Assembly (NCBI GenBank): GCA_003154195.1
Contig: PMCS01000029.1
Span: 208,703 to 272,702 of the forward strand
Source of the DNA: Candidatus Omnitrophota bacterium
Lineage (GTDB): Bacteria > Omnitrophota > Gorgyraeia > Duberdicusellales > 4484-171
DNA length: 64,000 nucleotides
Reading direction: 5' to 3'
Shown: piece by piece, positions 1-64,000 of the stretch
Layout: each line of letters starts with the position of its first letter
How positions within the stretch are numbered: the stretch's first letter is position 1
The notes under the pieces: model-generated
Databases searched by the model: none
Told to the model about the DNA's origin: nothing
Seen by the model: the letters and a program-made list of their open reading frames with translations, nothing else
Made by a program: the position numbers and the translations under genes

Positions 1-185
1 TTTAAAGTCCCGCCGGTGATTGAGTAAAAAGAAAAAAGAAATACGTTAATTGGCTATCAGTTGCGTAACTCGAAACGTCAATCGTCTTGCGGGTATTGTC
101 AAAATGTCGATAAACGATAACCGATAACCGTAACGAGCCGCGCAACCGAATAACGAAAGACTATTTTTATCAAAATTATTAAACC

Positions 186-1610
186 ATGGAAGACCTGATT
201 GCATTAACCGGAACGCAAATAGCGGAGCAAATAAACAACGGCAAGTTGGACGAGGGTGAGGTTTTTTCTTTTTTTCGCGGCCGGGCTAAAAAATTAAACG
301 CTTCCCTGAACAGTTTTGTCGAGATTTACGAAGAACCGGTCGGCGCAGCCGATACTCGCGGCGTGCCGATCGCGATAAAGGATAATATCTGCATAAAAGG
401 GAAAAGAATTACCTGCGCTTCCAAGATTTTAAATAGCCACCGGGCGGTTTATGATGCCACCGTAATCAACCGCCTTAAACAAGCCGGTTTTAAAATTATC
501 GGTACGGCGAATATGGATGAATTTGCTTTTGGTTCGTCCACGGAAAATTCCTGTTACGGCGTAGTAAAAAACCCCTGGGATAATTCCCGGGTCAGCGGCG
601 GTTCTTCCGGCGGCTCGGCGGCGGCGGTAGCGGCGCGCCTGGTGCCGTTCGCTCTCGGTTCGGATACCGGGGGAAGCATCCGTCAGCCCGCGGCATTGTG
701 CGGGGTGGTTGGGTTCAAGCCTACCTACGGAAGAATTTCGCGTTACGGCCTCATCGCCTTTGCTTCCAGCCTCGACCAAATCGGGCCGGTTACTACTAAT
801 ATGGTTGATTGCGCCTGGCTGCTTAACGTTTTGTGCGGCTTCGACCAATACGATTCTACCTCTTCCCAGGCCGCCGTGCCGGATTTTAATAATTCTCTGG
901 TAGATGATGTTCGGGGATTGAATATCGGTTTACCTGCCGAATATTACGGCCAGGGCTTAAATCCCGAAGTCAAAAGCCGGCTAGATGAGACAAGGGCAGT
1001 TTTTGAGAAAAAAGGCGCTAAGTTTGTTGAGATAAATCTACCGCACACGGAATACGCGGTCGCGGTTTACTATATCGTCGCCTCCAGCGAAGCAAGCTCC
1101 AATTTACAGAGGTTTGACGGTATTCGTTACGGGTTGCGTGAAAAAGCTTCCGGTTTAAAAGATGTTTATTTTCGCAGCCGCGCCGCCGGTTTCGGCGCTG
1201 AAGCGAAGCGGCGCATCCTTTTGGGGACTTACAGTTTATCCAGCGGCTACTATGACGCCTATTATGTCCGGGCGTTAAAAGTTCGCCGTCTGATTAAGGA
1301 AGATTTTGATCAGGCGTTTAAAAATGTCGATATTATTTTAACGCCTACCTCGCCGACCCCGGCGTTTAAAATCGGCGAAAAAACTCTCGATCCGTTAAGC
1401 ATGTATTTATCCGATATCTACACAATTTCGGCAAATTTAGCCGGGCTGCCCGCGGTATCGATTCCTTGTGGGTTTACTAAAGAAAATTTACCCGTGGGGA
1501 TGCAGCTGATTGGGAAAGAATTTGATGAAGCTACACTGATAAGAGCCGGATATAGTTATCAGTGCGCGACGGAGTGGCATAAATACCTGCCGCCGATGAT
1601 CGCTGATTGA
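186..1610 (+). CDS. gatA: Glutamyl-tRNA(Gln) amidotransferase subunit A (amidase signature family)
   Basis: 474 aa. Gly/Ser-rich amidase signature GGSSGGSAAAVAA. Lies immediately upstream of gatB. Confidence 0.9.
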   Translation: MEDLIALTGTQIAEQINNGKLDEGEVFSFFRGRAKKLNASLNSFVEIYEEPVGAADTRGVPIAIKDNICIKGKRITCASKILNSHRAVYDATVINRLKQAGFKIIGTANMDEFAFGSSTENSCYGVVKNPWDNSRVSGGSSGGSAAAVAARLVPFALGSDTGGSIRQPAALCGVVGFKPTYGRISRYGLIAFASSLDQIGPVTTNMVDCAWLLNVLCGFDQYDSTSSQAAVPDFNNSLVDDVRGLNIGLPAEYYGQGLNPEVKSRLDETRAVFEKKGAKFVEINLPHTEYAVAVYYIVASSEASSNLQRFDGIRYGLREKASGLKDVYFRSRAAGFGAEAKRRILLGTYSLSSGYYDAYYVRALKVRRLIKEDFDQAFKNVDIILTPTSPTPAFKIGEKTLDPLSMYLSDIYTISANLAGLPAVSIPCGFTKENLPVGMQLIGKEFDEATLIRAGYSYQCATEWHKYLPPMIAD

Positions 1611-1693
1611 AAGATGCTGATGATCGCTGATGGGATAATGAAATTAAAATTCCAACTAATATTCTGATTGTATTATCAAATGAATAAAATTAT

Positions 1694-3118
1694 ATGAATT
1701 ATCAAACCGTTATCGGCTTAGAAGTCCACGTGCAGTTGAAGACAAAATCGAAGATATTTTGTTCCTGCCCGGCTGATTTTGATGCCCCGGCTAATACTAA
1801 CATCTGCCCGGTATGCTGCGGCTATCCGGGGGTGCTGCCGGTTTTCAACAAACAGGCGTTGAAACTGGGTATTCGGGTAGCGCTGGCGCTCAGTTGTAAA
1901 ATAAATGACAGCATCTATTTCGAGCGGAAGAATTATTTTTATCCCGATTTACCCAAGAACTATCAGATTTCCCAATATAAAATGCCGCTGGGCGAGAAGG
2001 GGTATCTCGAACTTCCCGGCGGGAAAAAAATAGGGATAACCAGAGTGCATTTAGAAGAAGACGCGGGAAAACTTATCCATAAGGATAATTATTCGCTGGT
2101 GGATTTAAACCGGACCGGCACGCCGCTGTTGGAGATTGTTTCCGAACCGGATATCGCCGATACCCAGGAAGCTTATGATTATTTGACATACTTGAAATTG
2201 ACATTACAATATATCGAAGCCAGCGACTGCGATATGGAAAAAGGTAGTTTACGCTGCGACGCCAATATTTCTTTAAAGCTTAAAGAAGCCGCCGAGCTCG
2301 GCACCAAGGTCGAGCTTAAAAATATGAATTCGTTTAAGGGCGTGCGCGACGGCCTCGAGTTTGAAGAGAAGCGCCAGGCGAATTGCCTGGAAACCGGTGA
2401 GAAAATTTTTCAGGAAACCCGGCTCTGGGACGCGGAAAAATCAAAGACTTATGTGATGCGTTCCAAAGAAGAAGCGCACGATTACCGTTATTTTCCCGAG
2501 CCGGATCTGCCGGATTTTAAGGTAGCGCGGGAATTGATCGAGGAAGAAAAGAAGCATCTCGGCGAACAACCTTTGGATAAATATCGCCGGTTTACCGCCG
2601 GTTATAAATTAAGCGGGAAAGACGCTGATGTGTTTGTCCAGGATTCCTGGCTGGGTAAATTTTTTGAAGAAGCGTGCGGCCATTTTAACCGTCCCGATAA
2701 AATAGCCGGATGGCTGCTGGGGCCGTTTCTGGAACATGTTAACGAACGCGGCCGGGAAAGCATCAAGATAACGCCGCAAAATTTCGCGAAAATCATCCAG
2801 CTTTTTTGCGAAGATAAACTTAATAACCTGGCGGCTAAAAAAGTCATTGCGCTGTGTATCAATACTAATGATAGTATAGAAGGGATAATCAATAAAGAAG
2901 GTCTGGCGCAAGTTTCCGATAGCGGCGGGCTTCGGGGGTTTGTTGACGCAGCGCTGGCGGAAAATCCTAAAGTGGTAGAAGAATATCTTGCCGGTAAAGA
3001 GCAGGCGATGATGTTTCTGGTCGGCCAGGTGATGAAAAAATCGAAAGGCAAAGCCAACCCTAAAGTGACGAGGGAAATGCTGGAAGGAAAAATCAAGAAT
3101 CTCAAAAGTGATAAATAA
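1694..3118 (+). CDS. gatB: Aspartyl/glutamyl-tRNA(Asn/Gln) amidotransferase subunit B
   Basis: 474 aa. N-terminus MNYQTVIGLEVHVQLKTKSKIFC is characteristic of GatB. Forms a gatA-gatB operon arrangement. Confidence 0.9.
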   Translation: MNYQTVIGLEVHVQLKTKSKIFCSCPADFDAPANTNICPVCCGYPGVLPVFNKQALKLGIRVALALSCKINDSIYFERKNYFYPDLPKNYQISQYKMPLGEKGYLELPGGKKIGITRVHLEEDAGKLIHKDNYSLVDLNRTGTPLLEIVSEPDIADTQEAYDYLTYLKLTLQYIEASDCDMEKGSLRCDANISLKLKEAAELGTKVELKNMNSFKGVRDGLEFEEKRQANCLETGEKIFQETRLWDAEKSKTYVMRSKEEAHDYRYFPEPDLPDFKVARELIEEEKKHLGEQPLDKYRRFTAGYKLSGKDADVFVQDSWLGKFFEEACGHFNRPDKIAGWLLGPFLEHVNERGRESIKITPQNFAKIIQLFCEDKLNNLAAKKVIALCINTNDSIEGIINKEGLAQVSDSGGLRGFVDAALAENPKVVEEYLAGKEQAMMFLVGQVMKKSKGKANPKVTREMLEGKIKNLKSDK

Positions 3119-3120
3119 AA

Positions 3121-3250
3121 AACCTAAAACTTACCACCAAGGCATGAAGACACAAAGAAAAGGCAGAGTTTTTTAATTCTTAGTGCCTTAGTGGTAAATC
3201 TTTTGGTTTTATTTTTTCGGTTCTTTGTGGTAAAAATTTTATGGTTTCAA
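3121..3250. repeat. Intergenic imperfect inverted-repeat (hairpin) element, copy A of a family that recurs just upstream of start codons
   Basis: Contains ttaccaccaaggcatgaagacacaaagaaaa paired with ttagtgccttagtggtaaa / ttctttgtggtaaaaa. Homologous to 8235-8385 and 59241-59340. Ends about 20 nt before the RBS of the ctp gene. Confidence 0.6.
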
Positions 3251-3269
3251 AATAAGGAGATGAAAAAAG

Positions 3270-4568
3270 ATGAAAAATAAGATTACGGTAATAACGATTA
3301 TCGCGGCGATTATGGTGTCGGCTTACTGGGTAGGATTTTCTCTGGGCAAAGAGAGCGATAATGTTTATAAGGAACTCGATATTTTTGCCGAAGCCATGGC
3401 TTTGGTGGATCAAAAATACGCGGAAGTGAAAAAACCAAAAGAGCTGGTTTACGGCGCGATTTCCGGCCTGCTGAATTCCCTCGACGCTTACAGCCAGTTT
3501 CTCACCCCCGAAGAGCATAAAGAATTAATCACGGAAACCGAAGGAAAGTTCGGCGGCCTGGGCATTGAGATCACCATGAAAAATGGCTATGTGACGATTA
3601 TCTCTCCCCTGGAAGATACCCCGGCCTGGAAAGCGGGGCTGGAGCCGGAGGATATTATTATAAAAATAAGCGGCGAATCGACAAAAAATATTACCCTTAG
3701 CGCGGCAGTCAAGAAATTGCGCGGTGAACCGGGCACCAAAGTCGATTTAACTATCCTTAAGGCGAAACAAAGAAAACTGGAAGATATGTCGATCGTGCGC
3801 GGGCTGATCAAAATAAAGGATATAAAAAGAGCGTTGGTTCTGGAAAATAATATCGGATATGTGCGCATCGCCGAATTTAGAGAAAATACCGCCGGGGAAT
3901 TGGATAAAGCGTTGCATGATTTAAAAAAGTCCGGTTTAAAAGGTTTGATCATCGACGTGCGCAACAATCCCGGCGGATTACTTTATACTGCCATCGATGT
4001 TTCCAGCCGGTTCCTGGAAGACGGTAAAGAAATAGTTTCCACTCGGTCCCGGAGCGAACCCGAATCGATTTATAAGGCGGTGCCGGCCCCGGAAAAAGTT
4101 ACCGATATACCGCTGGTAGTTCTAATCAACAAAGGAAGCGCGTCGGGAAGCGAAATCCTAGCCGCAGCTTTGCGCGACAACAAGCGCGCGGTTCTTTTAG
4201 GCGAAACCAGCTTCGGCAAAGGGTCGGTGCAAACGATTGTGCCGCTTTCCGACGGTTCGGCGTTACGGTTGACCACGTCAAAATATTATACGCCCAATAA
4301 AATAAGTATTCATGAAAAAGGCATCGACCCCGATATCGCGGTTGCGGAAGAAACTGCCGATAAGGACAAGAAAGAAAAAACCGACGTCGTCGAAGAAGTG
4401 CAGAAAAAAATAGAGGAAATCGAGAAAAAAGAAGAAAAGAAAGACGAATTCAATTATAAAAAAGATATTCAGATAATGAGAGCGCTTGACCTTTTGAAAG
4501 GCTTGCTGGTTTTGTCTGATACCGGTAAAGAAAATAAAAAGGCATTGGCCGGTGAGCATAAAAAATAA
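3270..4568 (+). CDS. ctpA: Carboxyl-terminal processing protease (S41 peptidase with PDZ domain)
   Basis: 432 aa. N-terminal signal/TM region, a PDZ-like region, and the S41 motif context GSASGSEILAAAL. Confidence 0.8.
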   Translation: MKNKITVITIIAAIMVSAYWVGFSLGKESDNVYKELDIFAEAMALVDQKYAEVKKPKELVYGAISGLLNSLDAYSQFLTPEEHKELITETEGKFGGLGIEITMKNGYVTIISPLEDTPAWKAGLEPEDIIIKISGESTKNITLSAAVKKLRGEPGTKVDLTILKAKQRKLEDMSIVRGLIKIKDIKRALVLENNIGYVRIAEFRENTAGELDKALHDLKKSGLKGLIIDVRNNPGGLLYTAIDVSSRFLEDGKEIVSTRSRSEPESIYKAVPAPEKVTDIPLVVLINKGSASGSEILAAALRDNKRAVLLGETSFGKGSVQTIVPLSDGSALRLTTSKYYTPNKISIHEKGIDPDIAVAEETADKDKKEKTDVVEEVQKKIEEIEKKEEKKDEFNYKKDIQIMRALDLLKGLLVLSDTGKENKKALAGEHKK

Positions 4569-5560
4569 TGTTTACCATCGGTATCGAAACATCCTGCGAC
4601 GAAACCAGCTGCGCCGTTTTAAAAAACGATAAAGTCCTTTCTAATGTAACCCTATCGTCGCTAAGGCAGCATAAAAAGTACGGCGGCGTAATCCCCGAAA
4701 TCGCCACCCGGGCCCACCTTAAAAATATCGATAAAGTATTTACTGTTTCTTTAAAAGAAGCGGGGATAATCCTACACGATATAGATTTAATCGCCGTGAC
4801 CAATAAACCCGGGTTGATGGGCGCGTTGGTGATTGGTTTAAATTTTGCCAAGGCGCTGGCCGTTTCTTTAAACAAGCCGTTAATCGGGATCAACCATCTT
4901 CATGCCCACATCTTCGCGCCGTTTTTAAACAACGCCCGCCGGATAAAATTTCCCTTTATCGGTTTGATTGTTTCCGGCGGCCATAGCGAAATTTATTTAG
5001 TAAACGATTTTGATAAAATGAGATTGGTCGGCGCGACGCGCGACGATGCCTGCGGCGAGGTTTATGACAAAATCGCCCGCTTTTTGGGATTAGGCTATCC
5101 GGGGGGCCCGGTGATCGATAAACTTTTCGAGGAAAAATATAAAGACGCTTTTAAATTTAAATGCGGCAGGGTCGGTTTTGACTTAAGTTTTAGCGGGATC
5201 AAAACCGCGGTGATTTATAAAAAAGAAGAAATCGCTAAAAAAGAAAAAATAACCCCGGATATTATAAAACGTCTGATATCGTCCTTTCAGGCATCGGCAA
5301 TGAATACAATTACCCGTACCGTTGTGGAGGCTGCCGAAGAATATAAGGTTAAGAGAATCGTTTGCGGCGGTGGGGTAATCGCTAATAGATATTTACGCCG
5401 GAAACTATGTGAACAAGAAAGTGCCGGTTTTAAGATTATTCTCCCTTCTTTTGAGTACACTACCGATAATGCGGCAATGGTTGCGGGATTGGGGTTTTAC
5501 CTGTATAATAAAAAAGGCATCCAGCATGATATCGGGAAACTGGAGGCAGAGCCAAATTGA
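4568..5560 (+). CDS. tsaD: tRNA N6-adenosine threonylcarbamoyltransferase (Kae1/YgjD family)
   Basis: 330 aa. N-terminus MFTIGIETSCDETSCAVL is characteristic of TsaD. Start overlaps the ctp stop codon. Confidence 0.9.
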   Translation: MFTIGIETSCDETSCAVLKNDKVLSNVTLSSLRQHKKYGGVIPEIATRAHLKNIDKVFTVSLKEAGIILHDIDLIAVTNKPGLMGALVIGLNFAKALAVSLNKPLIGINHLHAHIFAPFLNNARRIKFPFIGLIVSGGHSEIYLVNDFDKMRLVGATRDDACGEVYDKIARFLGLGYPGGPVIDKLFEEKYKDAFKFKCGRVGFDLSFSGIKTAVIYKKEEIAKKEKITPDIIKRLISSFQASAMNTITRTVVEAAEEYKVKRIVCGGGVIANRYLRRKLCEQESAGFKIILPSFEYTTDNAAMVAGLGFYLYNKKGIQHDIGKLEAEPN

Positions 5561-5640
5561 GACAACCTAAAAACCAAGGAACCAAAAAACGGATAAACTA
5601 AGAAATTCTTAAGTTTTAGGTTTTTCAGTTTTTTGGTTTT

Positions 5641-6099
5641 TTGGTGCGAGCGAAGCGAGCAATGACTGACTTTACCACAACTCTTATTCGTATTTTATTA
5701 GCGTTTTTTTTAGGCGGAGCGATCGGCCTGGAACGTGAGAAAAAAGGCCACATCGCGGGCTTGCGCACGCATATTCTGGTGTGCCTCGGTTCCTGCCTGA
5801 TTATGCTTACCTCGATATACGTTTACGAGATTTATCAGGGTAAAGCCGGCGTTGACCCTTCGCGTATCGCCGCCGGCGTGGTTACCGGCATTGGATTCTT
5901 AGGCGCCGGCACGATTATCAGAAGCGCCAGAGGCTCGGAAGGCATCAAAGGGTTAACCACCGCGGCAAGCATCTGGGTAAGTTCCGCCATCGGCTTAGCC
6001 GTAGGCTGTGGTTATCTGAGCGGTGCGGTTGCAACCACCGTGGTAACTTTTTTAACGCTTTCTTTTTTGAAAACTATCGAGAACAAACTTCAGAAGTGA
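5641..6099 (+). CDS. MgtC/SapB family membrane protein
   Basis: 152 aa, multi-TM. Conserved MgtC N-terminal motif LGGAIGLEREKKGHIAGLRTHILVCLGSCL. Confidence 0.7.
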   Translation: MVRAKRAMTDFTTTLIRILLAFFLGGAIGLEREKKGHIAGLRTHILVCLGSCLIMLTSIYVYEIYQGKAGVDPSRIAAGVVTGIGFLGAGTIIRSARGSEGIKGLTTAASIWVSSAIGLAVGCGYLSGAVATTVVTFLTLSFLKTIENKLQK

Positions 6100-6106
6100 T
6101 AAAAAC

Positions 6107-6412
6107 ATGAAAGACAAAACTATTACTTTAAGACAGGCTTCGGAAATATTAGGCATACCGGAAAAAGAAATCATCAATCTTGCCGCCGGGGATAACATCC
6201 CCCATACAAAAATGGAAGGGGGATTTTTAAGGTTCCACCGGGAAGATATCCTCGGCGTTAAAGGGGAGATCGCGAAAAAATATAATCTTAGTTCGGAGGC
6301 AAGCGGTAAAAAAGAAAAAATAAAAAATTTTCTGTTTTTCAATGATTTTTATATTATTGGCTGGGCCGTTATTATAATTTTATTTTTTATAATTTTTAAT
6401 GAAAAAAAATAA
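6107..6412 (+). CDS. Helix-turn-helix (excisionase/MerR-like) DNA-binding domain protein with C-terminal TM segment
   Basis: 101 aa. HTH-like LRQASEILGIPEKEIINLAA. Hydrophobic C-terminus. Confidence 0.4.
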   Translation: MKDKTITLRQASEILGIPEKEIINLAAGDNIPHTKMEGGFLRFHREDILGVKGEIAKKYNLSSEASGKKEKIKNFLFFNDFYIIGWAVIIILFFIIFNEKK

Positions 6413-7067
6413 TAGAGGGTTTGTCGACCTCGGTTTTGCCAAACTTGATATTCAACGAAAAGCCCGCCGGGGATTTCCGGAAATCATCTACGCCCGCGGT
6501 AAATCCACCGGCCATTTAACCAAAATCGTCGAAGAATTTCGCAAGCATACCCCTTTTCTTCTCATTTCTAAACTGGAAGCAGGCATTTACGAAACATTAA
6601 AAAAATATTTTTCCCGTCTTGAATATTTTCCCCAGGCAAAAATAGGATTTTTAGGCCGTCCCTCAAAAAAGAAAAAAGGGCGCTGTGTTATTGTTACTGC
6701 CGGAACAAGCGATATTCCTATCGCCCAGGAAGCGGCCATATTTCTAGAATTAACCGGCAACCAGGTAGAGACGATTTACGATGTAGGCGCGGCCGGGGCC
6801 CATCGCCTTAAACCTTTCCTGGGAAAATTAAAAAAGGCGAAAGTGATTATTGTCGTGGCCGGTATGGAAGCGGCGCTTTTAAGCCTGGTCAGCGGCATGA
6901 CTAAAGCGCCGCTGATCGGCGTGCCGACCAGCGCCGGTTACGGCGCTTCCTTTAAGGGGTTGTCGGCGCTTCTGGGGATGATTAATTCCTGTTCCCTGGG
7001 CAGCGTCGTGGTCAATATCGATAACGGTCTGGGCGCCGGTTATTTCGCAAATTTGATTAATAAATAA
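6399..7067 (+). CDS. larB: Nickel-pincer cofactor biosynthesis protein LarB (PurE-like carboxylase/hydrolase)
   Basis: 222 aa. PurE-like core VIVTAGTSDIPIAQEAAIFLELTGNQVETIYDVGAAGAHRL. Adjacent to larC. Confidence 0.75.
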   Translation: MKKNNRGFVDLGFAKLDIQRKARRGFPEIIYARGKSTGHLTKIVEEFRKHTPFLLISKLEAGIYETLKKYFSRLEYFPQAKIGFLGRPSKKKKGRCVIVTAGTSDIPIAQEAAIFLELTGNQVETIYDVGAAGAHRLKPFLGKLKKAKVIIVVAGMEAALLSLVSGMTKAPLIGVPTSAGYGASFKGLSALLGMINSCSLGSVVVNIDNGLGAGYFANLINK

Positions 7068-7151
7068 TAGTACCGAGGCCTGTTGTTCGAAGATATATAT
7101 TTTAACCGGCTCAACTGGCAAAACAGGCTAAACGGGCTAAACTGGATTATG

Positions 7152-8216
7152 AACAGCATTTATTTCCACTTAATCGGCGGCGCGGCCGGGGATATGCTTT
7201 TGGTGTCATTGCTTGAGCTGGGCTGTCCCCTTGTCTATTTAAAGAAAGAACTAAAAAAACTTAATATTGGCTGCGATCTTTCTTTAAAAATTGACGAGGC
7301 CACGCCTTGCCATGTCCCCAGGAAGAAACTAATTTTTAAAGGTAAAAACTTTTCCCGGCATCAAGAAATAGTAAGAGTAATCAAAAACTCCGGGCTTGAC
7401 GGGGATATTAAAACCAAAGCCCGGGAAGTTTACGGCGTAATCGCCACAGCGGAAGAAAAAATCCACAGGACTAAAAATATTCATTACCACCATCTCGGCG
7501 AGGTTGACGCGGTCGCGGAAATCTGCGGTTTTTTCATCGCCTTAAAATATCTGGCTGTGGAGCAGGTTTATGTTTCGGTATTTCCTTTGAGCAAACCCGC
7601 TCCGGCTGTCCTGGAATTATTGCGCGGCAAAAAAATCGGCATCCGGGAAGCCGGTTACGAAAGCGTTACCCCCACTGCCGCGGCTTTGCTTAAGGAGGCG
7701 ATACAGGCTGATTTACCTTTTGCTTTTAAAAAAAGCGGTTTGGCGTTTGGCGCCGGCGGCTCGGGCGATTATCTGGCCGCTTATCTTATCGACGAAACCC
7801 CGGAAAATGATACAATCATAAAGGTTGAGGTTAACATCGACGATATGAACCCTCAGCTTTTTGAAAATTGTTTTGAAAAGCTTTTCGCCGCCGGCGCCAA
7901 AGACGTTTACCTGGAAAATATCCTGATGAAGAAATCGCGGCCGGCGTTTGTCCTGAACGTCTTGTGCGCAAAAAATAATTTTCCGGAAATACGGAAAAGT
8001 ATTTTTTCTCACACTTCAACCTTCGGAATACGTTATTTGGAGTATAAGCGCGATAAATTGCCTTATGAGTTTGTAGAAAAGAATACTAAATTCGGCAAAA
8101 TAAAATTTCGCGTCGCGCGAGGAAGGATAAAAAAAGAAACACCGGAGTATAGCGATTGTCTTTCCGCCGCCACAAAATTAAACATACCGCTGATCGATAT
8201 CTATCGGGCGCTGTGA
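7152..8216 (+). CDS. larC: Nickel-pincer cofactor biosynthesis protein LarC (DUF111 nickel insertion protein)
   Basis: ORF-track frame opens at 7083, but that N-terminal extension translates a short repeat (ggctaaac motifs). The ATG at 7152 gives MNSIYFHLIGGAAGDMLL, typical of the LarC N-terminus. Confidence 0.75.
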   Translation, partial: NSIYFHLIGGAAGDMLLVSLLELGCPLVYLKKELKKLNIGCDLSLKIDEATPCHVPRKKLIFKGKNFSRHQEIVRVIKNSGLDGDIKTKAREVYGVIATAEEKIHRTKNIHYHHLGEVDAVAEICGFFIALKYLAVEQVYVSVFPLSKPAPAVLELLRGKKIGIREAGYESVTPTAAALLKEAIQADLPFAFKKSGLAFGAGGSGDYLAAYLIDETPENDTIIKVEVNIDDMNPQLFENCFEKLFAAGAKDVYLENILMKKSRPAFVLNVLCAKNNFPEIRKSIFSHTSTFGIRYLEYKRDKLPYEFVEKNTKFGKIKFRVARGRIKKETPEYSDCLSAATKLNIPLIDIYRAL

Positions 8217-8234
8217 GTAATAAAATATTAATGA

Positions 8235-8385
8235 AAACCTAAAGATTTACCACTAAGGCACAAAGTTCACAAAGAAAAAACCAAGATTAAGGTTTTATTT
8301 TTTTGATTTTACCCAAGACGAGATATATTTTTTTCTTTGTGACGCTTAGTGCCCTTAGTGTCTTGGTGGTAAATTTTTATGGTTT
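8235..8385. repeat. Intergenic hairpin element, copy B (same family as 3121-3250)
   Basis: tttaccactaaggcacaaagttcacaaagaaaaaacc paired with ttctttgtgacgcttagtgcccttagtgtcttggtggtaaa. Ends just before the RBS GAGGGAG and the ATG at 8405. Confidence 0.6.
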
Positions 8386-8404
8386 TGTTATTGAGGGAGA
8401 AAAG

Positions 8405-10102
8405 ATGACAACTGGTTGGCTATCGGGGAAAAAAGTTATCCCGGGATTTTTGTTGGGAATAGGCATGATTATTATCGTAAATATCGCCTCTTACTATACC
8501 AATAGCGTATTTGTCCAATCTTCTAAAATGGTAGAGCGGGCGCATATAATTGTTAATAAATTTAATAATATACTAACCGACGTTGAAGATGCCGAGAGCG
8601 CCCAGCGAGGGTACATCATCACAGGTGATAAAAACTATCTAACGATTTTTAACAACGAACTTCTTAGTATTTTCCGCAACGATAGGCAATTGCGGGAATT
8701 GATTGTCGATAACAAGCAAATTGAAAAATTTATCATTTTAGAACATACAATAAGACAGGAAATCGATAGCCTTAAGGAATCAATACATTTACGCCAGGCA
8801 AAAGGATTTAATCAGGCCGCGCAGGGCATACGCGATGAATCCCGAAGAAAAATTTCCGAAGCCACTCACTATACGATAGGAGAGTTAATCGCACAAGAAG
8901 AAATTTTATTAGAAAACCGGTCGCGGGAAGCCAAGCCGCGCGGCATGATCGCTACTATTGCCGGCAGCATCGGTAGCGCGCTTGCCCTTATCCTTATCGG
9001 CATAGCTGTTTTCACACTAAGGCACCAATTGAGAGAACGCGCGCGCGCCCAGGAAAAGTCCCAGCAAATCGCCAAAGAATGGGAAACCACGTTTAATTCT
9101 ATAAAGGATATGATCTCGATCCAGGATAACAATTTTAAGTTTATTCGAGTCAACAAGGCCTACGCGAATTTTCTAAAAATGGATGAAGAGGAACTTATCG
9201 GCAGAAAATGCTATGAAGTATTTCATGCCACCGCCGCTCCCTGCCAGAACTGCGCGCAGGTAAAAGCGATCCAATCAAAACAGCCCTGCGCCATAGAATC
9301 TTTTGAGCCGCGTTTTAAACTTTACATAGAAACAACGGTTTCGCCTATTTTAAATGACCGGGGTGAAATTACGAGCAACATCCATATTATAAAAGATATT
9401 ACGGAGCGAAAAGAACTCGATAAACTAAAAGATGAATTTGTCAGTACCGTTTCTCATGAGATGCGTACGCCGCTTACTACGATAAGGGAGTCGGTATCGC
9501 AAGTCTTAGACGGTATCCTTGGCCCCATCACGGATGAACAAAAAGAATTTTTGACGATTTGCCTCAATGATTCCAACCGGCTTAAGCGCATCATCGACGA
9601 TTTGCTTGATATATCCCGCCTGGAAGCGGGAAGCTTTAAGATAAGAAAAGATAAATGCGACATCGTCGATATTGTCAAAAGCGTGAGCTCTTCTTTTTAT
9701 CCTAAAGTTAGCGCGCGCGGCCTGGAAATTAAAACATTTTTTTCCCATGAGAAAATAGAGATTGTTGCGGATAAAGATAGAATCGGCCAGATTTTAATGA
9801 ATTTAATCGGTAACGCGGTAAAATTTACTTCCGCGGGCAGTATTACCATTTCGGTTACGCAAAAAAACGATATTATCGAGTGTTCCGTTGCGGATACCGG
9901 AGTGGGCATTGGCAAAGATGATTTGCCCAAAGTTTTTACTAAATTCCAGCAGTTCGGCAGAATCGCCGGCCCGGGCGAAAAAGGCACGGGCTTGGGTCTT
10001 TCTATCGCTAAAGGGTTGGTGGAGCGCCACGGCGGGAAAATATGGGTAGAGAGCAAGCCGGGTGAAGGGACGAAATTTACATTCCAATTGCCGAGAGAAT
10101 GA
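8405..10102 (+). CDS. Sensor histidine kinase (TM, PAS domain, HisKA, HATPase_c)
   Basis: ORF-track frame opens at 8303, but that extension overlaps repeat copy B. The ATG at 8405 follows the RBS gagggagaaaag. H-box SHEMRTPLTTI, PAS-like region, and G-box GTGLGLSIAKGLVERHGG. Confidence 0.8.
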   Translation: MTTGWLSGKKVIPGFLLGIGMIIIVNIASYYTNSVFVQSSKMVERAHIIVNKFNNILTDVEDAESAQRGYIITGDKNYLTIFNNELLSIFRNDRQLRELIVDNKQIEKFIILEHTIRQEIDSLKESIHLRQAKGFNQAAQGIRDESRRKISEATHYTIGELIAQEEILLENRSREAKPRGMIATIAGSIGSALALILIGIAVFTLRHQLRERARAQEKSQQIAKEWETTFNSIKDMISIQDNNFKFIRVNKAYANFLKMDEEELIGRKCYEVFHATAAPCQNCAQVKAIQSKQPCAIESFEPRFKLYIETTVSPILNDRGEITSNIHIIKDITERKELDKLKDEFVSTVSHEMRTPLTTIRESVSQVLDGILGPITDEQKEFLTICLNDSNRLKRIIDDLLDISRLEAGSFKIRKDKCDIVDIVKSVSSSFYPKVSARGLEIKTFFSHEKIEIVADKDRIGQILMNLIGNAVKFTSAGSITISVTQKNDIIECSVADTGVGIGKDDLPKVFTKFQQFGRIAGPGEKGTGLGLSIAKGLVERHGGKIWVESKPGEGTKFTFQLPRE

Positions 10103-10356
10103 ATTATTTTCTGCTAAACTTGTAAAGAGTGTAAGAATAATTAAGGAAATTGAAAGATAAGAATTACACATGTAGGGCTTGTAGGAAATGTAGCGAAACA
10201 ATGCAAAATAATTTCTACATGTCCTAAATGCTCTACATGTAAAAATATCCTTATTTTTTTTGCGTGATGTATTGTTTTTATTAATAAACTTAGAAATACT
10301 TTTTAGGATATTAAAAACCGATATGGTGATATGTTGTATTGCAAAAGGGGGTGGAT

Positions 10357-10725
10357 ATGGCCAAAAGAATACTGGTAGTCGACGATGAAGAAAATGTCGT
10401 AAGAATGGTAAAATCACGGTTGGAATCAGGCGGATATGAAGTTATAACCGCGAGCGACGGTGAAGAGGGGTTGATTAAAGCCAGGGCGAATAAACCGGAT
10501 TTGGCGATCCTTGATATCTTAATGCCTAAGCTGGACGGCGGGAAAATGGCCGAAACGATGAAACTGAATGATGATTTGAAAAATATCCCGATAATATTTT
10601 TAACCTGTTTGGTGGAAGGGAAGGAAGTCCAGAATCGGCATATGATCGGCGGCAATCTCTTTTTAGCCAAGCCGTTTGATGGGAAAGAATTACTGGCAAT
10701 GGTGGGTAAAGTACTCGGGAAATAA
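10357..10725 (+). CDS. Stand-alone response regulator receiver (CheY-like)
   Basis: MAKRILVVDDEENV, DILMPKLDGG, LAKPF. RBS aaaggggg lies upstream of the ATG at 10357; the ORF-track start at 10339 is probably too early. Confidence 0.8.
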   Translation: MAKRILVVDDEENVVRMVKSRLESGGYEVITASDGEEGLIKARANKPDLAILDILMPKLDGGKMAETMKLNDDLKNIPIIFLTCLVEGKEVQNRHMIGGNLFLAKPFDGKELLAMVGKVLGK

Positions 10726-10885
10726 ACTGGGATAACAAATTTAAAAATTAACCTATATGCTTCCGGGCATCTATATACCGATAAAATCTCTTGCGACATT
10801 TTATCGGAATGCCTCGGAAGTCAATTCGACTACAGCCTCAATCTGCGCCCCTAGCGGGGCTTGATTTCGGCTGAGTCTCATTGAA

Positions 10886-11260
10886 ATGCCTAAGAAAATT
10901 TTAATTGTAGACGACGATAAAGATATCGTCAAGCTTATTGCTTCGCGGTTGAAAGCCAACGGCTATGATGTTGCAGCGGCCGGCGACGGCGTACAGGCAA
11001 TGACTGCGGTGAACACGGAAAACCCCGACCTTGTCATCCTTGATATAAGAATGCCGGCGGGCGGGGGATTAAGTGTTTATGAGAACCTAAAAAAATCTTT
11101 TAAAACCAGTATGATACCGATACTTTTTATGACCGCCTATTCCGAAGACCCGTTATGGATGAATATCCTGGATATGGAAGGAACAGATAATTACCTCACT
11201 AAACCCTTTGGGGCTAAAGCGCTTCTGGAAAAAGTGAAGAATATTTTTGAGGAAAAATAA
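10886..11260 (+). CDS. Stand-alone response regulator receiver (CheY-like)
   Basis: 124 aa. KILIVDDDKDIV, LDIRMPAGGG, TKPF. Confidence 0.8.
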   Translation: MPKKILIVDDDKDIVKLIASRLKANGYDVAAAGDGVQAMTAVNTENPDLVILDIRMPAGGGLSVYENLKKSFKTSMIPILFMTAYSEDPLWMNILDMEGTDNYLTKPFGAKALLEKVKNIFEEK

Positions 11261-11821
11261 AAAAATTTCACCACAGAGGGTATAGAAAAGTACCGAGGGA
11301 TGAATGATGATGGATGAAGGAAGATAGAAAACCAAAAAACTTTTGTCCTCAGATTACGCAGATTCTACAGATTGATTAACCGGATTTTTCTTTTAATATT
11401 ATCCCGATTTATATTTTTCTAAGAAATCTGTGAAATTAATAGTTTTGTAAATATAGGCTTGTTATTTTTCCTGTTTTTGTTATAATTCCCAGCTGTATTT
11501 ATATAGAGGCTAAGTTCCATCAACCAAGAGGCATTCAAATACTATGGCCATGCATATCTTCGTTTTTATCATCGTTATTTTACCATTAGTTTTGTGTTGG
11601 GTGCAAATGCTTTTAGATAAGTTTATGTAGGAATTCTTTCTTTCCCTCCGTTTAGAAAAACGTGGTAAATCGACTAAGCGTTTTTTCTTCATCTTCGATT
11701 AGGAAAAACGTGGCTTCATTGCCTGAAATCTGAGGTCGCGCTCTAAGCGCTTCCACGATTTCAGATAATTCGGCTACCAATTTTTGCTGCGTCTTAGACT
11801 TGCAAAAATTGAAGCCTCACT

Positions 11822-12145
11822 GGCGGGATAGCTCAGTCTGGTAGAGTCCCGCCTGCGCTTCGCTCGGCGGGATTAATTCAACTAAACCCGGAGTACCGGG
11901 TAAGTTTCATTGAACAAACGGCTCATACCCGCTGAAACCGATTTACCAATCGGTTTCAGAAGGGAGTATGAGGGAAGAATTCCCTCATGTAGTAGGGGTG
12001 ACAGCGACGAGCGAAGCGAGGAAGCGCCAGAGGGGCGAAGCCCCTATGGGGAACGAAGCGAAGCGAGTGACGCGAGGCTGGCGAGCCTCATAAATAAAAT
12101 ATACAGGCGAGTCCCGCCTCAAGGCGGGATCAAATCCAGTTCCCG
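11822..12145 (+). pseudogene. Degenerate/fragmented copy of the tRNA-Met gene: 5' acceptor and D arm, an anticodon stem-loop segment and a T-arm-like 3' segment, separated by unrelated insertions
   Basis: 11822-11846 matches tRNA positions 1-25 exactly (ggcgggatagctcagtctggtagag). 11916-11932 matches the anticodon arm (aaacggctcataccc). 12123-12145 resembles the T arm and 3' end (ggcgggatcaaatccagttcccg) but with a broken acceptor. The inserts carry dispersed repeat modules. Confidence 0.4.
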
Positions 12146-12207
12146 TTGATCTTTTTAATTTCTCACAATTTCTTCTTTATTATCCATTTATAGAAAAAAC
12201 GTGGTAT

Positions 12208-12281
12208 GGCGGGATAGCTCAGTCTGGTAGAGCAAACGGCTCATACCCGTTGCGCCGCTGGTTCAAATCCAGTTCCCGCCA
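12208..12281 (+). tRNA. tRNA-Met (anticodon CAT; initiator versus elongator versus Ile2 not resolved)
   Basis: Cloverleaf read by eye. Acceptor GGCGGGA/TCCCGCC, D arm GCTC-AGTCTGGTA-GAGC, anticodon arm AACGG-CTCATAC-CCGTT, T arm GCTGG-TTCAAAT-CCAGT, discriminator A. CCA is not encoded. Confidence 0.85.
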
Positions 12282-12402
12282 CGTTTTTTCTTCCCCAGTC
12301 ATATTTCCCCGTGTTGATTCCTTTTATCAAATAATCCCCCCCTTATTAGCTGATAAAAAATACGGAAAATAAGGGCTTTTAAGGTATAATAAGGTAAATA
12401 TT

Positions 12403-13152
12403 ATGATAAAAAAAATTTTTCCTCTCTTTGTGTGTTTTGCTTGTATTTATTCTCAAAATACTTTTTGTGAAAGAAAAATTTCTCCACAGGACAATACCGA
12501 CGCAAGAAAGATGTCACTTGATAAAGTACCATTAGATAAAGATGGTACTCCTATTGGCTGGAAGAAAGGTATCGAGTCAATGTGGCCGTCAGAAAAAGAT
12601 AAAAAAAGTGCCGCTAATCTTAGCGAAGAAGAATTAAAAAGTATCATCAATGAAGCTAAGAATATCTTTCAAGATATCTGGATTCCTTCATCGAACCAAA
12701 ATGGGTTTAAATATGTAAGGAAATATACGCTAGGCCCGCATAAAATTGCGTTTCAGGATTTATTAAGATGCGTGGAGTATGAAAAGAATGGATATAATAT
12801 TGTTATCTCAAGTATCCTTACCGATGCATCGAAAGGGTCGGTGGATATTAAGATAGAAAATAATAACGGCATCTTAAACGATAAAGATATAACTTCTCCA
12901 GAGCAATATATAAAAGAATTTTGCAAGATATTTCTGCGGCAAAACTTATGGACAACGGGAAAAGAAGGCCAGTCTGAGTTTTATTTTAAATTTAAAAAGA
13001 ATATATTTCATGTCTGCTATATTCCCCGCGATGAGAATAAATATTATTATGTTTATCTTTATGCCAATAATAAATTTGCAGTGTTGCAGTATACTACTAT
13101 GGATATGATGAAACCAATACCTATAAACAAATTGTGGAGAAAAACTAACTAG
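12403..13152 (+). CDS. Hypothetical secreted protein (low-GC islet gene 1)
   Basis: 249 aa. N-terminal hydrophobic signal-like segment. Markedly more AT-rich than the surrounding genes. No recognisable motif. Confidence 0.5.
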   Translation: MIKKIFPLFVCFACIYSQNTFCERKISPQDNTDARKMSLDKVPLDKDGTPIGWKKGIESMWPSEKDKKSAANLSEEELKSIINEAKNIFQDIWIPSSNQNGFKYVRKYTLGPHKIAFQDLLRCVEYEKNGYNIVISSILTDASKGSVDIKIENNNGILNDKDITSPEQYIKEFCKIFLRQNLWTTGKEGQSEFYFKFKKNIFHVCYIPRDENKYYYVYLYANNKFAVLQYTTMDMMKPIPINKLWRKTN

Positions 13153-13345
13153 AACCGGTGTCTAGATAATATCCAAAAACAAATATTAGACAAAAAGGAG
13201 GCAACTTAATACGTGGAAGTTTTACTAAATTCTAAGGCCTTACCATAGGAACCCTAAAAAATTTCCGGGCTCATACCCGTTATGTCGTCGGCTTGAAGAG
13301 TGTAGGCCGGAATCGCTAAAATTATTCAAATAAAGACAAGGGCAA

Positions 13346-14647
13346 TTGTTTTTAAAAGGATATAACAAATTGGGCAAGATATTACAAAAAATATTTATCA
13401 TATTACTTTACGCGTTTATCGCGCTGGTATTATTTCAGCAATTCTACCCCGTCAAAATTAACGACCGCGATTTGATTTATTACCCTCCGAAGGTAAAAGA
13501 TGAAGATAATGCTTATATAAAATTACTGCCTTGGTTAAAGAATATGAACGATAAGCAGCTTCGCCGCCAAATAAGGGCGTTGGCTAATAGTAGGGATTTC
13601 GATAAAACAAAAGCCGAAGAAATATTATCTTTACACCAACCCTTATTGGAAGTCTTCCATCAGGCGTTATTGTTGGATTATTTTCGTCCCCCTTCAGAAA
13701 TAGATGGTGTTTACAATAGGAAAAGTGAGGGCGAGCTATTAAAAACATTTTTTTTAAGCAGTTTGCAGGTGATTTATATAAAGAAGCTGATTAATGAGAA
13801 TAAATACCCGGAAGCTTTTTATGAGATATCGCGATTGGCTAAGTGGGCAAGGATGCTCGATGATTCCGGAGAGATTTATATTTACGGGTTGACAAACGAA
13901 AGACGGACAATCGGACTTATCCGGGAATGGGCGGAAAAAGCAAGTTTTGACAGGAAATATTACCGGGGTTTCAGGAAAGAAATAGAAAGTTTTTTGAAAA
14001 ATGGCACCACGGAAGAATTTATCAGGATTGATTATACTACGACTTTGATTTCGATGAGATTGGCATCCGGGGATAATCCCTATAATTTATACGACAAAGG
14101 AAAGATAAATAAATTTATCCCCATAAAATATATTTATAACCGGGAGGCCACGAGAAATGATCTGGCAGGATGTTACCGGCGTATTTTAGTTGCCTTGGAA
14201 GGAAACTATCGGGATATTTCTAATATTGGAGAACCTCTATTATTCAGGAATAGGCTTTTAAAAGGGTTAAGATACCTGTCCGGTAATATTGTAGGGAAAA
14301 TCCTGGTGAAAATATTGATACCGAATCATGTTCGCATGATGACCGGGGATATCCTCGAGCTGAACGCGCAGGGAAAACTTACCAAGCTATTTCTTGCCCT
14401 GAAAGATTATTATGCCGGACAAAAAACTTTGCCGAAAAATTTAGCTGTTTTAGTCCCCGATTATATCGAGGCGATTCCTAAAGACCCTTACGATAATAAA
14501 GAATTAAAATATTCCCCGAAAGAAAAGATAATTTATAGCGCCGGCTATGATATTTTAAGTACCGAAGGCTGTCTTGCCGGGGCGCATGGCAGGCATGGCT
14601 GTTCCGACGAAGCTCTGCGCATCAAATTAAATTTTGGAAGCAATTGA
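13346..14647 (+). CDS. Hypothetical protein with N-terminal TM anchor (low-GC islet gene 2)
   Basis: 433 aa, AT-rich codon usage. No recognisable motif. Confidence 0.5.
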   Translation: MFLKGYNKLGKILQKIFIILLYAFIALVLFQQFYPVKINDRDLIYYPPKVKDEDNAYIKLLPWLKNMNDKQLRRQIRALANSRDFDKTKAEEILSLHQPLLEVFHQALLLDYFRPPSEIDGVYNRKSEGELLKTFFLSSLQVIYIKKLINENKYPEAFYEISRLAKWARMLDDSGEIYIYGLTNERRTIGLIREWAEKASFDRKYYRGFRKEIESFLKNGTTEEFIRIDYTTTLISMRLASGDNPYNLYDKGKINKFIPIKYIYNREATRNDLAGCYRRILVALEGNYRDISNIGEPLLFRNRLLKGLRYLSGNIVGKILVKILIPNHVRMMTGDILELNAQGKLTKLFLALKDYYAGQKTLPKNLAVLVPDYIEAIPKDPYDNKELKYSPKEKIIYSAGYDILSTEGCLAGAHGRHGCSDEALRIKLNFGSN

Positions 14648-14688
14648 TGCAAGTATTTTAAACCAACGCATTTTTCGGGTAATATAAA

Positions 14689-15378
14689 TTAAAACTTATA
14701 CGTGACGCCGATAGCGGCTACGGGATAATATTGGTATTTTTTAACATCATCCCGCACATTATCTTTTTCCCGGTCCAGTTCGGTTAAAAAAGCCGCATTA
14801 TTTGCCAGTGTGCCATTTGCGCTTAAATCCACATGGGGAGAACCCTGGAACATTACCCCCAAATCAAAATTTATCGACCAGTTTGAATTTTTGCCAAAAG
14901 GATTGCCCCAGCCGATTCCCGCGTATGGCGCAACTTTGTTGAAATCAACTCTGCCGGTTACTGTTCCGGCCTGGGCGGCGCTATAGGTGACATTTCCTAT
15001 GTGATAGTTAGCGTTTGATTTTGCCGTCATGTCCAGTTTATTCTCATTAATAATAAGCCCGCCGCTTAAGCGCAGCCCTTGTTTGAAAGGAAACCAGTCT
15101 GCTAAAAAACTGAAAGACAAAAGCTTTAAATCCAGGCCATATTCAATATCGCCTTGTGTGCCGTTATAATTATGCGAAAAACCATTGCCTCCCACGCGGG
15201 CATTAAAATTATGGTTGAGTTTCAAAATTGCTTCCGCGCCGGGGCCCAGGGTGCTTAATTTTAATCCCGCGGCTAATTGGTCGCCGGCATAAACTTTTTC
15301 TAATCCCGTTACTAAGCAGATTGCAACTAAAACCAGAAAAATTTTTCTCATTTTTCCCTCCTTTTTACCTCTATTCAT
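14689..15378 (-). CDS. Outer-membrane beta-barrel protein (OmpA-like / porin family)
   Basis: 229 aa. Signal peptide MRKIFLVLVAICLVTGLEKVYA. Alternating amphipathic pattern. C-terminal aromatic signature ending in YKF. Confidence 0.65.
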   Translation of the reverse strand: MNRGKKEGKMRKIFLVLVAICLVTGLEKVYAGDQLAAGLKLSTLGPGAEAILKLNHNFNARVGGNGFSHNYNGTQGDIEYGLDLKLLSFSFLADWFPFKQGLRLSGGLIINENKLDMTAKSNANYHIGNVTYSAAQAGTVTGRVDFNKVAPYAGIGWGNPFGKNSNWSINFDLGVMFQGSPHVDLSANGTLANNAAFLTELDREKDNVRDDVKKYQYYPVAAIGVTYKF

Positions 15379-15499
15379 CCATATATCAAGGCGTGAAACT
15401 TCATATTAATTTACCTTATTTTCTGGGTGTTGTAAACAATCTTATGCAGTAAAATCAAAACCCCTTCCCATTCCGCTGATTTGGTATAAAATATTATTT

Positions 15500-16141
15500 A
15501 TGCTTTCTTCGGCAACGAAAATTTTAAAACTGTTTAAAAAAGAATACCCCGATCCGAAAATCGCCCTGGAATACTCTAATCCCTTAGAGCTTCTGGTGGC
15601 GACGATATTGTCCGCCCAATGCACGGACGTGCGGGTAAATATTGTCACTAAAACGCTTTTCAAAAAGTATAAAACTGCTGCTGAATATGCACGGGCTGAT
15701 TTAAAGGTTTTCGAGCAAGAGATACATTCCGCGGGATTTTATCACAGCAAAGCAAAAAATATCATCGCTGCCGCTAAGATGATTGAAGATTCCGGCGGTA
15801 AAGTTCCCGCAGCGATGGAGGAACTAATCAAGCTTCCCGGCGTGGCGCGAAAAACCGCCAATATCGTTCTCTTTGACGGATTCGGTAAAATAGAAGGGGT
15901 AGCAGTCGATACGCACGTGCTCAGGCTGTCGCAAAGGCTGGGATTGAGTAAAAACGATAGGCCGGAAAAAATTGAGCGGGATTTAATGAAGCTGTTCGAT
16001 AAAAAGGACTGGGGTATTCTCAACCATCTTCTGGTCGACCACGGCAGAAGAATTTGCGACGCTAAAAAACCCCGATGTCCGGAATGCGTGCTGCGTGATT
16101 TATGTCCTTCCCACGGTATCTTTTATCCCTCTGTAAAATAG
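15500..16141 (+). CDS. nth: Endonuclease III (HhH-GPD DNA glycosylase with 4Fe-4S cluster)
   Basis: 213 aa. LSAQCTDVRVN, HhH LPGVARKTANIVL, and the cluster motif CPECVLRDLC after RRICDAKKPRC. Confidence 0.9.
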   Translation: MLSSATKILKLFKKEYPDPKIALEYSNPLELLVATILSAQCTDVRVNIVTKTLFKKYKTAAEYARADLKVFEQEIHSAGFYHSKAKNIIAAAKMIEDSGGKVPAAMEELIKLPGVARKTANIVLFDGFGKIEGVAVDTHVLRLSQRLGLSKNDRPEKIERDLMKLFDKKDWGILNHLLVDHGRRICDAKKPRCPECVLRDLCPSHGIFYPSVK

Positions 16142-16215
16142 TTTGAGCCAAAATTACTTTCCATTCCGCGGATTATAGGATAAAATATAACAATATATTA
16201 AGATAAGAGATTAAC

Positions 16216-17637
16216 ATGAAAAATATCTACATTGCTGTATTTTTAATTTTTTCCCAAGCGCTCGCCTTGCCTTGGGCGGTTGCGCGGGATGAAGGCGAAA
16301 ATCATAAAAATAATGAAGGCCGGCTGATTACGCTTGCCGACGGCATTAAGATAGTTTCGCAAGACAGCCGGTTGATTAAAATAGCCTTTGCCGATACACA
16401 GGCGGCGATGCAGGACCTGCGCGTCGCGTTTTCTCCCCTTCTCCCCCAGGTCACTTCTTTGGTAACTGAAACCTGGCTGGTCAATCAGCCGGCGGCAAAA
16501 TTCGGCCTTTTGCGCGTCGAAAGTGCCGACCGGCAATCTCTCTCGGCCGGGGTAGCGGTATATCAAACGCTGTTTGATTTCGGCAAAAGCATTGCCGATT
16601 ATAAAAGTGCGGGAGAGATGTTGAGCGGCCGGCAGGCTAATTTAGAAATCGTGCGCCGGGCCGCGGTGCTGGAATTTATCCTGGTATACTTTGACTCTTT
16701 GGAAGCGGAAAAAATGGTTGTGGTGGCGCGAAACCAGGTTAAAAGCTTAACGGCGTTCGCCGCCGATATCGAGAATCTATATGAAGCCGGCACGGCGGTA
16801 AAAAATGATTTGCTCCCCGCGCGGGTCAGGCTTTCCGACGCGAAAGTAAAACTAATCAGCGCGCGAAATAACCGCGCGATTTACGCGGCAAGGTTTAATA
16901 ATATTCTTGCTTTGCCGCTGGGAGAAAAGGTCAGGATTCGCGATAGCCGGGTTGAGGTTGCTTATCTTCCCGGCCGCGATGAACTTTGGGAAACTGCGGC
17001 CGCAAAACGGCCGGAAATTTCTTTTATTGCCGCCCAGAAGAAAGCGTCGGCATTTCGGGAGAAATCCTTCCGGGCGCAGAATCGCCCTAAGGTCTTTGCC
17101 GAAGGCGGCTATTCCTACGCGCAAAATGAATACCAGGTGCATCAAGATAATGCTTACGTCAATGTCGGGGTAAAGTTTAATGTTTTTGACGGGCAGTTAT
17201 CCCAGGCGCAGGTTTCGAAAGAGAAGTATTTCCAGAAGCAAACCGATTTGCAAAGGGAAAAACTGGCAGAGGATATTAAATTCGAGATCGAAAGCAGTTT
17301 GTTAAATTTTAATAATGCCCTGGAAAAAACTAAAGTTAGCCGCGAGGCGCTGTCTCAGGCTCAGGAAAATGTGCGGGTTACCCGCATAAAATACAATTCC
17401 GGCAGCGCTACGACGACGGAAGTCCTGGAAGCGGTAACCCTGCAGACGTTAGCCCAGACGAATTATTATGATTCTCAGTACGATTTAAAACGCAATTACG
17501 CGCGGTTGATGTACGCGGCGGGGATGGATTTATCTTTAATTAATGAGACTTGGCCGAAATCAAGCCCGAAGTCCGTCAATTCGTTAAACGAATTGACGAG
17601 ACCTCGCCATCTATGGGATGGCGGGGGCGCAGATTGA
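16216..17637 (+). CDS. TolC-like outer membrane efflux protein (OEP family)
   Basis: 473 aa. Signal peptide and two OEP-type coiled repeats. Lies upstream of the HlyD/EmrB genes. The last ~25 codons are supplied by the 88-bp dispersed repeat, so the true C-terminus may be altered. Confidence 0.75.
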   Translation: MKNIYIAVFLIFSQALALPWAVARDEGENHKNNEGRLITLADGIKIVSQDSRLIKIAFADTQAAMQDLRVAFSPLLPQVTSLVTETWLVNQPAAKFGLLRVESADRQSLSAGVAVYQTLFDFGKSIADYKSAGEMLSGRQANLEIVRRAAVLEFILVYFDSLEAEKMVVVARNQVKSLTAFAADIENLYEAGTAVKNDLLPARVRLSDAKVKLISARNNRAIYAARFNNILALPLGEKVRIRDSRVEVAYLPGRDELWETAAAKRPEISFIAAQKKASAFREKSFRAQNRPKVFAEGGYSYAQNEYQVHQDNAYVNVGVKFNVFDGQLSQAQVSKEKYFQKQTDLQREKLAEDIKFEIESSLLNFNNALEKTKVSREALSQAQENVRVTRIKYNSGSATTTEVLEAVTLQTLAQTNYYDSQYDLKRNYARLMYAAGMDLSLINETWPKSSPKSVNSLNELTRPRHLWDGGGAD

Positions 17638-17646
17638 GGCGGTAGT
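17559..17646. repeat. 88-bp dispersed repeat, copy A (inverted partner at 28025-28112)
   Basis: Near-identical reverse complement of 28025-28112 by direct comparison. Contains the perfect palindrome gtcaattcgttaaacgaattgac. Flanked by other repeat modules (taatgagact at 17541; gggatagtcgaat at 17705). Confidence 0.8.
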
Positions 17647-17823
17647 CCAAATTAATTTAGGTTCGGGACATCCTGTACCTAAATATAGTTATTTTAGGGC
17701 AACGGGATAGTCGAATTTCCCGCCTTTGGCGGGATCCCGCTTCCTTAATATAACTATCCAGGGAGGCGGTGAACCCCTGAAGCGTTAGCGAAGGGGTTCG
17801 AGGCTAACTAAAGGAGAAAGACT

Positions 17824-18822
17824 ATGGAAGCGCCCAACCATAAAAAGACTAAACTATTGATTATTCTGGTCGCAGCCGCCGCGGTTGGCGGGTTTTTGGC
17901 CGGCGCGGCAATCATGCGGGCTTCCCGGTTTTTGGCTACGGATGACGCCTATATCGACGGCCGTACCCACATCGTAGCGTTTCGCGTTTCCGGTACCGTA
18001 AAGACGGTTTATGTCCAGGATAACCAGGCCGTCAAGCAGGGAGATTTGCTGGTTGAGCTCGATCCGGCGGATTATGAGTTAAAAGTCGGCGATGCCGCCG
18101 CTGCCCTGGACGCGGAGAAAGCCAAATTCATTGACGCGGGTGCCGGCATCAACGCTGCGGCGGCTAATTTTGATATCCAGGAAATAAATCTTAAGCAGGC
18201 TGTACTCGATAAAAACAGAGCGGAGGCTCTTTTCAAGGAAGGCGTGATTGCCGCGGAAAGGCATGAGAAAGTCCTTACCGCTTACAGCATGGCCGCGGCG
18301 CAGGTAACGGCGGCCGGCGAACAGTCAGCCCGGGCAAAGGCGACGGAAGATATCGAAAAATCTTTAGTAAAACAGAAGGGGGCGGCTCTGGGAACAGCGC
18401 GGTTAAATTTAAGTTATACTAAAATATACGCGCCTTGCGATGGTTATGTCACCAGAAAATCTGTGGAAATAGGAAATCGGGCGGCCGAGGGGCAGCCGTT
18501 GATGGCGGTGATTGCCCTGAACGATATCTGGATAACCGCTAATTATAAAGAAACGCAGTTAAGAAAAGTGAAGCCGGGCCAGAGCGTATCGATTAAGGTC
18601 GACGCTTATCCCTCTAAGCATTTTACGGGAAGGGTCGAAAGTATCATGGCCGGCACCGGCGCGGCCTTTTCGTTATTCCCGCCGGAAAACGCCCTGGGCA
18701 ATTATGTCAAAGTCGTGCAGAGGGTTCCGGTGAAAATAACGATCGATAAAAATAACGGCCAGAACCGTATCCTGCGTATCGGCATGTCCTGCGTAACGGT
18801 CATCAATACCAAAGATGAGTAA
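17824..18822 (+). CDS. HlyD/EmrA-family membrane fusion protein
   Basis: 332 aa. N-terminal TM, coiled-coil and lipoyl-like segments. YVTRKSVEIGN... is typical of EmrA periplasmic adaptors. Confidence 0.8.
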   Translation: MEAPNHKKTKLLIILVAAAAVGGFLAGAAIMRASRFLATDDAYIDGRTHIVAFRVSGTVKTVYVQDNQAVKQGDLLVELDPADYELKVGDAAAALDAEKAKFIDAGAGINAAAANFDIQEINLKQAVLDKNRAEALFKEGVIAAERHEKVLTAYSMAAAQVTAAGEQSARAKATEDIEKSLVKQKGAALGTARLNLSYTKIYAPCDGYVTRKSVEIGNRAAEGQPLMAVIALNDIWITANYKETQLRKVKPGQSVSIKVDAYPSKHFTGRVESIMAGTGAAFSLFPPENALGNYVKVVQRVPVKITIDKNNGQNRILRIGMSCVTVINTKDE

Positions 18823-20335
18823 ATGGATTGTTGCCCTATCGGTTATTCTGCCTACACTGATCGAAGTCATTGATACTTCGGTCGTTAATGTTTCTTTAGA
18901 TCACATCCGCGGCAGCCTTTCCGCCGGCCTCGATGAATCTACCTGGACGATTACCGCTTATCTTGTTTCCAACGCCATCATCATCCCTATTACCGGCTGG
19001 CTCAGCCGCGTCTTCGGCCGCAAACGGTATCTGATTTTTTCCGTAGCTCTGTTTACCGCCAGTTCCTTTATGTGCGGAGCGTCTACTACTCTGGGCATGC
19101 TGATTTTTTTTCGGATCCTGCAGGGTATCGGCGGCGGCGCGCTGCAGCCGATTTCCCAGTCAATTCTCCTGGAGGCTTTTCCGGTAGCGGAGCACGGGAT
19201 GGCCATGGCGATTTTCGGCAGCGGCGTGATGTTCGGGCCGATTATCGGGCCGATGCTGGGCGGCTGGATTACCGACAATTGGTCGTGGAACTGGATCTTT
19301 TATATTAATATCCCCATCGGCATTCTGTCGATTGTCATGATCGGCTTGTTTATCCACGACCCGGTTTATTTAAAACGCACCAAGCAAAAAATCGATTTCC
19401 GGGGGTTAGGGCTGCTTGTGGTTGGCCTGGGTGCTTTGCAGGTTGTGCTCGATAAGGGCCAGCGGGAAGATTGGTTCTCTTCGGGTTTAATCGTAAGGTT
19501 GTCGCTTGTCGCGGCGGCCTGCCTCATCGCTTTTATTATCGTGGAGCTTCGTTCTCCCGAGCCGGTGGTCAAACTGCGGTTATTTAAAAATATTTCTTTC
19601 GCCGCCGGCAACCTCGTCCAATTTTTCGCCTTTTTTGTTTTATTCGGCAGCATCGTGCTTGTTCCTATATATTTACAGCAGTTAATGGGCTATACCGCTT
19701 ATCTGGCCGGGTTAGCCCTTGCTCCCGGCGGTATTGCCACTCTTTTTTCGATGCCCCTAGTCGGGATACTGGTCGCTAAATATAATCCCAAAGGGCTTAT
19801 GGTTTTTGGCATTATCGTTACGGCGTATTCGATGCTGATTATGTCTTCCTTCAGCTTGCAGACCGATTTAGACGCGATTTTATGGTCGCGTATCGTAATG
19901 GGTTTCGGTTTAAGTTTTGTGTTTATCCCTATGGTCACCATGACTCTTTCCGGCGTCCCTAAGGAGGAGATGGGTTATGCCACCGCCATTTTTAATCTTC
20001 TGCGTAATCTCGGCGGCAGTTTCGGCGTAGCGTTTATTACCACGATAGTTGCCCGGCGCGCCCAATTCCACCAGGCGCGTTTCGCGGAAAATTTAACCCC
20101 TTTTCATCTGCCCTATCGGGCCGCCGGCCAATTTGCCGGCAGGGTATTGCAATCAAAAGGAGTTTCGCCGGCCGCGGCCGACGGCATTATTTACCAGCGC
20201 TTGATTAGAGAATCGAACATGATGGCGTTTCGCGATACATTTTTTTTCTCCGCCGTAATTATGATTTCGGTTCTGCTCCTGGTGTTTTTTCTTAAGCGGC
20301 CCAAAGGCGCGCCGGCCGTTGGAGCGATGCATTAG
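18815..20335 (+). CDS. MFS drug:H+ antiporter, DHA2/EmrB-QacA family (14 TM)
   Basis: 506 aa. MFS motif GRKRYLIFSVALF, many TMs. Start overlaps the stop of the preceding membrane fusion gene. Confidence 0.85.
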   Translation: MSKWIVALSVILPTLIEVIDTSVVNVSLDHIRGSLSAGLDESTWTITAYLVSNAIIIPITGWLSRVFGRKRYLIFSVALFTASSFMCGASTTLGMLIFFRILQGIGGGALQPISQSILLEAFPVAEHGMAMAIFGSGVMFGPIIGPMLGGWITDNWSWNWIFYINIPIGILSIVMIGLFIHDPVYLKRTKQKIDFRGLGLLVVGLGALQVVLDKGQREDWFSSGLIVRLSLVAAACLIAFIIVELRSPEPVVKLRLFKNISFAAGNLVQFFAFFVLFGSIVLVPIYLQQLMGYTAYLAGLALAPGGIATLFSMPLVGILVAKYNPKGLMVFGIIVTAYSMLIMSSFSLQTDLDAILWSRIVMGFGLSFVFIPMVTMTLSGVPKEEMGYATAIFNLLRNLGGSFGVAFITTIVARRAQFHQARFAENLTPFHLPYRAAGQFAGRVLQSKGVSPAAADGIIYQRLIRESNMMAFRDTFFFSAVIMISVLLLVFFLKRPKGAPAVGAMH

Positions 20336-20397
20336 TTTCAAAATACCATCAAGAATTTTATGAAAAACAGGATGGAAACATGAAGAAATATCAAAGC

Positions 20398-20565
20398 AAC
20401 CACAGAGGTCTCAGAGAAGAACATGCCTCTCTGGGTTCTCTGAATGATAAAGAGTATTTTCTTCAATGGGTAACCGGGAGAATAATTTAAGAGTACACAG
20501 AGGAAGAAAGAGAAAAAACCGGTAATTTTTTATATTTTAATGATTTCTCTGGAGTCTCTGTGGTT
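20398..20565. mobile_element. MITE-like / structured element with ~21-bp terminal inverted repeats (copy 1)
   Basis: Termini aaccacagaggtctcagagaa ... ttctctggagtctctgtggtt, reverse complements with 2 mismatches. Internal second inverted pair around cacagagg. Sits about 35 nt upstream of the RBS of the 20605 gene. Confidence 0.5.
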
Positions 20566-20604
20566 AACTTTTGACAGAACGATTTTTAAATTAAGGAGGG
20601 CGCT

Positions 20605-21258
20605 ATGAAAATGAAATTGTTTATCGTTTTTTGTTTCGCGCTGCTGATTGTTGTTTGCGTTGCCGTTGCTTACGCGCAAAAGGCCAAATCAATCCGGCTT
20701 CTGCCGCCGCGGCTGGATAACGCTAAACCTTTGATGCAGTCGTTAAAGGAGAGGAAGTCGGGCCGCGAATTTAGTTCCCAGGAATTGCCTTTAGCGGTGT
20801 TGTCGGATATACTCTGGGCGGCTAACGGAATAAACCGGCCGGATTCGGGGCGCCGGACCGCGCCTTCCGCCATCAACATGCAGGAGATAGATATTTATGC
20901 CGCTAAGGCCGACGGGCTTTATTTATTCGACGCTAAAGAAAACGCGCTAAACTTAATTATAGCCCAGGATTTACGGGCTTTGACCGGCAGGCAGCCGTTC
21001 GCCGCAGACGCTCCCGTCAATCTTATTTATGTCGCCGACCTGTCTAAAATGAGTAAACTATCTGAAGAAGACCGAAACTTTTACTCCGCCACCGATACCG
21101 GCTTTATCAGCGAGAATGTTTACCTGTATTGCGCCGGCGCGGGATTGGTTACGGTAGTGCGCGGCGCGGTTGACCGGCCGGCTTTGGCGAAAGCGATGGG
21201 GTTACGGACCGACCAGAAGATAATTCTTGCCCAAACCGTGGGTTATCCCAAGCAGTAG
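20605..21258 (+). CDS. Nitroreductase-family / SagB-type dehydrogenase domain protein with signal peptide
   Basis: 217 aa. Signal peptide. Nitroreductase-like LSDILWAANGINRP ... IDIYAA...GLYLFD. Confidence 0.55.
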   Translation: MKMKLFIVFCFALLIVVCVAVAYAQKAKSIRLLPPRLDNAKPLMQSLKERKSGREFSSQELPLAVLSDILWAANGINRPDSGRRTAPSAINMQEIDIYAAKADGLYLFDAKENALNLIIAQDLRALTGRQPFAADAPVNLIYVADLSKMSKLSEEDRNFYSATDTGFISENVYLYCAGAGLVTVVRGAVDRPALAKAMGLRTDQKIILAQTVGYPKQ

Positions 21259-21718
21259 AAAGAAGAAGAAAGCGGCGAGACTGGGATAGGAAAATATCCG
21301 CGTACCGTCTATCGGATTTACTTTTTTAAAAATTGTGATAGGCTGAGACGGTGCGGTAAACTTGTGAGCGCGTAAGCGTGTGAGGAAATACCTTAAAAGG
21401 GAAGATAGGGGAAAGAGGGGAATTAAAATGAAAACACCGTTAAAAGTTTCCGGCGCGATTTTTTTGCTGGTATCCCTTTTGCATATTCTACGGCTCATTT
21501 TTAAAATTCCGGTGGCCGCGGCAGGTTATACCGTGCCGATGTTTTTCAGCGTTATCGGGGCGTTGGCTGCGCTGGTTCTGGCGGTATGGATGTTCAACTC
21601 GGCCCGGCAAGGTTCGAGCGCAGTTGAACAATGAAACTAAGCCCTGCCGCGTACGGCAGACCAAGTTTCATCGGCTCGAAGGGGTTGTTAAAAAATAACT
21701 ATACCGGTAAAATAATTT

Positions 21719-22819
21719 ATGACGGACAAAGCAAAAATCCTGGTAGTTGACGACGAGCCTTTAAATATAAAACTTCTGGAGGCGAACCTTTTGTCTCAGG
21801 GTTACGATGTTGTCGCCGCATCCAGCGGCCAAGATGCTTTAAAGATTCTTGAAGAAAACGATATTGATTTAGTCCTGCTCGATGTGATGATGCCGGGCCT
21901 TGACGGCATCGAGGTAGCCAAACGTATCCGCGCCAACGAAAAAACCAGCCTCCTGCCCATAGTGCTGGTTACTTCCTTAAGAGATATTTCCGACCGCATC
22001 AAAGGCATCGAAGCCGGAAGCGACGATTTTATTTCCAAGCCCTTCGATAAAGAAGAGTTACTTGCCCGGGTAAAATCTCTGTTGCGCATAAAATATCTGC
22101 ATGAGCAATTGCGGGAAAATTATCGCAAGCTTAAATCGCTGGAAGAAATGAAAGACAGCCTTACCCATATGATTGTCCACGATTTGAATAATCCCCTGGC
22201 GATTATTTTTCTCAAATGCCAGATTTTAGCGGACAGCCTGGGAGAAAAAATTACCGCTTCACAAAAAGAAGATATCAGCGATATCCTCGTTTCGGCGCGG
22301 GAATTAAAAAGGATGATCGGCAATATCCTTGATATCAATAAAATGGAAGAGGGGCGCTTGGCGTTGCGCCGGGAAAATTTTTCCTTAACGGATTTGGCCG
22401 CCGAAGTTGCCGAAGAAATGAAAATTACGGCCGGCCCGGCAGGACAATCTTTATCGGCGCAAGCGGCTTCCGCGATGCCGGAAATGTTTGCCGATAAAGA
22501 TCTGATCCGCCGGGCGATCATCAATCTGGTGAGCAACGCTTTAAAATTCACGCCCGAAGGGGGCCATATCGATATAATCTCTTCCTTTGACCCCGCCTCT
22601 AAAAAATTACGCGTCGAGGTTAAAGACAACGGAATCGGCATACCACAGGAATATCTCCAGAAAATTTTCGATAAATTTTTTCAGATAAACCATGATCAAA
22701 TAAGAGCCGGCCGAGGGCTGGGTTTGACTTTTTGCAGACTGGTCGTGGAGGCGCATGGCGGCTCTATCTGGGTGGAAAGCCGGGAGGGAAAAGGCAGCGC
22801 TTTTATCTTTACCATATAA
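21719..22819 (+). CDS. Hybrid response regulator / histidine kinase (REC-HisKA-HATPase)
   Basis: 366 aa. REC KILVVDDEPLN ... LDVMMPGLDG, H-box THMIVHDLNNPL, G-box GRGLGLTFCRLVVEAHGG. Confidence 0.8.
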   Translation: MTDKAKILVVDDEPLNIKLLEANLLSQGYDVVAASSGQDALKILEENDIDLVLLDVMMPGLDGIEVAKRIRANEKTSLLPIVLVTSLRDISDRIKGIEAGSDDFISKPFDKEELLARVKSLLRIKYLHEQLRENYRKLKSLEEMKDSLTHMIVHDLNNPLAIIFLKCQILADSLGEKITASQKEDISDILVSARELKRMIGNILDINKMEEGRLALRRENFSLTDLAAEVAEEMKITAGPAGQSLSAQAASAMPEMFADKDLIRRAIINLVSNALKFTPEGGHIDIISSFDPASKKLRVEVKDNGIGIPQEYLQKIFDKFFQINHDQIRAGRGLGLTFCRLVVEAHGGSIWVESREGKGSAFIFTI

Positions 22820-22846
22820 AAAAATTCGTCGCTACCGTAAAGGAAT

Positions 22847-25846
22847 ATGTTTAAATTTCTATCATTGCCTGAAAGAACCCCTCCCATGCCCTCCGGCCGG
22901 TTTACCCGGCGTTATTTCCAGATTGTTTTCATCATGGCTTCCGCCGTGATCATTTCTTCCTGTACGGTTATTGTTTATTACGCTTGCCGTCGCGTTTATC
23001 AGGAAAGAGATGTTTTATTCAAACAATATTTGCGCGATAACAAAAAATATTCCAACAGTTACCTGGAAAGCATGGCCAATAATATTAATTATCTGGCCGA
23101 TACTTTATCGGAAGGCGATTCCGGCAATAAGCCGGCGGCGGATGGCGCGGATACGGATATAAGGAAACGCCTGGAAAATATTTTCGCCCCGGTTTTAAAA
23201 GCAGAAGGCGACCGCATCGCGCAAATATTCTGCAGCGATAGAAACAGCCGCAAGGTTTTCACTTTTGAAAGCAAAGATAACGAATTAAAGGTTTCCGATG
23301 ACAACGGCTCATCTGCCGGTTTAAGCTTTAATAAAAAAGTAATCCTGTCCCCCGGCGTCGTTTATATGTCCCCGGTTTTTTTAGACCGGTCCGCGGCCAT
23401 TCCGGTAAAACCTTACGTTCCGGTGGTTGAATTTTCCCGGGGCCTTTTTGACGCCGCCGGAAAACCTACCGGAGTGATCGGTATAAGATTCAGCGTCAAA
23501 AGTATTATCCGTGTCTTTCAGTCCATCAGGAGTATGCCTGACGCCGAAGTATTTATCGCCGATGCCAAAGGGTATTATTTACGTAACGGCGACAATCAAA
23601 AAGAATGGGGTGCGCCGCGCGATTTAGGTACCCGGTGGAATGTTAAGAAAGATTTCCCTTTCTATTACCGGGAAATTCTCAACCAGGAAAGCGGATTTAT
23701 TTATGACCGCGATAAAAAACAATATATATATTTTTCCAGTTTCTCTCCTTATTCCGCTTCTCAAGATAAGTGGATCGTCGCTGCTGTGGTGGCGCGGAAT
23801 AAATTTTTTACCCCTTTGTATAAAACTGCCGGCATAACAACTCTTGGTTTTTTGGCCCTGTTTTTTCTTATCTTCGCGTTGCTGCGCCACGCCGAAAACC
23901 AGATTTTAAAATACGCCGGGGAGCTGGAAGAGCAAAAAAACACGTTACAGAACAGCTACGTATTCTTACAAAGGATCATCGACAGCATGCCTAATCCCGT
24001 TTTTTACCAGGATTCTTGCGGGCAGTGCCTTGGCTGTAATATCGCTTTTCAGGATTATTTCGGGATCAAAAAAGAAACAATCATCGGCCGCCGCGTTTAT
24101 GATATCCTGCCGGTAGAAGATCCGCAAGGATTTTGCGAACAGGACGCGGCACTTTTACTGGAAGACAATAAGCGGTCGGCCGGCGCGGCTAAAGTCCGGC
24201 GCGCCGACAAAAATTTTCGCGACGTGATTTTTTATAAAGCAAGTTATCGGCAGGGCCATGGCGAGCGCAACGGCGTAGTCAGCGTCATGATCGATGTCAC
24301 CGAAAGGAATATCCTGGAGCAAAATTTAGCGCAGGCTAAGGAATCTGCCGAATCGGCCAGCCGCGCCAAAAGCGCGTTTCTGGCGGCGATGTCCCATGAA
24401 TTACGTACGCCCTTAAACGCGATTATCGGTTTTTCCGAGTTGTTGGCCGGCGAAAGTTTCGGCAAATTACTCGATAAACAAAAAGAATATATCAATGATA
24501 TTTGGAGCAGCGGCAAACATTTGCTGGCCTTGATCAACGATATCCTTGATCTTTCCAAGATCGAAGCGGGAAAATTAGAGCTGCATCTGGATGAGATTGA
24601 TTTAAAAAATATTTTGGAATCAAGTTTTGTGATGATCAAAGAAAAAGCGTATCGCCAGGGCATAGCCCTTATTCTGGACGTTGCCGACGGCATCGCAAAA
24701 GTTGAAGCCGACGAGCAGAAAATAAAACAGGTCATGTACAATCTTCTTTCCAACGCCGTAAAGTTTACCCCCCAGGGAGGAAAAATCGGCGTGGTCGCGG
24801 CAAAGTCCAGCGAAAACAATATCCTTGTTTCGGTATGGGATACGGGGATCGGCATCGAAGACAAAGACAAAGACAAGATTTTTAAGGAATTCATGCAGAT
24901 CGACAATACCCTTACCCGCCAATTCGCCGGGACCGGCCTGGGCCTGGCGCTGGTTAAAAAAATAATCGAGCTTCACGGCGGGAAAATTTGGTTCGAAAGC
25001 GCGGGGAAGAACCAGGGCGTTAAATTCAGTTTTACTATTCCGCAGATAAAATTGGACCGGCTTAGTTACGCCGGAATCGCAGGAAAAATCGATGCCGTTA
25101 AACTCAAGCCCAGCCCTTTGACGGTTTTTATGCTCCACTGGGATAATTATGACCGGTTTGCCGGCAGCGCCGACATAACAAAAATCAATAGCGCGTTTTT
25201 CGGCCTTAAGAAAGATTTCAGCGAAATTGCCCAACTCGAAGATTTTATCATTGATAACAACAATGCGATTATCGCGCTCGCCTCCCTTGATAAGAATGCC
25301 GCGCCGAAAGCGGCGAAAGCTTTTCTTCAGGAGGTAAAAAAAGCCATTTTTGATTTCGACAACAGCTTTGAGGCCGAATTCTCTTACGGATTTTCCACTT
25401 ACCCCGATGACGGGAAAAATTTTGATGAGCTGGCGCGTAAGGCAAAAGAAAATTATCTTAACGAGCGAGGCTTAAGATTGCAGAAAAGGATAATGATCAT
25501 CGATGACGAACCGGCGGTGTTAAACGCTACAAAAAATACTCTGAAGCAGTTCGGCTATAGTAACTTTGACAGCGCCTATAGCGGCGCGGACGCCCTGGGA
25601 AAAATAGAGATAAACCATCCGGAGTTGATCATCCTTGATATACAAATGCCCGGGATGAGCGGTTATGAATTTATCGGAAGGATTAAAGAGAATACCCATA
25701 CGCAGGCAATCCCGATTTTAATTATTTCCGGTTATCACGTGGAAATGGCGCGAATCAGCGAGTACATAAAAAATAAAGCTATTCCGATTCTGGGTAAACC
25801 TTTCGAAGCCAACCAGGTGGCGAAGCTGGTGTGGTATTTGTTGTAA
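22847..25846 (+). CDS. Large hybrid sensor histidine kinase (TM, Cache/PAS-like sensor, HisKA, HATPase, C-terminal REC)
   Basis: 999 aa. H-box MSHELRTPLNAIIGFSELL, G-box GTGLGLALVKKIIELHGG, C-terminal REC IMIIDDEPAV ... LDIQMPGMSG. Confidence 0.8.
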   Translation: MFKFLSLPERTPPMPSGRFTRRYFQIVFIMASAVIISSCTVIVYYACRRVYQERDVLFKQYLRDNKKYSNSYLESMANNINYLADTLSEGDSGNKPAADGADTDIRKRLENIFAPVLKAEGDRIAQIFCSDRNSRKVFTFESKDNELKVSDDNGSSAGLSFNKKVILSPGVVYMSPVFLDRSAAIPVKPYVPVVEFSRGLFDAAGKPTGVIGIRFSVKSIIRVFQSIRSMPDAEVFIADAKGYYLRNGDNQKEWGAPRDLGTRWNVKKDFPFYYREILNQESGFIYDRDKKQYIYFSSFSPYSASQDKWIVAAVVARNKFFTPLYKTAGITTLGFLALFFLIFALLRHAENQILKYAGELEEQKNTLQNSYVFLQRIIDSMPNPVFYQDSCGQCLGCNIAFQDYFGIKKETIIGRRVYDILPVEDPQGFCEQDAALLLEDNKRSAGAAKVRRADKNFRDVIFYKASYRQGHGERNGVVSVMIDVTERNILEQNLAQAKESAESASRAKSAFLAAMSHELRTPLNAIIGFSELLAGESFGKLLDKQKEYINDIWSSGKHLLALINDILDLSKIEAGKLELHLDEIDLKNILESSFVMIKEKAYRQGIALILDVADGIAKVEADEQKIKQVMYNLLSNAVKFTPQGGKIGVVAAKSSENNILVSVWDTGIGIEDKDKDKIFKEFMQIDNTLTRQFAGTGLGLALVKKIIELHGGKIWFESAGKNQGVKFSFTIPQIKLDRLSYAGIAGKIDAVKLKPSPLTVFMLHWDNYDRFAGSADITKINSAFFGLKKDFSEIAQLEDFIIDNNNAIIALASLDKNAAPKAAKAFLQEVKKAIFDFDNSFEAEFSYGFSTYPDDGKNFDELARKAKENYLNERGLRLQKRIMIIDDEPAVLNATKNTLKQFGYSNFDSAYSGADALGKIEINHPELIILDIQMPGMSGYEFIGRIKENTHTQAIPILIISGYHVEMARISEYIKNKAIPILGKPFEANQVAKLVWYLL

Positions 25847-25852
25847 AAGAAT

Positions 25853-26257
25853 ATGAAAACATGCCCGGTTTGTTTTAAAGAATTTAGCGGTAACGCCGGT
25901 ATCTGCGATGAATGCTTTATTGTAACCAGAAGAAAGAAGCTAAATGAGTTGTCGAAACGTTTCACGTTGTTGCTTTTAATCGCCGCCTTGATTTACGCCA
26001 ACAGCAAAGACATGGAGGGGGCAGGCAATTATATCCGGCGCCGGTCAAAACGAGCGGCGGCTGATTTTAGTAAATTATGGGATGCCTTGAAAGAAATGCC
26101 CCGGGATTTCCTGCGGGGCGTTAATTCACGGGACAGTTTTACCGGGGAGCCGGGTTATCTTAAGGGCCGGGGAGAACGCCCGCGCAATATATCTCCTGGC
26201 GATTTGGGAGGGGGCGGAATCGAAAATTTTACCCGGCAAGTGTATAGTGGTAATTAA
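25853..26257 (+). CDS. Hypothetical protein with N-terminal zinc-ribbon-like CxxC...CxxC
   Basis: 134 aa. CPVCFKEFSGNAGICDEC followed by a TM-like segment. Confidence 0.35.
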   Translation: MKTCPVCFKEFSGNAGICDECFIVTRRKKLNELSKRFTLLLLIAALIYANSKDMEGAGNYIRRRSKRAAADFSKLWDALKEMPRDFLRGVNSRDSFTGEPGYLKGRGERPRNISPGDLGGGGIENFTRQVYSGN

Positions 26258-26283
26258 GGTAGCGTCAAATAGAATATGAAGGC

Positions 26284-26569
26284 AACCACAGAGTTCACAG
26301 AGGGGAAATTAAACCTCTGTGTTCTCGAAGAAATGGACAAAGGCGATAAAAACACCATTGTCCATAGATATTTCTCAAAATTACTCTTAAAAAAATAAAA
26401 GATAACAGAGTTGCCAAATCATCTGACAAATTTTTATAATGTTGCTGGTTTTTGGTTTGCGTGTCCCGACTACACCAAAGTATTATTTTTTGGTCTGTTT
26501 TAAGAGTGCACAGAGGGGGGATACCATAATTCATTGATATTTAATAATTTCTCTGTGACCTCTGTGGTT
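26284..26569. mobile_element. MITE-like / structured element with ~19-bp terminal inverted repeats (copy 2 of the 20398-20565 family)
   Basis: Termini aaccacagagttcacagag ... ctctgtgacctctgtggtt, plus a nested inner inverted pair acctctgtgttctc / gagtgcacagaggg. Ends about 35 nt upstream of the RBS of the cupin gene. Confidence 0.5.
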
Positions 26570-26607
26570 TATTTTTACAAAATGATTAGATAAGGGAGGG
26601 AAGAGAT

Positions 26608-26877
26608 ATGAAGATTGAAGTAAAAAAATTGTCGGTTCAGGAAATCGAAAAACTGGGGATAAAAGATTGGCCGATCTGGGAAAAAGAAGCAAGTACTTTT
26701 GATTGGCATTATGACGAAAAAGAGATGTGTTATTTCTTGGAAGGCGATGTAGAAGTATCAACCGAAAGCGGCGAAAAAGTTAAATGTGGTAAAGGCGATT
26801 TCGTAACTTTTCCCCGGGGGTTGGCATGCAGATGGAACATTAAAAAGGCAGTCCGCAAGCATTATAAATTTGAATAA
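26608..26877 (+). CDS. Cupin-domain protein (DUF861 / cupin_3-like)
   Basis: 89 aa. Strong RBS gggaggg. Cupin beta-strands CYFLEGDVEV ... GDFVTFPRG. Confidence 0.6.
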   Translation: MKIEVKKLSVQEIEKLGIKDWPIWEKEASTFDWHYDEKEMCYFLEGDVEVSTESGEKVKCGKGDFVTFPRGLACRWNIKKAVRKHYKFE

Positions 26878-27082
26878 TTTTTATTTTTGCGGAGCGCAAG
26901 CATAGTTGCGAAAGCTTCGTGGAAATATCCTGCCCGGAGAGCGTGAAATTTTCACGGTATCCAGGCGCATCGGGATAGTCCAACTAAAGGCATTCATCAC
27001 GCCTTCGGTTTATAAATGCCTGGTGCACTGCCAAATTAATTTTTAATGGTATCATTTGCTAAAAAAGGAGGAACGCTGAAAA

Positions 27083-27898
27083 ATGTATGCGACTTACTGG
27101 AATTTAAAAAAGATGCCTTTTGAGAATACGCCTGATCCACACTTTTTGTATCGTTCCCCGCAGCATGAGGAAGCATTGGCACGAATGTTATACGCTATTC
27201 GATACCGTAAGGGAGGGGGCTTAGTTACAGGTGTCTTTGGTTGCGGAAAGACCATTCTGGTGCAGGCAATTCTTGATGAGATAAAACAAGATCGATATAA
27301 AACCGCTATTGTCAATAATCCTCAATTAGACTACGCAGAACTTTTAAGGGCAATTGTACGTAGCCTCAAGGCAATTGAGTTACCCCAGAAAAAAACCGAA
27401 CTTTCAGCAGATTATCTTTTGGAGGTTCTTAACCAAATACTCCTGAATAATATGCGTGATGGAAAAGAGACGGTAATTATTATTGATGAAGCGCATATCA
27501 TCCAGGATGAGCGTGTCTTTGAAGAATTGAGACTGCTTTTAAACTTTCAACTTAGAGAACGCTTCTTGCTCACCCTTCTTCTTTTAGGACAGCCGGAACT
27601 AAAACAGAAGATTGAAGATAATAAACAATTAGAACAACGTATCGCCGTTAAAGCCAATCTTCAGCCCTTAGATTTAGAAAATACCAAAAGATATATCGAC
27701 CATCGTTTAGCAGTAGCGGGGCAGACAGAACAGATCTTTAGTGATGGAGCGATAGGGTTAATCCAAGAAAATTCTGGAGGTATTCCCAGACGCATAAACA
27801 ATCTTTGTGATATTTGTTTGTTAAATGGTTCTGATAAAAAGGTAAGTCTAATTGATGAGGAGATAGTAACGCAGGTGGCTGAATACGAGTCTTCCTAG
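27083..27898 (+). CDS. ExeA/GspA/MshM-like AAA ATPase (AAA_16/22 family), copy 1
   Basis: 271 aa. Walker A GVFGCGKT, Walker B IIIDEAH. N-terminus YWNLKKMPFENTPDP is typical of ExeA-like proteins. Confidence 0.7.
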   Translation: MYATYWNLKKMPFENTPDPHFLYRSPQHEEALARMLYAIRYRKGGGLVTGVFGCGKTILVQAILDEIKQDRYKTAIVNNPQLDYAELLRAIVRSLKAIELPQKKTELSADYLLEVLNQILLNNMRDGKETVIIIDEAHIIQDERVFEELRLLLNFQLRERFLLTLLLLGQPELKQKIEDNKQLEQRIAVKANLQPLDLENTKRYIDHRLAVAGQTEQIFSDGAIGLIQENSGGIPRRINNLCDICLLNGSDKKVSLIDEEIVTQVAEYESS

Positions 27899-28024
27899 GG
27901 GACGCGGATGAGATGCCGGGTTATTATCTTAACTAATGAGACTTCGATTTTTCCAAGTCCCGGAGGGACGCTGGGAAAATCGGTAGTCGAATTATCTGTC
28001 GGCTAAAGAGGGAAGGTTAATTCC

Positions 28025-28112
28025 ACTACCGCCTCAATCTGCGCCCCCGCCATCCCATAGATGGCGAGGTCTCGTCAATTCGTTTAACGAATTGACGGAC
28101 TTCGGGCTTGAT
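28025..28112. repeat. 88-bp dispersed repeat, copy B (inverted relative to 17559-17646), embedded in a larger repeat-module patch at 27900-28165
   Basis: Reverse complement matches copy A except for 2 nt at one end. Flanked by the modules taatgagacttcg, ggtagtcgaat, cccggagtaccgggcaagtttcatt and cgaagtctcatt. Confidence 0.8.
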
Positions 28113-28208
28113 AATTCAACTAAGCCCGGAGTACCGGGCAAGTTTCATTACGGCGAAGTCTCATTAAAAATGTGTTGAGATATTTCAATTATGTTATAAA
28201 ATGATAAA

Positions 28209-28601
28209 TTGAGGTACGATATGCCAGCAAAGAAGAAAGTTTTCATCGCGGAAGATGAAGAGCCGGTATTCATCAGCTTAAAGAAGCTGTTGCTTTTTTC
28301 CGGGTTTGATGTTGACGGGGCAATGAACGCCCGTGAAGTCGTGCCGCAAATAAAGTCTTTTAAGCCGGACGCGATTCTTCTGGATATAAAAATGCCCGAA
28401 TTGAGCGGGTTTGAGATTTGCGCGCTGCTTAAGACGGATGGGGAAACGAAAAATATACCGATTTTTGTCCTTTCCGCGCTGGCCGGAGAAGAAGATTTGA
28501 AAAAAGCGGCAGAGCTGGGAGTTGTGGGATATTTTTCCAAACCCTATGATTATTTGAAGTTAAAGAGAGAGATCGAATCGGCAATCGATAAAGCAAAATG
28601 A
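28209..28601 (+). CDS. Stand-alone response regulator receiver
   Basis: 130 aa. KVFIAEDEEPV, LDIKMPELSG, SKPY. Confidence 0.8.
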   Translation: MRYDMPAKKKVFIAEDEEPVFISLKKLLLFSGFDVDGAMNAREVVPQIKSFKPDAILLDIKMPELSGFEICALLKTDGETKNIPIFVLSALAGEEDLKKAAELGVVGYFSKPYDYLKLKREIESAIDKAK

Positions 28602-28661
28602 AAAATATTGGAATCACAATGATAGTTTAGGCAATAAGTCGTCCCGACCGAGGAGGCTAAT

Positions 28662-29492
28662 ATTTATACCGAATACTGGGGATTAAAAAGAACGCCTTTT
28701 GAAAACATCAGCGACCCGGATTTTTTTTATTATTCCAATGAGCATAAAGAGGTCCTGGCGCGGATGAGTTATGCCGTCCAGCAAAAAAAGATGGGGGTGC
28801 TCATCACCGGCGAGCCGGGAACGGGAAAAACTTTTGTCAGCCGCGTCCTCAAAGAGATGTGCGGCAAAGACAAATGCTTTTTTATTTACATTATTAACCC
28901 GCGCCTTACGCCGATAGAATTCATCAAAGAGATTCATTACCAACTGGGCGGCAGCATCGAAACCACGACTCATTATACCAAAATGGATTATTTACGGGCG
29001 ATTCAGAAGAACCTCGAAGATTGCCGCGGCCGGGGGGTATATCCCGTGGTCATTATCGATGAAGCGCAAAGTATTCAGGGCGATGAATTGCTGGAAGAAG
29101 TGAGATTGCTGCTTAATATGCAGAGCGATAATAGCGTGTTGTTTACCTTGATTTTGCTCGGCCAGACTCAACTGGAAGAAAAAGTAGGAAAAACACCCCA
29201 GTTTGAGCAGAGGCTTTCCATAAGGTATAAGCTTTATTCTTTATCGAGAGAAGAAGCTAAGGAGTATATCGAGTACCGTCTTAAGGTAGCCGGCACCACC
29301 CGCCGTATTTTTACCGATTCGGCCTACGAGGAAATTTATGAATTTTCGCAAGGTATGCCGCGCTTAATAAATAATATCTGCGATTTATCGCTGTTAACCG
29401 GTTTTATCAAAAAACTTCAAATAATTGACCGGGACGTGGTTATCCAGGTCGCCCATGATTTGGGCAGCCGCAAAAAAGAAGAAGAACACTAG
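28662..29492 (+). CDS. ExeA/GspA-like AAA ATPase, copy 2 (probable non-ATG ATT start)
   Basis: First ATG is at 28764, but the in-frame upstream translation IYTEYWGLKRTPFENISDPDFFYYS aligns residue-for-residue with the N-terminus of copy 1 (MYATYWNLKKMPFENTPDPHFLYRS). RBS aggagg sits 6 nt before the ATT at 28662. Walker A GEPGTGKT, Walker B IIDEAQ. Confidence 0.6.
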   Translation: MYTEYWGLKRTPFENISDPDFFYYSNEHKEVLARMSYAVQQKKMGVLITGEPGTGKTFVSRVLKEMCGKDKCFFIYIINPRLTPIEFIKEIHYQLGGSIETTTHYTKMDYLRAIQKNLEDCRGRGVYPVVIIDEAQSIQGDELLEEVRLLLNMQSDNSVLFTLILLGQTQLEEKVGKTPQFEQRLSIRYKLYSLSREEAKEYIEYRLKVAGTTRRIFTDSAYEEIYEFSQGMPRLINNICDLSLLTGFIKKLQIIDRDVVIQVAHDLGSRKKEEEH

Positions 29493-29494
29493 AT

Positions 29495-29560
29495 TTTTTG
29501 CGGAGCAAAAAATATATCCGCCGGAAAATGCCGGTTTAGCGTGCGGGCATTTTTCCGGTT
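29495..29560 (+). terminator. Tandem hairpins after the ExeA-like gene (possible terminator)
   Basis: ttttttgc-ggag-gcaaaaaa, then ccggaaaatgcc...ggcatttttccgg. No strong T-run follows the second hairpin. Confidence 0.35.
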
Positions 29561-29609
29561 AATGCGAAACAATTTTTAAACGGTTGAATTTCTCCATGCC
29601 GCGAAGCGG

Positions 29610-30932
29610 ATGGAAGAGATTTTTTTGCTGCGCAAAAAAATAAATATGATAAAATTTTCCGATATTTTCGGTAAAGATGACAAAGAAAAAAAAGAGCCGG
29701 TTTCCCCGGAACCAAAGAAAGAGCATCGGCAGGAACAGGGCGGCAGCAAGATAAATTTTTTCCGCGCGTTTTTTAGAGAGGAGAAAAAAGAAGCTTCTTC
29801 GCCGAAAAAAGAAGAAGTTAAGCCGCAGGCTCCCCTGTCCGGCCCCGTAAGTTTTCCCGCCATATGTAAAAATAACGAACAAAACCAAGAAGAAAAAGAA
29901 AAGAAAGAGGATGCTTCTGCCGGTAAAGAGAAAAAACCTTCTCTTTCCGATATCGATTTTTTTTCTCTTTTCAATAATCAATCGCTTTCCAACAACGCGC
30001 CGGCAGGTTCCGGCGTGCCGAAGAAAGGCGATGGCGTATCCGGCGCAGAAGCGCCGGCCCCGTCCGATATCGACCAGATGTATAAGCAAGCCGTGATTAT
30101 CGCGCAGGATATTTTTAATTCCGATAGTAATTTGACGGAAACGCAAATGCGCCAGGTCAGTGATTTTGTCGAAAATCTTATCGATTGCATCAAAGACAAT
30201 GACCAACAATTCATGGAACGAGTTTTCAAAAATATAAGCGACGATATGCTTTTTGTTGCGCTGCATTTTGTTAATGTTTGCGTTTTGGCTTTGGAATTAG
30301 GCGTAGGATTAAACTACGCTAACTCTCAATTGTTGAGGCTCGGCATCGCGGCTTTTCTGCATGATTTGGGATTGCGCAAATACCGCGATTTGGTAAATCA
30401 AAAACGTAAACTTACCCCGGTGGAAATACATAAATTACAAAGGCATCCCCTCGACGCGTCGGAAATTATAAAAGTTCGAGGCGGCCATGTTACCAAACAG
30501 ATCGGCGAAATTATCGCGCAGCAGCACGAACGCATTGACGGTTCCGGTTACCCTCGTGGTTTAAAGAACGGCGATATCAGCGAAATGGCGCAGATAATCG
30601 GTTTAGTGGACGTTTACGAAGCGTTAACCCATAAGCGGCCCTACCGCGATAAATACACGCCGATTGAAGCGCTGAAGATTATTCTGGAAGATAAGGATAA
30701 TTTTTCGGCGCGGCTTACCAAGGCATTTATGGAAAGAATCGGATTTTATCCCAAGGGGACATTCGTCGAGCTCAACACCAAAGAAGCGGCGCAGGTTATC
30801 AAGCAGAATATCGAAATGCCTTCTTGCCCGGTCGTAAAAATTATTTATGACCTGCACGGCAAAAAAAACGAACAATCCAGAGAAATAGATTTGAGCCGGG
30901 GTACCAAGGTTTTTATTACCAAGAGTTTATAA
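29610..30932 (+). CDS. HD-GYP domain phosphodiesterase (c-di-GMP) with Lys/Glu-rich N-terminal low-complexity region
   Basis: 440 aa. HD motif AAFLHDLG. GYP motif HHERIDGSGYPRGL. The true start may be the ATG at 29646 (MIKFSDIF). Confidence 0.8.
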   Translation: MEEIFLLRKKINMIKFSDIFGKDDKEKKEPVSPEPKKEHRQEQGGSKINFFRAFFREEKKEASSPKKEEVKPQAPLSGPVSFPAICKNNEQNQEEKEKKEDASAGKEKKPSLSDIDFFSLFNNQSLSNNAPAGSGVPKKGDGVSGAEAPAPSDIDQMYKQAVIIAQDIFNSDSNLTETQMRQVSDFVENLIDCIKDNDQQFMERVFKNISDDMLFVALHFVNVCVLALELGVGLNYANSQLLRLGIAAFLHDLGLRKYRDLVNQKRKLTPVEIHKLQRHPLDASEIIKVRGGHVTKQIGEIIAQQHERIDGSGYPRGLKNGDISEMAQIIGLVDVYEALTHKRPYRDKYTPIEALKIILEDKDNFSARLTKAFMERIGFYPKGTFVELNTKEAAQVIKQNIEMPSCPVVKIIYDLHGKKNEQSREIDLSRGTKVFITKSL

Positions 30933-30937
30933 CGCAT

Positions 30938-31882
30938 ATGACAAAACACTCAACCATAAATCTTTTAATTATCATCGCGGTTATCGCCGCGATTGTATTT
31001 TTCGGGTTTAATTTTTTAAAGATGAACACAAGTTTCCAGGAGAACTTGACTTCTCTTCAGGCGGCGCTTCCCGCTGGCCATCTTAACGAATTAAAACCGG
31101 CCGAGGCAACCGGCGGGGCAGTTTCTCCTAAGGCCGTCGATAACACACCGGATGCCGCCGTAGAGCAAAAAGAACATCAGCGGCTTACCGGCGAAATAGA
31201 AAATCTTAAAAAGTCACTGGATGGTAAAGACAGTGATTTGGCGGCATTAAGAAAAGAATTGGCTGAACTGAAAACCAATTATCTGGATGCCGCCGCGCAA
31301 AAAGAAGCTTTGATTAAAGAGAAGAAAGAGCTGGCCGATGAGCTGAGCGATAAGGAAGCGGCGCTGAGTTCTTTAAGGCCGGCGCCGGATAAAGTTGCGC
31401 CCGCTCCCGAAGAGGTTGCCGCTTTAAAAAAAGAGCTTAGCGAATATAAGGATAATCTGGATAAAGTTACCGATCTTTATGAGCGCCTTACACTTCAACT
31501 AAAAAATATATCCGCCGCGCTTGCCCGAAGAGAAGAGGAAAACCGGCATAAAGAAAATCAAATCACGGAGCTGAAAGGAGAAATTTCTATCTTAAAGACC
31601 CAAGTGAGCCAGCTAAATGATTATCTACTGCAATCACAGGAGACTCACCGGGCCATTAAGGAAAAATTAAACGTGCTTAACGAGTTGGACGGTACGGTTA
31701 AAAACAATTTAGGGCAGGAAACATTAGGCAAACAACCGGATTCTTTCCGGGGAAATTTTTCGCGAGCGGCCGTCGCGCCGGAAAACACCGCTGATCTAAC
31801 CAGGCCGATGCCTTCAGGCAACAAAACCGAAGCCGAAGAATTAAAAAAGAAAGTAGAAGTGATCTTGCAGTCGGTAGAATAG
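30938..31882 (+). CDS. Membrane-anchored coiled-coil protein
   Basis: 314 aa. N-terminal TM, then long heptad-like Glu/Lys/Leu-rich region. Confidence 0.45.
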   Translation: MTKHSTINLLIIIAVIAAIVFFGFNFLKMNTSFQENLTSLQAALPAGHLNELKPAEATGGAVSPKAVDNTPDAAVEQKEHQRLTGEIENLKKSLDGKDSDLAALRKELAELKTNYLDAAAQKEALIKEKKELADELSDKEAALSSLRPAPDKVAPAPEEVAALKKELSEYKDNLDKVTDLYERLTLQLKNISAALARREEENRHKENQITELKGEISILKTQVSQLNDYLLQSQETHRAIKEKLNVLNELDGTVKNNLGQETLGKQPDSFRGNFSRAAVAPENTADLTRPMPSGNKTEAEELKKKVEVILQSVE

Positions 31883-32000
31883 AAATACTATGCGAATCAA
31901 ATCACAAATTACAAATACCAAATCCCAAATTTCCACCTTTTGCGGGATTGCGCTGAACCAGCATAATAAAGAGCGGGAAAATCCCAGTATCAAAATACAA

Positions 32001-33038
32001 ATGACCAAAACCAAAACATCTATTGTTTGGAATTTGAAATTTGGAGCTTGGAATTTATTTGGTGCTTGGTGCTTGGTGCTTGGGATTTGTATTTTTTTAC
32101 AATCGCCGGTGTTCGGCGAGGCGGATAAGGCCGATATCGCACGTCATTATCGCCTGGGGCGTATCTATTATGAAAACGGCCTTTACGAAGATGCTCAAAG
32201 AGAGTTTAAGAAGGCCATGAATGTGCCGGATAATAATATGCTTAATGATTCTGAGCAAGCGCAAATTCTACCGGCAAGAGACGTTGTCCCGCCGGCCGCT
32301 TCTCCGGCCCCGGCGCAACAAGTAAAAAATATAATGCCGGGGACGGGGACAGATGGTATAGACCATAAGATAAATAAGGAAACCCCGGCCCCCGCCGTGT
32401 TGGTTTCCCAGCCCGATGCCGTTTCTCCCGCCGGCGATTATATCATCGGGCCGGGGGATACTCTTTCCGTAAGCGTATGGGAAAACAGCGACCTTGATAA
32501 GGAAGTAATTGTCCGGCCCGACGGGAAAATTTCCTTCCCCTTAATCGACGATGCTGTTGCCGCGGGGTTGGCCATTCCTCAGTTGAGGGGAGTCATTACC
32601 GCAAAGCTCAGCGAATTTATTCGTTACCCCCAGGTAGTCGTTTCTTTAAGGGCGATCGGCGGCAATAAAATCATTGTGCTGGGCGAGGTCGGCCATCCCG
32701 GAGTTTTTTCCCTTAGCGAGCAGAAAAGCGTTCTGGAAGCGGTAGCTTTGGCCGGAGGTTTTACCAAAGACGCAGTGCTCGACAGTGTTATCGTCATAAA
32801 GGGCGGTTTAAAAAATCCGCAGGCGATGCGGGTTAATCTTACTAAAGCTTTGATCCGGGCCAATATGAAAGAAAATGTTCTCCTGGTTTCCCAGGATATC
32901 GTTTATGTTCCCAGAAGATTTATCGCCAACCTCAGTTATTTTTTAAACCAGATTCTTGACCCGATCTCCAAAGGTGCTTCTATCTATCAACAATTTCAGA
33001 CCTTGGGGGTTACAACCACCACGACCGTAACCCAATAG
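32001..33038 (+). CDS. Wza/KpsD-like polysaccharide export protein (Poly_export + SLBB domains)
   Basis: GDYIIGPGDTLSVSVWENSDL ... VRPDGKISFPLIDDAVAAGL ... IIVLGEVGHPGVF. ORF-track frame opens at 31890, but that N-terminus translates a simple-sequence inverted repeat. The ATG at 32001 gives a signal-like segment. Confidence 0.7.
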   Translation: MTKTKTSIVWNLKFGAWNLFGAWCLVLGICIFLQSPVFGEADKADIARHYRLGRIYYENGLYEDAQREFKKAMNVPDNNMLNDSEQAQILPARDVVPPAASPAPAQQVKNIMPGTGTDGIDHKINKETPAPAVLVSQPDAVSPAGDYIIGPGDTLSVSVWENSDLDKEVIVRPDGKISFPLIDDAVAAGLAIPQLRGVITAKLSEFIRYPQVVVSLRAIGGNKIIVLGEVGHPGVFSLSEQKSVLEAVALAGGFTKDAVLDSVIVIKGGLKNPQAMRVNLTKALIRANMKENVLLVSQDIVYVPRRFIANLSYFLNQILDPISKGASIYQQFQTLGVTTTTTVTQ

Positions 33039-33067
33039 TAAAGTTGTTTTGTATTTGTTATTATAAA

Positions 33068-33772
33068 ATGACCTTTTCGGTTATCATCCCTACTTACAAT
33101 GAAGAAGATGTAATTGTCGATATTATCGCTGCCGTTCGTAACGAGATATCTCCTCTCGAGGAAATTATTATCGTCGACGACAATTCCACGGATTTAACCA
33201 GGCCGCGCGTCGAGCAATTAGCGCGGGCCGACCGGAAGATTCGTTTAATCCGCCGGGATAACGAAAAAAATCTGGCTACAGCGATTGCCGAAGGGATTCG
33301 TTGCGCCGCCGGCGATTGGGTTATGTGGTTTGACGCCGATTTTTCGGCGCCGCCGGGGACACTGACCGCATTAATAAACTCGGCCTCCGGCGCCGATATT
33401 GTCGTTGCTTCCCGTTATGTCCGCGGCGGCAAAGATGCCCGGGATGATTTTTTGCGTGTTGCCGCCAGCTATATTTTTAATTGGTTCGCCCGTCTGGTCT
33501 TGCGTACTGCAGTGAAAGATTTAACCAGCGGCCAGATAATTGCCCGGCGCAGCATCTTTGACTGCCTGGCAATTAAGGGTTTATACGGCGAATATTGTAT
33601 CCGGTTTCTCTATGAGGCTTCCCGGAAAGGATTTAAAATAAAAGAAACGCCTTACGTGTATTTTTCCCGTAAAAAGGGCAAAAGCAAAACCACGGCAAGC
33701 CCGGGCCAATTCTTAAAATATTGCTTGGTATACGTCTCTGAAGTTTTTAAATTGACGCGGTCAAAATCATGA
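33068..33772 (+). CDS. Family 2 glycosyltransferase (DPM1/ArnC-like polyprenyl-phosphate sugar transferase)
   Basis: FSVIIPTYNEEDVI ... IIVDDNSTD ... DADF. ORF track starts at 33044; the ATG at 33068 is more plausible. Confidence 0.8.
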   Translation: MTFSVIIPTYNEEDVIVDIIAAVRNEISPLEEIIIVDDNSTDLTRPRVEQLARADRKIRLIRRDNEKNLATAIAEGIRCAAGDWVMWFDADFSAPPGTLTALINSASGADIVVASRYVRGGKDARDDFLRVAASYIFNWFARLVLRTAVKDLTSGQIIARRSIFDCLAIKGLYGEYCIRFLYEASRKGFKIKETPYVYFSRKKGKSKTTASPGQFLKYCLVYVSEVFKLTRSKS

Positions 33773-34944
33773 AACATAAAAGGATCATTTTACCGGCGCC
33801 GGAGCCTTATTTAAACCGGCGAAAAAAAATAATCCCCGTAAGCGCGCCCTTATTCGACGGCAACGAACTGGCTTATCTTACCCGGTGCATCAAAAGCGGA
33901 TGGATTTCTTCCCTGGGTAGTTATGTGGAAGAATTTGAAGAGCGTTTCAGCGCTTATTGCGGAGCAGGATGGGGCGTGGCTTGTTCCAGCGGGACGGCTG
34001 CTTTGCATCTGGTGCTGGCGGCCGCCGGTGTCGGCCGGGGCGATGAAGTGATTATGCCGGCATTTACCATGATTTCTACCGCCAACGCCGTCGCTTACCA
34101 GGGCGCTAAACCGGTATTGGTCGATGTCGAGCCGGATACTTTTACTATCCGTCCGGACAAAATAGAAGGAAAGATTACCAAACGCACCAGGGCGATCATC
34201 GCCGTGCATATCTACGGCCATCCCGCCGATATCGATCCCATCAAAAGAATCGCCCGCAAATATAAACTTTTGCTTATTGAAGACGCCGCCGAAGCCCATG
34301 GCGCGCGCTATAAAGGTAAACCGGCCGGCTCTTTAGCCGCCGCCGCCTGTTTTAGTTTTTACGGTAATAAAATTATTACCACCGGCGAAGGCGGAATGGT
34401 CGTTACCGGCAATAAAAAAATATACCGGCGCGCCGCTTATTTGCGCGACCTGGCTTTTTCCAGCGCGCGCCACTTCTGGCATAAAGAATTAGGATTTAAC
34501 TACCGGATGTCCAATTTGCAGGCGGCCGTAGGATTGGCCCAGTTGGAGCGGGTAGATAAACTGGTGGCGATTAAGCGCGATAACGCGCGGCGTTATACTG
34601 CCTTGCTTAAGGACATCGCCGGCATCGGGCTGCCTCCGGAGCGGCCCTGGGCAAAAAATGTATACTGGATGTACGCGGTTACCGTGGAGAAAGAATTCGG
34701 CATATCGAAAGACCGGCTGCGCGCCCGGCTTGCCCAGAACGGCATCGATACGCGTAATTTTTTCATCCCTATAAATTTACAGCCGATTTATGCCGGAATC
34801 TGCCGGGGAAATTTTCCCGTTGCCGAAGAGTTGTGCCGGAAGGGTTTTTATTTACCATCGGGTTTTAATTTAAAAAAAGATGATATCGCGTTTATCGTCA
34901 ACACCATTCGGGAAGCTCGCCTTTGTTGGTGGACTCGCCGGTAA
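33769..34944 (+). CDS. DegT/DnrJ/EryC1/StrS family PLP-dependent sugar aminotransferase (ArnB-like)
   Basis: 391 aa. Fold-type I aminotransferase motifs; FSFYGNKIITTGEGGMVVT contains the PLP lysine context. Confidence 0.85.
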   Translation: MKHKRIILPAPEPYLNRRKKIIPVSAPLFDGNELAYLTRCIKSGWISSLGSYVEEFEERFSAYCGAGWGVACSSGTAALHLVLAAAGVGRGDEVIMPAFTMISTANAVAYQGAKPVLVDVEPDTFTIRPDKIEGKITKRTRAIIAVHIYGHPADIDPIKRIARKYKLLLIEDAAEAHGARYKGKPAGSLAAAACFSFYGNKIITTGEGGMVVTGNKKIYRRAAYLRDLAFSSARHFWHKELGFNYRMSNLQAAVGLAQLERVDKLVAIKRDNARRYTALLKDIAGIGLPPERPWAKNVYWMYAVTVEKEFGISKDRLRARLAQNGIDTRNFFIPINLQPIYAGICRGNFPVAEELCRKGFYLPSGFNLKKDDIAFIVNTIREARLCWWTRR

Positions 34945-35483
34945 TTTAAAAACCCATATTGTACTGATTATAACATGTGCCGTCGGCGCTTTGCTGCGTT
35001 TCTATAAGATCGACGAACGTTGTTATTCCGGCGACGCTATCGCCTGGATACCGGTCGGCGTGCATTTTCTTAGGGATTTCGGCACGCTGTTGGCCGGCGA
35101 GGGTTTTAGCCGCGTACCGTTAAAAATCGGCCCCCTGGGAAATATTCTGTTTATACAATCAACGGGAATGTCAAAGGAAAGAATTTGTCGATAGCTGTGA
35201 CGATATTGCTTCTATCATATGTTTATGAGAAAAAAGCAAATTAAAAATAGTTGGGCTAGTTAGGTCGGTTGAGCCAGTTGTAGTGTTGGAATCTTTCAAC
35301 AGCCTCGACAGTCCCAACGGTTGAACGGGCTAAACAGGTCCAACAGGCTAAACAATCAAATGCTTCATAACCGTATCTACATTTTTTTCAGGCTTTTAAT
35401 ATCCGGAAAAATAAAATATATTTACGCGAGTTTCCGCCGCCGATTTATTTTTTATTTCCGTAAAAATTACTTCAAAAAACAAA

Positions 35484-35677
35484 TGATGGAACGAAAGGGG
35501 CATTGTCCGGGTTCAGGTCATTGCTGTGCGAAAACAATGCCCCGGTGTAAATATTTTTCCGGCGGTAAGTGCCTTGCTTATAATGAACAACCATTTTTTT
35601 GTAAAATTTTTCCCATCGACAAAAAAGATGTTATACTTAGCGATGTAAAAGGGATATGCGGGTATTGTTGGAAATAA
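35484..35677 (+). CDS. Small Cys-rich protein, YkgJ/UPF0153-like (putative Zn/Fe-binding CxxCxxCC-type)
   Basis: 64 aa from the ATG at 35484. MMERKGHCPGSGHCCAKTMPRCKYFSGGKCLAYNEQPFFCKIF...CGYCW, 8 Cys. The ORF-track 118-aa version extends upstream into a repeat region. Confidence 0.4.
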
Positions 35678-35690
35678 GCTTGTAAACAAT

Positions 35691-37154
35691 ATGAATATTA
35701 CTTTAATCAATCCTCCTTTTGAAGTGCAGGATTCAGTCGGCTCATCACGAAGCCTGAGCCTGGTTTTAAATGTAATCCCGCCGCTCGGTTTAGGCTATCT
35801 GGCGGCAGCGCTGGAAACTTCCGGTTTTTGCGTGCAAATCATCGACTTTACACTCAAGCATAACCGTAAAACTCTTTTGCGGCAAATCGCCAGCCAAAAC
35901 CCGGCCGTAATCGGCATTACCGCTTCTACGCCGATTTTTGCTTCGGCCTGCGATTTGACTAAGGTTTTGCGCAACCTTTGCCCAAAAGCATTGTTGGTAT
36001 TAGGCGGAGCGCACGTGACGGCGATGCCTGAGCCAGCCATGAAAAGCGGCTATTTTGACATCGGTGTTATCGCTGAAGGCGAAGAAACTTTTCTGGCGTT
36101 GGTTAAAAATTTAGAAGAAAAGGGAGGCGGGGGATTGGAGACTATTCCGGGCATTATTATTAAAAAAGATGATCGATGGATATTAACGCCCAAGAGAGAG
36201 TATGCTAAAAATCTTGATACCTTGCCTTTTCCCAGCCGGCATTTGCTACCGCCCCTGTCTTGTTATCAGCCCACCCCGGCTTCTTACCGTCGGCTTCCCT
36301 TAGGTATTATTATTACCAGCCGTGGCTGTCCCCATCAATGCACTTTCTGCGACCGGGCGGTCTTCGGCAATGTTTATCGGGCGCGGAGCAGCCAAAATGT
36401 TTTGGCTGAGGTCAAAGAGGTAGTAAATAAATACGGGGCGCGGGAAATCAGGTTTTTTGATGATTGTTTTACGTTAGATAAAAGACGCGTTTATGATATT
36501 TGCGCCGGCTTGCGTAAATCGAATATTAAGATACCCTGGACCTGCCTTACTACCGTTACCAGCGTTGATAAGGATTTGCTGAAAGAGATGGCTGCGGCCG
36601 GTTGCTGGCAGGTTTTATTCGGGTTAGAGTCGGGCGATGAACGGATGCTTGCCCGGCTATGTAAGGGCCCTTGTTTAGAAGATAATGTTAACGCAGTTCG
36701 TTGGGCAAAGCAAGCCGGTTTAAGCGTGCGCGCCGATTTTATCGTAGGCACTCCCGGCGAGACTAAAGAGAGTTTACAAAAAACTTTGGCGTTTACCTTG
36801 AACAACAGGCTTGACTATGCACATTTTAATAAATTTGTCCCTTACCCGGGGACAGAATTATACAAAAATTTAACCGGTGAAGGCTATCGGTTCGATTTTA
36901 ATAAACCCTGCAGTATTACCGACCATGAAAGTTTTGCCTATATCCCGCCGACTTTAGAAAAAGAATATTACGAAAATTTCCTCAATTACGCGCATCAAAA
37001 GTTTTATCTAAGGCCAGGGTATATGCTAAAGCGATTGCTGTCGATAAGGGGATGGGATGAATTTATCGGCCAGTTAAAAGGTTTTCTGTCCATAGTTTTA
37101 TTACGACGAAGTCGGAGAAAGGGTGGGATATTAAAAAATGAAATTAATCAATAA
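35691..37154 (+). CDS. B12-binding domain radical SAM protein (class B, methyltransferase-like)
   Basis: 487 aa. N-terminal cobalamin-binding Rossmann region (LGLGYLAAALETSGFCVQIID ... VIGITAS) followed by the radical SAM motif CPHQCTFC. Confidence 0.85.
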   Translation: MNITLINPPFEVQDSVGSSRSLSLVLNVIPPLGLGYLAAALETSGFCVQIIDFTLKHNRKTLLRQIASQNPAVIGITASTPIFASACDLTKVLRNLCPKALLVLGGAHVTAMPEPAMKSGYFDIGVIAEGEETFLALVKNLEEKGGGGLETIPGIIIKKDDRWILTPKREYAKNLDTLPFPSRHLLPPLSCYQPTPASYRRLPLGIIITSRGCPHQCTFCDRAVFGNVYRARSSQNVLAEVKEVVNKYGAREIRFFDDCFTLDKRRVYDICAGLRKSNIKIPWTCLTTVTSVDKDLLKEMAAAGCWQVLFGLESGDERMLARLCKGPCLEDNVNAVRWAKQAGLSVRADFIVGTPGETKESLQKTLAFTLNNRLDYAHFNKFVPYPGTELYKNLTGEGYRFDFNKPCSITDHESFAYIPPTLEKEYYENFLNYAHQKFYLRPGYMLKRLLSIRGWDEFIGQLKGFLSIVLLRRSRRKGGILKNEINQ

Positions 37155-37323
37155 GATAAAAGGCGTATTTCTTATTATTCTGGGAGCAGCCTGGATTGCT
37201 TTCGTTTATAATTTTTACACGTTTAGGCTTGAGCCGCCGTCATTGATTTCTAAGGTGGTTCTGGGTTTTATTCTGGGAGCGATAATGATGATAAACGGCA
37301 TGAGGATTTACCGAAGAAAATGA
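37138..37323 (+). CDS. Small 2-TM membrane protein
   Basis: 61 aa, hydrophobic. Overlaps both neighbouring genes by a few nt, suggesting coupling. Could be spurious. Confidence 0.3.
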   Translation: MKLINKIKGVFLIILGAAWIAFVYNFYTFRLEPPSLISKVVLGFILGAIMMINGMRIYRRK

Positions 37324-39206
37324 CGCAAAGCAAAATACCTAAAAGCATAATCATTATAACCGGATTGACCGTTTTGTTTTTGGCGATGAGGTTGCTGGTT
37401 TTATTTTCTTATCTAAACCGGCTCTATGAACCAGAGGAGCTTTATCGCGGCACAATCACCAGAGAAATCATCAAAGGCCCGTTGATGTCGCCGTGGGAAT
37501 ATTTAGATTATAAAGTAGATTATTTCCCCGGCGGCACATTGGTTGTAGGTATATTGGCGGTGCCGTTTTTTCTTTTATTCGGCCATACCTATATAAGCCT
37601 TAAATTAGTCGGCCTTGTTTTTGCCCTGGGGACTTTTTTGTTGTGGTATTTATTTATGGATAGATTTTTCAATCGTCGGACAGCGGTTATAACCGCTGCC
37701 GTGTTTCTTTTATGCATGCCGTTTTATACGATGACTTCTTTTATTACCTGGGGCTCCCATCCCGAGACAAATTTTTTTACTATCTTGAGTATATTTATTT
37801 TTTGCAATATTTTTTTAAACGCGCGGGTAAAATCCGGCGACAATATTTTTTATACCGGTTATAAAAATTTTTTCTTGTTGGGATTAATTTCCGGATTCGG
37901 CCTCTGGTTTGTGGAGACATCTCTTATCCCATTGTTATTTTTATTAATTTTTTGGTTCATTTTCGATCGGCGAGTTTTTTTAAGAAAAGTATTTTTTATT
38001 TTTTGTTTGGGGTTTATTACGGGTTTTTCACCGGCCATTTATTATGAACTGGTTTATAAAGGTAATGCCTTGGCCATAAGGGGCCAGTCTTTATTGTCGA
38101 ATATACTAGCCTGCAATATAAACGGCGCTTTGCCCAAGGCCCTGTTGCTGTTTTCGCATGATCTGCCCAATTCATTTCTTTTCGGCAATATTTTTAATTT
38201 AAACGGGAAAATATTTTCCTATCTTTATTATTTTATATTTTTGTCGGCTTTCGCTTATCTTTTTTGGATTAACCGTAAAATTATTTTTTTATCAGGAAAG
38301 GCTGCAATTTATCCGATAACCCTGAAGGAAGTCAAGGTCGCCCCCGCAGCGGTTCCTTCCGAAGTGATTATTTTAGCCTACCCGGTATTTTTTTTAAGTT
38401 GTTTCATCCTGAGTGATTACTGGATATTGTCCCCGCCCTGGGAAGATCCGTTACTTTGGCCGCATTATATTGGCTACCGCTATCTGACCCCGGCTATTCC
38501 GTTTTTTCTGGCTATTTTAGGTATCTTCGCCGGGAAGATGAAAAATAAAATTTTGTTCAGTCTTACCCTGCTTTTTGTATTAGGCCTGGGGTTGCTGGGA
38601 AATTTAAATATTATTTCGATGAAAAACTTCGGTAAATTTTTTTCCTACAAAGGATATTCTTATAATATAATCGGCGATAAAATCGGTTTTAAAATTAGCC
38701 GGGGATTAGGTAAATATATCGCGCCGTTCAATAAACTGCCGGAAAATGAAAAAATACAATTTTACGAAGGTCTGGGCACGGGAATTGCTTTGCGGATGGA
38801 GAAGTCTAAGCCGGAAACAGTTATTCGGTTTTTTGAAAAAGAAATAAATGCCCCCTATCAACCGTTTTTATACCGTGGTTGGGGGTCGCTTTTTTTTGCT
38901 AATTATCCTGATCGGCTTCGGCGGGCGTTGGCCGCAGCGAAGATCATTGAACCGCGATACCGGCCCTTTTTTTACGAAGGCTTCGGCCGAAAAGTAGAGT
39001 TTTCTAAAGACGTCTCTAAGCTACCGAATTATATCCGGGCAATAGAATTACCTTATCGTCAATTTTATTATAAAGGCTTCGGCTTTGCCGTTGGCCTTGT
39101 ATTTGGATATGATAAGCGTAAGGAAGCTGAGTTGATTGAGATCGCCGGTTCAGAATATAAAAAATTTGTCAAAGAGGGAATTGTGGAAGGCGAAACGGCC
39201 AGATGA
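37320..39206 (+). CDS. GT-C fold membrane glycosyltransferase (ArnT/PMT, GT39/83-like) with C-terminal repeat domain
   Basis: 628 aa. About 11 N-terminal TMs. C-terminal soluble domain with internal repeats YEGLG / YRGWG / YEGFG / YKGFG. No WWDYG oligosaccharyltransferase motif. Confidence 0.55.
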   Translation: MTQSKIPKSIIIITGLTVLFLAMRLLVLFSYLNRLYEPEELYRGTITREIIKGPLMSPWEYLDYKVDYFPGGTLVVGILAVPFFLLFGHTYISLKLVGLVFALGTFLLWYLFMDRFFNRRTAVITAAVFLLCMPFYTMTSFITWGSHPETNFFTILSIFIFCNIFLNARVKSGDNIFYTGYKNFFLLGLISGFGLWFVETSLIPLLFLLIFWFIFDRRVFLRKVFFIFCLGFITGFSPAIYYELVYKGNALAIRGQSLLSNILACNINGALPKALLLFSHDLPNSFLFGNIFNLNGKIFSYLYYFIFLSAFAYLFWINRKIIFLSGKAAIYPITLKEVKVAPAAVPSEVIILAYPVFFLSCFILSDYWILSPPWEDPLLWPHYIGYRYLTPAIPFFLAILGIFAGKMKNKILFSLTLLFVLGLGLLGNLNIISMKNFGKFFSYKGYSYNIIGDKIGFKISRGLGKYIAPFNKLPENEKIQFYEGLGTGIALRMEKSKPETVIRFFEKEINAPYQPFLYRGWGSLFFANYPDRLRRALAAAKIIEPRYRPFFYEGFGRKVEFSKDVSKLPNYIRAIELPYRQFYYKGFGFAVGLVFGYDKRKEAELIEIAGSEYKKFVKEGIVEGETAR

Positions 39207-39274
39207 CTTGATTTATCCTCGATTGAGATGCTTAAATCGATTTCCCAATACGCGGCGAATTTATAGTTAAATGT

Positions 39275-40954
39275 ATGTCTAAAGTTATTCTTTGTATCCC
39301 CCCTGATTACGATTATAATTTTCCCCCCTTAGGCACGCCGGTCTTACTGGGATTTCTTAAAAGCAAAGGAATTAAAGCCGGGCAGGTCGATTTAAATCTG
39401 GCTTACCGCGATTTTCTTTTATCGAAAATTAAAGGCAAGGGATTGACCGCCGGCGACAAGAAATTACTTTTGCGGCGGTTGGTAAATGATTTTTTTACCC
39501 AGCGGCTTAAAGGGCATTATTATTCCCAATTGTTACCGCGTAGGCGCGGTAAGGCCTTGGCAGATCTTCCTTACGGTAATAGCTCCAACAGCTCATTTTA
39601 TTTCACCGAGCGCCTTTTATCTTCGAAGTATCTTTTTCGTTATCTGGCGGATAAGGAGAACAATACTTTTTATCAATTCTATCTCGCCGAAAGAATTATC
39701 ACTCGTCTTAAAAAAGATAAGATTGATTTGATCGGTATTTCGGTGATCTCGCCTTCGCAGGCTATTCCGGCGCTTACTTTAGGATTATTGATAAAACAAC
39801 TTCTCCCGGATGTACATGTTAACCTCGGCGGGCAATGGGTGACATTATTCCGGGATGAACTTAAAAAACGTGATGATTTTTTTGCCTGCTTCGACAGTCT
39901 GATCGTTTTTGAGGGTGAAACGCCGCTCTATGCGTTGGTCGATGCTTGGCGTGGGAGTAAAAAGGCTTTGCCGCCCTTGGCTAACGTAATTACCCAAAAA
40001 AATAAAAAACCGTTGCTTAACCCGCGAGGCGAAGATATAAACGCTTTGGCTACGCCGGATTTTTCCGGGTTACCTTTAAACCGTTATGATTCGAGTAAGG
40101 TCACGCCGCACCTTACCTATGAGACTTCACGCGGTTGTTATTGGTCTAAGTGCGCTTATTGTGTCGATTTGCCTTTACCGAAACCGTCTTATCGGGCTAA
40201 AAGCGCCGATCGTGTTGCCGCCGAAGTCAAAGAGTTGATCAAGCGATTCGGCGTAACTGATTTGATGATGGGTGATCCCGGCATGGCGCCGCGCCAGATG
40301 CTCGAAATATCGCGCGCCTTAATCAAAAATAGCATAAAAATCAAATGGTGGACCATGGCTCGCCTTGACTCCGGGTTTAACCAGAAAATTTTTGCAACAG
40401 CTAAACAAGCCGGCCTTTTCCAGGTTAATTTCGGTTTCGAATCGGCGTGTGACCGGGTGTGCGATTTTCTCCATAAAGGCAACCGGCAGGCTATTTCTGC
40501 CCGAGTGATCCAGGATTGCGCGCAATCGGGTGTTCGGGTAGATTTGCAGACCATGATCGGTATGCCGGGGGAAACGCATGGTGACGCGATGGAAACCGTC
40601 GGTTTTTTGATCGAAAATAAAAAAGATATCGCCGCCGTGACTTTTAACATTTTTTATCTCACCCCGGGTAATTATGTCTATCACAGTCCTAGGAATTACG
40701 GGGTAAGTTTTAATAAAAATAAAGTTTTACCGTTTCAATTTTTTATTCCGTTTAAAAATAAGCATGGTATGACCGCAGACCAGGCCGGGTTCATTATGAA
40801 TGTGTATCATCAGCTTTTAGCCGGGGCTAACGCCGGAACTTCAGTCTCCAAAGACCGGCGCAAACGATTCGGAAAGGTAAGTTTTTCGCTATGCGGCGAA
40901 TCCATCGGGATCAAATGGGAAAAATACGCGTCAGGAAATATTGTGATTAAATGA
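39275..40954 (+). CDS. B12-binding domain radical SAM protein (second paralog)
   Basis: 559 aa. N-terminal B12-binding-like region and radical SAM motif CYWSKCAYC. Confidence 0.85.
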   Translation: MSKVILCIPPDYDYNFPPLGTPVLLGFLKSKGIKAGQVDLNLAYRDFLLSKIKGKGLTAGDKKLLLRRLVNDFFTQRLKGHYYSQLLPRRRGKALADLPYGNSSNSSFYFTERLLSSKYLFRYLADKENNTFYQFYLAERIITRLKKDKIDLIGISVISPSQAIPALTLGLLIKQLLPDVHVNLGGQWVTLFRDELKKRDDFFACFDSLIVFEGETPLYALVDAWRGSKKALPPLANVITQKNKKPLLNPRGEDINALATPDFSGLPLNRYDSSKVTPHLTYETSRGCYWSKCAYCVDLPLPKPSYRAKSADRVAAEVKELIKRFGVTDLMMGDPGMAPRQMLEISRALIKNSIKIKWWTMARLDSGFNQKIFATAKQAGLFQVNFGFESACDRVCDFLHKGNRQAISARVIQDCAQSGVRVDLQTMIGMPGETHGDAMETVGFLIENKKDIAAVTFNIFYLTPGNYVYHSPRNYGVSFNKNKVLPFQFFIPFKNKHGMTADQAGFIMNVYHQLLAGANAGTSVSKDRRKRFGKVSFSLCGESIGIKWEKYASGNIVIK

Positions 40955-43011
40955 GCGGACAAAATATTACGTTTTTTGAGGTAAAGGGTTTTTGCATGTG
41001 GCCATTTTTACGCGCCGGCCAAAAAATATTAATTAAAAAAATAGCCGGTTCGGAATTTAATCCCGGGGATTTGATGCTTTACCATGCCGACGGCCAGTTA
41101 CTTTGCCATCGTCTGCTGCGTAAAGAGAAAAAAAACGGTAGTTGGGTATTTTATTGCCGTCCGGATACCTCCGGCCCCGGCGGGGAACCGGTTAGTGAAA
41201 ATATGGTGGAAGGCAAAGTCGCAGCGGTGGTCAGCGCGAACAAAATAGTCGGCTTGGAAACGCCTTGGGCACGCTTCCGGGCGGTTATGATTCTATTTTT
41301 TTTGTCGCCGATTTTGGCTCATTTTAACCGACTATATAAAAAAATAAAAATTCTAAAAATATTAAAAAATAACTATTTGCTTATATTTATCCTATTGTGC
41401 GCGGCAATGGTAAGAATTTGGGGGATAGGCTTCGGATTGCCGAATACAAATTGCCGGCCGGATGAGGAACAAATCGTGGATATCGTAAAATCTCCATTGC
41501 ATAATTTTAATCCCGAAGCGTTTAATTACCCGTCCCTGTACAAATATATTAATTTTTGTTTTTATGGATTATATTTTATTTTTGGTTTATTTACCGGCAA
41601 ATATAGATTGCTGTCGGATTTTGTTAGAGAGGTTGTCGTTACAAATTATAAAGACCTTTATTTAATCAATAGGTTTCTCTCCGCGTCTTTTGGCGTGGCG
41701 ACGGTATTTATGTGCTATAAGGCAGCCGAAAGATTTTTTGATAGAAAAACTGCAATAATTTCCGCATTTTTTTTGAGTTTCGCATATCTTCACGTCAGAG
41801 ACTCTCACTTTGGAACTGTTGATGTCCCGGCAGTTTTTTTTGTTATGTGCTCCATGCTTTTTATCATAAAATCTCACCAGGATAACTTAATAAAAAACTA
41901 TATTTTATCCGGGGTATTTGCCGGGCTAGCCGCTTCTACTAAATATATCGGCATCTTATTAATTGCGCCGATGTTAATTGTTAATAGTTTAAGCCTATCT
42001 CTGACTAAAGGCGAAGATAAGGCGTTGGCGCATCCGCTTTCTCCTGCTAAAAAAATGTTGTTTTTTATAATCTTTTTTATCGCGGCCTTTTTGTTAGGGA
42101 CTCCATATGCGGTATTAGATTTTAATCATTTTATAAGCGATTACTTGGGGACAATAAAACGTTTCATCCATGGGGAAGACATCATTCTTGGTAAAGGATG
42201 GTGGTATCATTTAAGGTTTTCTTTACTGTTTGGTATGGGCTTTAGTTTATTTTTCGCATCATTAGCGGGAATCTTAGTACTTATAAAAATTAATTTTAAA
42301 AAAGCGTTTATACTATGTTCCTTTCCATTGGTATATTATGCCATAATCGGCCGGGGATATGGAGTGTTCTTGAGATATGCTATTCCGCTTGTTCCCTATC
42401 TTTGCATTACTGCCGCCGTATCCACTGTATATCTTATTAATGGTCTTGGAAAATATTTAAACCCAATCTTAAATAAAGCGGTAATGCTGATATTTCCATT
42501 TTTAATTATCTTGCCTTCGGTTTATAATATTTTACGTTTTGATATTTTGCTGTCAAAAAAGGATAATCGCTTAATCGCGGCAGAATGGATCAACAAGAAT
42601 CTTCCCGAAAGAAGTTCTATCGCAATTTTTGACTCCGGCTACGGGATCCAGCTTGCCCCGGCATCCCTGGGGTTATCGGATAAAGATATGAGCCGGTCGG
42701 ATAAAATAATAATGGATTACTTAAGAAACAATAAGATCAAAGGTTTCAACCTAGACGGTTGGAATGGCCAATCAAATATGTCAAAATATATCGTTTTAGA
42801 AGAATCGCCCCTGAAGAGATTTTGTTTAATTGATCCGGAACAGAAAGAAATTATACTAAAATCTTATTATCTTTTGGCAGAATTCAAGTCGATTAACATT
42901 GACAATAAATCTAACTGGTTTGATCAGGATGACTGTTTCTATATGCCGTTCGTGGGCTTTAAAGAAATCCAAAGACCGGGTCCAAATATCTATATCTATA
43001 AAAAGAAATGA
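40951..43011 (+). CDS. Fusion protein: N-terminal S24/S26 (LexA/signal-peptidase-like) domain with Cys in the nucleophile position, followed by a GT-C (ArnT/PMT-like) membrane glycosyltransferase
   Basis: 686 aa. N-terminus VKGFCMWPFLRAGQKILIKK ... GDLMLYHADGQLLCHRLLRK follows the G-[SC]-M-x-P ... GD ... K/R layout of S24/S26 peptidases. Then more than 10 TMs. Start overlaps the stop of the B12-rSAM gene. Confidence 0.55.
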   Translation: MSGQNITFFEVKGFCMWPFLRAGQKILIKKIAGSEFNPGDLMLYHADGQLLCHRLLRKEKKNGSWVFYCRPDTSGPGGEPVSENMVEGKVAAVVSANKIVGLETPWARFRAVMILFFLSPILAHFNRLYKKIKILKILKNNYLLIFILLCAAMVRIWGIGFGLPNTNCRPDEEQIVDIVKSPLHNFNPEAFNYPSLYKYINFCFYGLYFIFGLFTGKYRLLSDFVREVVVTNYKDLYLINRFLSASFGVATVFMCYKAAERFFDRKTAIISAFFLSFAYLHVRDSHFGTVDVPAVFFVMCSMLFIIKSHQDNLIKNYILSGVFAGLAASTKYIGILLIAPMLIVNSLSLSLTKGEDKALAHPLSPAKKMLFFIIFFIAAFLLGTPYAVLDFNHFISDYLGTIKRFIHGEDIILGKGWWYHLRFSLLFGMGFSLFFASLAGILVLIKINFKKAFILCSFPLVYYAIIGRGYGVFLRYAIPLVPYLCITAAVSTVYLINGLGKYLNPILNKAVMLIFPFLIILPSVYNILRFDILLSKKDNRLIAAEWINKNLPERSSIAIFDSGYGIQLAPASLGLSDKDMSRSDKIIMDYLRNNKIKGFNLDGWNGQSNMSKYIVLEESPLKRFCLIDPEQKEIILKSYYLLAEFKSINIDNKSNWFDQDDCFYMPFVGFKEIQRPGPNIYIYKKK

Positions 43012-44447
43012 TGGAAGTTTTTTTAAAAGAAGATCACGACGAAGCGCTGAAGATTTGGCGTAAACTAAGCGTTAAAAACCTGGATTTGGTTCATGTAGAC
43101 GCACATATTGATTTCGTAATGCATTACGCGCGCGATCCCCAGGAAATACTCGCCCAGGCGGTCAATTTAAAACAACTGAAACAAAATCTCGAGTACACAT
43201 TATCTTTCTTAGAGTATGAAAAAGATTTGGATAAACAAACCGATATCGGTAATTATATTTACCCGGCGATGCGCGAAGGCCTGGTTAAAAATTTCTGGTG
43301 GGTTATTCCCGGCGATGCCGGCTCTTTTGAGAAAAATTTTAAATTGATAAAAAGGATATTTACCCGGTCGTTTACCGGACAAAAAGTAAAATTAATACAC
43401 AAAGCAAAAGGGTTAGCTTTTATTAAGGCGTGGGGTAGGGAATTTTGGGCCTGCACTTTGGAGACCTTGCCGGTTTTTTCTCAACCTGTGCTTTTGGATA
43501 TTGATACGGATTTTTTAGTGGTCGGTGATTTATCGCGCGCCGATAATACTTGTGATATCGGCAAGCGCAGGCCCTGGATAATACCGGAGGTGTTAAGAGA
43601 AAAGTTAGCCGCAAAAATAAAAAGCCCCGTGATAACTACGATTGTTTACTCGACCAACGGCGGGTTTACGCCCATGGTTTATCGCTGTCTGGGCGATGAA
43701 TTAGCCTATAGTTTTAATCAGCAAAAATTTGCCAAAAGTTTTTGCCGTCGTCGGCAAGCCGCACAAAACTTTAAAAAATTTTTAGCTTCCGGTAAAAAAA
43801 GCGATTATTGGCGGGCGGTTGGCTTTGATCCGGCCTATCGCGACGATGACAATAATTACGGGCCGTTGTATTTGGCCAAAAACCGCTTTAACCCGGCGCA
43901 AAAAGAAGTCAAAAAAATATTTTGTGTTGATCCCAAAAATCCGGCGGCTTTAAAGAATATGGGTGTAATCTTTTTGCGAAAGAAAAAATACTTGAAAGCA
44001 TTAAACTGTTTTCATTCGCCGTTAAAACAAAAATCAATTAAAAAAGGGTTACGCGCGCAAATTATTTTCGGGTTAGCTCAGGCAAATTTTGGATTAAAAC
44101 GGTTGGATGAGGCGCAAAAATTGTTTGCTTTACATCGACGCCTTATGCCGTTGGCGGGCGCAAGCTATTATTGGGCGGCAGATATTTACCGGGTAAAAAA
44201 AGAGTATGCTTTTGCCGCCGCAAGCTACCGCCACGCTTTGCGTCTAGGCGTCGGCGGGTTGGATGTTTTAGCCAAGCTTTTAAGGGTTTCTTTTAAGCTT
44301 GGCAAGACACAAAGGGATGATATAATTGCTTATGTAAAAATGCGAACCGGTAGTTTTAAGATACCGGCTAAAGGCAGCAAGCGGGTTAAGCGGAAAATAA
44401 CGATTCTTAAGCGGTTAATGAGGGAGGCAGGGGTTTATGCAAGATAA
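43008..44447 (+). CDS. Hypothetical protein: N-terminal arginase/deacetylase-fold-like (UPF0489-like) domain with C-terminal TPR repeats
   Basis: 479 aa. LVHVDAHIDF and LLDIDTDFLVVGD resemble the DAHxD / SFDxDxxDP metal-binding motifs of ureohydrolases. C-terminal TPR-like helices. Overlaps both neighbours by 4 and 11 nt. Confidence 0.4.
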   Translation: MMEVFLKEDHDEALKIWRKLSVKNLDLVHVDAHIDFVMHYARDPQEILAQAVNLKQLKQNLEYTLSFLEYEKDLDKQTDIGNYIYPAMREGLVKNFWWVIPGDAGSFEKNFKLIKRIFTRSFTGQKVKLIHKAKGLAFIKAWGREFWACTLETLPVFSQPVLLDIDTDFLVVGDLSRADNTCDIGKRRPWIIPEVLREKLAAKIKSPVITTIVYSTNGGFTPMVYRCLGDELAYSFNQQKFAKSFCRRRQAAQNFKKFLASGKKSDYWRAVGFDPAYRDDDNNYGPLYLAKNRFNPAQKEVKKIFCVDPKNPAALKNMGVIFLRKKKYLKALNCFHSPLKQKSIKKGLRAQIIFGLAQANFGLKRLDEAQKLFALHRRLMPLAGASYYWAADIYRVKKEYAFAAASYRHALRLGVGGLDVLAKLLRVSFKLGKTQRDDIIAYVKMRTGSFKIPAKGSKRVKRKITILKRLMREAGVYAR

Positions 44448-44718
44448 AGAAATTCTGAAAAAGAATAAAAATATCGTCAGCCGCGCCATCGGCGCGGAAA
44501 CCGTGCTCTTACCGATCTGCAAAGATACTAAAGAGATGAATTGTATTTATACGCTGAATAAACCGGCGGCGCGTGTTTGGGAGCTGATTGACGGTAAACG
44601 CGGTTTAAGCCGGATTAAAAAAGATATTCTCAACGAGTTTGACGTAAACGCCGGCGAACTTGATAAGCTGATGGCGGCATTGCTGAAAGACTTAAAAGAT
44701 ATAAAAGCGGTTAATTAA
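44437..44718 (+). CDS. PqqD-family protein (stand-alone RiPP recognition element, RRE)
   Basis: 93 aa. IVSRAIGAETVLLPI ... IYTLNKPAARVWELIDGKRGLSRIKKDILNEFDV matches the PqqD-like wHTH pattern. Confidence 0.7.
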   Translation: MQDKEILKKNKNIVSRAIGAETVLLPICKDTKEMNCIYTLNKPAARVWELIDGKRGLSRIKKDILNEFDVNAGELDKLMAALLKDLKDIKAVN

Positions 44719-44734
44719 GCCGTGGGAGGAGACT

Positions 44735-44944
44735 ATGAACAAACCCAAATTTAACCCGATCGTTACCCGTGTCAAGCTTAACCCCGAACAGGCAGTTTTG
44801 GCGTGCAGTTGTTATACAACAAACAGGAAATGCCCTGCCAACGGCACCGGCGGCCGAGTTGCCAACCGGAGCATTTGCCAGACCAATGTCTGTATTAATA
44901 ACTACTGCCTAAATGGAAACTCTGCAAACAGGTCATCAACTTAG
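44735..44944 (+). CDS. Candidate RiPP precursor peptide: 23-aa leader-like N-terminus plus 46-aa Cys/Asn/Ser/Thr-rich core with six Cys
   Basis: MNKPKFNPIVTRVKLNPEQAVLA | CSCYTTNRKCPANGTGGRVANRSICQTNVCINNYCLNGNSANRSST. RBS gggagg 6 nt upstream. Located between the RRE gene and the three SPASM radical SAM genes. Confidence 0.55.
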   Translation: MNKPKFNPIVTRVKLNPEQAVLACSCYTTNRKCPANGTGGRVANRSICQTNVCINNYCLNGNSANRSST

Positions 44945-44949
44945 GGGAG

Positions 44950-46029
44950 ATGCTTGCTCACGGATTAGCCTATCTTGAAGAGAAATTTTCCGATCAGCGG
45001 CATAAGCCTATAAATGGCCAGATCGATTTGACCTATCGCTGTGACTATAACTGTCGGCATTGCTATTGTAAAGGCAGTGAAAATATCGGCCGGGAATTGA
45101 CCACGGCCCAGGTCAAAAAAGTTTTAGATGAAATATATGCCGCCGGTTGTTTCTGGCTTACCTTAACCGGCGGCGACCCCTTGATCCGGCCGGATTTTAA
45201 AGAAATTTATGCTTATGCAAAACAAAAGGGGTTTGTCGTTACGATTTTAACCAATGGTTATCGCCTTAATCGCAAGTTGGTTGATTATTTCACCAAATAC
45301 CCGCCGCTTTCAATCGATATAACCCTAAACAGTCTGGATAAACTTATCTATGAAAAAATAATTGGATTTCCCGGTAAAGCCTTATCTCGTGTGTTGGATA
45401 ATATTCAATATGCATCGCGTAAGGGTATAGCTTTAATTATTAAAGCCAATGCCCTCAAAGAGAATAAAAACCAGATCGGCAGGATTAAGCGCTGGGCGCA
45501 TAATTTGCCGGGCAAATCTAAAGAAAACCTGTTTAATTTTCGTTACGACAATGTTATCTATCCGCGCTTAGATGGCGATCTTGAGCCTTGCCGCCACAGG
45601 CTTGATCAAAAAGAGCTGGGTGTTGTTTACGGGCTTGATTCGGATATTAAAAAAGACCGGCGAAATTATTTAAAAAGGGGATTTCCTTCCGGTAAAATAC
45701 CGCATCGTCCTTTGTATTTTTGTAATACTTTCCAAACGCAATTTTTTATTGATCCGTTTGGACGGTTAAAATTTTGCCCGCATACCGACAAATTCAGTGT
45801 GGATTTACGCAAGGTTTCTTTTGTCCGGGGTTTTTATGAGGAGTTCCCTAAGCTTACAACGGTGAGATTTAAAACTAATTCGCCTTGCCGCACTTGCCGT
45901 ATTCGTAAAATGTGCCGTTCTTGCCCGGCCGCTGCCCTTGCGGAGACCGGTGATGAAGAAAAGCCGGTTGAATATTTTTGCCATATGGCGCATCAATCGG
46001 CAAAAGATACTTTGCGCCTAAAAAAATAA
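44950..46029 (+). CDS. Radical SAM / SPASM-domain peptide-modifying enzyme (maturase 1)
   Basis: 359 aa. N-terminal CDYNCRHCYC. C-terminal SPASM auxiliary-cluster motif CRTCRIRKMCRSCPAAA plus the upstream Cys pair FCNTF ... KFCP. Confidence 0.85.
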   Translation: MLAHGLAYLEEKFSDQRHKPINGQIDLTYRCDYNCRHCYCKGSENIGRELTTAQVKKVLDEIYAAGCFWLTLTGGDPLIRPDFKEIYAYAKQKGFVVTILTNGYRLNRKLVDYFTKYPPLSIDITLNSLDKLIYEKIIGFPGKALSRVLDNIQYASRKGIALIIKANALKENKNQIGRIKRWAHNLPGKSKENLFNFRYDNVIYPRLDGDLEPCRHRLDQKELGVVYGLDSDIKKDRRNYLKRGFPSGKIPHRPLYFCNTFQTQFFIDPFGRLKFCPHTDKFSVDLRKVSFVRGFYEEFPKLTTVRFKTNSPCRTCRIRKMCRSCPAAALAETGDEEKPVEYFCHMAHQSAKDTLRLKK

Positions 46030-46031
46030 AG

Positions 46032-46895
46032 ATGAAAACCGGTGCTTTTAATGATTTTTGGCAGGGTATTCACGCCGACGCGGATACCAGGCATTTACCG
46101 TTGCGGGTAATGTTTGAGTTGACTTATAAATGCAACTTTCATTGCCGGCACTGCTATGTGCCGAAAAGCTGGCGCCGCAGAAAAGAATTAAACACCAAGG
46201 AAATATTAGGTATTATTAAACAACTTAAAACGGCCGGATGTTTTTATCTGGGATTTACCGGCGGCGAAATATTTATGCGTCCGGATATCTGGAAGATTTT
46301 AGAATTTTCGCGTAAGCAGGGGATGCAGATAATTTTGTATACCAACGGTTTTCTTGTTGATAAAAAAAATGCCCGGCTTATTGCCGGTATAGGGGTAAAT
46401 AAAGTAGATATTACATTGCCGGGAATAAGTGAAAAAGTTTTTGACGGTGTCACGGGAGTTAATGGCTCGCATAAGCGGGTATTTTCAGCAATTGATTTTT
46501 TACGTCGGAATAAAATAGACCTTGGCTTTAAAACCTGTTTGCTTAAGGCTAACCATGGTGAAATCAAGGCGATCGAAGCTTTTTGTGCCGGAATTAAAGC
46601 GCCGCATCGGCTTGATGATGCGCCTGTGCCGCCGATTGACCGATTGATGGCCGATCAGGCTAAACCAACCAAGTTATTTAAGTGCGGAAGCGGAATCGCA
46701 CAGTGCGCCATAACGCCGCAGGGCCAGGTAAAATTATGTCCGTTGGTTGATTGGCCGAAGATTAAGATATCCCAGAACCAAAAATTTTATCAGATTTGGG
46801 AAAAATTGCCGGAAATGATTAAAGCCGGTAAGTGCCGCCGGCCTTGTCCGTGCACCTTAGGCCGGTTAACGGAGGAGCTATGCGCTATTCAATAA
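46032..46895 (+). CDS. Radical SAM / SPASM(twitch)-domain enzyme (maturase 2)
   Basis: ATG at 46032 lies directly after the stop of maturase 1; the ORF-track start at 45978 would overlap by 50 nt. CNFHCRHCYV; C-terminal Cys cluster CGSGIAQCAITPQGQVKLCP ... CRRPCPC. Confidence 0.8.
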   Translation: MKTGAFNDFWQGIHADADTRHLPLRVMFELTYKCNFHCRHCYVPKSWRRRKELNTKEILGIIKQLKTAGCFYLGFTGGEIFMRPDIWKILEFSRKQGMQIILYTNGFLVDKKNARLIAGIGVNKVDITLPGISEKVFDGVTGVNGSHKRVFSAIDFLRRNKIDLGFKTCLLKANHGEIKAIEAFCAGIKAPHRLDDAPVPPIDRLMADQAKPTKLFKCGSGIAQCAITPQGQVKLCPLVDWPKIKISQNQKFYQIWEKLPEMIKAGKCRRPCPCTLGRLTEELCAIQ

Positions 46896-47890
46896 ACCTC
46901 GTTAGAAAGGAGAAAATTAGCGTGGATGTGCCTGCGCATAATAAGTTATCCCCCAGGAGAGGGCGTCTTTCTAACGGGGTAAAGTTTAAGATCGCCGATA
47001 TTGTTTTTAAGCTTACCAGCCGTTATCCGGTGATTTTCAAGGATAACCGGGAGCTTTATTTGCGTAAATACGGTAATTTTATTTATCGCGGTAAACAAAA
47101 CTCTGCGATAAACATATCGGTAGATGTGGTGGAAAAATTTCCCTTTTTTCCAGGCAAAAAAGTTTTTGCGGTGTATGAAGACGGCGGTGACGAGGAGCGA
47201 TGGCGGCTTTGGGAAAACAAGAACGAATATGTTTACCATTGTCCGATCCCCGAACGAGAATCTATGGCTTTCGTTGCTAAAGATTTTTCTTCTGCCCGGG
47301 CCTATGTCCCGCCGTTTGAGGGTAGATTTGCCTGGGATATCAAGGATATTCTTTATGACCTGATGCAAGTCATGCTGATTAACTATTTTGCTTATAACAA
47401 AAACGGATTGATCTTGCATGCGGCGGCGGTCAAAGATGGGCGGCAGGCCATAGTTTTTGCCGGTAAATCCGGTAACGGCAAAAGCACTACAGCGCGGTTA
47501 TGGCATCGGTATAGTAAAGCGGTGGTTTTGAACGATGACCGGGTGATTGTGCGTAAAACTGCCAAAGATTTTTTTGCTTATAGCGGGCCATGGCATGGAG
47601 AGTTTGGCAACTCGGTAGAGGCGTTTCCTAACCAGGCCCGTTTGTGCGGTTTATTCGTTTTAGAACACGCTAAAAAAAATTTTTGTTGTACTCTTCCCAG
47701 AGAAGAAGCATTTCGAACTTTATACCCTACGCTTTTTTCGGTATTTTGGAATCGCCTGTTAATGGATAATACATTGAGTTTGTGCGAAGAGCTGATAGAT
47801 ACGGCAGCCGTTTCGCGCTTGGGATTTGTTAAGGATAAAAATATAATATCTTTTGTGAGGCAAGAATTGGATGAAAGAGATTCAGTATAA
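46880..47890 (+). CDS. HPr kinase/phosphorylase C-terminal-domain-like protein (HprK-related kinase, RiPP-associated type)
   Basis: LILHAAAVKDGRQAIVFAGKSGNGKSTTA matches the HprK P-loop region. Probable ATG at 46880 after the RBS ggagg; the ORF track opens at 46832. Confidence 0.65.
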   Translation: MRYSINLVRKEKISVDVPAHNKLSPRRGRLSNGVKFKIADIVFKLTSRYPVIFKDNRELYLRKYGNFIYRGKQNSAINISVDVVEKFPFFPGKKVFAVYEDGGDEERWRLWENKNEYVYHCPIPERESMAFVAKDFSSARAYVPPFEGRFAWDIKDILYDLMQVMLINYFAYNKNGLILHAAAVKDGRQAIVFAGKSGNGKSTTARLWHRYSKAVVLNDDRVIVRKTAKDFFAYSGPWHGEFGNSVEAFPNQARLCGLFVLEHAKKNFCCTLPREEAFRTLYPTLFSVFWNRLLMDNTLSLCEELIDTAAVSRLGFVKDKNIISFVRQELDERDSV

Positions 47891-48908
47891 GAAATTCAGT
47901 TTGGCGGCGCATTCAAACAATTTAGAGCGGGGGCGGCCCAGCTATTGTCAAATGGAGCTTACTTATGCCTGTGGTTTGCGTTGTCCGTATTGTTATGCCG
48001 GAGGATATAATTGTTCCGCGCGTATTGCCCAAGAGATGAATACGGTTGAATTAAAGAAGATCATCGATGAGTTAAAGAGCCTCGGGGTCTTGTGGGTCTG
48101 CTTTACCGGCGGCGATCCTTTAATGCGCAAGGATTTCTATGAGCTTTATACTTACGCGCGAAGACAAGGTTTCTTGATCATTGTTTTTACCAGCGGATAT
48201 TCATTGACGAAAAAACACTTGGATCTATTCAGGCGCCAGCCGCCATTTAATATTGAGATAACGCTTAATGCGGTAGAAGAAAAGCTTTATGAAAAAATAT
48301 CCGGTGTTCGCGGTTCATTCGGGAGAGTTATGGCTGCGATTGAAGCTTTGCGCCGGAATAAATTACCGCTTAAAATAAAAACGATGGTAACTACGCTAAA
48401 CTTGCATCATCTTGCCGAAATAAAAAAATATTTGCGGGGAATCGGTTTGAAATTCTATCCGGATTATTTTTTAAACTCCGGTTTTGATAACGATAGGCGC
48501 CCACTGGCATTTCAGATACCGCGGGAAGCGGTCCCCGGCCGGATAAACCCTAAAGAAAATATTTGCGCTCGAGTATCGCCAAAGGGTAAAACCAGGCCAA
48601 GCCCTTTTTTTACCTGCATTGTGGCTGCCGGAGATGGATTTCAGCTCGACCCTTACGGCAATATCTCATTGTGTTTTTCTATACGTAATCCTAAAATAAA
48701 TATTCTCGAGACAGGCATTAATTTGAGGCTAAAAAATCTAGTTAAATATTTTGCCGGATTGGATTTCAAGACCGATTCAAAATGTAAAAGTTGCGCTAAG
48801 CGGGATAAGTGCGGGTGGTGCCCGGGCAAGGCATTTGTAGAGACAGGTAGCTTGGAGAAACCAGTTGATTATTGTTGTAAATTAGTCGGGGTTTATGGGA
48901 ATCAATAA
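47871..48908 (+). CDS. Radical SAM / SPASM-domain enzyme (maturase 3)
   Basis: 345 aa. CGLRCPYCYA. C-terminal SPASM motif CKSCAKRDKCGWCPGKA. Start overlaps the stop of the kinase gene. Confidence 0.85.
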   Translation: MKEIQYKKFSLAAHSNNLERGRPSYCQMELTYACGLRCPYCYAGGYNCSARIAQEMNTVELKKIIDELKSLGVLWVCFTGGDPLMRKDFYELYTYARRQGFLIIVFTSGYSLTKKHLDLFRRQPPFNIEITLNAVEEKLYEKISGVRGSFGRVMAAIEALRRNKLPLKIKTMVTTLNLHHLAEIKKYLRGIGLKFYPDYFLNSGFDNDRRPLAFQIPREAVPGRINPKENICARVSPKGKTRPSPFFTCIVAAGDGFQLDPYGNISLCFSIRNPKINILETGINLRLKNLVKYFAGLDFKTDSKCKSCAKRDKCGWCPGKAFVETGSLEKPVDYCCKLVGVYGNQ

Positions 48909-50547
48909 AAAAGATTTACTGCTTCCGTTTAAAATAGTAGTTCGGCGGCGTTACTTAAAAAGTTGGGTTATTACAACGTTTTTGGCGCTGGTTGCCGCGG
49001 GCGCCGGGTTGGCGGTTCCTTACCTGGTCAAGTTGACGGTGGACGAGGGAATCACCAAAAAAAATCTTACATTTTTTTTACTTTTGTGTCTGGCGGCAGG
49101 GATTGTGGTTTTATCGAAATATATTTTCGATGCGATTGTATCTTTGCGCCGAACGGCCTTGATGGCAAAAATACGCTTTGACTTCAACCGCCGAGTCTTC
49201 GAAAATATGTATGCGATGCCTCAATCATGGTTTGCCAAAAAAGGCGCGGGAGAAGCGATTTACGCGATTGATAACGACAGCGCTGCGCTTATCAATATTG
49301 TCGGCGCGACCGCAAACGGGGTTTTTATTGAAGCGGTCAGTGTTATCGCCACATTGGCGATAATATTATCGCTTAATACGAAGATCGGCTTAACTGTAAT
49401 CTCGTTCCTGCCGGTGATCTACTTTTTAAGCCGTCGCCGGTTCAAAAGATTGGGCGAAATCTACAAAGATGTGGCCGGAAATGCCGAGGGGATTCTTAAT
49501 TTCTTAGAAGAAAGTTTTTGGCGTTCTTACTTGATTAAAATTTTTAATGCGGCGTCGGCTGCGGTACGCCGTTATTCGCGTTTGTTGATCAAGGATACGC
49601 GGTTAACAATAAAACGTGAACGCCAGGAAGCATGGTCGTCATTGGCCCCTGCGATCTTGCCGCTGGTTGTGACGGGTGTGATCTATATTGTGTCGGGCTA
49701 TCAGGCAATTACCGGCCATCTAAGCTTAGGCACAATTGCCGCAATCGGAGGTTATATTTATCAATTCATTTCATCTTCCAGCCAATTGCTATTTAATTGG
49801 CAAGATCTGCAACCAGGATTGATTTCTGCCCAGCGCCTTGCGCCGTTGTTAACGCCGGGCAAAGCGCATTGTACAGCCGACGAGACGCCCGCGGTGGTTT
49901 TAAGCGGTGCCATAGAAATAAGCAGATTAAATTTTTCTTATGCCGGCGGACGAGATATTTTCGACGGTTTAAATCTTGATATCCCTGCCGGTGAATATAC
50001 AGTGGTTACCGGCCCTTCGGGCTGCGGCAAGACTACTCTGTTGAATTTGATCATGCGTCTCTATCCGACGGAGAAAGGCGAGATCTTAATCGACGGCAAG
50101 AATGTAAATTCACTACCGCGATCGTTGCTGGGCACGCAGATTATTCTTTGCCCCCAGGAGCCGATGCTTTGGAATGCGACAGTTTCCGAAAATATCGCCT
50201 ATCCGGCTTTAGCTTTTAGTGAAGACGATCTAAAAAATGCTGCGGCGCTAAGCGGTGCCGATCAATTTATTTCTAATTTAGAAAAAGGCTATGAAACGAC
50301 GATCGGTGAAAACGCAACGCGCCTTTCGCAGGGTCAGAAGCAGCGTATTTCTTTATCGCGCGCTTTAATAAAGCAGCCGAAAATATTATTACTGGATGAG
50401 GCTTTTAGCGGTTTACCGGAAGAAGAGGAAACATCGATTATCGCACGGTTGCGTACGCAATTTCCCAAAATGACGATTATTGCCGCAACGCACCGGTTGG
50501 CGGGCTTAAAGAATTGTGAGCGCATTATAAAATTAGGAGCAGAGTAA
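48895..50547 (+). CDS. ABC transporter, fused permease-ATPase exporter (no N-terminal C39 peptidase domain)
   Basis: 550 aa. 6-TM region, then Walker A GPSGCGKTTLLN, signature LSQGQKQRISLSRAL, Walker B ILLLDEAFSG. Confidence 0.85.
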   Translation: MGINKKDLLLPFKIVVRRRYLKSWVITTFLALVAAGAGLAVPYLVKLTVDEGITKKNLTFFLLLCLAAGIVVLSKYIFDAIVSLRRTALMAKIRFDFNRRVFENMYAMPQSWFAKKGAGEAIYAIDNDSAALINIVGATANGVFIEAVSVIATLAIILSLNTKIGLTVISFLPVIYFLSRRRFKRLGEIYKDVAGNAEGILNFLEESFWRSYLIKIFNAASAAVRRYSRLLIKDTRLTIKRERQEAWSSLAPAILPLVVTGVIYIVSGYQAITGHLSLGTIAAIGGYIYQFISSSSQLLFNWQDLQPGLISAQRLAPLLTPGKAHCTADETPAVVLSGAIEISRLNFSYAGGRDIFDGLNLDIPAGEYTVVTGPSGCGKTTLLNLIMRLYPTEKGEILIDGKNVNSLPRSLLGTQIILCPQEPMLWNATVSENIAYPALAFSEDDLKNAAALSGADQFISNLEKGYETTIGENATRLSQGQKQRISLSRALIKQPKILLLDEAFSGLPEEEETSIIARLRTQFPKMTIIAATHRLAGLKNCERIIKLGAE

Positions 50548-52116
50548 ATGCAATTTGCGGCTTTTAAGGGTGATTTAAATATGAAACATTTTTCCCACGC
50601 TAAGGGTAAACGATTCGATTTAAATGCATCGACTTCGGTGGCCCAGCAAAAGATGCATCTTTTGGAGACGCTTAAAGGCCTGGGCACAATAGTTCCTATG
50701 GATGATGATATAAAATTAGATGATTATAAAACGCTTTGTGCGCGTCCGGATACTATCCTGGTTACTGTGCACCATGCTTTGCCTTGGGCGCAGGTTCCTC
50801 GGCGGCTCTTGCTTCATTCTTTGGGTGATTTTATGTTGACCAGTGTTTATTTTGATTACGAACACTTTGCCGGCAATACCATAAATTTAATGACCAGCCG
50901 TTTGCAGGCGCAGCGCCTTAAAGAGCATTTGAGGCAAGCTGCGCCTGGCCTTGGTGTTTTTACTCCACGCCTTAAAGTTGATAATTTTTATCCGCCAAGC
51001 CCTAAAGAAAAAATAGCGGCGCGGGAAAAAATGAAACTGGCTAAAGACACCAAGCATATTGTTTATGCCGGGCGTTGGCTTTCTAACAAAGGAATCTGCC
51101 AGGCGGTTAGGGCGCTTAATTTATGGCCGTTGTCTAATATTAAAATTTCTTTTGCCGGTAATTTTGAACCAGGATTTGTGATCAGCCAGACCGGGACGAA
51201 TCATCATACTTTTTCTTCTTATTTTGAACGCGAGGCTCTGCGGCGTAATTGCCATACGCGGTTAGATTTACTTAAAGCTCATGGCCCGCAGGCTTTGCGC
51301 GAACTATTGTGGTCGGCGGATTTATTTGTTTATCCGTCGATCCATGAAGATGAAAATTTCGGCATGGTACCGCGCGAGGCAGTATTGTGCGGCGTGCCGG
51401 TTGTGGTAACGGATTTTTGCGGTCTTGGCCAGTTAGGCCGTGGTGTCGGCGGATTACTACCCACTTACCCCACATTAGCCGGGCCGCGGTATAGCCTTAA
51501 AACTTTACGTGATTTAATGACAGAAGGATTAAAGACCACCAAAGACAAATTAAAGAAAAATATTCGTTTTGTCTTTCAAGAGTGTGACCGAATTCAAGCG
51601 CGCGCAGATTTAAAACGCGCGGCTGAAACTTTATTGCACCAACGATTAGTAAAAGATCTGCCTAAGCCTAAAGAGGCCAGGAGTGAATTGCTTGCGCGAT
51701 TATTGCGTTACGCTGACCCCGGATTTTTAGAGGCAGTGTTAGAAAAAAACAAACCCTTGCCTGAGGGGTTGCTGGTGGATGGTACAGGTTGTTATAATAA
51801 AGAATTTGCTTACCATAAATTTTTAAGTGCCATCCAGGGTTTTTATACCACAGCCGCCCAGCCGCCGCAAATTGAAGCAGGGTTGGTTTTGCGGGGATTT
51901 TTCCGCTTAGCCTTATGGCAGGAAGAAAAAGCTTTGGTCGAGAATGGTTTCCCCGGGCCGCGCGTTAAGCGTTATAGCGATAAGGATTGGCATGATTTGC
52001 TTGCCTGTGTAGAAATACAGCTTGATCAGGAGATAGTTATTTATCCGCGTACGCCCGATCAGCTGCGCCTGGCGCAGGAGTTAGTGGGGTTGGGCTATCT
52101 GGCGCCGGATAGTTGA
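50548..52116 (+). CDS. Glycosyltransferase family 1/4-like protein
   Basis: 522 aa. GT4 C-terminal motif EDENFGMVPREAVLCGVPVVVTDFCGLGQL. The start may be the ATG at 50581. Confidence 0.5.
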   Translation: MQFAAFKGDLNMKHFSHAKGKRFDLNASTSVAQQKMHLLETLKGLGTIVPMDDDIKLDDYKTLCARPDTILVTVHHALPWAQVPRRLLLHSLGDFMLTSVYFDYEHFAGNTINLMTSRLQAQRLKEHLRQAAPGLGVFTPRLKVDNFYPPSPKEKIAAREKMKLAKDTKHIVYAGRWLSNKGICQAVRALNLWPLSNIKISFAGNFEPGFVISQTGTNHHTFSSYFEREALRRNCHTRLDLLKAHGPQALRELLWSADLFVYPSIHEDENFGMVPREAVLCGVPVVVTDFCGLGQLGRGVGGLLPTYPTLAGPRYSLKTLRDLMTEGLKTTKDKLKKNIRFVFQECDRIQARADLKRAAETLLHQRLVKDLPKPKEARSELLARLLRYADPGFLEAVLEKNKPLPEGLLVDGTGCYNKEFAYHKFLSAIQGFYTTAAQPPQIEAGLVLRGFFRLALWQEEKALVENGFPGPRVKRYSDKDWHDLLACVEIQLDQEIVIYPRTPDQLRLAQELVGLGYLAPDS

Positions 52117-52988
52117 GGTTTTAAATACCCATTTTTTTGTAAAACCAGTTTTAGTCCGAATTCTTTAGCGATTTTGTGGAAATAATTTAGATCACTGCGA
52201 AAACTATTTACACTGCTTTGCTGGGTGTCGAAGATTCTGCCGCAAAATTTCTGGTATAAACCAGCTTTAACCTTTGGGCTTTTGCGTTTAAGTTTATTGA
52301 TCCACCATAAATCAAGATCATCGATTTTTTCGCTATCCTTGCGTGGAGTTGGGTTAAGGCATACTCCGCATTTAGAGCACAAGGCTTTTACTTGTTTTAG
52401 ATAGGCAGAGGGTTTTTTGCGCCACCACGGGGTGTGTATATCAAATGCAGTTTTAGTTTTTAAGATTATATCGATCGCCGCGGCAACTTCGCAGAAATAA
52501 GCGCCTTGGGGGTTGATTGAAGCACTCCAGCTATTTTGTATCCAGCAACTTTCAACGGCGTTAATATAACGGTTGCCCAGAGCTTCTTTTGAGCGCAGCA
52601 TAATTGGGGCATGAAAGATTTGCCCGTGGGTGTGATTATTGGGTAGGATAGCGCCGAAAGTATCAGCAATAATGGGCGCATATTTTTTAAAGCGTTTGTC
52701 CAGAGTGCTCCATAGGCCCAGTTTTTCTGGAGGAAACTTTTTTTGCAAGTATCGGCATATCTCTTTGAATTTTGGATGTAATAATGGTTCGCCGCCCATG
52801 ACCCCGATCATGGTCGGAGTTTTAGCGATACCCTCGACTGCCGCCTTAAAATAATCCAAATCCATCATGTACGGTTTTTTATGATGTCCGACTAAACGGG
52901 TGCAATTGGCGCAGCGATAGATGCAGGCGTTGGTGACTTCGATTTGGATTGCTTCTTTTAAGATGATCGGCTTAAGCATATCAACCAT
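52095..52988 (-). CDS. Radical SAM domain protein (fourth rSAM of the locus, minus strand)
   Basis: 297 aa. VTNACIYRCANC and GGEPLLHP. C-terminal CSKCGVC. Its 3' end overlaps the 3' end of the GT gene by 22 nt. Confidence 0.75.
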   Translation of the reverse strand: MVDMLKPIILKEAIQIEVTNACIYRCANCTRLVGHHKKPYMMDLDYFKAAVEGIAKTPTMIGVMGGEPLLHPKFKEICRYLQKKFPPEKLGLWSTLDKRFKKYAPIIADTFGAILPNNHTHGQIFHAPIMLRSKEALGNRYINAVESCWIQNSWSASINPQGAYFCEVAAAIDIILKTKTAFDIHTPWWRKKPSAYLKQVKALCSKCGVCLNPTPRKDSEKIDDLDLWWINKLKRKSPKVKAGLYQKFCGRIFDTQQSSVNSFRSDLNYFHKIAKEFGLKLVLQKNGYLKPQLSGAR

Positions 52989-53046
52989 TATAGCAAATTT
53001 TGGTTTATTTTTGTTTTAAATAGTGTAAACTATTTTCAATTAAGTT

Positions 53047-53904
53047 ATGATAGAGAAAGAAGACGACAAAAATTACGCTTATCTGGCGGCCCATTTGAAG
53101 ACACTTGAGTCCGCTAAAGAAATTCTTCACGCCTTAGAGAAGCAGGGGATCGAAGCAATAATATTAAAAGGGCTCCACCTGGCCGTTAAGATTTACGACG
53201 AGCTAAACCGTCAACCGGGATCGGATATTGATCTTTTGCTAAAGCGCGCTGACATTTTCCGCGCCGAGCCGATTTTAAACGAATTGGGCTGGCGTCCTCG
53301 CGCGCCGGTCTTGCGGGATTTGGCCGATGGTAATAAACCGTGCGCGCTTAACAGCCTGATGTTTTTTCGCCCCGATAGTCTGGTCGTGCTGCATCTACAC
53401 TGGCATATCATTAACTCGACCTGGCCGCTGAACAATTATGCCAAATCCATCAATATGGAAGAAATCTGGCAAGCGGCAACCGCCGGAACGCTTGACGGCG
53501 CGCCCATCAGAGAGTTAAAACCCGAACACCTTATCATTTATTTATGCTGCCACGGATTGATTCACTATTTTGCCAAGCCGGTTTATGTTGACGACATTAA
53601 AACCGCTCTGGTACGTTTTAAAGATAAGATCAATTGGGATTTTTTGTATGGGCAAGCCCAAGAGTGGGGCGTGCGCTGGATAGTTGACTATTGTATCAAA
53701 TATATTGAAAAACCCAGGATTGGCCGATACACTAAGACTTATTGGCGGTATTTTTTCCATGAAAAAGGGATAACCGGGAAAATGTTATTTTTGTATCGGA
53801 CGTTTTTTCCCAAAAAAATTGTTATGGCTGCCGCGCACAACTTGCCGCTTGCCCAGATTGGCTTTAAACTTTACATGGATCGTCTTGAAAACATTAGTAG
53901 ATAA
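53047..53904 (+). CDS. Nucleotidyltransferase-family protein (PF14907-like, the type recurrent in lasso/RiPP clusters)
   Basis: 285 aa. Pol-beta-like NTase motif GSDIDLLLKRAD preceded by the GL..A region. Confidence 0.5.
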   Translation: MIEKEDDKNYAYLAAHLKTLESAKEILHALEKQGIEAIILKGLHLAVKIYDELNRQPGSDIDLLLKRADIFRAEPILNELGWRPRAPVLRDLADGNKPCALNSLMFFRPDSLVVLHLHWHIINSTWPLNNYAKSINMEEIWQAATAGTLDGAPIRELKPEHLIIYLCCHGLIHYFAKPVYVDDIKTALVRFKDKINWDFLYGQAQEWGVRWIVDYCIKYIEKPRIGRYTKTYWRYFFHEKGITGKMLFLYRTFFPKKIVMAAAHNLPLAQIGFKLYMDRLENISR

Positions 53905-54300
53905 ATATGCGTTTTTGTCTTTAAAGTTGATAGATCGGGGATATTTAGCGCCGGATAAAATCGCCTGGCATAAAAATCGCTTCTTAAGCAAATATGGCTT
54001 AAGGTATCCGTTTTCCTGCAAGACTAATTTTAGCCCGAATTGTTTGGCGATCCGGTGAAAATAACTTAAGTCGGAGCGGAATTGGTTAATGTTATTTTGG
54101 TACTCGTCGAAAATCGGACCACCATACCTTTTGTACAGCCCGGCTTTGACTTCAGGGCTGGTAATTTCAGTTTGGATTGCTTCTTTTGCGACGATTGGTT
54201 TAAGCGTGTCAAATATTATAACAGATTCCGGTTTATTTTTACTACTTGATTCACGATATGTCGTAAATTGGTCATTATTTGCTTTCAAGAAAAAAATCAA
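53785..54300 (-). pseudogene. Decayed partial duplicate of the 52095-52988 radical SAM gene (internal deletion; N-terminal and C-terminal pieces fused)
   Basis: Translation FDTLKPIVAKEAIQTEIT-SPEVKAGLYKRYGGPIFDEYQ ... FRSDLSYFHRIAKQFGLKLVLQENGYLKP parallels the intact gene (MLKPIILKEAIQIEVT ... KVKAGLYQKFCGRIFDTQQ ... FRSDLNYFHKIAKEFGLKLVLQKNGYLKP). DNA at 54170-54260 matches 52945-53035. The rSAM CxxxCxxC motif is lost. Confidence 0.55.
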
Positions 54301-54541
54301 TCATTGTTCCCACGCCGAACATCCCTTTCCCGGTTAGTATAAATACACTTCGGTTTTTAGATTAGATAGGCAAAGAAATAAATATTTTTGATTAGAAATT
54401 GCTTCTTATTGTTTTATGCTATATAATATTTTATATATCCCCGGCGAAAAACTGGCTTTTTAAGGCGAGGCGTCTCGCCGCTCAGCATGACTTTACCTGG
54501 AGCTTCGGCTTTCAGGTCTAGGAGCCGTAGAAAGGTTCATT

Positions 54542-56458
54542 ATGGTTAAATACGAACTAAACTTAAGAGATTACGTAAGAATTATACGCAAGCGCAAATT
54601 TGTGATTATTGCATCTTTCTTTATTTTTGCGCTTGCGGCACACATGTATTCAAAATCAGAGACCCCTGTATACCAATCCTCCGCTACGGTCAAAGTGGAG
54701 GAGCGCAAGACCATTGCCGGGCTTCTTACCGAGTCGATTATCTATAACCCGGGCGACGTAATGGAGACCCAGACAAAAATAATCACCGGTTTCCCGGTGA
54801 TTAAACGAGCGGCGTTGGCACTGGGGCTGATTAAAGAAAGCGAGTCGCAAACGGCGATTTCGGAAGTTATCGGCAGTTTGCAATCGCAGGTAGGAACAGA
54901 GCGAATCGGCCAAACCAATATAATTAAAATCATTGTTACTTCAGGGCATCCCAAAGAGGCGATGGATATCGCGGAAGCGATTGCCCAGGCTTTTGTGGAG
55001 GAAAATTTATCGGAAAAGAATAAACAAGCCCGTACCGCCCGGCAATTTATCGAAGACCAGCTTGTGGCGTTGGCCAAAAAACTGCGCGAATCGGAAGAAG
55101 AGCTTAAAGGTTTCGGCGAACGAGGGGAGAGCGGAACCTTAACGGTTTTCGACGACGCCGACAAAAAAATGTCGGATTTGCAATTCCAATTAAGCACGCT
55201 TTTGCAAAAATATACCGATAAACATCCTAAAATTATCCAGATTAAAGAGCAAATAGCGGAACTGAGAAAACAGCTTAAAGGTTCTTCGGGAAAAGAACTT
55301 AATTATATGAGGGTTAAGCGCGATGTTGAAGCTAACCGTAAGATTTATGATATGCTTCGTGAAAGGCTCGAAGAGGTAAAAATTACCGAAGCCGAAAAAG
55401 TTCCTGATGTTTCCATAATCGACCACGCTTTATTTTCCGATGCCCCCACGGGCGGTCGTTCACGAATTGATTTATTCCTCGGCGGTATTTTAGGCCTGGT
55501 GGTTGGTCTGGTTCTTTCGTTTCTGGTAGAAACTATGGATACTTCAATCGGGACGATCGAAGATGTCGAAAGCGTGGTGAAACTGCCGATTCTGGGGGTT
55601 GTGCCTTCTATCCCCTACGAGGAAGGAAAAACCAAAGCTACATTTTTCGACAAGATTAAGCGCCGGTTTTTCAACAAAAGATTGACGGAAGCGGAGAGGA
55701 GCCGTTTATGCTTGATCAGCCATCGTCATCCCGATTCGCCGATCTCCGAGTCTTTCCGTAATTTAAAAACAAACATAAAACTTTCTTCCACTAACAAGAT
55801 GATTATGATTACCAGCGCCGGCCCCCAGGAAGGTAAGACTACGATTATCAGTAATTTGGGGATTGTCTGCGCGCAGGATGGTTTAAAAACTCTTTTAGTT
55901 TCCGCGGATTTACGCCGGCCTGCCCTGGTAAGCAGTTTCGGCGTGCCGCATAAACCGGGATTGACCGAAATCATCACCGGAACCGCTTCCCTGGATGACG
56001 CTTTGAAAAATATTTCTGATTGTTTGTTGGGGCATATGGATATCGACGAGGTTCTTAAAAATCCCGGCCTGGGATATTTATATCTTTTGCCCTCGGGAGC
56101 CCTTCCTTTTAACCCTACGGAAATCCTCGGCGCCAAAGAATTCGATATCTTAATCGCGCAATTACGGGAAAGGTTTGACGTAATTTTATTTGACGCGCCG
56201 CCGATCCTCCCTGTTGCCGACGCAAGCATCCTGGCTCCCAAGATGGACGCGACTTTGCTTTGTTATGAAATCGGCAGGACATCCCGCCACGCGTTGATCC
56301 GAGCTAAGGCGCAGCTTGAATCGACCAAAGCCAATATTTTAGGCGTAATCCTTAATCATACCAATCCGGAAACTGAATTCGCCGAAGTCTACCCGTATTA
56401 CTATAAGTACAAATATTACACCCAGGAGAAAAAAGAAGATAAGAAAAAAGATGATTAA
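54542..56458 (+). CDS. Polysaccharide co-polymerase / tyrosine autokinase (Wzc/EpsB/GumC-like BY-kinase)
   Basis: 638 aa. N-terminal TM, Wzz-type periplasmic coiled-coil region, second TM, then the CapB-like ATPase Walker A ITSAGPQEGKTTIISNLG. C-terminal Tyr cluster YPYYYKYKYY. Confidence 0.85.
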   Translation: MVKYELNLRDYVRIIRKRKFVIIASFFIFALAAHMYSKSETPVYQSSATVKVEERKTIAGLLTESIIYNPGDVMETQTKIITGFPVIKRAALALGLIKESESQTAISEVIGSLQSQVGTERIGQTNIIKIIVTSGHPKEAMDIAEAIAQAFVEENLSEKNKQARTARQFIEDQLVALAKKLRESEEELKGFGERGESGTLTVFDDADKKMSDLQFQLSTLLQKYTDKHPKIIQIKEQIAELRKQLKGSSGKELNYMRVKRDVEANRKIYDMLRERLEEVKITEAEKVPDVSIIDHALFSDAPTGGRSRIDLFLGGILGLVVGLVLSFLVETMDTSIGTIEDVESVVKLPILGVVPSIPYEEGKTKATFFDKIKRRFFNKRLTEAERSRLCLISHRHPDSPISESFRNLKTNIKLSSTNKMIMITSAGPQEGKTTIISNLGIVCAQDGLKTLLVSADLRRPALVSSFGVPHKPGLTEIITGTASLDDALKNISDCLLGHMDIDEVLKNPGLGYLYLLPSGALPFNPTEILGAKEFDILIAQLRERFDVILFDAPPILPVADASILAPKMDATLLCYEIGRTSRHALIRAKAQLESTKANILGVILNHTNPETEFAEVYPYYYKYKYYTQEKKEDKKKDD

Positions 56459-57578
56459 AAAAATCCTCCTTATCCCTCGCGCGGTGGAGATTAACGAAAA
56501 CAAAAGATTGCTGGAGGTGGGGAGGCTTCTTTCAAAAAAATATGATGTTTATATGCTTCATTGGAATAAGCCGGGGGGAAACAGCTTTATCGCCCAGGCC
56601 GGCGCCTGTTTTCGGGATATTTTTAAGACGCGCCAGGTTTTCGAAAGCAACGGCGTTCTTTTTGCGCAATACCCTTTTTTCCATCGGCCTTTTTCCGCGG
56701 TTAATATATATAATACTTCCTCCCTGCAGAAATTTATCGATGATTTCAAAATCAATGTGGTGATCAATGCGGTTAACCCTCTTTTCCCTACGCCTTTTTC
56801 CAAAAAATATAAACATATTTTTGATTTAAATGATTTGCCAGCCCGGGAAAATCAATCGCCGGAAGGCCGTTTCACTTATGAATTTGCGCGCCGCGAAGCG
56901 CAGAAAGCCGACGCCATTATCGCCGGTTCCCAGGGTCTGGTTGATTACGCGAAAGCTGCCTTTAACCGCAAAGCATATTTAATCACCAATGGGGTGAGGC
57001 TTTCCGATTTCCGTTTGGATTTCGAAGAAATAAAACGGATACGTATGGCGTTTAATCTGTTGAACAAATTTGTTATCGGCTTCAGCGGCTATCTGGGGGA
57101 ATGGGTCGACACCGATTTTCTTATTGATTTATTTTTAGAGCTAAGGAAGAAGAGCAACAGCATCGCTTTTATGATTATCGGCGAGGGGCCGCGATTAAGT
57201 AATTTAAAAAGACAGATCAAGGATAATAATTTTATTTTTATCGGCAGCCTTCCCGGCCCGAAAGTGGCGCACTATTTGTTTGCTTTAAATATCGGTATCC
57301 TTCCCTTTAAGAAGACCCCGGTGCAGGATTTAACTTTTCACGCGAAGCTGGTTGAATATACCGTCGCGAAAAAAATGGTAGTCGCCGCGCCTTTAGCGGA
57401 AGTGGCGCGCCTTAATTTCCCCAATATCGTTACCGCTGGTCTTTCGGTGGACGAATGGGTGAAAGCCATAGAACAAACGCGTTCGATGCGCTGGGATTCC
57501 GGCTGGGACGGCCTAACCGCCGGCTACGATTGGACAAAAATTTCGGAGAAGTTCGGGGAAGTTATTGAGGCGAAATAA
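56451..57578 (+). CDS. Glycosyltransferase family 1/4-like protein (putative)
   Basis: 375 aa. C-terminal half resembles the GT4 donor-binding domain (IIGEGP ... EYTVAKKMVVAAPL). Weak. Confidence 0.4.
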   Translation: MIKKILLIPRAVEINENKRLLEVGRLLSKKYDVYMLHWNKPGGNSFIAQAGACFRDIFKTRQVFESNGVLFAQYPFFHRPFSAVNIYNTSSLQKFIDDFKINVVINAVNPLFPTPFSKKYKHIFDLNDLPARENQSPEGRFTYEFARREAQKADAIIAGSQGLVDYAKAAFNRKAYLITNGVRLSDFRLDFEEIKRIRMAFNLLNKFVIGFSGYLGEWVDTDFLIDLFLELRKKSNSIAFMIIGEGPRLSNLKRQIKDNNFIFIGSLPGPKVAHYLFALNIGILPFKKTPVQDLTFHAKLVEYTVAKKMVVAAPLAEVARLNFPNIVTAGLSVDEWVKAIEQTRSMRWDSGWDGLTAGYDWTKISEKFGEVIEAK

Positions 57579-57599
57579 CTAGATAGTATAATAAGTTTT

Positions 57600-57745
57600 T
57601 TTAGGATATCAGGGGATCAGGATATCGGGATTTGGGGATTAGGGAATCGGGAGATTAGGAAAAATACCCAAGAGGCGATAGCCGGCTACCAAATATCCCA
57701 ATCTCCTCATTTCCCGATCCCGATTTCCTGATATTCCAATCCCCT
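57600..57745. repeat. Long imperfect hairpin built from GGGA(T)/ATCCC-type simple repeats
   Basis: Left arm aggatatcaggggatcaggatatcgggatttggggattagggaatcgggagattagg. Right arm cccaatctcctcatttcccgatcccgatttcctgatattccaatcccc is its approximate reverse complement. Loop is about 30 nt. Intergenic. Confidence 0.5.
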
Positions 57746-57762
57746 TTATTTAAGGAAATAAT

Positions 57763-59154
57763 ATGCCCGACATAAAGCTATCCATAATCATCCCGGTCTA
57801 TAACGAAATAAATTCGGTCATGGAGATCCTCCGTCTTGTTAAAAATGAGCGGCATAACAAGGAAATAATCATCGTTGATGACGGATCTACCGATGGCACG
57901 CGTGAATTGCTGGAGCAGATAAGCGGCGATAATATTAAAGTTTTGTTTAATGAGGAAAACCACGGCAAAGGTTATTGCCTGCGCCGCGCTATCGGCCATG
58001 CGGGAGGCGATATCACGATAATCCAGGACGCGGATTTAGAATATTATCCCGATGAATACGGCAGTCTGATTGAGAAAATTGTTGAGGGCAAGGCCGATGT
58101 GGTATACGGCAGCCGTTTCCTGGGAAGCCATCGCGTCTTTCATTTTTATCATTACCTGGGCAACATGGCGGTAAATTTAGCGGCCAATATTTTGTTGGAT
58201 GCCAATCTTACGGATTTGATGACTTGTTATAAAGCTTTCAAAACCCCTTTACTGAAAAAAATGCTTTTAAAAGCCGATCGGTTCGGGATAGAAACGGAAA
58301 TCACGGCGGAAATTTTTAAAAGAAAATACCGGGTTTACGAAACGCCGATATCCTATAACGGCAGGACGCTGGAAGAAGGTAAGAAAATAAAATGGACGGA
58401 TTTTTTCCACTGCATATATTGGCTGTTACGGGCAAGTATGCGCACGGTAGATGTCGGCCATGAAACATTATTAAAACTTACGGCGATGAAAAATAACAAT
58501 GCCTGGGTTTATGATAAAGTTAAACCGTTTTTAGGAAAAAATATTATCGAGCTTGGTTCCGGCATCGGAACAATTTCGCGCTACCTTATCGCTAGGGGCC
58601 GCAAGGTAACGCTTACGGAAATAAACGAGGAATACGCGCGATATTTACAAAGCCGTTTTTCCGCCAATCCTTCCGTGAAGATTGTAAAAGCGGATGTTTC
58701 CGGTATTGATAAAATTTTTGACGCCGGTTCTTTTGACTCAGCCGTGGGCATCAATCTTTTAGAACATATCGATAATGACGCGCAATTACTGAAGGGTATT
58801 TTTAAAATATTGACGCCGGGAGGGAAGTTGATTTTGATTGTCCCGGCGCATAAAGCGCTTTTTTCCCGGTTCGACCGCGACGTGGGGCATCAACGCCGAT
58901 ATTCTAAAAAGGAATTGACCGATAAATTAACCGAAGCTGGTTTTACCGTAGAGGCGGCGGAATACATGAATTTTTTCTCGTCGGCCGGGTGGTTTATCAA
59001 TTTCCGTATTTTTAAGATGAAACAAATGCCCAATTTTACCGTCAAGCTGCTGGATCGGTTTATTCCTTTTATCGCCTGGATTGAAAAATATATCAGGTTT
59101 CCCTTCGGCCTTTCATTATTTTTTGCCGCGCAAAAAAAAGTCATCAGTAAATAA
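57763..59154 (+). CDS. Bifunctional family 2 glycosyltransferase (DPM1/ArnC-like) / class I SAM-dependent methyltransferase fusion
   Basis: 463 aa. GT2 LSIIIPVYNE ... IIVDDGSTDGT ... DADLEY. C-terminal MT motif I NIIELGSGIGTIS. Confidence 0.75.
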   Translation: MPDIKLSIIIPVYNEINSVMEILRLVKNERHNKEIIIVDDGSTDGTRELLEQISGDNIKVLFNEENHGKGYCLRRAIGHAGGDITIIQDADLEYYPDEYGSLIEKIVEGKADVVYGSRFLGSHRVFHFYHYLGNMAVNLAANILLDANLTDLMTCYKAFKTPLLKKMLLKADRFGIETEITAEIFKRKYRVYETPISYNGRTLEEGKKIKWTDFFHCIYWLLRASMRTVDVGHETLLKLTAMKNNNAWVYDKVKPFLGKNIIELGSGIGTISRYLIARGRKVTLTEINEEYARYLQSRFSANPSVKIVKADVSGIDKIFDAGSFDSAVGINLLEHIDNDAQLLKGIFKILTPGGKLILIVPAHKALFSRFDRDVGHQRRYSKKELTDKLTEAGFTVEAAEYMNFFSSAGWFINFRIFKMKQMPNFTVKLLDRFIPFIAWIEKYIRFPFGLSLFFAAQKKVISK

Positions 59155-59240
59155 TGTGGAGTTTTGCATAACCTCTTATGGGATGAAGAGAAATAGGAGA
59201 AAACTTTTGTGCAACCGAATATAACAATAACCCCCCAAAA

Positions 59241-59340
59241 ATTTTACCACCAGGCACCAAGACACTGAAAATTTAAAAATCATATCTTTTCTTTGTGTCC
59301 TTCGTGCCTTCGTGGTTAAAATAGTTTATTCTATGGTTAA
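59241..59340. repeat. Intergenic hairpin element, copy C (family of 3121-3250 and 8235-8385)
   Basis: ttttaccaccaggcaccaagacac paired with ttctttgtgtccttcgtgccttcgtggttaaa, then atagtttattctatggtt. Confidence 0.5.
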
Positions 59341-60727
59341 AAAAAGTTTCATAAACGATTTTTTTCTCATCGGCGTTATTTTAGCGTTAACTTACCTCAT
59401 TTTTACCTTTATCGGTTTATCCCCCCATACTTTTTTTATTCTCGGCGGCCTGGCTATTTTTTTTATCGCTTTTTTCCGGACAGATTTTGCTCTCGTAGTT
59501 TTGATTTTTTCCATGCTCCTTTCCCCGGAATTCGGCGTAGGCCACGCCGGCGGAAGAGAAGTGATGGTGCGGCTCGACGATATCTTTTTATTTATTGTTT
59601 TTTTGGGATGGATGGCAAAAATGGCGGTTAGTAAAGAGCTGGGGTTGCTGCGAATTTCATCCCTTAATCTGCCAATCTTAGCGTATATCGCCGTTTGCAT
59701 AATCTCTTCTATTCTGGGGATTTTAAGAGGGGAGGTGACATTCAAGGGTAGTATTTTTTATATTTTAAAATATGTGGAATATTTTCTGGTATTTTTTATG
59801 GTAACCAATAATATACGCGATATGGAGCAGATAAAAAAATTCATTTTTTATATGATTTTTGTCTGCTTCCTTATAAGTCTCTATGCCTGGTTTTCGCATT
59901 CTTCAGGGGCCGAGCGCGTCAGCGCTCCTTTCGAAGGCAAATCCGGCGAGCCGAATACCCTGGGGGGATATTTGCTTTTACTGATAATGGTTTGTATAGG
60001 ATTATTATTAAATTTAGAGCAGAGAAATTATAAGATTTTTCTCTTTCTGGTCATTTTTTTTGCTTTTCCCGCTTTTTTGTTCACCCTTTCTCGCGGTTCG
60101 TGGCTGGGATTTATTCTCGGTTATCCGGTATTAATATTTCTTACAAAAAAAGGCAAGACGGTTCTCTTAGGTATTTTTATTATACTTCTGTTTTTATCCT
60201 CCGTAGTGTTTCCCAAATATGTATATAAAAGAGTCCAGGAGACTTTTTCTAAACGGACAGAGCGTACAATCCTGGGGAGGCGTTTCAATATCGATCCGTC
60301 TGCGGCGGCGCGTATTGATACCTGGAGAGAAGGCATAAAATTATGGAGTAAATCACCTTTCTGGGGGCATGGTGTGGGGATAGCCGGGTCCGTTGTCGAT
60401 AATGAGTATACCCGTATACTTATCGAGGTCGGCTTGATAGGGTTTGCCGCTTTTTTCTGGATTATATTAACGCTATTTAAGCATTCTTTCATAAATTTAC
60501 GCTTGCTTGAATATGATAATTTTTCCAATGGAATCATTGCCGGATTTAGTGCAGGGTTAGTGGGTCTTTTGGGGCATTGTTTAAGCGCGGGAACATTCAT
60601 CATCATAAGGATTATGGAGCCGTTTTGGTTTTTTGCGGCGATAGTAATGCTCCTTCCGGAATTAATTAATGAGACTTCGCCGAGCGCAAGCCCGGAGGGC
60701 GCAGCAGGAGGCGGTAGTGAAACTTAG
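59333..60727 (+). CDS. O-antigen ligase / Wzy-like polymerase family membrane protein
   Basis: About 12 TMs with a large loop (Wzy_C-like). ORF-track frame opens with GTG at 59312 inside the repeat; the ATG at 59333 is more plausible. Confidence 0.6.
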   Translation: MVKKSFINDFFLIGVILALTYLIFTFIGLSPHTFFILGGLAIFFIAFFRTDFALVVLIFSMLLSPEFGVGHAGGREVMVRLDDIFLFIVFLGWMAKMAVSKELGLLRISSLNLPILAYIAVCIISSILGILRGEVTFKGSIFYILKYVEYFLVFFMVTNNIRDMEQIKKFIFYMIFVCFLISLYAWFSHSSGAERVSAPFEGKSGEPNTLGGYLLLLIMVCIGLLLNLEQRNYKIFLFLVIFFAFPAFLFTLSRGSWLGFILGYPVLIFLTKKGKTVLLGIFIILLFLSSVVFPKYVYKRVQETFSKRTERTILGRRFNIDPSAAARIDTWREGIKLWSKSPFWGHGVGIAGSVVDNEYTRILIEVGLIGFAAFFWIILTLFKHSFINLRLLEYDNFSNGIIAGFSAGLVGLLGHCLSAGTFIIIRIMEPFWFFAAIVMLLPELINETSPSASPEGAAGGGSET

Positions 60728-60759
60728 ACATTTGTAAGCCGAAGGCGAAACAAATGTCT
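60726..60759 (+). terminator. Hairpin immediately after the Wzy-like gene (agacatttgt ... acaaatgtct), inside a repeat-module patch
   Basis: 10-bp perfect stem. No T-run follows. Confidence 0.25.
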
Positions 60760-60987
60760 GTAGTTGAACTATCCCCGCAAGGGGATAGTCGAATCAATGA
60801 AACTAAGTCCCGCTGTATTCGGTGGACCAAGTTTCATTGCCCGGAGCGAAGCGGAGGGGTTTGAGACTTCGCCGTAAAAAAGTCAGGCCGCTGGAAGCGG
60901 GCGTCAAGATTTTTCCCCGGACTTCATTAGGGTATAGGCAGTTATCCGGACTTTTATATTTTACTATACTGCAAGAAGTTATCCATT

Positions 60988-62718
60988 ATGAATAAAAATA
61001 TAGAGAGGTTTACGGCGACAAGCATAAAAATACTTACTATCGCCGCGATGGTATTATCGGTGTTTTCTCTTATTTTTGTTTGCCTGCCGAATAATTTGTT
61101 GCTTCCCTGGTTTACAAAATTAGCTTATATTTTTATTGATAAAGATAGAATCGCCGGCGCAGTAGATCGATTGCCGCAAGAATTGAGCCATATCATCGCG
61201 CAGCTAAAATCCCTTTTGCTTTTTTCTTCCGGCATGATTATTGCCTGGGGCTTGTTGTGGAATTATATTTTTAGAAAAAGTCTGGCTCAGCCGACCGGTA
61301 AAGAAATCGCACCGCAACAATACGCTTATTTTCCCGCGCGAATAATTGTTTTTCTTACCCCTATTGCCTTGATTTTAAGATTGGTAAATTTTAACCAGAG
61401 TTTTTGGTTTGACGAACTCAACCGTAGTTTTTTGACACTAGGATTCATCGAAAGTATTTCCAAAATAATCCTATCGGGCGTGCACGTATTTTATAGCATT
61501 GTCGGCCGTGTCTTCTTATTATTTTTCGGCCGTCACGAGTGGGCTTTCCGACTGCCGGCATTGATTTTGAGTATTGTTTCTATTTGGTCATTACCCCGAT
61601 TATCCCGGATTTTAAAAGAAAGAAGCATTGTTGTTATCAGCATTATTCTTTTTGTTTTTTCCCCGGCCCAGATAAATTTTAGCCAACAGGCAAAAGGGTA
61701 TACCGCTTTGATGTTTTTTACGATTCTCTCCAGTTATGCTTTTTTCCGGATCATTGAAGAAGACAGCAAAAATTTGTGGCGCATATACACGGTAAGCTCT
61801 ATTTTAGGGCTTTGGACGCATACTTATATGGGCATGGTGACTATCAGCCAAATTGTTACAATACTATTAGGGCTTTTTGTGTTTAAGGGTGACGATAAGA
61901 CCCACGTTCCTTTAATTGATTTTAAAACCGCCAATAAATTTTTTCTGTCCATAACACTTTCGTTCGCTTGTGTTTTTTTTCTATATTTGCCGTCATTACC
62001 GGAGTTAATTTCTTATACCTTGCGCGATTATCCCCGGCAGAATCTCGATTTAAATTTTGCTATTTCATTGTTCGATATGCTGGGTTGCCCGGGCGGTAAC
62101 ATTTATGTTTCTATCTCGTATATATTTCTATTTTTTTTAGGTATAATATTTATGTGGCGTAAAAACAAAATTTTCTGCTTATTTACCTTAAATTTATTAT
62201 TTATACCTTTATTACTGGCTAAACTGACTAAGCCGATTTACCTTTACGAGCGATTTTTTATTTTTGTGTTGCCGTTTTATCTTATTTTTTCTGCCGCCGG
62301 TATTTATGGTATAGTAACAGGCGCGCGTTTTAAGAAACCTATTTTTATCTACGGCGTTATCGTGGCCCTATTGGTTGCGGCAAATTTTTCGCCGCTTTTC
62401 GATATATTGACAAAGCCCCAGCAGGACTATCGTGCTGCCGCCGGATTTATCAAAGAAATCGCTAAGGCCGACAGAGATACGGTGATTGTTGCTCCCGGGG
62501 TTGCCGGCGCCGAAGTAAGTTTTTATTTAAATGATTACCGGGTCGTCAGGGTAAAAACGCTGCCGGAGGTTAAAAAGGTATTGTCTGATTACGCTAAGCC
62601 CGTATTTTTTATAACTTACCACTCTACTATCGATAAGGCAATTTTAGGATTTATCGAAAAGAACTATAAACCGGCAGCTTTTTATCTGTCGCGCTCGACG
62701 ATAGCGATATATAAATAA
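60988..62718 (+). CDS. Polytopic membrane protein, probable GT-C-type glycosyltransferase (third ArnT/PMT-like paralog)
   Basis: 576 aa. More than 10 TMs and a C-terminal soluble domain. Architecture similar to 37320 and 40951; family assignment is inferred, not motif-proven. Confidence 0.4.
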   Translation: MNKNIERFTATSIKILTIAAMVLSVFSLIFVCLPNNLLLPWFTKLAYIFIDKDRIAGAVDRLPQELSHIIAQLKSLLLFSSGMIIAWGLLWNYIFRKSLAQPTGKEIAPQQYAYFPARIIVFLTPIALILRLVNFNQSFWFDELNRSFLTLGFIESISKIILSGVHVFYSIVGRVFLLFFGRHEWAFRLPALILSIVSIWSLPRLSRILKERSIVVISIILFVFSPAQINFSQQAKGYTALMFFTILSSYAFFRIIEEDSKNLWRIYTVSSILGLWTHTYMGMVTISQIVTILLGLFVFKGDDKTHVPLIDFKTANKFFLSITLSFACVFFLYLPSLPELISYTLRDYPRQNLDLNFAISLFDMLGCPGGNIYVSISYIFLFFLGIIFMWRKNKIFCLFTLNLLFIPLLLAKLTKPIYLYERFFIFVLPFYLIFSAAGIYGIVTGARFKKPIFIYGVIVALLVAANFSPLFDILTKPQQDYRAAAGFIKEIAKADRDTVIVAPGVAGAEVSFYLNDYRVVRVKTLPEVKKVLSDYAKPVFFITYHSTIDKAILGFIEKNYKPAAFYLSRSTIAIYK

Positions 62719-62720
62719 TT

Positions 62721-63392
62721 ATGCAATTTATTAAAAAATACATACGGCAAATTTTTAAATCTCTTGGTTTTGAAATACATAAGATTATTGCTATCCCATG
62801 GGGCGCGGGTGATGATTTCGAACAATCATTCAATGAGGTTAATAAAAATGAATTAATTAGCTCAGGGCGTTGTTTTTTGCTCTGGCAGTTAGGAAGATAT
62901 GCATCTAAAAAAGAAGGCGATGTAGCTGAGGTCGGCGTTTATAAGGGCGGTTCGGCAAAAATTATATCTAAAATCTGTCCCAATAAAAAAATACATCTTT
63001 TTGATACATTTTCAGGAATGCCCCAGGAAACTACCGGAGTAGATCTTCATAAAAAAGGAGAGTTTAGCGATACTTCCCTGGATTTAGTAAAAACATTTCT
63101 GGCTGATTGTGTCAATGTCGTATTTCACCCCGGTTTTTTTCCTGCTACTGCCGCGACTCTCAATAATGCAAAATTTTGTTTTGTGCACGTCGATGCGGAT
63201 ATCTATCCGTCCGTTAAGAGTTCTTTGGAATTCTTTTACCATAAAATGGTTATCGGCGGTATCATAGTATTTGATGATTACAAGTGGGATATGTGTCCGG
63301 GGGTAGAAAAGGCTGTTGATGAATTTTTTAAAGATAAAGCTGAGAAGCCGATCGTAATAGAAAAATTCCAATGCATGATAATAAAAATATAG
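62721..63392 (+). CDS. TylF/MycF-family class I SAM-dependent (macrocin-type) O-methyltransferase
   Basis: 223 aa. VGVYKGGSAKIISKI ... HLFDTFSGMP ... FVHVDADIY is typical of the TylF family. Confidence 0.7.
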   Translation: MQFIKKYIRQIFKSLGFEIHKIIAIPWGAGDDFEQSFNEVNKNELISSGRCFLLWQLGRYASKKEGDVAEVGVYKGGSAKIISKICPNKKIHLFDTFSGMPQETTGVDLHKKGEFSDTSLDLVKTFLADCVNVVFHPGFFPATAATLNNAKFCFVHVDADIYPSVKSSLEFFYHKMVIGGIIVFDDYKWDMCPGVEKAVDEFFKDKAEKPIVIEKFQCMIIKI

Positions 63393-64000
63393 CTTGCAAA
63401 GATTATTACGATTACATTAATTGCCCTTTGTGTCAATCGCGCAGCAGCGTTCGTCTTTATTCGTTTGATTACAAGAAAATTTATTTTGAGTTTCCTTTTG
63501 TTTTGGTTCGGTGCAAAGACTGCGGTTTTATTTACAACCGCAACCGCCTGAAAACAGAGCAGCTTAACAAACTATATAACACCGATTATTATGTTATTGA
63601 CCCTAAGGGGTTAGAAAAAAGGTTGTGGTTCCCGGCGGTAGAAGATTATTTAAATAAGATAAGGCCTTTAGAGGAAAAAATCTCCGGCAGAAATTTTCTG
63701 GATATCGGCTGCGGCATGGGTTTCCTGCTGAAAATCTGCCGGGATAACGGCTGGACGGTTAAGGGGGTGGATGTTTCGGCTACGGCAGTGGAATATGCCG
63801 GAAAAAATCTCGGCATAAAAGTAGAACCGGGCAGGATGGAAGATGTTGATTTCGGGGAAAATAAATTTAACCTTATTTGCGCTTTGGATTTGCTCGAACA
63901 TTTGGAACAACCCCTGAAATTTATCGAGCTTTGCTACGAATTGCTGGAAAAAAACGGTATCCTGGTTATGGAAACTCCCAACGCAGGGAGTATCTATAAA
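63372..64000 (+). CDS. Class I SAM-dependent methyltransferase with N-terminal zinc-ribbon (partial; runs off the window end)
   Basis: Not in the ORF track because it is open-ended. MHDNKNIACKDYYDYINCPLCQ ... CKDCGF, then motif I LDIGCGMGFL. Confidence 0.55.

Follow-up and report, generated by a model that had tools for sequence, protein, structure and literature searches.

The 88-nt inverted repeat that brackets a 10.4-kb gene block in the Omnitrophota DNA analysed here (a stretch of 64,000 nucleotides, hereafter the window) probably does not delimit a mobile or invertible segment, but arises incidentally from a lineage-specific family of small palindromes present in high copy between genes. 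The family itself is best read as REP/BIME- or MITE-like. The features of the window that are concerned are collected in Table 1.

The inverted arms and their shared module

Repeat search of the window and direct string comparison reveal that the two arms are identical at 88 of 88 nt, fully (100%) complementary and 10378 nt apart, and that the identity ends abruptly at both sides. The inverted pair noticed in a previous sequence-only reading is therefore real, and the mismatch of two terminal nucleotides reported there is absent. An exact match of this length within 64 kb cannot be chance. The palindrome read in both arms was recovered as a near-palindrome, GTCAATTCGTTAAACGAATTGAC at 17575–17597 with its complement in arm B, and the flanking modules said to be shared correspond to TAATGAGACTT, present at 17541, 27934 and 28166 (minus strand), and also at 60667 and 10883 (minus strand). 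Profile matches for the genes between the arms (HlyD, MFS, nitroreductase, two hybrid kinases, cupin and AAA_22 ATPase) agree with the efflux pump and other functions that had been assigned to them.

Each arm is the inner part of one repeat unit of approximately 58 nt, and the arms represent 88-nt non-coding pieces of two otherwise different mosaic elements. Their identity stems from an apical module common to the two units, whose backbones are nearly the same; the module contains two hairpins, GTCAATTCG..CGAATTGAC and CGCCATC-TATG-GGATGGCG. The 69-nt core comprising this module and the base of helix 3 is unchanged in arm B (28042–28110, minus strand) and at a third locus (contigs L139–L143), where the surrounding backbone is another one: its helix 2, next to the core, is unlike that of the window copies, and a hand count from the aligned rows gives differences at about 11 of 45 backbone positions. 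Unit D has the backbone of arm A and lacks the module. The perfect 13-bp terminal inverted repeat of element B, TAATGAGACTTCG/CGAAGTCTCATTA, exists because two units, B2 and B1, are opposed to each other; the fold of this doublet has a z-score of -8.9.

Table 1. Repeat units, composite elements and associated genes in the window, with positions counted from its first letter
Feature	Position	Strand	Basis
Repeat unit D: arm A backbone (AATC/GATT helix 2), plain GCTA loop replacing the module	10823..10883	-	R1 75 bits
Repeat unit immediately upstream of the decayed tRNA-Met copy	11767..11822	-	R1 38.5 bits
Mini-unit within the decayed tRNA-Met copy	11875..11912	-	sequence and covariance-model reading
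TolC-like (OEP) ORF, last 32 codons encoded by element A	16216..17637	+	profile search, homologue comparison
Repeat unit A: TAATGAGACTT, three-helix hairpin with apical module, then GTAGT	17541..17652	+	R1 61 bits, E 4e-13
Long-form composite element A (~265 nt), apparently inserted in the tolC 3' end	17541..17807	+	fold z = -7.3
Arm A, 88-nt inverted repeat	17559..17646	+	88/88 match to reverse complement of 28025–28112
69-nt core: helix-3 base and apical two-hairpin module	17561..17629	+	exact match at third locus
Remnant of the native tolC tail (LKEKDYGSAQP*)	17808..17843	+	comparison with relatives
hlyD (17824–18822) and MFS (18815–20335) genes, inside the bracketed segment	17824..20335	+	relatives share gene order
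Palindromic mini-element of the same kind as 60796..60838	21630..21671	.	81% identical to 60795–60837
Repeat unit B2, tail-to-tail with B1	27934..27993	+	R1 52 bits
Repeat unit B1: apical module and nested mini-unit	28019..28166	-	sequence reading, fold
Arm B, 88-nt inverted repeat	28025..28112	-	88/88 match to arm A
Mini-unit nested in B1, TAATGAAACTT-GCCCGG-TACT-CCGGGC-TTAGTTGAATTA	28113..28150	-	95% identical to 11874–11911
Two tandem units (60667–60724, 60725–60770), in-frame fusion to the end of the Wzy_C gene	60667..60770	+	R1 76.6 and 20 bits
Palindromic mini-element AATGAAACTAAG..CCAAGTTTCATT	60796..60838	.	repeat search

A family of covarying palindromic repeats

The basic unit of about 58 nt consists of TAATGAGACTT, a hairpin of three stacked helices set apart by conserved internal loops, and GTAGTCGAATTA. 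The covariance model built for it (R1) yields at least 10 matches at E < 0.05 in the window, and together with two palindromic mini-elements the model matches amount to about 13 repeat elements in the approximately 84 kb of genome examined. The conserved flank motifs occur 10 and 6 times, against 3.5 and 1.0 expected, and none of 100 shuffles reaches either count. Analysis of 18 distinct units shows that 94.7% of cells are paired and that compensatory changes are present in 9 of 13 pairs, giving a covariation score of 0.64 against 0.05–0.15 in slid controls (reached by none of 500 shuffles); covariation is visible already in the small seed alignment. All 18 units contain TAG, which directly adjoins the stem on its 3' side and is preceded by G in 12. 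The hairpin loops are mostly C-GNA-G triloops (GAA, GTA, GGA) and GCGAAGC, both of them classic and unusually stable DNA mini-hairpins. The host genome is an Omnitrophota MAG from Stordalen Mire, that of an uncultured peat bacterium. Further units are found in related peat-metagenome contigs (L125, L126, L129, L130, L134, L139–L143, L167). The minimal view taken in the sequence-only reading, that of recently active dispersed repeats, is thus upheld by the multiple copies, the covarying hairpin and the identical core at the third locus; copies do stand at many unrelated sites, which essentially corresponds to the REP-like family that it had named as the outcome contradicting a structural role for the pair.

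Units are arranged singly, as tail-to-tail doublets, in tandem, nested, or within composites of approximately 200–270 nt that have a conserved 3' domain. Their flanks, TAATGAGACTTC and TAATTCGACTAC, match at 9–10 of 12 positions and are hence imperfect inverted repeats. Many units have TA at both ends, but these dinucleotides are part of the conserved consensus; the 13-nt direct repeat on both sides of element C is the start of another unit, and no clean target-site duplication is definable for the units. The positions of the units relative to genes are precise: the unit's own TAA is the stop codon at three loci and adjoins the native TGA at one, and at two loci the fusion is in frame, as in the Wzy_C gene, which is extended by 21 codons through the fused units. 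The interrupted tRNA-Met copy stands beside an intact tRNA-Met. No member of the family occurs in 43 kb from two other Omnitrophota. Rfam models recognize tRNA only in the whole window at the gathering threshold, and noise only at E <= 10 in the element-rich stretches. An integron attC site was considered and rejected, as the unit has GTCGAAT and not GTTRRRY, its 5' flank ATGAGAC misfits RYYYAAC, and there is no integrase in the window and 10 kb on each side.

Element A in the tolC-hlyD-MFS operon

Besides unit A and other hairpins, element A contains three hairpins with the stems TCCCGCC/GGCGGGA, CCGCTTCC..GGGAGGCGG and CCCC..GGGG. The tolC and hlyD genes of three other Omnitrophota share 17–20 nt, whereas those of the window lie 186 nt apart; judged from this comparison, element A is therefore an insertion at the tolC-hlyD junction, in the 3' end of tolC. 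The remnant of the native tail still runs 20 nt into hlyD, whose start codon is at 17824, an arrangement shared with the relatives, and the native LIY[DE]T codons of tolC sit where the TTAATTAATGAGACT of the element now stands. The last 25 or so codons of the TolC-like ORF had been attributed to arm A; the tail proves to be 32 codons long (LINETWPKSS...GGGAD*), about 26 of them from the 88-nt arm, and about 60 homologues are without it. Filled and empty sites are seen at deep divergence only, at this junction with respect to three relatives, and in the interrupted tRNA-Met copy with respect to the intact one beside it; within the population no filled/empty polymorphism was seen, and all contigs are identical.

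Transcription of element A as part of the tolC-hlyD-MFS operon is unavoidable unless the element has a promoter, and this bears on the possibility that the units are primarily functional RNA, i.e., hairpins acting in cis in 3' UTRs and intercistronic regions, maintained by selection and not selfish DNA. They could then stabilize the upstream mRNA, provide processing sites or uncouple translation, and the 88-nt identity would be a shared, selected variant. We consider this unlikely. Every composite with the 3' domain (element A in the window, L146, L129, L140, L139b, L167) runs in the direction of its flanking genes and begins at the upstream gene's stop codon, as expected of such an RNA, whereas the short units are about equally sense and antisense (the D, B1 and E units being antisense). 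The stems covary strongly and the predicted folds are very stable, but copies are also nested, truncated, located in a dead tRNA copy and in a coding region, and the C-GNA-G loops are typical of DNA and not of RNA hairpins. On the TAATGAGACTT strand G-U pairs outnumber A-C mismatches by 22 to 5 (11 to 5 without the terminal pair), which would also suit an RNA, but the units had been aligned by fitting them to the model in this very orientation. Finally, the sense strand of element A has neither a U-tract terminator nor a convincing promoter, and no Rfam match was obtained even at E <= 10.

Orientation and coherence of the bracketed segment

The sequence-only reading had suggested that the arms might mediate inversion of the intervening segment or delimit a composite element, and neither proposal is borne out. 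Arm A cuts through a single efflux operon, leaving tolC outside the bracketed segment and hlyD-MFS within it. tolC occurs on 15 contigs, and hlyD is the next gene in 8 of 8 among the matches listed; AAA_22 occurs on 24 contigs, and 8 of 10 among the matches listed reach the next gene, which is a response regulator in all 8. Both flanks are aligned in the reference arrangement at 13 loci for arm A and 10 loci for arm B, all from consensus assemblies. Contigs spanning either arm stem from several samples and assemblers, show one orientation and carry an identical element sequence, and in consensus assemblies the orientation of the 10.4-kb segment is fixed. GC skew is positive throughout, both arms included, and does not flip; there is no step in composition or skew at the arms. 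No transposase, integrase or recombinase was detected between the arms (Pfam, 10 ORFs), in the rest of the window or in 10 kb on each side.

A perfect inverted identity of 88 bp, as present here, suffices for homologous recombination, and the arms could be substrates of RecA-type recombination, with low-frequency inversion of the segment within the population as the result; hlyD-MFS would then be switched off, being parted from tolC and its promoter. Two short contigs (L159, L162) that break inside arm B would fit such a state and are also expected at any repeat. With the reference junctions found at all eight listed places for arm A and at the eight of ten that extend past arm B into the next gene, uninterrupted GC skew and gene orientation across the arms, no invertase in the window and 10 kb on each side, and an inverted state that would break an operon conserved in relatives, inversion has little probability. 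Lower still is that of a composite transposon or genomic island with the efflux, nitroreductase and kinase genes as its load, of which the arms would be the terminal repeats. Identical inverted sequences do bracket the gene block; however, no transposase or integrase was found in the window and 10 kb on each side, the arms are non-coding fragments of different mosaic elements, and neither composition nor skew steps at them. A cargo block was likewise rejected, arm A lying within the tolC-hlyD-MFS operon, with tolC outside and its partners inside, and this gene order being conserved in three other Omnitrophota, where the arms are missing. It is scarcely credible that the arm identity arose as an artefact of assembly, for example through collapse or copying of a repeat, for although the genome is a MAG and the short contigs around the third copy look repeat-tangled, both arms and their unique flanks recur base for base in independent ENA, NCBI, JGI and Logan assemblies from many samples.

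Comparison with known repeat systems

The family recalls the GTAG-tagged REPs (E. coli REP/BIME, Stenotrophomonas SMAG, Pseudomonas REP) as they are described in the available part of the survey of Di Nocera et al. 2013 (PMC3733652). Common features are short imperfect palindromes in high copy between unidirectional genes, mostly just 3' of coding regions, an unpaired GTAG adjoining the stem at one end of the palindrome, sub-families distinguished by complementary changes in the stem, with many G-T pairs, GA residues left unpaired in stems, complex loops with extra self-complementary inserts, and the arrangement of copies as singletons, as tail-to-tail dimers, in tandem groups and, occasionally, within genes. 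Omnitrophota are not among the hosts named in that part of the survey. On the other hand, the Omnitrophota unit is longer (58 nt, three helices), with two conserved 10–12-nt flanks and, in composites, a conserved 3' domain, and no RAYT gene was found in the window and 10 kb on each side. In canonical REPs, such as those of E. coli, GTAG by convention lies 5' of the stem. The GTAG on the GTAGTCGAATTA side of the Omnitrophota hairpin lies 3' of it, the mirror of this polarity, and RAYT-type recognition can therefore not simply be assumed.

With the REPIN-RAYT system (Bertels and Rainey 2011, PMC3116915) the family shares its lineage restriction and an inverted doublet with a short spacer that forms a larger hairpin (27934–28166, seen once); the halves of this doublet come from different sub-families, unlike in REPINs, and the majority of copies stand alone or in tandem arrays. 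The defining feature of that system, a single-copy RAYT (Y1 HUH) gene flanked by repeats, is missing from the window and 10 kb on each side. Similarly to MITEs (Neisseria Correia/NEMIS, Rickettsia RPE, enterobacterial RU/ERIC), the units are non-coding, non-autonomous and strongly folding with TA-bounded ends, insert at gene ends, extend ORFs in frame (tolC by 32 codons, wzy by 21) and are co-transcribed in operons, whereas their imperfect flanks, the lack of a clear target-site duplication and of a known parent IS, and their extreme nesting and modularity set them apart. PATEs derived from IS200/IS605, which transpose as single-stranded DNA, also have hairpin-centred ends and no obvious target duplication, and the possible insertion next to a sequence like the element's own end (tolC LIY[DE]T against TTAATTAATGAGACT) would fit them; no TnpA or TnpB is encoded nearby, and the likeness is an analogy of mechanism only.

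A proposed model for the spread of the units

On the preferred reading, a dispersed repeat family, the apical module has spread recently among the units by insertion or gene conversion. The units would be non-autonomous mobile DNA and depend for their copying on an enzyme whose gene lies elsewhere in the genome. By analogy with REP/REPIN and their RAYT transposase or with IS200/IS605 derivatives, we tentatively suggest that they may move as single-stranded DNA hairpins. Landing sites would be gene ends, where the TAA/TGA-rich 5' end of the unit supplies or adjoins the stop codon, and the inside of existing copies; once inserted, the units would be transcribed along with the neighbouring genes and form passive hairpins in the RNA of 3' UTRs and intercistronic regions.

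A more specific proposal, which we regard as doubtful, is that the family represents an undescribed site-specific, self-nesting hairpin element. Such an element would dock exactly on stop codons, choose targets resembling its own 5' end (as the tolC LIY[DE]T codons apparently replaced by TTAATTAATGAGACT), integrate into resident copies at their loops and junctions, bear a GTAG tag whose polarity is mirrored, and be mobilized as single-stranded DNA; the enzyme responsible would be one not so far associated with repeats of this type. The TCCCGCC/GGCGGGA module, identical to the acceptor stem of the adjacent tRNA, hints at a possible origin from tRNA-Met.

Implications

The family appears to be undescribed for Omnitrophota; no such family was found in Rfam or in the literature, queried for REP/MITE-type repeats in Omnitrophota and for the element sequences. 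It goes beyond a routine repeat family by its well-defined covarying architecture, by its precise docking on stop codons, and by the apparent insertion that breaks a translationally coupled gene pair and grafts a new C-terminal tail on an outer-membrane channel. It also calls for caution: a perfect inverted repeat around 10 kb of accessory-looking genes is no evidence of a transposon or a switch if its arms come from a dispersed family. Such families fragment MAG assemblies, can bias annotation and create spurious ORFs, for example P0121 and P0122. A covariance model of the family would be an aid to curating these genomes, and could lead to the mobilizing enzyme.

Structure of the repeat unit in the two arms

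When 28025-28112 is reverse-complemented, it matches 17559-17646 at every one of the 88 positions, and the identity ends abruptly on both sides; chance cannot be the source of an exact 88-mer match within 64 kb. The sequence-only reading had described near-identical inverted elements, and the match is confirmed and slightly better than claimed. The GTCAATTCGTTAAACGAATTGAC near-palindrome was found in both arms and the TAATGAGACTT modules were found as reported, and the TolC-like ORF (16216-17637) indeed takes its end from copy A, the left arm. The two arms sit within larger mosaics which, read outward from the arms, are unlike each other.

Alignment of the short copies gives a consensus unit of 58 nt. 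The 5' flank TAATGAGACTT is followed by helix 1 (CGCC/GGCG), an internal loop with tandem G-A, helix 2 with four positions that are free but complementary, a conserved internal loop AA/GCN and helix 3 (GCCC/GGGC), in most cases capped by a GAA, GTA or GGA triloop; GTAGTCGAATTA forms the 3' flank. The two flanks are imperfect inverted repeats of each other, and the motifs of the unit include GTAG and AATGAGACT. Among 18 distinct units, 94.7% of cells hold a standard pair, compensatory changes occur in 9 of 13 pairs, and the covariation score is 0.64 versus 0.05-0.15 in slid controls, a score reached by none of 500 shuffles. The stems vary while the unpaired AATGAGACTT, C-AA-G, C-GCN-G and TAGTCGAAT remain nearly invariant. 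C-GNA-G triloops and GCGAAGC, both hallmark ultra-stable DNA mini-hairpins, make up the great majority of the loops.

Region B (27934-28166) is a tail-to-tail doublet, with unit B2 on the plus strand and unit B1 on the minus strand (fold z = -8.9), and its apparent 13-bp terminal inverted repeat is explained by this arrangement. Unit B1 bears an apical module, and a 38-nt mini-unit with 95% identity to 11874-11911 is nested within the unit. Region A (17541-17807) is a long composite made of unit A, two further hairpins and a 3' domain of three hairpins (TCCCGCC-loop-GGCGGGA; CCGCTTCC-loop-GGGAGGCGG; TGAA-CCCC..GGGG). This domain is nearly unchanged at contig loci L146 (just past the window end), L129, L140, L139 and L167. 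Promoter and terminator scans of the sense strand of element A, the region A composite, revealed no convincing promoter or U-tract terminator; the sole notable match in the B region was a promoter-like site (10/12) lying immediately beyond the element and upstream of the response-regulator gene. Composites generally finish with the start of another unit. The junction GAGACTTCGCCG/TAATGAAACTTG occurs at two loci, 28137-28166 (minus strand) in the window and 596-625 in L139, and the ends of element C, the units following the Wzy_C gene, carry a perfect 13-nt direct repeat, TGAGACTTCGCCG (60669-60681 and about 60863-60877).

In both arms one and the same branched apical module takes the place of the helix 3 loop; it consists of a hairpin of about 17 bp centred on GTCAATTCG/CGAATTGAC and a second hairpin, CGCCATC-TATG-GGATGGCG. 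The arms are identical because both units carry this module and also agree in helix 2 (AATC/GATT) and in the 3' strand of helix 1. A search with peptides translated from the arms led, through one spurious ORF (P0121), to a third copy of the module; P0121 as query returned one further spurious ORF. The search is word-indexed and missed TolC when queried with TolC's own 25-residue tail, so that its negatives are weak. P0121 and P0122, both spurious, were called as ORFs across repeat units. The third copy, present in L139-L143 (five assemblies), shares an unchanged stretch of 69 nt (CAAGCCC...GGGGGCG) with the window copies, whereas a hand count gives roughly 11 differences over 45 positions in helix 2 and the 5' flank. 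By our arithmetic, 69 unchanged positions under uniform divergence at that level have a probability of the order of 10^-8; the module is therefore of more recent history than its backbones. Its spread was due either to insertion into apical loops or to gene conversion between units. Different expansions are found at the same apical position in other units (L129:71-150 and L129:7608-7693). The contigs of the third copy and L167 (577-770) have in common a gene end and two tandem units, and L139-L143 also match L167 at 5317-5430 (the 3' domain and about 110 nt downstream); either the gene is tandemly duplicated or the short contigs are repeat-mediated assembly paths.

Copies of the repeat and associated features
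Feature	Location	Description
R1 match	60667-60724	starts as in-frame fusion to Wzy_C (window C, 60667), +21 codons
R1 match	60725-60770	
R1 match	10823-10883	unit D; minus strand; short form of the arm backbone, a four-base loop replacing the 53-56 nt with the two hairpins of the 88-mer
R1 match	17541-17652	unit A; in-frame fusion to TolC (window A, 17541), +32 codons
R1 match	27934-27993	unit B2
R1 match	28019-28166	unit B1
R1 match	11767-11822	
R1 match	28113-28150	mini-unit
R1 match	11875-11912	mini-unit
Unit after ORF	L125 (1856), L129 (7537), L140 (577)	the unit's own TAA is the stop codon
Unit after ORF	L146 (13395)	unit adjoins the native TGA
TCCCGCC-loop-GGCGGGA module	17717-17735; 11846-11870; 12110-12130; L129 7690-7730; L140 870-890	
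9-nt tandem arrays	7101-7142; 35312-35353; L130 around 320-350 and 450-500	intergenic; unit GGCTAAACN or similar
CTTAGTGCCTTAGTGGTAAATCTTTTGGTTTT repeat	3149-3210; 8234-8265; 59255-59299	intergenic, both orientations; arm complementarity 78-94%
CCACAGAGG...CCTCTGTGG hairpin	20387-20440; 26273-26326; also about 11262-11300	first two 76% identical over 54 nt

Orientation of the segment between the arms

The sequence-only reading had proposed that the arms can mediate inversion of the intervening segment or mark a composite element. As regards inversion, all of the arm-spanning places shown have the reference arrangement. The tolC gene is present in 15 contigs, and each of the eight places shown runs on into hlyD; the AAA_22 gene is present in 24 contigs, and eight of the ten places shown reach the next gene, which is the response regulator in every case. 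The element sequences are the same in all contigs except for one base in one contig, and two short contigs stop inside arm B, as expected at a repeat. The GC skew is positive throughout 8-38 kb, without a switch at the arms. These reference junctions together with a continuous skew lead us to place the segment in its ancestral orientation, and the inverted orientation was not seen among the assembled contigs; rare inversion through the 88 bp of homology may take place below what assembled contigs reveal. The composite element is likewise not supported, as no ORF between the arms, or in the window and 10 kb on each side, matches a transposase, integrase or invertase, and the left arm lies within an operon whose gene order is conserved in relatives. 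It is the fallback of that reading, dispersed and recently active repeats, that the data support.

Insertion into tolC and docking at stop codons

By protein look-up, the window falls on a 202-kb scaffold of a metagenome-assembled genome from the Stordalen Mire peat/fen (GCA_003154645.1). The best-named homologues of the window TolC belong to Candidatus Omnitrophota, including Velamenicoccus archaeovorus, with at most 53% identity; the phylum was inferred from these names. The tolC and hlyD genes of three other Omnitrophota overlap by 17-20 nt, whereas 186 nt separate the two genes in the window. The C-terminus of about 60 TolC homologues has the form ...DL.LIY[DE]TM[KE] plus 8-12 charged residues; in the window protein, ...DLSLINET gives way to 27 unrelated residues for which the element codes. 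What is plausibly the native tail, LKEKDYGSAQP*, can still be read out of frame at 17808-17843, its end lying 20 nt inside hlyD exactly as in L165. Judged by these homologues, element A is an insertion into tolC. The split tolC-hlyD pair and the surviving native tail thus indicate that the element separated two translationally coupled genes and gave TolC a new C-terminus.

The first 15 nt of the element (TTAATTAATGAGACT, encoding LINET) stand exactly at the place of the native LIY[DE]T codons (17536-17553, compared with P0002-P0060), which points either to a target resembling the element end or to selection for residue-preserving insertions. From this correspondence the insertion looks homology-guided or strongly selected, and the native tolC sequence at the insertion point may have been TTAATTTATGA[GA]AC. 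Each sense-oriented unit that follows a long ORF starts at the stop codon of that ORF (see table). Short units occur in both orientations, those near the tRNA, D and B1 being antisense; the composites with the 3' domain are all co-oriented with the flanking genes.

Distribution of the repeat family

The covariance model R1, built from seven copies, gives 10 matches at E < 0.05 in the window, units A and B1 each yielding split matches. About 13 repeat elements are found in about 84 kb, counting the window, its 10-kb flanks and two palindromic mini-elements, and related contigs hold more units according to R1. A pattern scan of metagenome contigs returned five real distinct loci (L125, L126, L129 (=L132), L130 and L134) and eight chance matches; it is not exhaustive, having missed Ga0182017_10002603, which carries copy A, and its negatives are weak. 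The pattern used for genome contigs, GCGCAGNNNGAGGCKGTAGT, is too unspecific, with 118 chance matches in GC-rich genomes. No match was obtained in viral contigs with two patterns or in plasmids and phages by BLAST, Rfam yielded only the tRNA at the gathering threshold and nothing more at E <= 10, and the family is absent from the 43 kb examined of two other Omnitrophota genomes. A literature search combining the phylum with repeat terms produced no paper describing such repeats in Omnitrophota, and searches with sequence strings of the element gave unrelated primer matches only.

The tRNA-Met locus and other repeats

A decayed second copy of tRNA-Met(CAT) (11824-12160) lies just upstream of the intact gene (12208-12282). 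Of this copy, the 5' half, the anticodon arm and the T-loop/acceptor end survive as pieces of 100% identity, with a 68-nt insertion (mini-unit and TCCCGCC hairpin) between D-stem G24 and C25 and an insertion of about 190 nt in place of the variable loop and 5' T-stem. The pair is effectively a paralogous filled site next to an empty site for the repeat family. The TCCCGCC-loop-GGCGGGA module has, in permuted order, the acceptor-stem sequence of the neighbouring tRNA-Met (GGCGGGA...TCCCGCC), and the flank GTAGTCGAAT is loosely T-loop-like; such resemblance in sequence could hint at a tRNA-derived origin of the family, or be coincidence. Upstream of the tRNA region are three occurrences of AAAAACGTGG (11655, 11705, 12195), and its complement CCACGTTTTTT comes after the tRNA; behind the first of the three stand AATCGACTAAG and the downstream T-run of the tRNA, an arrangement that looks like the site of a lost tRNA copy.

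Other small repeats are listed in the table. In L130, 9-nt arrays stand on both sides of a repeat unit, and the CCACAGAGG...CCTCTGTGG hairpins, a third repeat type, lie in the spacers that follow the MFS gene and ORF 25853-26257. The window further holds a long same-strand cluster (35691-50547) comprising B12-binding and radical-SAM enzymes (at 35691, 39275, 44950, 45978 and 47871), PMT_2 glycosyltransferases, a TPR/UPF0489 protein and an ABC exporter, followed by a polysaccharide/O-antigen-type cluster (Wzz, Wzy_C, many methyl- and glycosyltransferases).

Discussion

We file these elements as a new family of REP/BIME/MITE-like palindromic repeats, the searches having found none described for Omnitrophota. 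With the non-autonomous REP/BIME- and MITE-type repeats catalogued by Di Nocera et al. (PMC3733652), they share a conserved unpaired tag next to a freely covarying stem, the division into sub-families, the occurrence as singletons, dimers or tandem arrays, copies that are nested, truncated or placed inside a dead tRNA gene and a coding region, and restriction to a lineage. Two points speak against simple membership: GTAG is located here 3' of the stem, with mirrored polarity, and no RAYT gene was found in the window and 10 kb on each side.

On account of the DNA mini-hairpin loops and the lack of a clear target duplication, we tentatively prefer a RAYT- or IS200/IS605-like single-stranded-DNA route, by which the units might move; this route is unproven. 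A role of the repeats at the RNA level is conceivable, given that G-U exceeds A-C mismatches (22 to 5, a strand test compromised by an alignment fitted to the model in that orientation), that the long forms are co-oriented with genes and that element A must be transcribed within its operon; as a side effect, at least, it is likely. In E. coli, intercistronic REPs stabilise the upstream mRNA, and we offer this as a comparison for such a side effect. Other candidates do not fit: the core motifs are unsuited to a hammerhead or other small ribozyme, the core sites to an integron attC (the integrase is also absent), and intrinsic terminators would require a T-run that is missing, while an outward extended -10 promoter in the conserved TTGATATAAT loop is better read as part of the hairpin and is not conserved in copy A.

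Docking at stop codons, self-nesting and the mirrored tag may point to a distinct mechanism of mobilisation.

What the first reader, a model, noticed from the sequence alone, without database searches (positions are those of the whole stretch)
20398..26569. Two MITE-like elements with ~20-bp terminal inverted repeats and nested inner inverted repeats, each about 35 nt upstream of the RBS of a small gene
Copy 1 (20398-20565, 168 bp) has termini aaccacagaggtctcagagaa / ttctctggagtctctgtggtt. Copy 2 (26284-26569, 286 bp) has termini aaccacagagttcacagag / ctctgtgacctctgtggtt. Both have a second internal inverted pair built on cacagagg. They precede a nitroreductase-family gene and a cupin gene respectively, each with a strong RBS.
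They could be miniature transposable elements. Alternatively they are a shared structured 5' leader (cis-regulatory RNA) co-regulating the two genes.
Basis: seen in the sequence. Interest (0 to 1): 0.55.

Follow-up and report, generated by a model that had tools for sequence, protein, structure and literature searches.

The report
Decayed copies of GxxExxY mobile cassette
The two repeats are worn-down, gene-less copies of a small, apparently undescribed transposable cassette that in intact form carries one nuclease-like gene (GxxExxY) between hairpins built from CACAGAG repeats; they are not a shared regulatory leader.

Summary
CACAGAG occurs 10 times in the window against about 1 expected, and 9 of those lie in the two elements.

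Related metagenome copies place the true ends further out, at 13-bp inverted repeats GGTAMTGTCAAAA...TTTTGACAATACS. That makes copy 1 20342-20581 and copy 2 26258-26584.

Family members carry perfect 8-9-bp target-site duplications (5 cases; 0 of 198 mismatched control pairs reach 7/8). Right ends lie 20-27 nt before a start codon in 23 of 26 assessable cases, and 23 nt in both window copies.

Longer relatives hold fragments of a GxxExxY/PDDEXK_3 gene. Intact 546-bp elements encode only this 138-aa protein, and one identical protein sits on 16 contigs with several different flanks.

GxxExxY genes in Bacteroides, Bernardetia, Gemmatirosa, Sphingomonas and Treponema are also flanked by inverted arms of tandem 8-9-nt units.

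Nitroreductase orthologues lack the element, and the downstream genes are diverse, so a shared leader is not supported.

The window copies are internal-deletion relics in a Candidatus Omnitrophota genome. What moves the family is unknown.

The parts
20334..20341 (+). Copy 1 left flank AGTTTCAA, a possible degenerate target-site duplication
   Evidence: Matches 6 of 8 with ATTTTTAA at 20582-20589, read. In the family the junction positions are fixed by perfect TSDs.
20342..20354 (+). Copy 1 left terminal inverted repeat (AATACCATCAAGA, 8/13 to consensus GGTAMTGTCAAAA)
   Evidence: Family alignment. The left-end profile built without the window hits 20349-20448 at E 6.8e-10.
20355..20397 (+). 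Copy 1 relic of the cassette's 5' leader (TTTTATGAAAAA, RBS-like stretch, ATG at 20380), with a 13-nt insertion before the arm
   Evidence: Aligns with TTTYATGAAAA-RBS-ATGRA of intact elements.
20380..20490 (+). Copy 1 relic ORF of 36 aa, MKKYQSNHRGLREEHASLGSLNDKEYFLQWVTGRII
   Evidence: Its tail SLGSLNDKEYFLQWVTGRII aligns with SVVSLAQKEFPLKDVTERII, the N-terminal part of GxxExxY protein P0319 (E 0.71, so positional support only). No Pfam match. It is called as a gene in public assemblies.
20398..20442 (+). Copy 1 left hairpin: outer arm 20398-20418, stem 20403-17 / 20428-42, tandem 9-nt CACAGAGnn units
20496..20565 (+). Copy 1 right hairpin (CACAGAGG...TTCTCTGGAGTCTCTGTGGTT)
   Evidence: The right-end profile hits 20476-20576 at E 5e-13.
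20569..20581 (+). Copy 1 right terminal inverted repeat (TTTTGACAGAACG, 11/13)
   Evidence: The start codon of the nitroreductase gene (20605) follows after 23 nt.
26258..26270 (+). Copy 2 left terminal inverted repeat (GGTAGCGTCAAAT, 10/13), starting at the base after the stop codon of ORF 25853-26257
26276..26398 (+). Copy 2 relic ORF of 40 aa, beginning MKATTEFTEG (the common T-T-E frame of the arm)
   Evidence: No Pfam match.
26284..26326 (+). Copy 2 left hairpin: outer arm 26284-26302, stem 26291-303 / 26314-26
   Evidence: The left-end profile hits 26280-26331 at E 1.5e-6.
26411..26440 (+). Sigma-70-like promoter match inside the copy 2 core (TTGCCA-18-TATAAT, 11/12), facing the cupin gene
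   Evidence: This is a consensus match only, and the scan as a whole was not enriched over shuffles.
26503..26569 (+). Copy 2 right hairpin (AGAGTGCACAGAGGGG...TTCTCTGTGACCTCTGTGGTT)
   Evidence: The right-end profile hits 26500-26576 at E 6.3e-13.
26572..26584 (+). Copy 2 right terminal inverted repeat (TTTTTACAAAATG, 10/13)
   Evidence: The start codon of the cupin gene (26608) follows after 23 nt.

Best explanation
Both loci are decayed, non-coding internal-deletion derivatives (MITE-like) of a roughly 546-bp transposable cassette.

Layout of the intact cassette, in order:
- 13-bp left TIR (GGTAMTGTCAAAA)
- short leader with RBS and ATG
- left hairpin made of tandem CACAGAG/CGCAGAG 9-nt units, lying in codons 2-15
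- a 138-aa GxxExxY (PDDEXK_3, PD-(D/E)XK fold) ORF
- right hairpin of the same units just after the stop codon
- 13-bp right TIR (TTTTGACAATACS)

Shown:
- The family inserts with 8-bp (sometimes 9-bp) target duplications.
- Insertion is orientation-specific, with the right TIR ending 20-27 nt upstream of a gene's start codon.
- In the window both copies sit in what were tight intercistronic junctions, MFS|nitroreductase and ORF134|cupin.

Inferred:
- Transposition is catalysed either in trans by an unidentified DDE transposase (the left TIR weakly resembles IS6-family ends, and the 8-bp duplication fits that family) or, less likely, by the GxxExxY nuclease itself.
- The window copies have eroded TIRs (8-11 of 13) and are probably immobile.
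- Their remaining effect, if any, is as transcribed structured spacers. The right hairpin shows sense-strand G.U bias, which is compatible with an RNA processing or stabilising role. Copy 2 may supply a promoter.
For: Family membership:
- Profile HMMs built only from metagenome copies hit copy 1 (right end E 5e-13, left end E 6.8e-10) and copy 2 (6.3e-13, 1.5e-6).
- The full-length alignment supports the same assignment.

TIRs and TSDs:
- Perfect 8/8 duplications abut the TIRs in L151, L256, L276 and L280. L178 has a 9-bp duplication and L209 matches 7/8.
- 0 of 198 mismatched control pairs reach 7/8.

Recent mobility:
- The identical 138-aa protein P0258 lies on 16 contigs, with at least 4 left and 5 right flank contexts.

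Gene origin:
- The L228 core matches PF13366 positions 73-117 of 117 (E 1.3e-13) and TIGR04256 (54 bits, cut-off 35).
- Other cores carry N- or C-terminal relics.
- A reconstructed full-length query finds 7995 proteins at E <= 1e-10. The top hits are 138 aa at 100% coverage and include the hairpin-encoded N-terminus MKPQRxQRxTLCS.
- The intact element is seen in L270.

Target position:
- RBS plus start plus ORF follow 23 of 26 assessable right ends. The gap is 23 nt in both window copies.

Cross-phylum link of GxxExxY genes with inverted tandem-unit arms.

Not a conserved leader.
Against: - No empty-site orthologue of either window locus was available. All 10 public contigs of this population carry identical elements, so insertion at these two sites is inferred from the family, not observed.
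- Copy 1's flanks match only 6/8 and copy 2 has no clear TSD.
- No significant GxxExxY remnant survives in the window copies (E 0.71).
- No transposase-bearing element with these TIRs was found in the loci held.
- Metagenome contigs through the repeats are partly chimeric.
- The same CACAGAG arm occurs singly at the 5' ends of unrelated phage genes with no GxxExxY gene nearby. The arm module therefore has a life of its own that this model does not explain.
Confidence: 0.8

Rival explanations
1. A shared structured 5' leader (cis-regulatory RNA) that co-regulates the nitroreductase and cupin genes.
For: - Both copies lie directly upstream of the RBS in the sense orientation.
- They fold better than shuffles (z -2.8 for each).
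- In the family the right hairpin is more stable on the sense strand (33 against 4, p 3.5e-6; G.U pairs 177 against 61).
- Many downstream genes are small redox enzymes.
Against: - Nitroreductase orthologues in L139 and L140 lack it.
- Downstream genes span CoA-transferase, protease, HicB, DsrE, ADH, AKR, rubrerythrin and others.
- Target-site duplications and TIRs show insertion.
- There is no Rfam match.
- Only 1 of 14 right-hairpin pairs shows a compensatory change.
Confidence: 0.05
2. Invertible promoter segments (invertons) flanked by recombinase-recognised inverted repeats, giving phase-variable expression.
For: - Inverted repeats bracket 170-290-bp segments just upstream of genes.
- The copy 2 core holds an 11/12 sigma-70-like promoter facing the gene.
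Against: - All 10 independent contigs have the same orientation and sequence.
- The arms are parts of a TIR/TSD transposon whose long forms hold a gene, not a promoter.
- No recombinase lies in the neighbourhood.
Confidence: 0.03
3. REP/REPIN-type or IS200/IS605-derived palindromic elements mobilised as single-stranded hairpins by a Y1 HUH transposase (RAYT/TnpA).
For: - Two subterminal hairpins flank a small gene, as the left-end and right-end hairpins flank genes in IS200/IS605 and as REPs flank RAYT genes.
- Solo hairpins and nested hairpins occur.
Against: - 8-bp target duplications and TIRs are present, which IS200/IS605 and REPINs do not make (established knowledge).
- There is no GTAG/CGTC tag.
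- The only associated gene has a PD-(D/E)XK fold, not HUH.
Confidence: 0.04
4. Locally evolved intergenic hairpins (terminators or mRNA stabilisers) with no mobile origin, whose similarity comes from convergent simple repeats.
For: - A T-run follows the right arm in both copies and in sibling hairpins of the window.
- The window holds at least five other hairpins with arms of different tandem units.
Against: - About 240 nt of ordered homology to family profiles.
- Identical arms occur in genomes from 40% to 73% GC and in five phyla.
- TSDs are present.
- Loops of 35-250 nt do not fit intrinsic terminators (one search lists none here).
Confidence: 0.05

Closest known systems
MITEs such as Correia/NEMIS elements of Neisseria
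   Same: - Small, non-coding and dispersed, with TIRs and target duplications.
- They sit next to gene starts, are co-transcribed, and form long hairpins that can be RNase III substrates or carry promoters (established knowledge; reviewed in PMC3184786).
   Different: - The long form carries no recognised transposase, only a GxxExxY gene.
- The TSD is 8 bp, not TA.
- Subterminal hairpins are built from tandem 9-nt units.
- The right end lies at a fixed distance from the downstream start codon.
Mobile insertion cassettes (MICs, e.g. MIC231 of Bacillus cereus)
   Same: IS-type ends enclose a passenger gene that is not a transposase, and the unit is presumed to be moved in trans (from my own knowledge, not checked here).
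   Different: - No partner IS was identified.
- The passenger here is always the same nuclease-fold gene and is structurally integrated with the end hairpins.
REPIN-RAYT systems
   Same: A hairpin-repeat family is associated with a small nuclease-type gene that is itself flanked by the repeats in inverted orientation. Solo hairpins are far more numerous than the gene (PMC3116915).
   Different: - The protein has a PD-(D/E)XK fold, not HUH.
- Many gene copies are found.
- TIRs and TSDs are present.
- The arms are tandem repeats rather than palindromic REPs with a GTAG tag (PMC3733652).
IS6/IS26 family ends
   Same: - 8-bp duplication (my knowledge).
- The published IS6-family IR GGTTCTGTTGCAAAGTTTTAAATC (PMC2920175) aligns with GGTACTGTCAAAAGTTTCATGAAA at a score that 0.6-1% of shuffles reach.
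   Different: - The resemblance is weak and needs gaps.
- The right TIR does not reach significance (p 0.14).
- No IS6 transposase was seen.
- The family moves by cointegrates, which makes MITE derivatives unusual.
ORF-bearing intervening sequences of 23S rRNA (e.g. Coxiella IVS)
   Same: A small selfish element carries one short ORF enclosed by complementary arms that form an RNase III-cleaved stem in the transcript (PMC4990558, abstract).
   Different: - Those sit in rRNA helices and encode S23p, not GxxExxY.
- No TIR or TSD is reported for them.
- RNase III processing of the present elements is untested.

Membership tests
MITE | Small size (under about 600 bp) and no transposase coding capacity | tested here: met
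   Copy 1 is 240 bp and copy 2 is 327 bp. The relic ORFs have no Pfam match, and there is no significant tblastn match to GxxExxY.
MITE | Terminal inverted repeats | tested here: met
   13-bp TIRs in the family. Window copies match the consensus at 8/13, 11/13, 10/13 and 10/13.
MITE | Target-site duplications | tested here: met
   Family: 8/8 in L151, L256, L276 and L280; 9 bp in L178; 7/8 in L209; controls 0 of 198 at 7/8 or better. Window: copy 1 6/8, copy 2 none, so this is inconclusive for the two loci themselves.
MITE | Many dispersed copies | tested here: met
28 canonical right ends lie next to different genes.
MITE | An autonomous partner with the same TIRs that encodes a transposase | tested here: inconclusive
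   The only full-length form encodes a GxxExxY protein. No TIR pair enclosing a larger ORF was found in the loci held. Whole genomes could not be scanned.
GxxExxY / PDDEXK_3 gene cassette | Significant match to PF13366 / TIGR04256 | tested here: not met
   Not met for the window copies. Met for family members L228 and for the intact proteins P0241-P0360. The window copies are therefore derivatives, not members of the protein family.
REP / REPIN | GTAG or CGTC tag next to a short palindrome, and an associated RAYT | tested here: not met
   The sequence lacks the tag. No HUH gene lies near the elements.
IS200/IS605-derived PATE | No TIRs and no target duplication; Y1 transposase partner | tested here: not met
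   TIRs and TSDs are present.
Curated RNA families (Rfam 15) | Covariance-model match at or near the gathering score | tested here: not met
   Only one tRNA in the window at the gathering score. The best E-values over the two elements are 0.28-9 with bit scores far below cut-offs.
Inverton | Both orientations of the IR-flanked segment present in a population | tested here: not met
   Ten contigs from different samples are identical in orientation. Assemblies show only the majority state, so this is a weak test.
Integron attC site | R''/R' core sites RYYYAAC...GTTRRRY | tested here: not met
   The ends read GCAACC...GGTTAA and GGTTTA, and the wider consensus is ATTAACC. Neither fits the core.
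IS6 family non-autonomous derivative | IS6-type IR and an IS6 DDE transposase acting on it | tested here: inconclusive
   The left TIR resembles the IS6 IR (p 0.006-0.01 against shuffles). The right TIR does not (p 0.14). The transposase was not testable.

The most novel reading that the evidence does not exclude
The 138-aa GxxExxY PD-(D/E)XK protein may itself be the mobility enzyme (transposase or homing-type nuclease) of the 546-bp element, acting on the CACAGAG-unit hairpins and TIRs. That would make this a minimal autonomous transposon of a new mechanistic class. It would also explain two things:
- why GxxExxY genes across phyla are flanked by lineage-specific tandem-unit inverted repeats;
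- why solo hairpins of these units litter many genomes and phages.
Probability: 0.2. Interest if true: 0.85.

Novelty: new variant of a known kind. Interest (0 to 1): 0.62.

Why it matters
GxxExxY/PDDEXK_3 is a very large protein family with no known function. The one survey I found lists it as 'Unknown', with multiple horizontal transfers (PMC3424549).

The CACAGAG-type repeats generate countless spurious small ORFs in metagenome annotation, such as MKxxTTEDTE and LCVLCG peptides.

Tying both to one TIR/TSD-bounded mobile cassette has four consequences:
- It gives the protein family a testable biological context.
- It explains a widespread class of intergenic hairpins and 'hypothetical proteins'.
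- It identifies an element that inserts at a nearly fixed distance upstream of start codons, often inside operons, and so can rewire gene expression.
- It offers a candidate for a very small autonomous transposon.

For the window itself the practical message is modest. The two repeats are relics, and the small ORFs called in them in public assemblies are not genes.

Tried and rejected
- **Genome-contig scan:** It gave 6 unrelated coding hits, each with a single CACAGAG, so no genome-wide copy count or taxon list could be made.
- **Rfam:** Gathering and permissive searches found nothing.
- **Literature:** Searches for the repeat sequence found only eukaryotic primers. A keyword search on Bacteroides repeats found nothing pertinent. 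The cyanobacterial SDR paper (Elhai 2008) is not held, so a relation to SDRs was not checked.
- **Inverton:** Rejected.
- **Other ideas set aside on the sequence alone:**
  - An integron attC site does not fit the end sequences.
  - A DnaA-box array was considered because TTAACCACA resembles TTATCCACA, but the resemblance is confined to the first unit.
  - CsrA GGA-motif or TRAP GAG-repeat binding sites were considered, but both orientations occur.
  - The TTGACA inside the right TIR is not a -35 element for the downstream gene, because the RBS sits where the -10 would be.
- **Intrinsic terminator:** No canonical terminator was found at either element.
- **Protein function:**
  - The PDB sequence search gave nothing relevant.
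  - The structure model (pLDDT 69) matched only generic PD-(D/E)XK nucleases, none at E <= 0.001.
  - PADLOC gave weak Cas4-core similarity only, and PHROGs gave none.
- **Partner transposase:** The search for a transposase between TIR pairs in the held loci was negative.
- **Phage loci:** No GxxExxY gene lies in the 1 Mb of phage loci carrying the arm.
Full report
**1. The observation**

The quoted sequences are present at the stated coordinates.
- The outer inverted pairs are 20398-20418/20545-20565 (21 nt, 81% complementary) and 26284-26313/26540-26569 (30 nt, 80%).
- Each element also has a left hairpin (20403-17/20428-42; 26291-303/26314-26) and a right hairpin (around 20496-20565; 26503-15/26551-63).
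- The arms are tandem 9-nt units of the form CACAGAGnn.
- CACAGAG occurs 10 times in the window against 1.07 expected, and 9 of those lie in the two elements. The double unit occurs 4 times against 0.02 expected.
- The downstream genes are a Nitroreductase-family and a Cupin_3 protein.

**2. The arm motif is not private to this window**

- A third unit that was not in the search pattern is conserved in the hits (C 98, A 96, C 105 ... G 109 of 125). This gives a sharp ~31-nt consensus, (A/T)TTAACCACAGAGRACACAGAGRRCACRGAG.
- BLAST found the same arms as perfect hairpins in Bacteroides finegoldii, with loops that are unrelated between copies.
- It found 19 and 25 places on the two megaplasmids of Gemmatirosa kalamazoonensis (73% GC). 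There CACAGAG hairpins lie nested inside CGCAGAG hairpins.
- It also found tandem arrays in Pseudoalteromonas.

The window itself comes from a Candidatus Omnitrophota population in peat and wetland metagenomes.
- The best homologues of its nitroreductase are named Omnitrophota.
- The same locus lies on 23 public contigs, including NCBI GCA_003154645.1.
- In ten of these contigs the two intergenic regions are identical apart from one substitution.

**3. The real element**

Two recurrent contexts appeared.
- One is like the window's right ends: ...GAGGGCACAGAGGGGAGG..~35 nt..ATTTCTCTGkGTTCTCTGTGGTT-Ann-TTTTGACAATAC, followed by an RBS and a start codon.
- The other, read on the opposite strand, is GGTACTGTCAAAAnTTTTATGAAAAA-RBS-ATGRA|ACCACAGAGnnCGCAGAGAAAt-aCTCTGTGTCCTC.

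Several contigs carry both ends 120-550 bp apart. Aligning full copies with the window copies gives one architecture:
- left TIR GGTAMTGTCAAAA
- leader with RBS and ATG
- left hairpin
- variable core
- conserved ~110-nt right part with the right hairpin
- right TIR TTTTGACAATACS

Profile HMMs built only from metagenome copies find copy 1 at E 5e-13 (right part, 20476-20576) and 6.8e-10 (left part, 20349-20448). They find copy 2 at 6.3e-13 and 1.5e-6.

**4. It is a transposable element**

Immediately outside the 13-bp TIRs there are direct repeats:
- AATTAATA (L151), CATTTTAA (L256), AGCATTTC (L276) and AAAATATT (L280), all 8/8
- TATATTGAG (L178, 9 bp)
- ACCTTCAG/T (L209, 7/8)

Among 198 mismatched left/right pairs none reaches 7/8.

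One identical 138-aa protein (P0258) lies on 16 contigs, inside 546-bp elements that are nearly identical from TIR to TIR but have several different flanks. Some of those contigs are evidently chimeric across the repeat. For example, the left flank of L274/L277 pairs by its 8-mer with the right flank of L279.

**5. It derives from a GxxExxY gene**

- The cores of longer copies are gene fragments. L228 reads ...VELKAVDTMNKIYEAQLLTYLKALNKRVGLLINFNEVKLKDGIKRMII*, ending just before the right hairpin. This matches PF13366 PDDEXK_3 positions 73-117 of 117 (E 1.3e-13) and TIGR04256 GxxExxY (54 bits, cut-off 35).
- L151, L158 and L199 keep the N-terminal part (..ITERIISCALEVHSTLGP..).
- A first search with the fragment returned only truncated calls of 40-84 aa.
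- A full-length sequence reconstructed from the relics finds 7995 proteins at E <= 1e-10. The best are 138 aa at 100% coverage and about 80% identity. They include the N-terminus MKPQRxQRxTLCS, which is the translation of the left hairpin.
- Intact elements are seen in L270 (between two ABC-transporter genes), in L272-L279 and in L280.

**6. The window copies are relics**

- Copy 1 keeps the left hairpin plus ...DKEYFLQWVTGRII*. This aligns with ...QKEFPLKDVTERII of the intact protein (weak on its own, but in the right place). It then jumps to the right part, so it is an internal deletion.
- Copy 2 has lost part of the leader, and its core no longer resembles the gene.
- Their TIRs match the consensus at 8, 11, 10 and 10 of 13 positions.
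- Copy 1's flanks match 6/8 (AGTTTCAA/ATTTTTAA). Copy 2 has no clear duplication.

**7. Position**

- In 23 of 26 assessable family members an RBS, a start codon and an ORF follow the right TIR. The start lies 20-27 nt after the TIR end (allowing for the 2-nt offset of the search expression).
- In both window copies the gap is 23 nt.
- The upstream context is variable. A co-directional gene end is present in 9 of 18 cases, a divergent gene in 3, and neither in 6.
- In the window, copy 2's left TIR starts at the base after the stop codon of ORF 25853-26257. Copy 1's left TIR starts 7 nt after the MFS stop.
- Removing the elements leaves spacers of only about 15-30 nt. Both therefore sit in former tight operon junctions (an inference from coordinates).
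- The downstream genes are unrelated: CoA-transferase III, rubrerythrin, HtrA-like protease, Thioredoxin_3, HicB-like, FMN reductase, Zn-ADH, DsrE and aldo/keto reductase, plus nitroreductase and cupin here.
- Nitroreductase orthologues at 68-73% identity in two other Omnitrophota contigs have ordinary short upstream regions without the element.

This rules out a gene-family-specific leader.

**8. Hairpins**

- Across 37 family members the right hairpin is more stable on the sense strand than on its complement (mean -23.9 against -18.0 kcal/mol; 33 against 4; Wilcoxon p 3.5e-6). It has 177 G.U pairs against 61. The left hairpin shows no bias.
- The consensus right stem has 14 pairs. Five are predominantly G.U, and only one shows a compensatory change, because the sequence is too conserved to test covariation.
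- My reading, which is an inference, is that the right hairpin is selected as RNA in the transcript that also carries the downstream gene, for processing or 5'-end stabilisation.
- It is not a canonical terminator (loop about 40 nt).
- Copy 2's core has a TTGCCA-18-TATAAT match facing the cupin gene. This is a consensus match only.

**9. The wider link**

tblastn of a family protein against plasmid records found seven GxxExxY genes in other phyla. Five are bracketed by inverted arms of tandem units:
- B. finegoldii: TTCACCACAGAGGACGCAGAGGACACGGAGG...CTCTGTGACCTCTGTGTCCTCTGTGGTGAA, between radA and the next gene
- Bernardetia: CACAGAG units
- Gemmatirosa: complete CGCAGAG hairpins on both sides
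- Sphingomonas: TTCACGCGAAGGCGCGAGG.../...CCTCGCGCCTTCGCGTGAA, inserted between fabD and fabG
- Treponema: ACACGGATTCG/CGAATCCGTGT

The Fusobacteria gene has direct repeats instead, and Persicobacter is unclear.

So the gene-between-hairpins design is general, and the unit sequence is lineage-specific. The TIR/TSD layer was seen only in the Omnitrophota/Nitrospirota-type family.

**10. What moves it**

- The structure model of P0241 (pLDDT 69; the hairpin-encoded residues 1-18 are disordered) resembles only generic PD-(D/E)XK nucleases: lambda exonuclease, MGME1, the R2 endonuclease domain and the homing endonuclease I-Bth0305I core. None reaches E <= 0.001.
- TIRs with 8-bp duplications are the signature of DDE transposition (established knowledge), and no such gene is in the element.
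- The left TIR weakly resembles the IS6-family IR quoted in PMC2920175 (score reached by 0.6-1% of shuffles). The right TIR does not.
- I therefore favour trans-mobilisation by an unidentified transposase (a MIC/MITE relationship). I keep autonomy through the GxxExxY nuclease as the novel alternative, at about 0.2.

**11. Unexplained residue**

- The single arm sits at codons 3-12 of many unrelated phage ORFs with good RBSs (M-x-x-L-T-T-E-D-T-E...).
- In one phage group it marks a mosaic junction. A conserved upstream gene is followed by GTG plus the arm, and then by one of three unrelated small ORFs or none. A second, similar RBS-GTGAGCG copy lies in front of the next gene.
- L271 shows an intact GxxExxY gene without a left TIR, flanked by a 26-bp duplication that includes the RBS and ATG of hisG.
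- These cases suggest a second mode of spread that duplicates translation-start regions. I could not resolve it.

**12. Literature**

- I found no paper on GxxExxY function. Steczkiewicz et al. list PDDEXK_3 as 'Unknown' with multiple transfers (PMC3424549).
- I found no description of these repeats.
- My recollection that TIGR04256 members occur in 23S rRNA intervening sequences could not be checked. The Coxiella IVS (PMC4990558) is cited only as an analogue.

**13. Limits**

- The taxa of most family contigs are unknown.
- No empty site was available for the two window loci.
- Metagenome assemblies across repeats are partly chimeric.

Noticed in passing
window 5565-5645; 8215-8390; 10168-10240; 31890-32100; 57604-57745; 11266-11380: At least five further intergenic hairpins share the general design (arms of 2-6 tandem 7-9-nt units, AT-rich loop, right arm close to the next RBS) but use other unit sequences: AACCAAAA, CACTAAGG/CACAAAG, ATGTAGGnn, CAAATCn and GGATnnnG. 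There is also a single CACCACAGAGG arm followed by GGATGAA and CAGATTnnn repeats. Several are preceded by ATGAA. They may be relics of sister cassettes.
   Followed up: partly
L001-L120 (IMG/VR contigs), e.g. L009, L013, L021, L056, L068, L116: The 31-nt arm TTAACCACAGAGGACACAGAGRRCACRGAG lies right after the start codon of many unrelated phage ORFs with good RBSs. These include DUF551-like ORFs and others that look by eye like a DNA methylase and a PD-(D/E)XK nuclease (no family search was run on them). In one phage group the arm marks a mosaic junction where three different small ORFs, or none, follow it, with a second RBS-GTGAGCG copy in front of the next gene. No GxxExxY gene lies in these loci.
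   Followed up: partly
L271 1960-2540: An intact GxxExxY gene with a right TIR but no left TIR is flanked by a 26-bp direct duplication, TTTTTTTATCAGGGTGAAAATATGAA, that includes the RBS and start codon of hisG. Both genes therefore keep a translation start.
   Followed up: partly
L270 3470-3530: A 35-bp palindromic insert (CCCCCGTTAGATAGTAAACATCTAACGGGGTGAAT) sits inside the right arm of an intact element, with CTGTGGTT duplicated on both sides. This looks like a second, even smaller mobile hairpin with an 8-bp duplication.
   Followed up: no
L141 4340-4560 and 19970-20200; L142 19970-20800: In Gemmatirosa (73% GC), ~50% GC CACAGAG hairpins are nested in the loops of CGCAGAG hairpins as a repeated composite. 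In Pseudoalteromonas, CACAGAG hairpins form tandem arrays with a ~240/450-bp period beside a dnd/dpt phosphorothioation island.
   Followed up: partly
L115 3630-3970 and 6400-6730: A viral contig carries arrays of complete CCCAGAG/CACAGAG hairpins at a regular 153-bp spacing.
   Followed up: no
L267 (Sphingomonas parapaucimobilis plasmid) 372-840: A GxxExxY gene with CGCGAAGG-unit inverted arms is inserted between fabD and fabG, co-oriented with them. The right arm forms the last codons of the ORF.
   Followed up: partly
L280 400-480; proteins P0319, P0325, P0329, P0339: Some intact elements have a longer left hairpin of the Bacteroides type (TTTCACCACAGAGCACACAGAG...CTCTGTGAACTCTGTTG) after a residual ACCACAG. 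This gives N-termini such as MKPQNFTTEHTEKK...NSVNSVVS, and suggests that hairpin modules are exchanged or inserted in frame.
   Followed up: partly
window 26411-26440: A near-consensus sigma-70-type promoter match (TTGCCA-18-TATAAT, 11/12) lies inside the copy 2 core and points at the cupin gene.
   Followed up: no
family right ends in L143-L262: Many genes directly downstream of family members are small redox or stress enzymes: rubrerythrin, Thioredoxin_3, FMN reductase, ADH, AKR and DsrE, with nitroreductase and cupin in the window. Whether this exceeds the background of these genomes was not tested.
   Followed up: no
window 7104-7142 and 35324-35354: The same 9-nt tandem repeat AACAGGCTA (4.3 and 3.4 copies) occurs at two distant places, apparently inside ORFs.
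   Followed up: no

Follow-up and report, generated by a model that had tools for sequence, protein, structure and literature searches.

SipW and the homologous archaeal signal peptidases hold their catalytic domain outside. Lasso-peptide clusters use a leader protease, B2, which is sometimes fused to a nucleotidyltransferase homologous to the NTP_transf_5 protein of the locus described here (PMC8498205). This locus lies in a stretch of 64,000 nucleotides from Candidatus Omnitrophota bacterium (contig PMCS01000029.1; the window), and all its features discussed below are on the + strand. Between positions 35691 and 43011, five ORFs of 487, 61, 628, 559, and 686 aa follow each other, with 4-nt overlaps at 37320, 40951 (ATGA), and 43008 in the ORF list. 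A preliminary description had read them as two tandem pairs of a B12-binding radical SAM protein and a GT-C glycosyltransferase, and it had placed the four main ORFs, the 61-aa membrane ORF, the stop/start overlap, and a GFCMWP motif correctly. Judged by gene order in other genomes, however, the interval is the seam of two independently conserved gene modules, both inside one long co-directional locus of the polysaccharide-export type. Module A (31890-39206) encodes a lipid-carrier glycan pathway, and module B (39275 to about 53904) forms a RiPP-like cassette for peptide maturation; no terminator was found in the 68-nt gap between them (39207-39274). Taken as a whole, this two-module reading, with a peptidase belonging to the cassette and the mechanism proposed below, is the best explanation of the locus, and we hold it with moderate confidence.

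Module A begins with a TPR and Poly_export (Wza-like) protein (31890-33038; Pfam Poly_export and SLBB), followed by a GT2 resembling polyprenyl-phosphate sugar synthases (33044-33772; Pfam Glycos_transf_2) and a DegT/LegC/ArnB-type sugar aminotransferase (33769-34944; Pfam DegT_DnrJ_EryC1, 408 bits). The best NCBIfam matches of the GT2 (PgfS, AglJ, ArnC, and PpgS) each fall below cutoff, and the LegC-family match of the aminotransferase reaches 362 bits against a cutoff of 420. Both genes are syntenic in loci L033 and L034, at 49–50% and 57–69% identity, respectively. The ArnC-like and ArnB-like genes noticed earlier are therefore present, but their likeness to these families is only broad and below curated cutoffs. 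Downstream, a search (tblastn) with the PMT_2 proteins of L033 and L034 detects the remnant of a third GT-C (35021-35173), which matches only residues ~207–264 of these proteins (43–46% identity); in both loci the gene is intact at this position (about 510 aa). Directly upstream of the first radical SAM gene, translation reveals a small Cys-rich protein, o118 (35321-35677), whose true start is probably internal to the called ORF, and which is 48–53% identical to 105–107-aa genes at the equivalent position in L033 and L034.

The first radical SAM protein, rSAM1 (35691-37154), is an HpnJ/BchE-like class-B enzyme with the motif CPHQCTFC and with B12-binding (73.5 bits) and Radical_SAM (98.2 bits) matches above the Pfam thresholds. 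Its homologues are syntenic in L032, L033, and L034 (56–67% identity). The 61-aa protein o61 (37138-37323, from translation), with two membrane helices, overlaps both of its neighbours; homologues (46–53% identity) lie directly upstream of the next gene in L032 and L033, and a 60-aa gene occupies the same position in L034. That next gene encodes GT-C1 (37320-39206, 628 aa), which has only a sub-threshold PMT_2 match in Pfam (E=1e-3). Its AlphaFold model (pLDDT 88) matches AglB, ArnT, STT3, ALG9/12, and Pmt4 in Foldseek, and its profile aligns with that of GT-C2, the second large membrane protein, at 95.6% probability (hhalign); therefore, GT-C1 is assigned to the GT-C fold, followed by a C-terminal helical-repeat domain. 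Of the 54 homologues of GT-C1, three had their contexts read (L032–L034; 45–55% identity), and all of these lie in glycan loci. These loci carry homologues of Poly_export, GT2, DegT, PMT_2, o118, rSAM1, o61, and GT-C1, and PqqD is absent from all three. On this synteny, rSAM1, o61, and GT-C1 (pair 1) are a conserved part of a lipid-carrier glycan locus in three lineages without peptide genes, and rSAM1 and GT-C1 would act on the glycan or on a lipid-linked sugar, not on the peptide.

The bulk of module B lies beyond the interval. The protein at 43008-44447, a conserved downstream neighbour of the S26-like peptidase gene, joins a peptide-arginase-like N-terminal UPF0489 domain to TPRs (Pfam UPF0489 and TPR), with an NCBIfam pept_arginase match (E=1.5e-7) far below cutoff. 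It is followed by a PqqD-family peptide-binding (RRE) protein (44437-44718; Pfam PqqD, 36.8 bits), which is 77–87% identical to its counterparts in close cassette loci and 50–59% in distant ones, and by a 69-aa precursor peptide (44735-44944). The precursor consists of a conserved leader (...KPKFNPIVTRVKLNPEQAVLACSCY; cassette consensus KPKFxPxxTRVKLNPEQAVL) and a variable N/S/T/R/C-rich core with a Ser-Thr end; the leader is common to 16 full-length homologues across 13 loci, and L026 holds four precursor copies in tandem. Domain matches and synteny define three radical SAM maturases: a (44950-46029, PqqE/SPASM-type; Pfam Radical_SAM and Fer4_12, and NCBIfam), b (45978-46895), and c (47871-48908). 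Between the last two stands a ScmC-like P-loop protein (46832-47890), whose match to TIGR04249 ScmC (E=4e-6) is below cutoff and whose homologues have a precomputed PF27840 ScmC match. An ABC exporter (half-transporter, 48895-50547; Pfam ABC_membrane and ABC_tran), a GT4 glycosyltransferase (50548-52116; Pfam), and an NTP_transf_5 nucleotidyltransferase-fold protein (53047-53904; Pfam PF14907, 121.5 bits) complete the module. Wherever the contig of a close cassette lineage extends far enough (six lineages), the GT4 adjoins the ABC gene; it is syntenic in L001, L006, L010, L012, and L016 (50–83% identity). As judged by synteny, the peptidase is a core gene of this cassette, along with PqqD, the precursor, the three radical SAM proteins, the ScmC-like protein, the ABC exporter, and NTP_transf_5. 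The cassette is kept without GT-C2 or pair 1 in L006/L013, L012, L009, L010, and L017, as well as in the distant loci L019, L021, L022, and L026.

The first gene of module B encodes rSAM2 (39275-40954), assigned through Pfam, NCBIfam, and synteny as a class-B-like enzyme with an accessory tailoring role in the cassette. Its cluster motif is Cx4Cx2C, and Pfam gives a Radical_SAM match of 50.3 bits and a B12-binding match (28.8 bits, E=1e-6) that narrowly misses the cutoff of 32.1. The proposed class-B-like character of both radical SAM proteins is upheld. In NCBIfam, rSAM2 comes closest to TIGR03975, a family of RiPP C-methyltransferases, though below cutoff, and it would tailor the peptide, probably as a C-methyltransferase. 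Homologues with 61–72% identity immediately precede the S26-like gene in L001, L006, L012, L016, and L017, and are found 2 kb upstream of it in L010.

GT-C2 (41350-43011), in frame with the peptidase domain, is a PMT_2/PMT (GT39/GT83-like) glycosyltransferase. The 686-aa product matches PMT_2 (59.6 bits) and PMT (48.5 bits) above threshold over residues 236–383, and both large membrane proteins are GT-C proteins, as had been proposed. The first external loop of GT-C2 bears the acidic motif RPDEE, and residues D38, E39, H148, R150, and D158 are invariant (alignment A4). Its homologues, of ~550 aa, lack the N-terminal domain and cover only 80% of the fused protein. Orthologues (68–73% identity) are found away from any cassette in L004 and L039, the contig of L039 carrying its cassette at a distance of ~60 kb, and a 52%-identical homologue is located in an O-antigen-type locus. 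From this distribution, GT-C2 is an accessory gene, missing from most cassette loci; it would be an envelope glycosyltransferase of general function that the operon has recruited.

The peptidase domain (40951-41349), by contrast, is a separate 135-aa gene in relatives, and all 17 close homologues are stand-alone (119–166 aa). In L001, the closest relative, the peptidase gene ends with TAA and the GT-C begins at a TTG six nt further on. Compared with L001, the window is without a 15-nt in-frame stretch comprising the peptidase stop codon and spacer, and the TTG reads ATT; the loss of this stretch has welded the peptidase to GT-C2. The fusion recognized in the preliminary description is thus genuine here but, in every relative, corresponds to two separate genes, and on these comparisons it is confined to the organism studied. 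It is no assembly artefact: three further public assemblies (one ENA, one Logan, and one NCBI MAG) also have the 686-aa call, and a 624-aa contig-truncated copy across the junction is 100% identical. Over 35320-41206, no difference from the window is seen in the ENA, JGI, and Logan sequences, and a single base differs in the NCBI MAG. The fusion would mainly tether the peptidase to the membrane.

Two alternatives bear on this arrangement. The fusion could be an assembly or sequencing error or a decaying pseudogene, as might be suspected from its uniqueness among the 17 close homologues of the protein search and the loci of the contig scan, from the decay of a neighbouring GT-C to a ~50-aa remnant, and from a premature stop in rSAM2 of one public MAG of the same organism. 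Besides the copies just mentioned, the length of the missing stretch, exactly 15 nt, preserves the reading frame, and all family-invariant residues are retained in both halves, which makes this explanation highly improbable. Alternatively, both radical SAM/GT-C pairs, including the fused peptidase-like domain, could be functional units that methylate and glycosylate one acceptor, either the peptide or a glycoconjugate. The adjacency in pair 1, with its small membrane ORF, is indeed kept in three lineages; the genes are co-directional, with overlaps or short gaps and the terminator-free junction; and B12-binding radical SAM and GT-C genes recur by the cassette, as in L043. Nevertheless, the claimed adjacency is not conserved for pair 2, as the constant partner of rSAM2 is the peptidase gene and not a GT-C. 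Moreover, module A occurs without peptide genes, module B without pair 1 or GT-C2 (the latter missing from L006/L012/L013, L009, L010, and L017), and the nearest GT-C2 relatives lie outside cassettes. The pairs are not a duplication, as identity between rSAM1 and rSAM2 is 29% and only profiles reveal a relationship of GT-C1 to GT-C2. The repeated unit is therefore unsupported, and a common acceptor is distinctly unlikely.

Within the two-module reading, the N-terminal domain (residues 1–133, ...VKGFCMWPFL...LCHRLL...YCRPD...) is, by profiles, fold, and alignment, the cassette's own small anchorless peptidase homologue of the S26B type (Sec11/SipW-like). It matches the archaeal-type signal peptidase I model TIGR02228 (E=1.7e-7), as do 18/18 clade members (best E=1e-10), 16 of which also match Pfam Peptidase_S24. 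The S24/S26 homology proposed earlier is thus borne out by concordant profile and fold evidence, though under every curated cutoff. A profile-to-PDB search places Cys15 opposite the nucleophilic Ser of SEC11A, His53 opposite its His, and the RPD motif opposite its GDN motif, giving the putative catalytic residues Cys15, His53, and Asp72, ahead of a C-terminal hydrophobic helix (residues 105–132). Unlike S24 enzymes, with their Ser-Lys dyad, this domain has a His at the base position. Of the 150 best family representatives, 132 have Ser and 5 have Cys at position 15; all 150 carry His-Arg, and 143 carry Asp72. The suggested Ser-to-Cys change does fall on the nucleophile, and Ser (AGT) and Cys (TGT) alternate between 74%-identical proteins; by alignment, the replacement is real and marks one clade. 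The peptidase would use a Cys15/His53/Asp72 triad (Ser/His/Asp in most relatives).

In other genomes, the S26-like domain is found at the N-terminus of the cassette's ABC exporter (L041, P0207) or fused to NTP_transf_5 (P0150, P0151, P0190, P0259, and P0275), the latter fusion lying directly upstream of PqqD, radical SAM genes, ScmC, and the precursor in L042 and L043. From these fusions, we infer that it is a cytoplasmic leader peptidase. It would work on the cytoplasmic face, held at the membrane through its C-terminal helix, and would cut the conserved leader off the modified precursor either before the ABC transporter exports it or at that step, much as the C39 domain does in peptidase-containing ABC transporters and the B2 protease in lasso-peptide systems. 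As counter-evidence, the residue preceding the conserved Cys-x-Cys of the precursor varies (A, G, L, I, or S), which differs from classic signal-peptidase specificity, and two NTP_transf_5 fusions have a hydrophobic segment ahead of the peptidase domain. The C-terminal helix and Lys-rich tail would also fit a domain facing outside with its tail inside, the ancestral SipW-like arrangement. Such a layout would lead without a break into a GT-C or an ABC exporter, whose N-termini face inward.

This second topology underlies another model, in which an outward peptidase and GT-C2 act on the exported peptide, the leader being cut outside and the N/S/T-rich core glycosylated, OST-like, from a lipid-linked donor. 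A helix followed by a Lys-rich linker before the first GT-C transmembrane segment fits an out-to-in span, the homologous SipW and archaeal enzymes face outside, the sole PDB profile match of GT-C2 is yeast STT3 (E=1e-3), and in two lineages GT-C2 has been inserted right after the peptidase gene, ahead of the cassette gene that follows. Each Cys-clade core also holds 2–4 N-x-S/T sites, and 24 sequons are observed over all cores against 16.7 in shuffled ones (P about 0.02); this enrichment is, however, marginal and absent from the distant clade, sequon-rich cores also occur without an adjacent GT-C (L006, L012, and L010), and a WWDYG-type motif was not found. The model is further weakened by the lack of an N-terminal hydrophobic segment (signal or anchor) in all 133 stand-alone S26-like representatives and by the basic character of the domain (net +5, hand count from sequence), which disfavours N-tail translocation. 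In addition, no hydrophobic segment separates the two domains in at least two NTP_transf_5 fusions; a cytoplasmic location is indicated by these and by other fusions, to SAM methyltransferase and GNAT domains, so that an outward peptidase is unlikely. That the domain is no protease at all, but a peptide-binding or regulatory module (a pseudo-peptidase like SipA of S. pyogenes or a LexA-like self-cleaving switch), is very unlikely. The best structural match is indeed SipA, a non-catalytic signal-peptidase homologue, the clade misses the canonical Ser, and the sequence matches are all below cutoff; yet the three positions aligned to the Sec11 triad are almost invariant across thousands of relatives, the nucleophile is replaced only by Cys (bar a single Asn), toggling with Ser in close relatives, and the S24 dyad is absent.

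Against the favoured reading, glycosyltransferase genes recur around the cassette. GT-C genes adjoin it in 5 of about 11 lineages (the window, the L001 group, L016, L041, and L043), and GT4, GT9, and GT2 genes are also found; therefore, peptide and glycosylation may be functionally linked. Poly_export homologues precede the glycan block in L032–L034 and the cassette in L006, L012, and L013; the same kind of gene heads one or the other module, depending on the genome.

The five co-directional genes that the preliminary description had read as two tandem pairs all lie on the + strand. They are rSAM1 (35691-37154, 487 aa), a radical SAM protein; o61 (37138-37323), a 61-aa membrane ORF with two hydrophobic helices; GT-C1 (37320-39206, 628 aa), a membrane glycosyltransferase; rSAM2 (39275-40954, 559 aa); and a gene for a 686-aa fusion protein (40951-43011), in which an S26-like peptidase domain (40951-41349) precedes the second glycosyltransferase, GT-C2 (41350-43011). 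The ORF list bears out this gene order, the five ORFs and the stop/start overlap, with 4-nt gene overlaps at 37320, 40951 and 43008. What has to be given up is the repeated rSAM/GT-C unit. Since rSAM1 and rSAM2 are 29% identical, and GT-C1 and GT-C2 are related at the profile level only, tandem duplication is ruled out, and the "two pairs" are the junction of two modules: a lipid-carrier glycan block (module A, 31890-39206) and a RiPP-like peptide cassette (module B, 39275 to about 53904). A promoter and terminator scan revealed nothing separating modules A and B, with promoter-like matches at background level and no terminator in the 39207-39274 gap between GT-C1 and rSAM2. This is a caution for genome scanning, as similar-looking gene pairs lying side by side are here the seam of unrelated modules.

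The adjacency of rSAM1 and GT-C1 is conserved, as part of a glycan pathway. Three comparison loci (L032, L033 and L034) hold the glycan block without any PqqD cassette, in the order (HD_5, coiled-coil), TPR/Poly_export, GT2, DegT, PMT_2 (about 510 aa), Cys-rich protein of ~105 aa, rSAM1 homologue (56-67%), (GDSL/TPR), membrane ORF of 52-64 aa, GT-C1 homologue (45-55%) and more GT-C paralogues. The claimed rSAM/GT-C adjacency therefore stands for this pair and falls for the second, where rSAM2 adjoins the peptidase gene. The window block matches the three loci, except for the PMT_2 gene that follows DegT, which is decayed. A remnant of ~50 aa persists at 35021-35173, inside the ORF 34880-35194, between DegT and the Cys-rich small gene of an otherwise intact block, while the gene is intact (about 510 aa) in L033 and L034. 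The small Cys-rich protein (35321-35677; …GHCPGSGHCCAKTMPRCKYFSGGKCLAY…FFCKIFP…GICGYCW) lies directly 5' of rSAM1 and is kept in the same two loci; no family match was found for it, and it is a possible partner protein that binds a metal or cluster.

In L006, a header consisting of AAA_22, HD_5, coiled-coil and TPR/Poly_export genes directly precedes the peptide cassette, and in L034 a shorter one (HD_5, an unannotated 551-aa ORF and TPR/Poly_export) directly precedes the glycan block; in the window, glycan block and peptide cassette are concatenated. The window header comprises two AAA_22 ATPase paralogues, an HD_5 (HD-GYP-like) protein and a coiled-coil protein (27083-27898, 28764-29492, 29610-30932 and 30938-31882). 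Whole or partial, the AAA_22/HD_5/coiled-coil header is found 5' of the cassette (L006, L009, L041) and 5' of the glycan block (L033, L034), which suggests a common regulatory or export front end for both modules. At the other end of the region, a TylF-type O-methyltransferase (62721-63392) comes after another GT-C (60988-62718; PMT_2 35.9 bits), both downstream of Wzz/tyrosine-kinase, GT4, GT2-methyltransferase and Wzy_C genes, and the 27-64 kb stretch looks like one surface-polysaccharide locus.

Module A resembles the Arn pathway (ArnB, ArnC, ArnT) in combining a DegT aminotransferase, a small GT2 and GT-Cs in one block, and the GT-C1 model matches ArnT. Contrary to that pathway, it adds a class-B rSAM, a Cys-rich small protein and a 2-helix membrane peptide. 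Of the Arn-like donor supply that had been proposed, the presence of the DegT aminotransferase and the small GT2 holds, and these neighbours are consistent with a polyprenyl-phosphate-linked sugar donor; the Arn identity does not, all Arn matches being below equivalog cutoffs. GT-C1 further differs from the Arn/GT39/GT83 enzymes in carrying a C-terminal all-helical repeat domain (residues ~445-628), with four conserved F/Y-x-G-x-G motifs about 32-36 aa apart (FYEGLGTG, LYRGWGS, FYEGFGR, YYKGFGF).

Both large membrane proteins are GT-C enzymes, as had been supposed, by predicted structure in the case of GT-C1 and by profile evidence in that of GT-C2. GT-C2 scores above threshold with Pfam PMT_2 (59.6 bits, cutoff 26.1) and PMT (48.5 bits, cutoff 22.7) over residues 236-383 of the 686-aa protein. 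GT-C1 has a sub-threshold PMT_2 score (19.4 bits), and its AlphaFold model (pLDDT 88) matches AglB, ArnT, STT3, ALG9/12 and Pmt4 with probability 1.0 and TM about 0.38. In hhalign, the two family profiles align with 95.6% probability, placing 'EPEEL' of GT-C1 on 'RPDEE' of GT-C2, motifs of the first external loop whose acidic residues are invariant or nearly so. A profile search of the PDB with GT-C1 found nothing, and single-sequence PDB searches with the N-terminal peptidase domain, GT-C1, GT-C2 and ScmC as queries returned nothing useful. Among the GT families proposed earlier, the profiles point to PMT_2/PMT (GT39/GT83-like) for GT-C2 and away from the oligosaccharyltransferases of GT66 (STT3/PglB/AglB). 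Membership of GT66 was rejected on a sub-cutoff match to archaeo_STT3 (E=4e-4, 18.9 bits, cutoff 450) and the lack of a WWDYG-type motif in GT-C2, whose 'GWWYH' sits in a loop between membrane spans; yeast STT3 is the only PDB match of the GT-C2 profile (E=1e-3, short stretches).

On the other side of the junction, the conserved neighbours of rSAM2 and the distribution of GT-C2 indicate that "pair 2" consists of rSAM2 and the peptidase, GT-C2 being an accessory gene that was recruited. The order in relatives is (B12-rSAM2), S26-like, UPF0489/TPR, PqqD, small ORF, rSAM, rSAM, ScmC-like, rSAM, ABC exporter and GT4 / NTP_transf_5. The S26-like gene is immediately preceded by rSAM2 in the window, the L001 group, L006/L013, L012, L016 and L017, while in L010 rSAM2 lies 2 kb upstream; L009 and the distant loci L018-L026 lack rSAM2. 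Only in the window and the L001 group does GT-C2 separate the S26-like gene from the next one, L016 holds a GT-C2-like fragment at the far end of the cassette, and GT-C2 is missing from the cassettes of L006, L012, L013, L009, L010 and L017. Its closest relatives (68-73% identity) are found outside any cassette, in L004/L005 and L039, the last about 60 kb from a cassette on the same 1.87-Mb contig, and a 52% homologue is part of an O-antigen-type locus. The site around the S26-like gene takes up insertions. The genes separating rSAM2 from the peptidase in L010 (7846-9971) encode a GT9 glycosyltransferase and a 324-aa Cys-rich protein, and in L016 an ORF with a weak, sub-threshold IS200-type (Y1_Tnp) match (3232-3903) lies between the peptidase and the next cassette gene.

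The B12-type assignment of both radical SAM proteins is also borne out. rSAM1 matches B12-binding and Radical_SAM above the Pfam cutoffs and holds the cluster motif CPHQCTFC. rSAM2 matches Radical_SAM above cutoff, with B12-binding just below it (28.8 bits vs 32.1), and its cluster motif CYWSKCAYC (residues ~288-296) has Cx4Cx2C spacing rather than the canonical Cx3Cx2C, a spacing also seen in the homologues from L010 and L016. Each of the two enzymes aligns along class-B family models, the best being HpnJ/BchE for rSAM1 and the RiPP C-methyltransferase model TIGR03975 for rSAM2, with scores far below equivalog cutoffs. Their domain content thus corresponds to a predicted class B architecture (B12-binding plus a three-Cys rSAM core), in which methyl transfer is putative. 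At window position 39750 (4431 of L038), the NCBI MAG GCA_003154645.1 (PMEA01000122) has A instead of C, and rSAM2 is called there as two ORFs of 158 and 371 aa, while three other assemblies match the window; the difference reflects either variation within the population or an error in the consensus.

The object of interest in this region is the peptidase family together with its cassette. Residues 1-133 of the 686-aa protein hold the motifs VKGFCMWPFL, GDLMLY, LCHRLL, YCRPD and GKV, followed by a hydrophobic helix. The S24/S26 homology that had been proposed for this part was confirmed with profiles, and the domain has the S24/S26 beta-barrel peptidase fold. The TIGR02228 model of archaeal/Sec11-type signal peptidase I is matched by 18/18 members of the clade (best E=1.3e-10), the window protein scoring 31.2 bits as a domain alone (E=1.7e-7) and 27.1 as a whole, under the curated cutoff of 51.85. 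Pfam Peptidase_S24 is matched in 16/18 clade members, and the window domain falls below its threshold (17.8 bits vs 23.3). Against the PDB, the top sequences for the clade profile are Bacillus SPase I and human SEC11A/C (E about 0.2), and in the alignment Cys15 falls at the position of the Ser nucleophile, His53 at that of the Sec11 His and RPD at that of GDN. Among the best 150 representatives of the wider family, His53-Arg54 is kept in 150/150 and Asp72 in 143/150, both aligned with the His and GDN of SEC11A. These profile matches, the alignment of the catalytic residues and the kept His-Arg and Asp72 show the N-terminal domain to be a divergent homologue of the S26B-type (Ser/His/Asp) peptidases, with Cys as its predicted nucleophile here. 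Membership of S24 (LexA/UmuD/lambda cI) was ruled out, since the base position is His and not Lys, so that there is no Ser-Lys dyad; the S24 membership test found no DNA-binding domain in the protein either.

The Ser-to-Cys change read from GFCMWP is real, and the wider family is mostly of the Ser type (132/150 Ser and 5/150 Cys at position 15, best 150 representatives). In the close clade, 16/17 homologues have a Cys nucleophile, and Ser (AGT) and Cys (TGT/TGC) alternate among proteins that are 74% identical, as would be expected if the residue works as the nucleophile. Activity is retained by the S90C variant of E. coli leader peptidase, which makes a Cys nucleophile chemically plausible. 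The Ser/Cys toggle in close relatives is a natural experiment on nucleophile interchange in peptidase clan SF.

Compared with S26B proteins (Sec11/SEC11A, Bacillus SipW, archaeal SPase I), the domain has the GxSMxP, HR and GD motifs in register with Ser/His/Asp and a hydrophobic helix after the catalytic domain, as in SipW. However, it is homologous to them, and would act in a similar way, while failing three tests, as it scores below the curated cutoff, has a Cys nucleophile and lacks an N-terminal anchor. Its context also differs, being a peptide-maturation cassette rather than general secretion, as do its fusions to NTP_transf_5, ABC exporter, methyltransferase, GNAT and GT-C domains. It is an anchorless Cys/His/Asp relative of the signal peptidases, recruited into a peptide-maturation cassette and fused to a GT-C in this organism. 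An exhaustive profile search returned 6466 representatives at E<=1e-3, of which 548 reach E<=1e-10, and neither Pfam nor NCBIfam holds a model specific to the S26-like family.

The fusion with GT-C2 is real but specific to this lineage. Proteins homologous to the 686-aa product have about 550 aa and align with its C-terminal 80% only, and each of the close homologues of its N-terminal part (17/17) is a separate protein of 119-166 aa. L001, the closest relative (identical in sequence to L008; Elusimicrobia MAG, PMCA01000008), has a 135-aa peptidase gene that ends in ...YNKIKGR-TAA, and the TTG start of the GT-C follows 6 nt after the TAA. The window lacks exactly 15 nt here, with the stop codon and the spacer, and reads ATT for TTG, which accounts for the single through-running ORF. 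An assembly artefact is ruled out, because the 686-aa product is called in the ENA assembly, the Logan assembly and the NCBI MAG of the same organism, and a contig-truncated 624-aa copy, 100% identical, spans the junction. Compared over 35320-41206, a stretch that stops before the junction, three assemblies match the window at every base and the NCBI MAG shows a single-base difference. The fusion came about as a lineage-specific accident of gene order, which may be functionally tolerated or even useful. As it is seen in one organism, no signal of co-evolution across it is possible. A combined MAFFT alignment misplaced the 17 short peptidase sequences (13-19% apparent identity vs about 60%).

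With respect to the cassette, members of its precursor family are found at 44735-44944 of the window, in L001 (13384-13584), L006 (12127-12330), L026 (14887-17154, four tandem copies), L041 (117-368) and L042 (15076-15276). They share a highly conserved leader, M.(K/R)KPKF.P.(V/I)T(R/K)(V/I)KLNPEQAVL.C.C(Y/W), and a hypervariable core that ends in Ser or Thr in 16/16 full-length sequences; no NCBIfam or Pfam model matches the family. [quoted passage not shown] The constant C-terminal Ser/Thr, the ScmC-like P-loop protein and NTP_transf_5 recall this C-terminal phospho-glycosylation. In other genomes, the S26-like domain is fused to NTP_transf_5 in five representatives, in a gene that in L042 and L043 lies directly 5' of PqqD, rSAMs, ScmC and precursor. 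In another representative homologue (P0207), it forms the N-terminus of the cassette ABC exporter, and L041 has the order precursor, ScmC, rSAM, rSAM and S26::ABC, adjoined by AAA_22, HD_5 and PMT_2 genes. Other fusion partners are a SAM methyltransferase and GNAT domains. From the lasso analogy and the PCAT-like exporter fusion, we infer that the S26-like protein would be the leader peptidase of the cassette.

The cassette has in common with PCATs (C39) and with the lasso protease B2 and its PqqD-like partner B1 a small protease whose gene accompanies those of a PqqD-type leader-binding protein and of an ABC exporter; as in PCATs, the protease is joined to the exporter N-terminus in some genomes (L041), and its fusion to NTP_transf_5 elsewhere has its counterpart in the B2 fusion (PMC8498205). 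The folds, however, are unrelated, clan SF here as opposed to the papain-like C39 and the transglutaminase-like B2, and, unlike lasso clusters, the cassette has no lasso cyclase, its protease role being assigned by analogy. A PqqD-family protein, several radical SAM/SPASM-type enzymes and an ScmC-like protein in one operon, whose homologues carry the Pfam ScmC family, also recall SynChlorMet (SCM) cassettes. The S26-like peptidase, the UPF0489-TPR protein, the B12-rSAM and its own precursor family set it apart, and its scores stay far below the equivalog cutoffs (ScmC 26.2/125, ScmD 17.3/100, ScmE about 72/400 and ScmF about 68/400 bits), so that it is SCM-like without being an SCM member. For the protein encoded from 43008, peptide arginase identity was dropped (31 bits vs cutoff 350; E=0.09 to OspR); the peptide-arginase paper describes other precursor types and no such peptidase (PMC12703449). 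Within the literature collection searched, there was no paper on the SCM cassette or ScmC/ScmE/ScmF, and nothing on this cassette, its precursor family or an S26-type RiPP leader peptidase, also when directed at Elusimicrobia RiPP/EPS. A scan of species-representative genomes returned only two loci. The only gene of the run on the - strand (52095-52988, 297 aa), with a partial Radical_SAM match (residues 16-84 only), is kept at the same place in L006, L012 and L010 at 71-80% identity. The S26-like family is large, anchorless, of the Sec11/SipW type and repeatedly fused to the cassette exporter or nucleotidyltransferase; if its members are leader peptidases, they would represent a class for ribosomal natural products of which no report was found, recruited from the signal-peptidase fold.

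The domain probably lies in the cytoplasm and is held at the membrane by its C-terminal helix. None of the stand-alone representatives (0/133) has an N-terminal hydrophobic segment, the TIGR02228 match starts at profile position 36, past the anchor, and the domain is basic (net +5, own count). The fusion partners favour the same side: at least two of the NTP_transf_5 fusions lack a hydrophobic segment that would separate their domains, and methyltransferase and GNAT domains require cytoplasmic cofactors. A less likely alternative places the domain outside, its helix running from out to in and its Lys-rich tail lying inside, an arrangement that would lead seamlessly into a GT-C or an ABC exporter, whose N-terminus faces inward.

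It seems unlikely that the cassette peptide is itself the component of a glycoconjugate. According to this reading, a GT-C such as GT-C2 would transfer sugar from a lipid-linked donor to the N/S/T-rich core after export, or the peptide would serve as primer or anchor for the polysaccharide of the surrounding export locus; by either route, peptidase::GT-C2 would be a dedicated cut-and-glycosylate enzyme. The cores of the Cys clade are rich in N/S/T/R, with 2-4 N-x-S/T sites each, and overall 24 such sites are observed vs 16.7 in shuffles (P about 0.02). However, this enrichment is a lead only, being marginal, composition-driven and missing in the distant clade, and sequon-rich cores are also found without an adjacent GT-C. 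The yeast STT3 match of GT-C2 and the several GT families in or next to the cassette (GT4 in close lineages extending that far, GT9 in L010, GT2 and PMT_2 in L043, PMT_2 in L041) are in favour, although GT-C2 orthologues reside outside cassettes and GT-C genes appear common in these loci. If true, such glycosylation of a ribosomal natural-product peptide, GT-C-dependent and extracytoplasmic, would be the first of its kind, and the peptidase would be, as far as is known, the first natural member of clan SF with a Cys nucleophile. In most of the lineages seen, Elusimicrobia and Omnitrophota MAGs from poorly known phyla, the cassette lies inside or beside polysaccharide-export-type loci, an association that hints at a link between modified peptides and surface-sugar biology.
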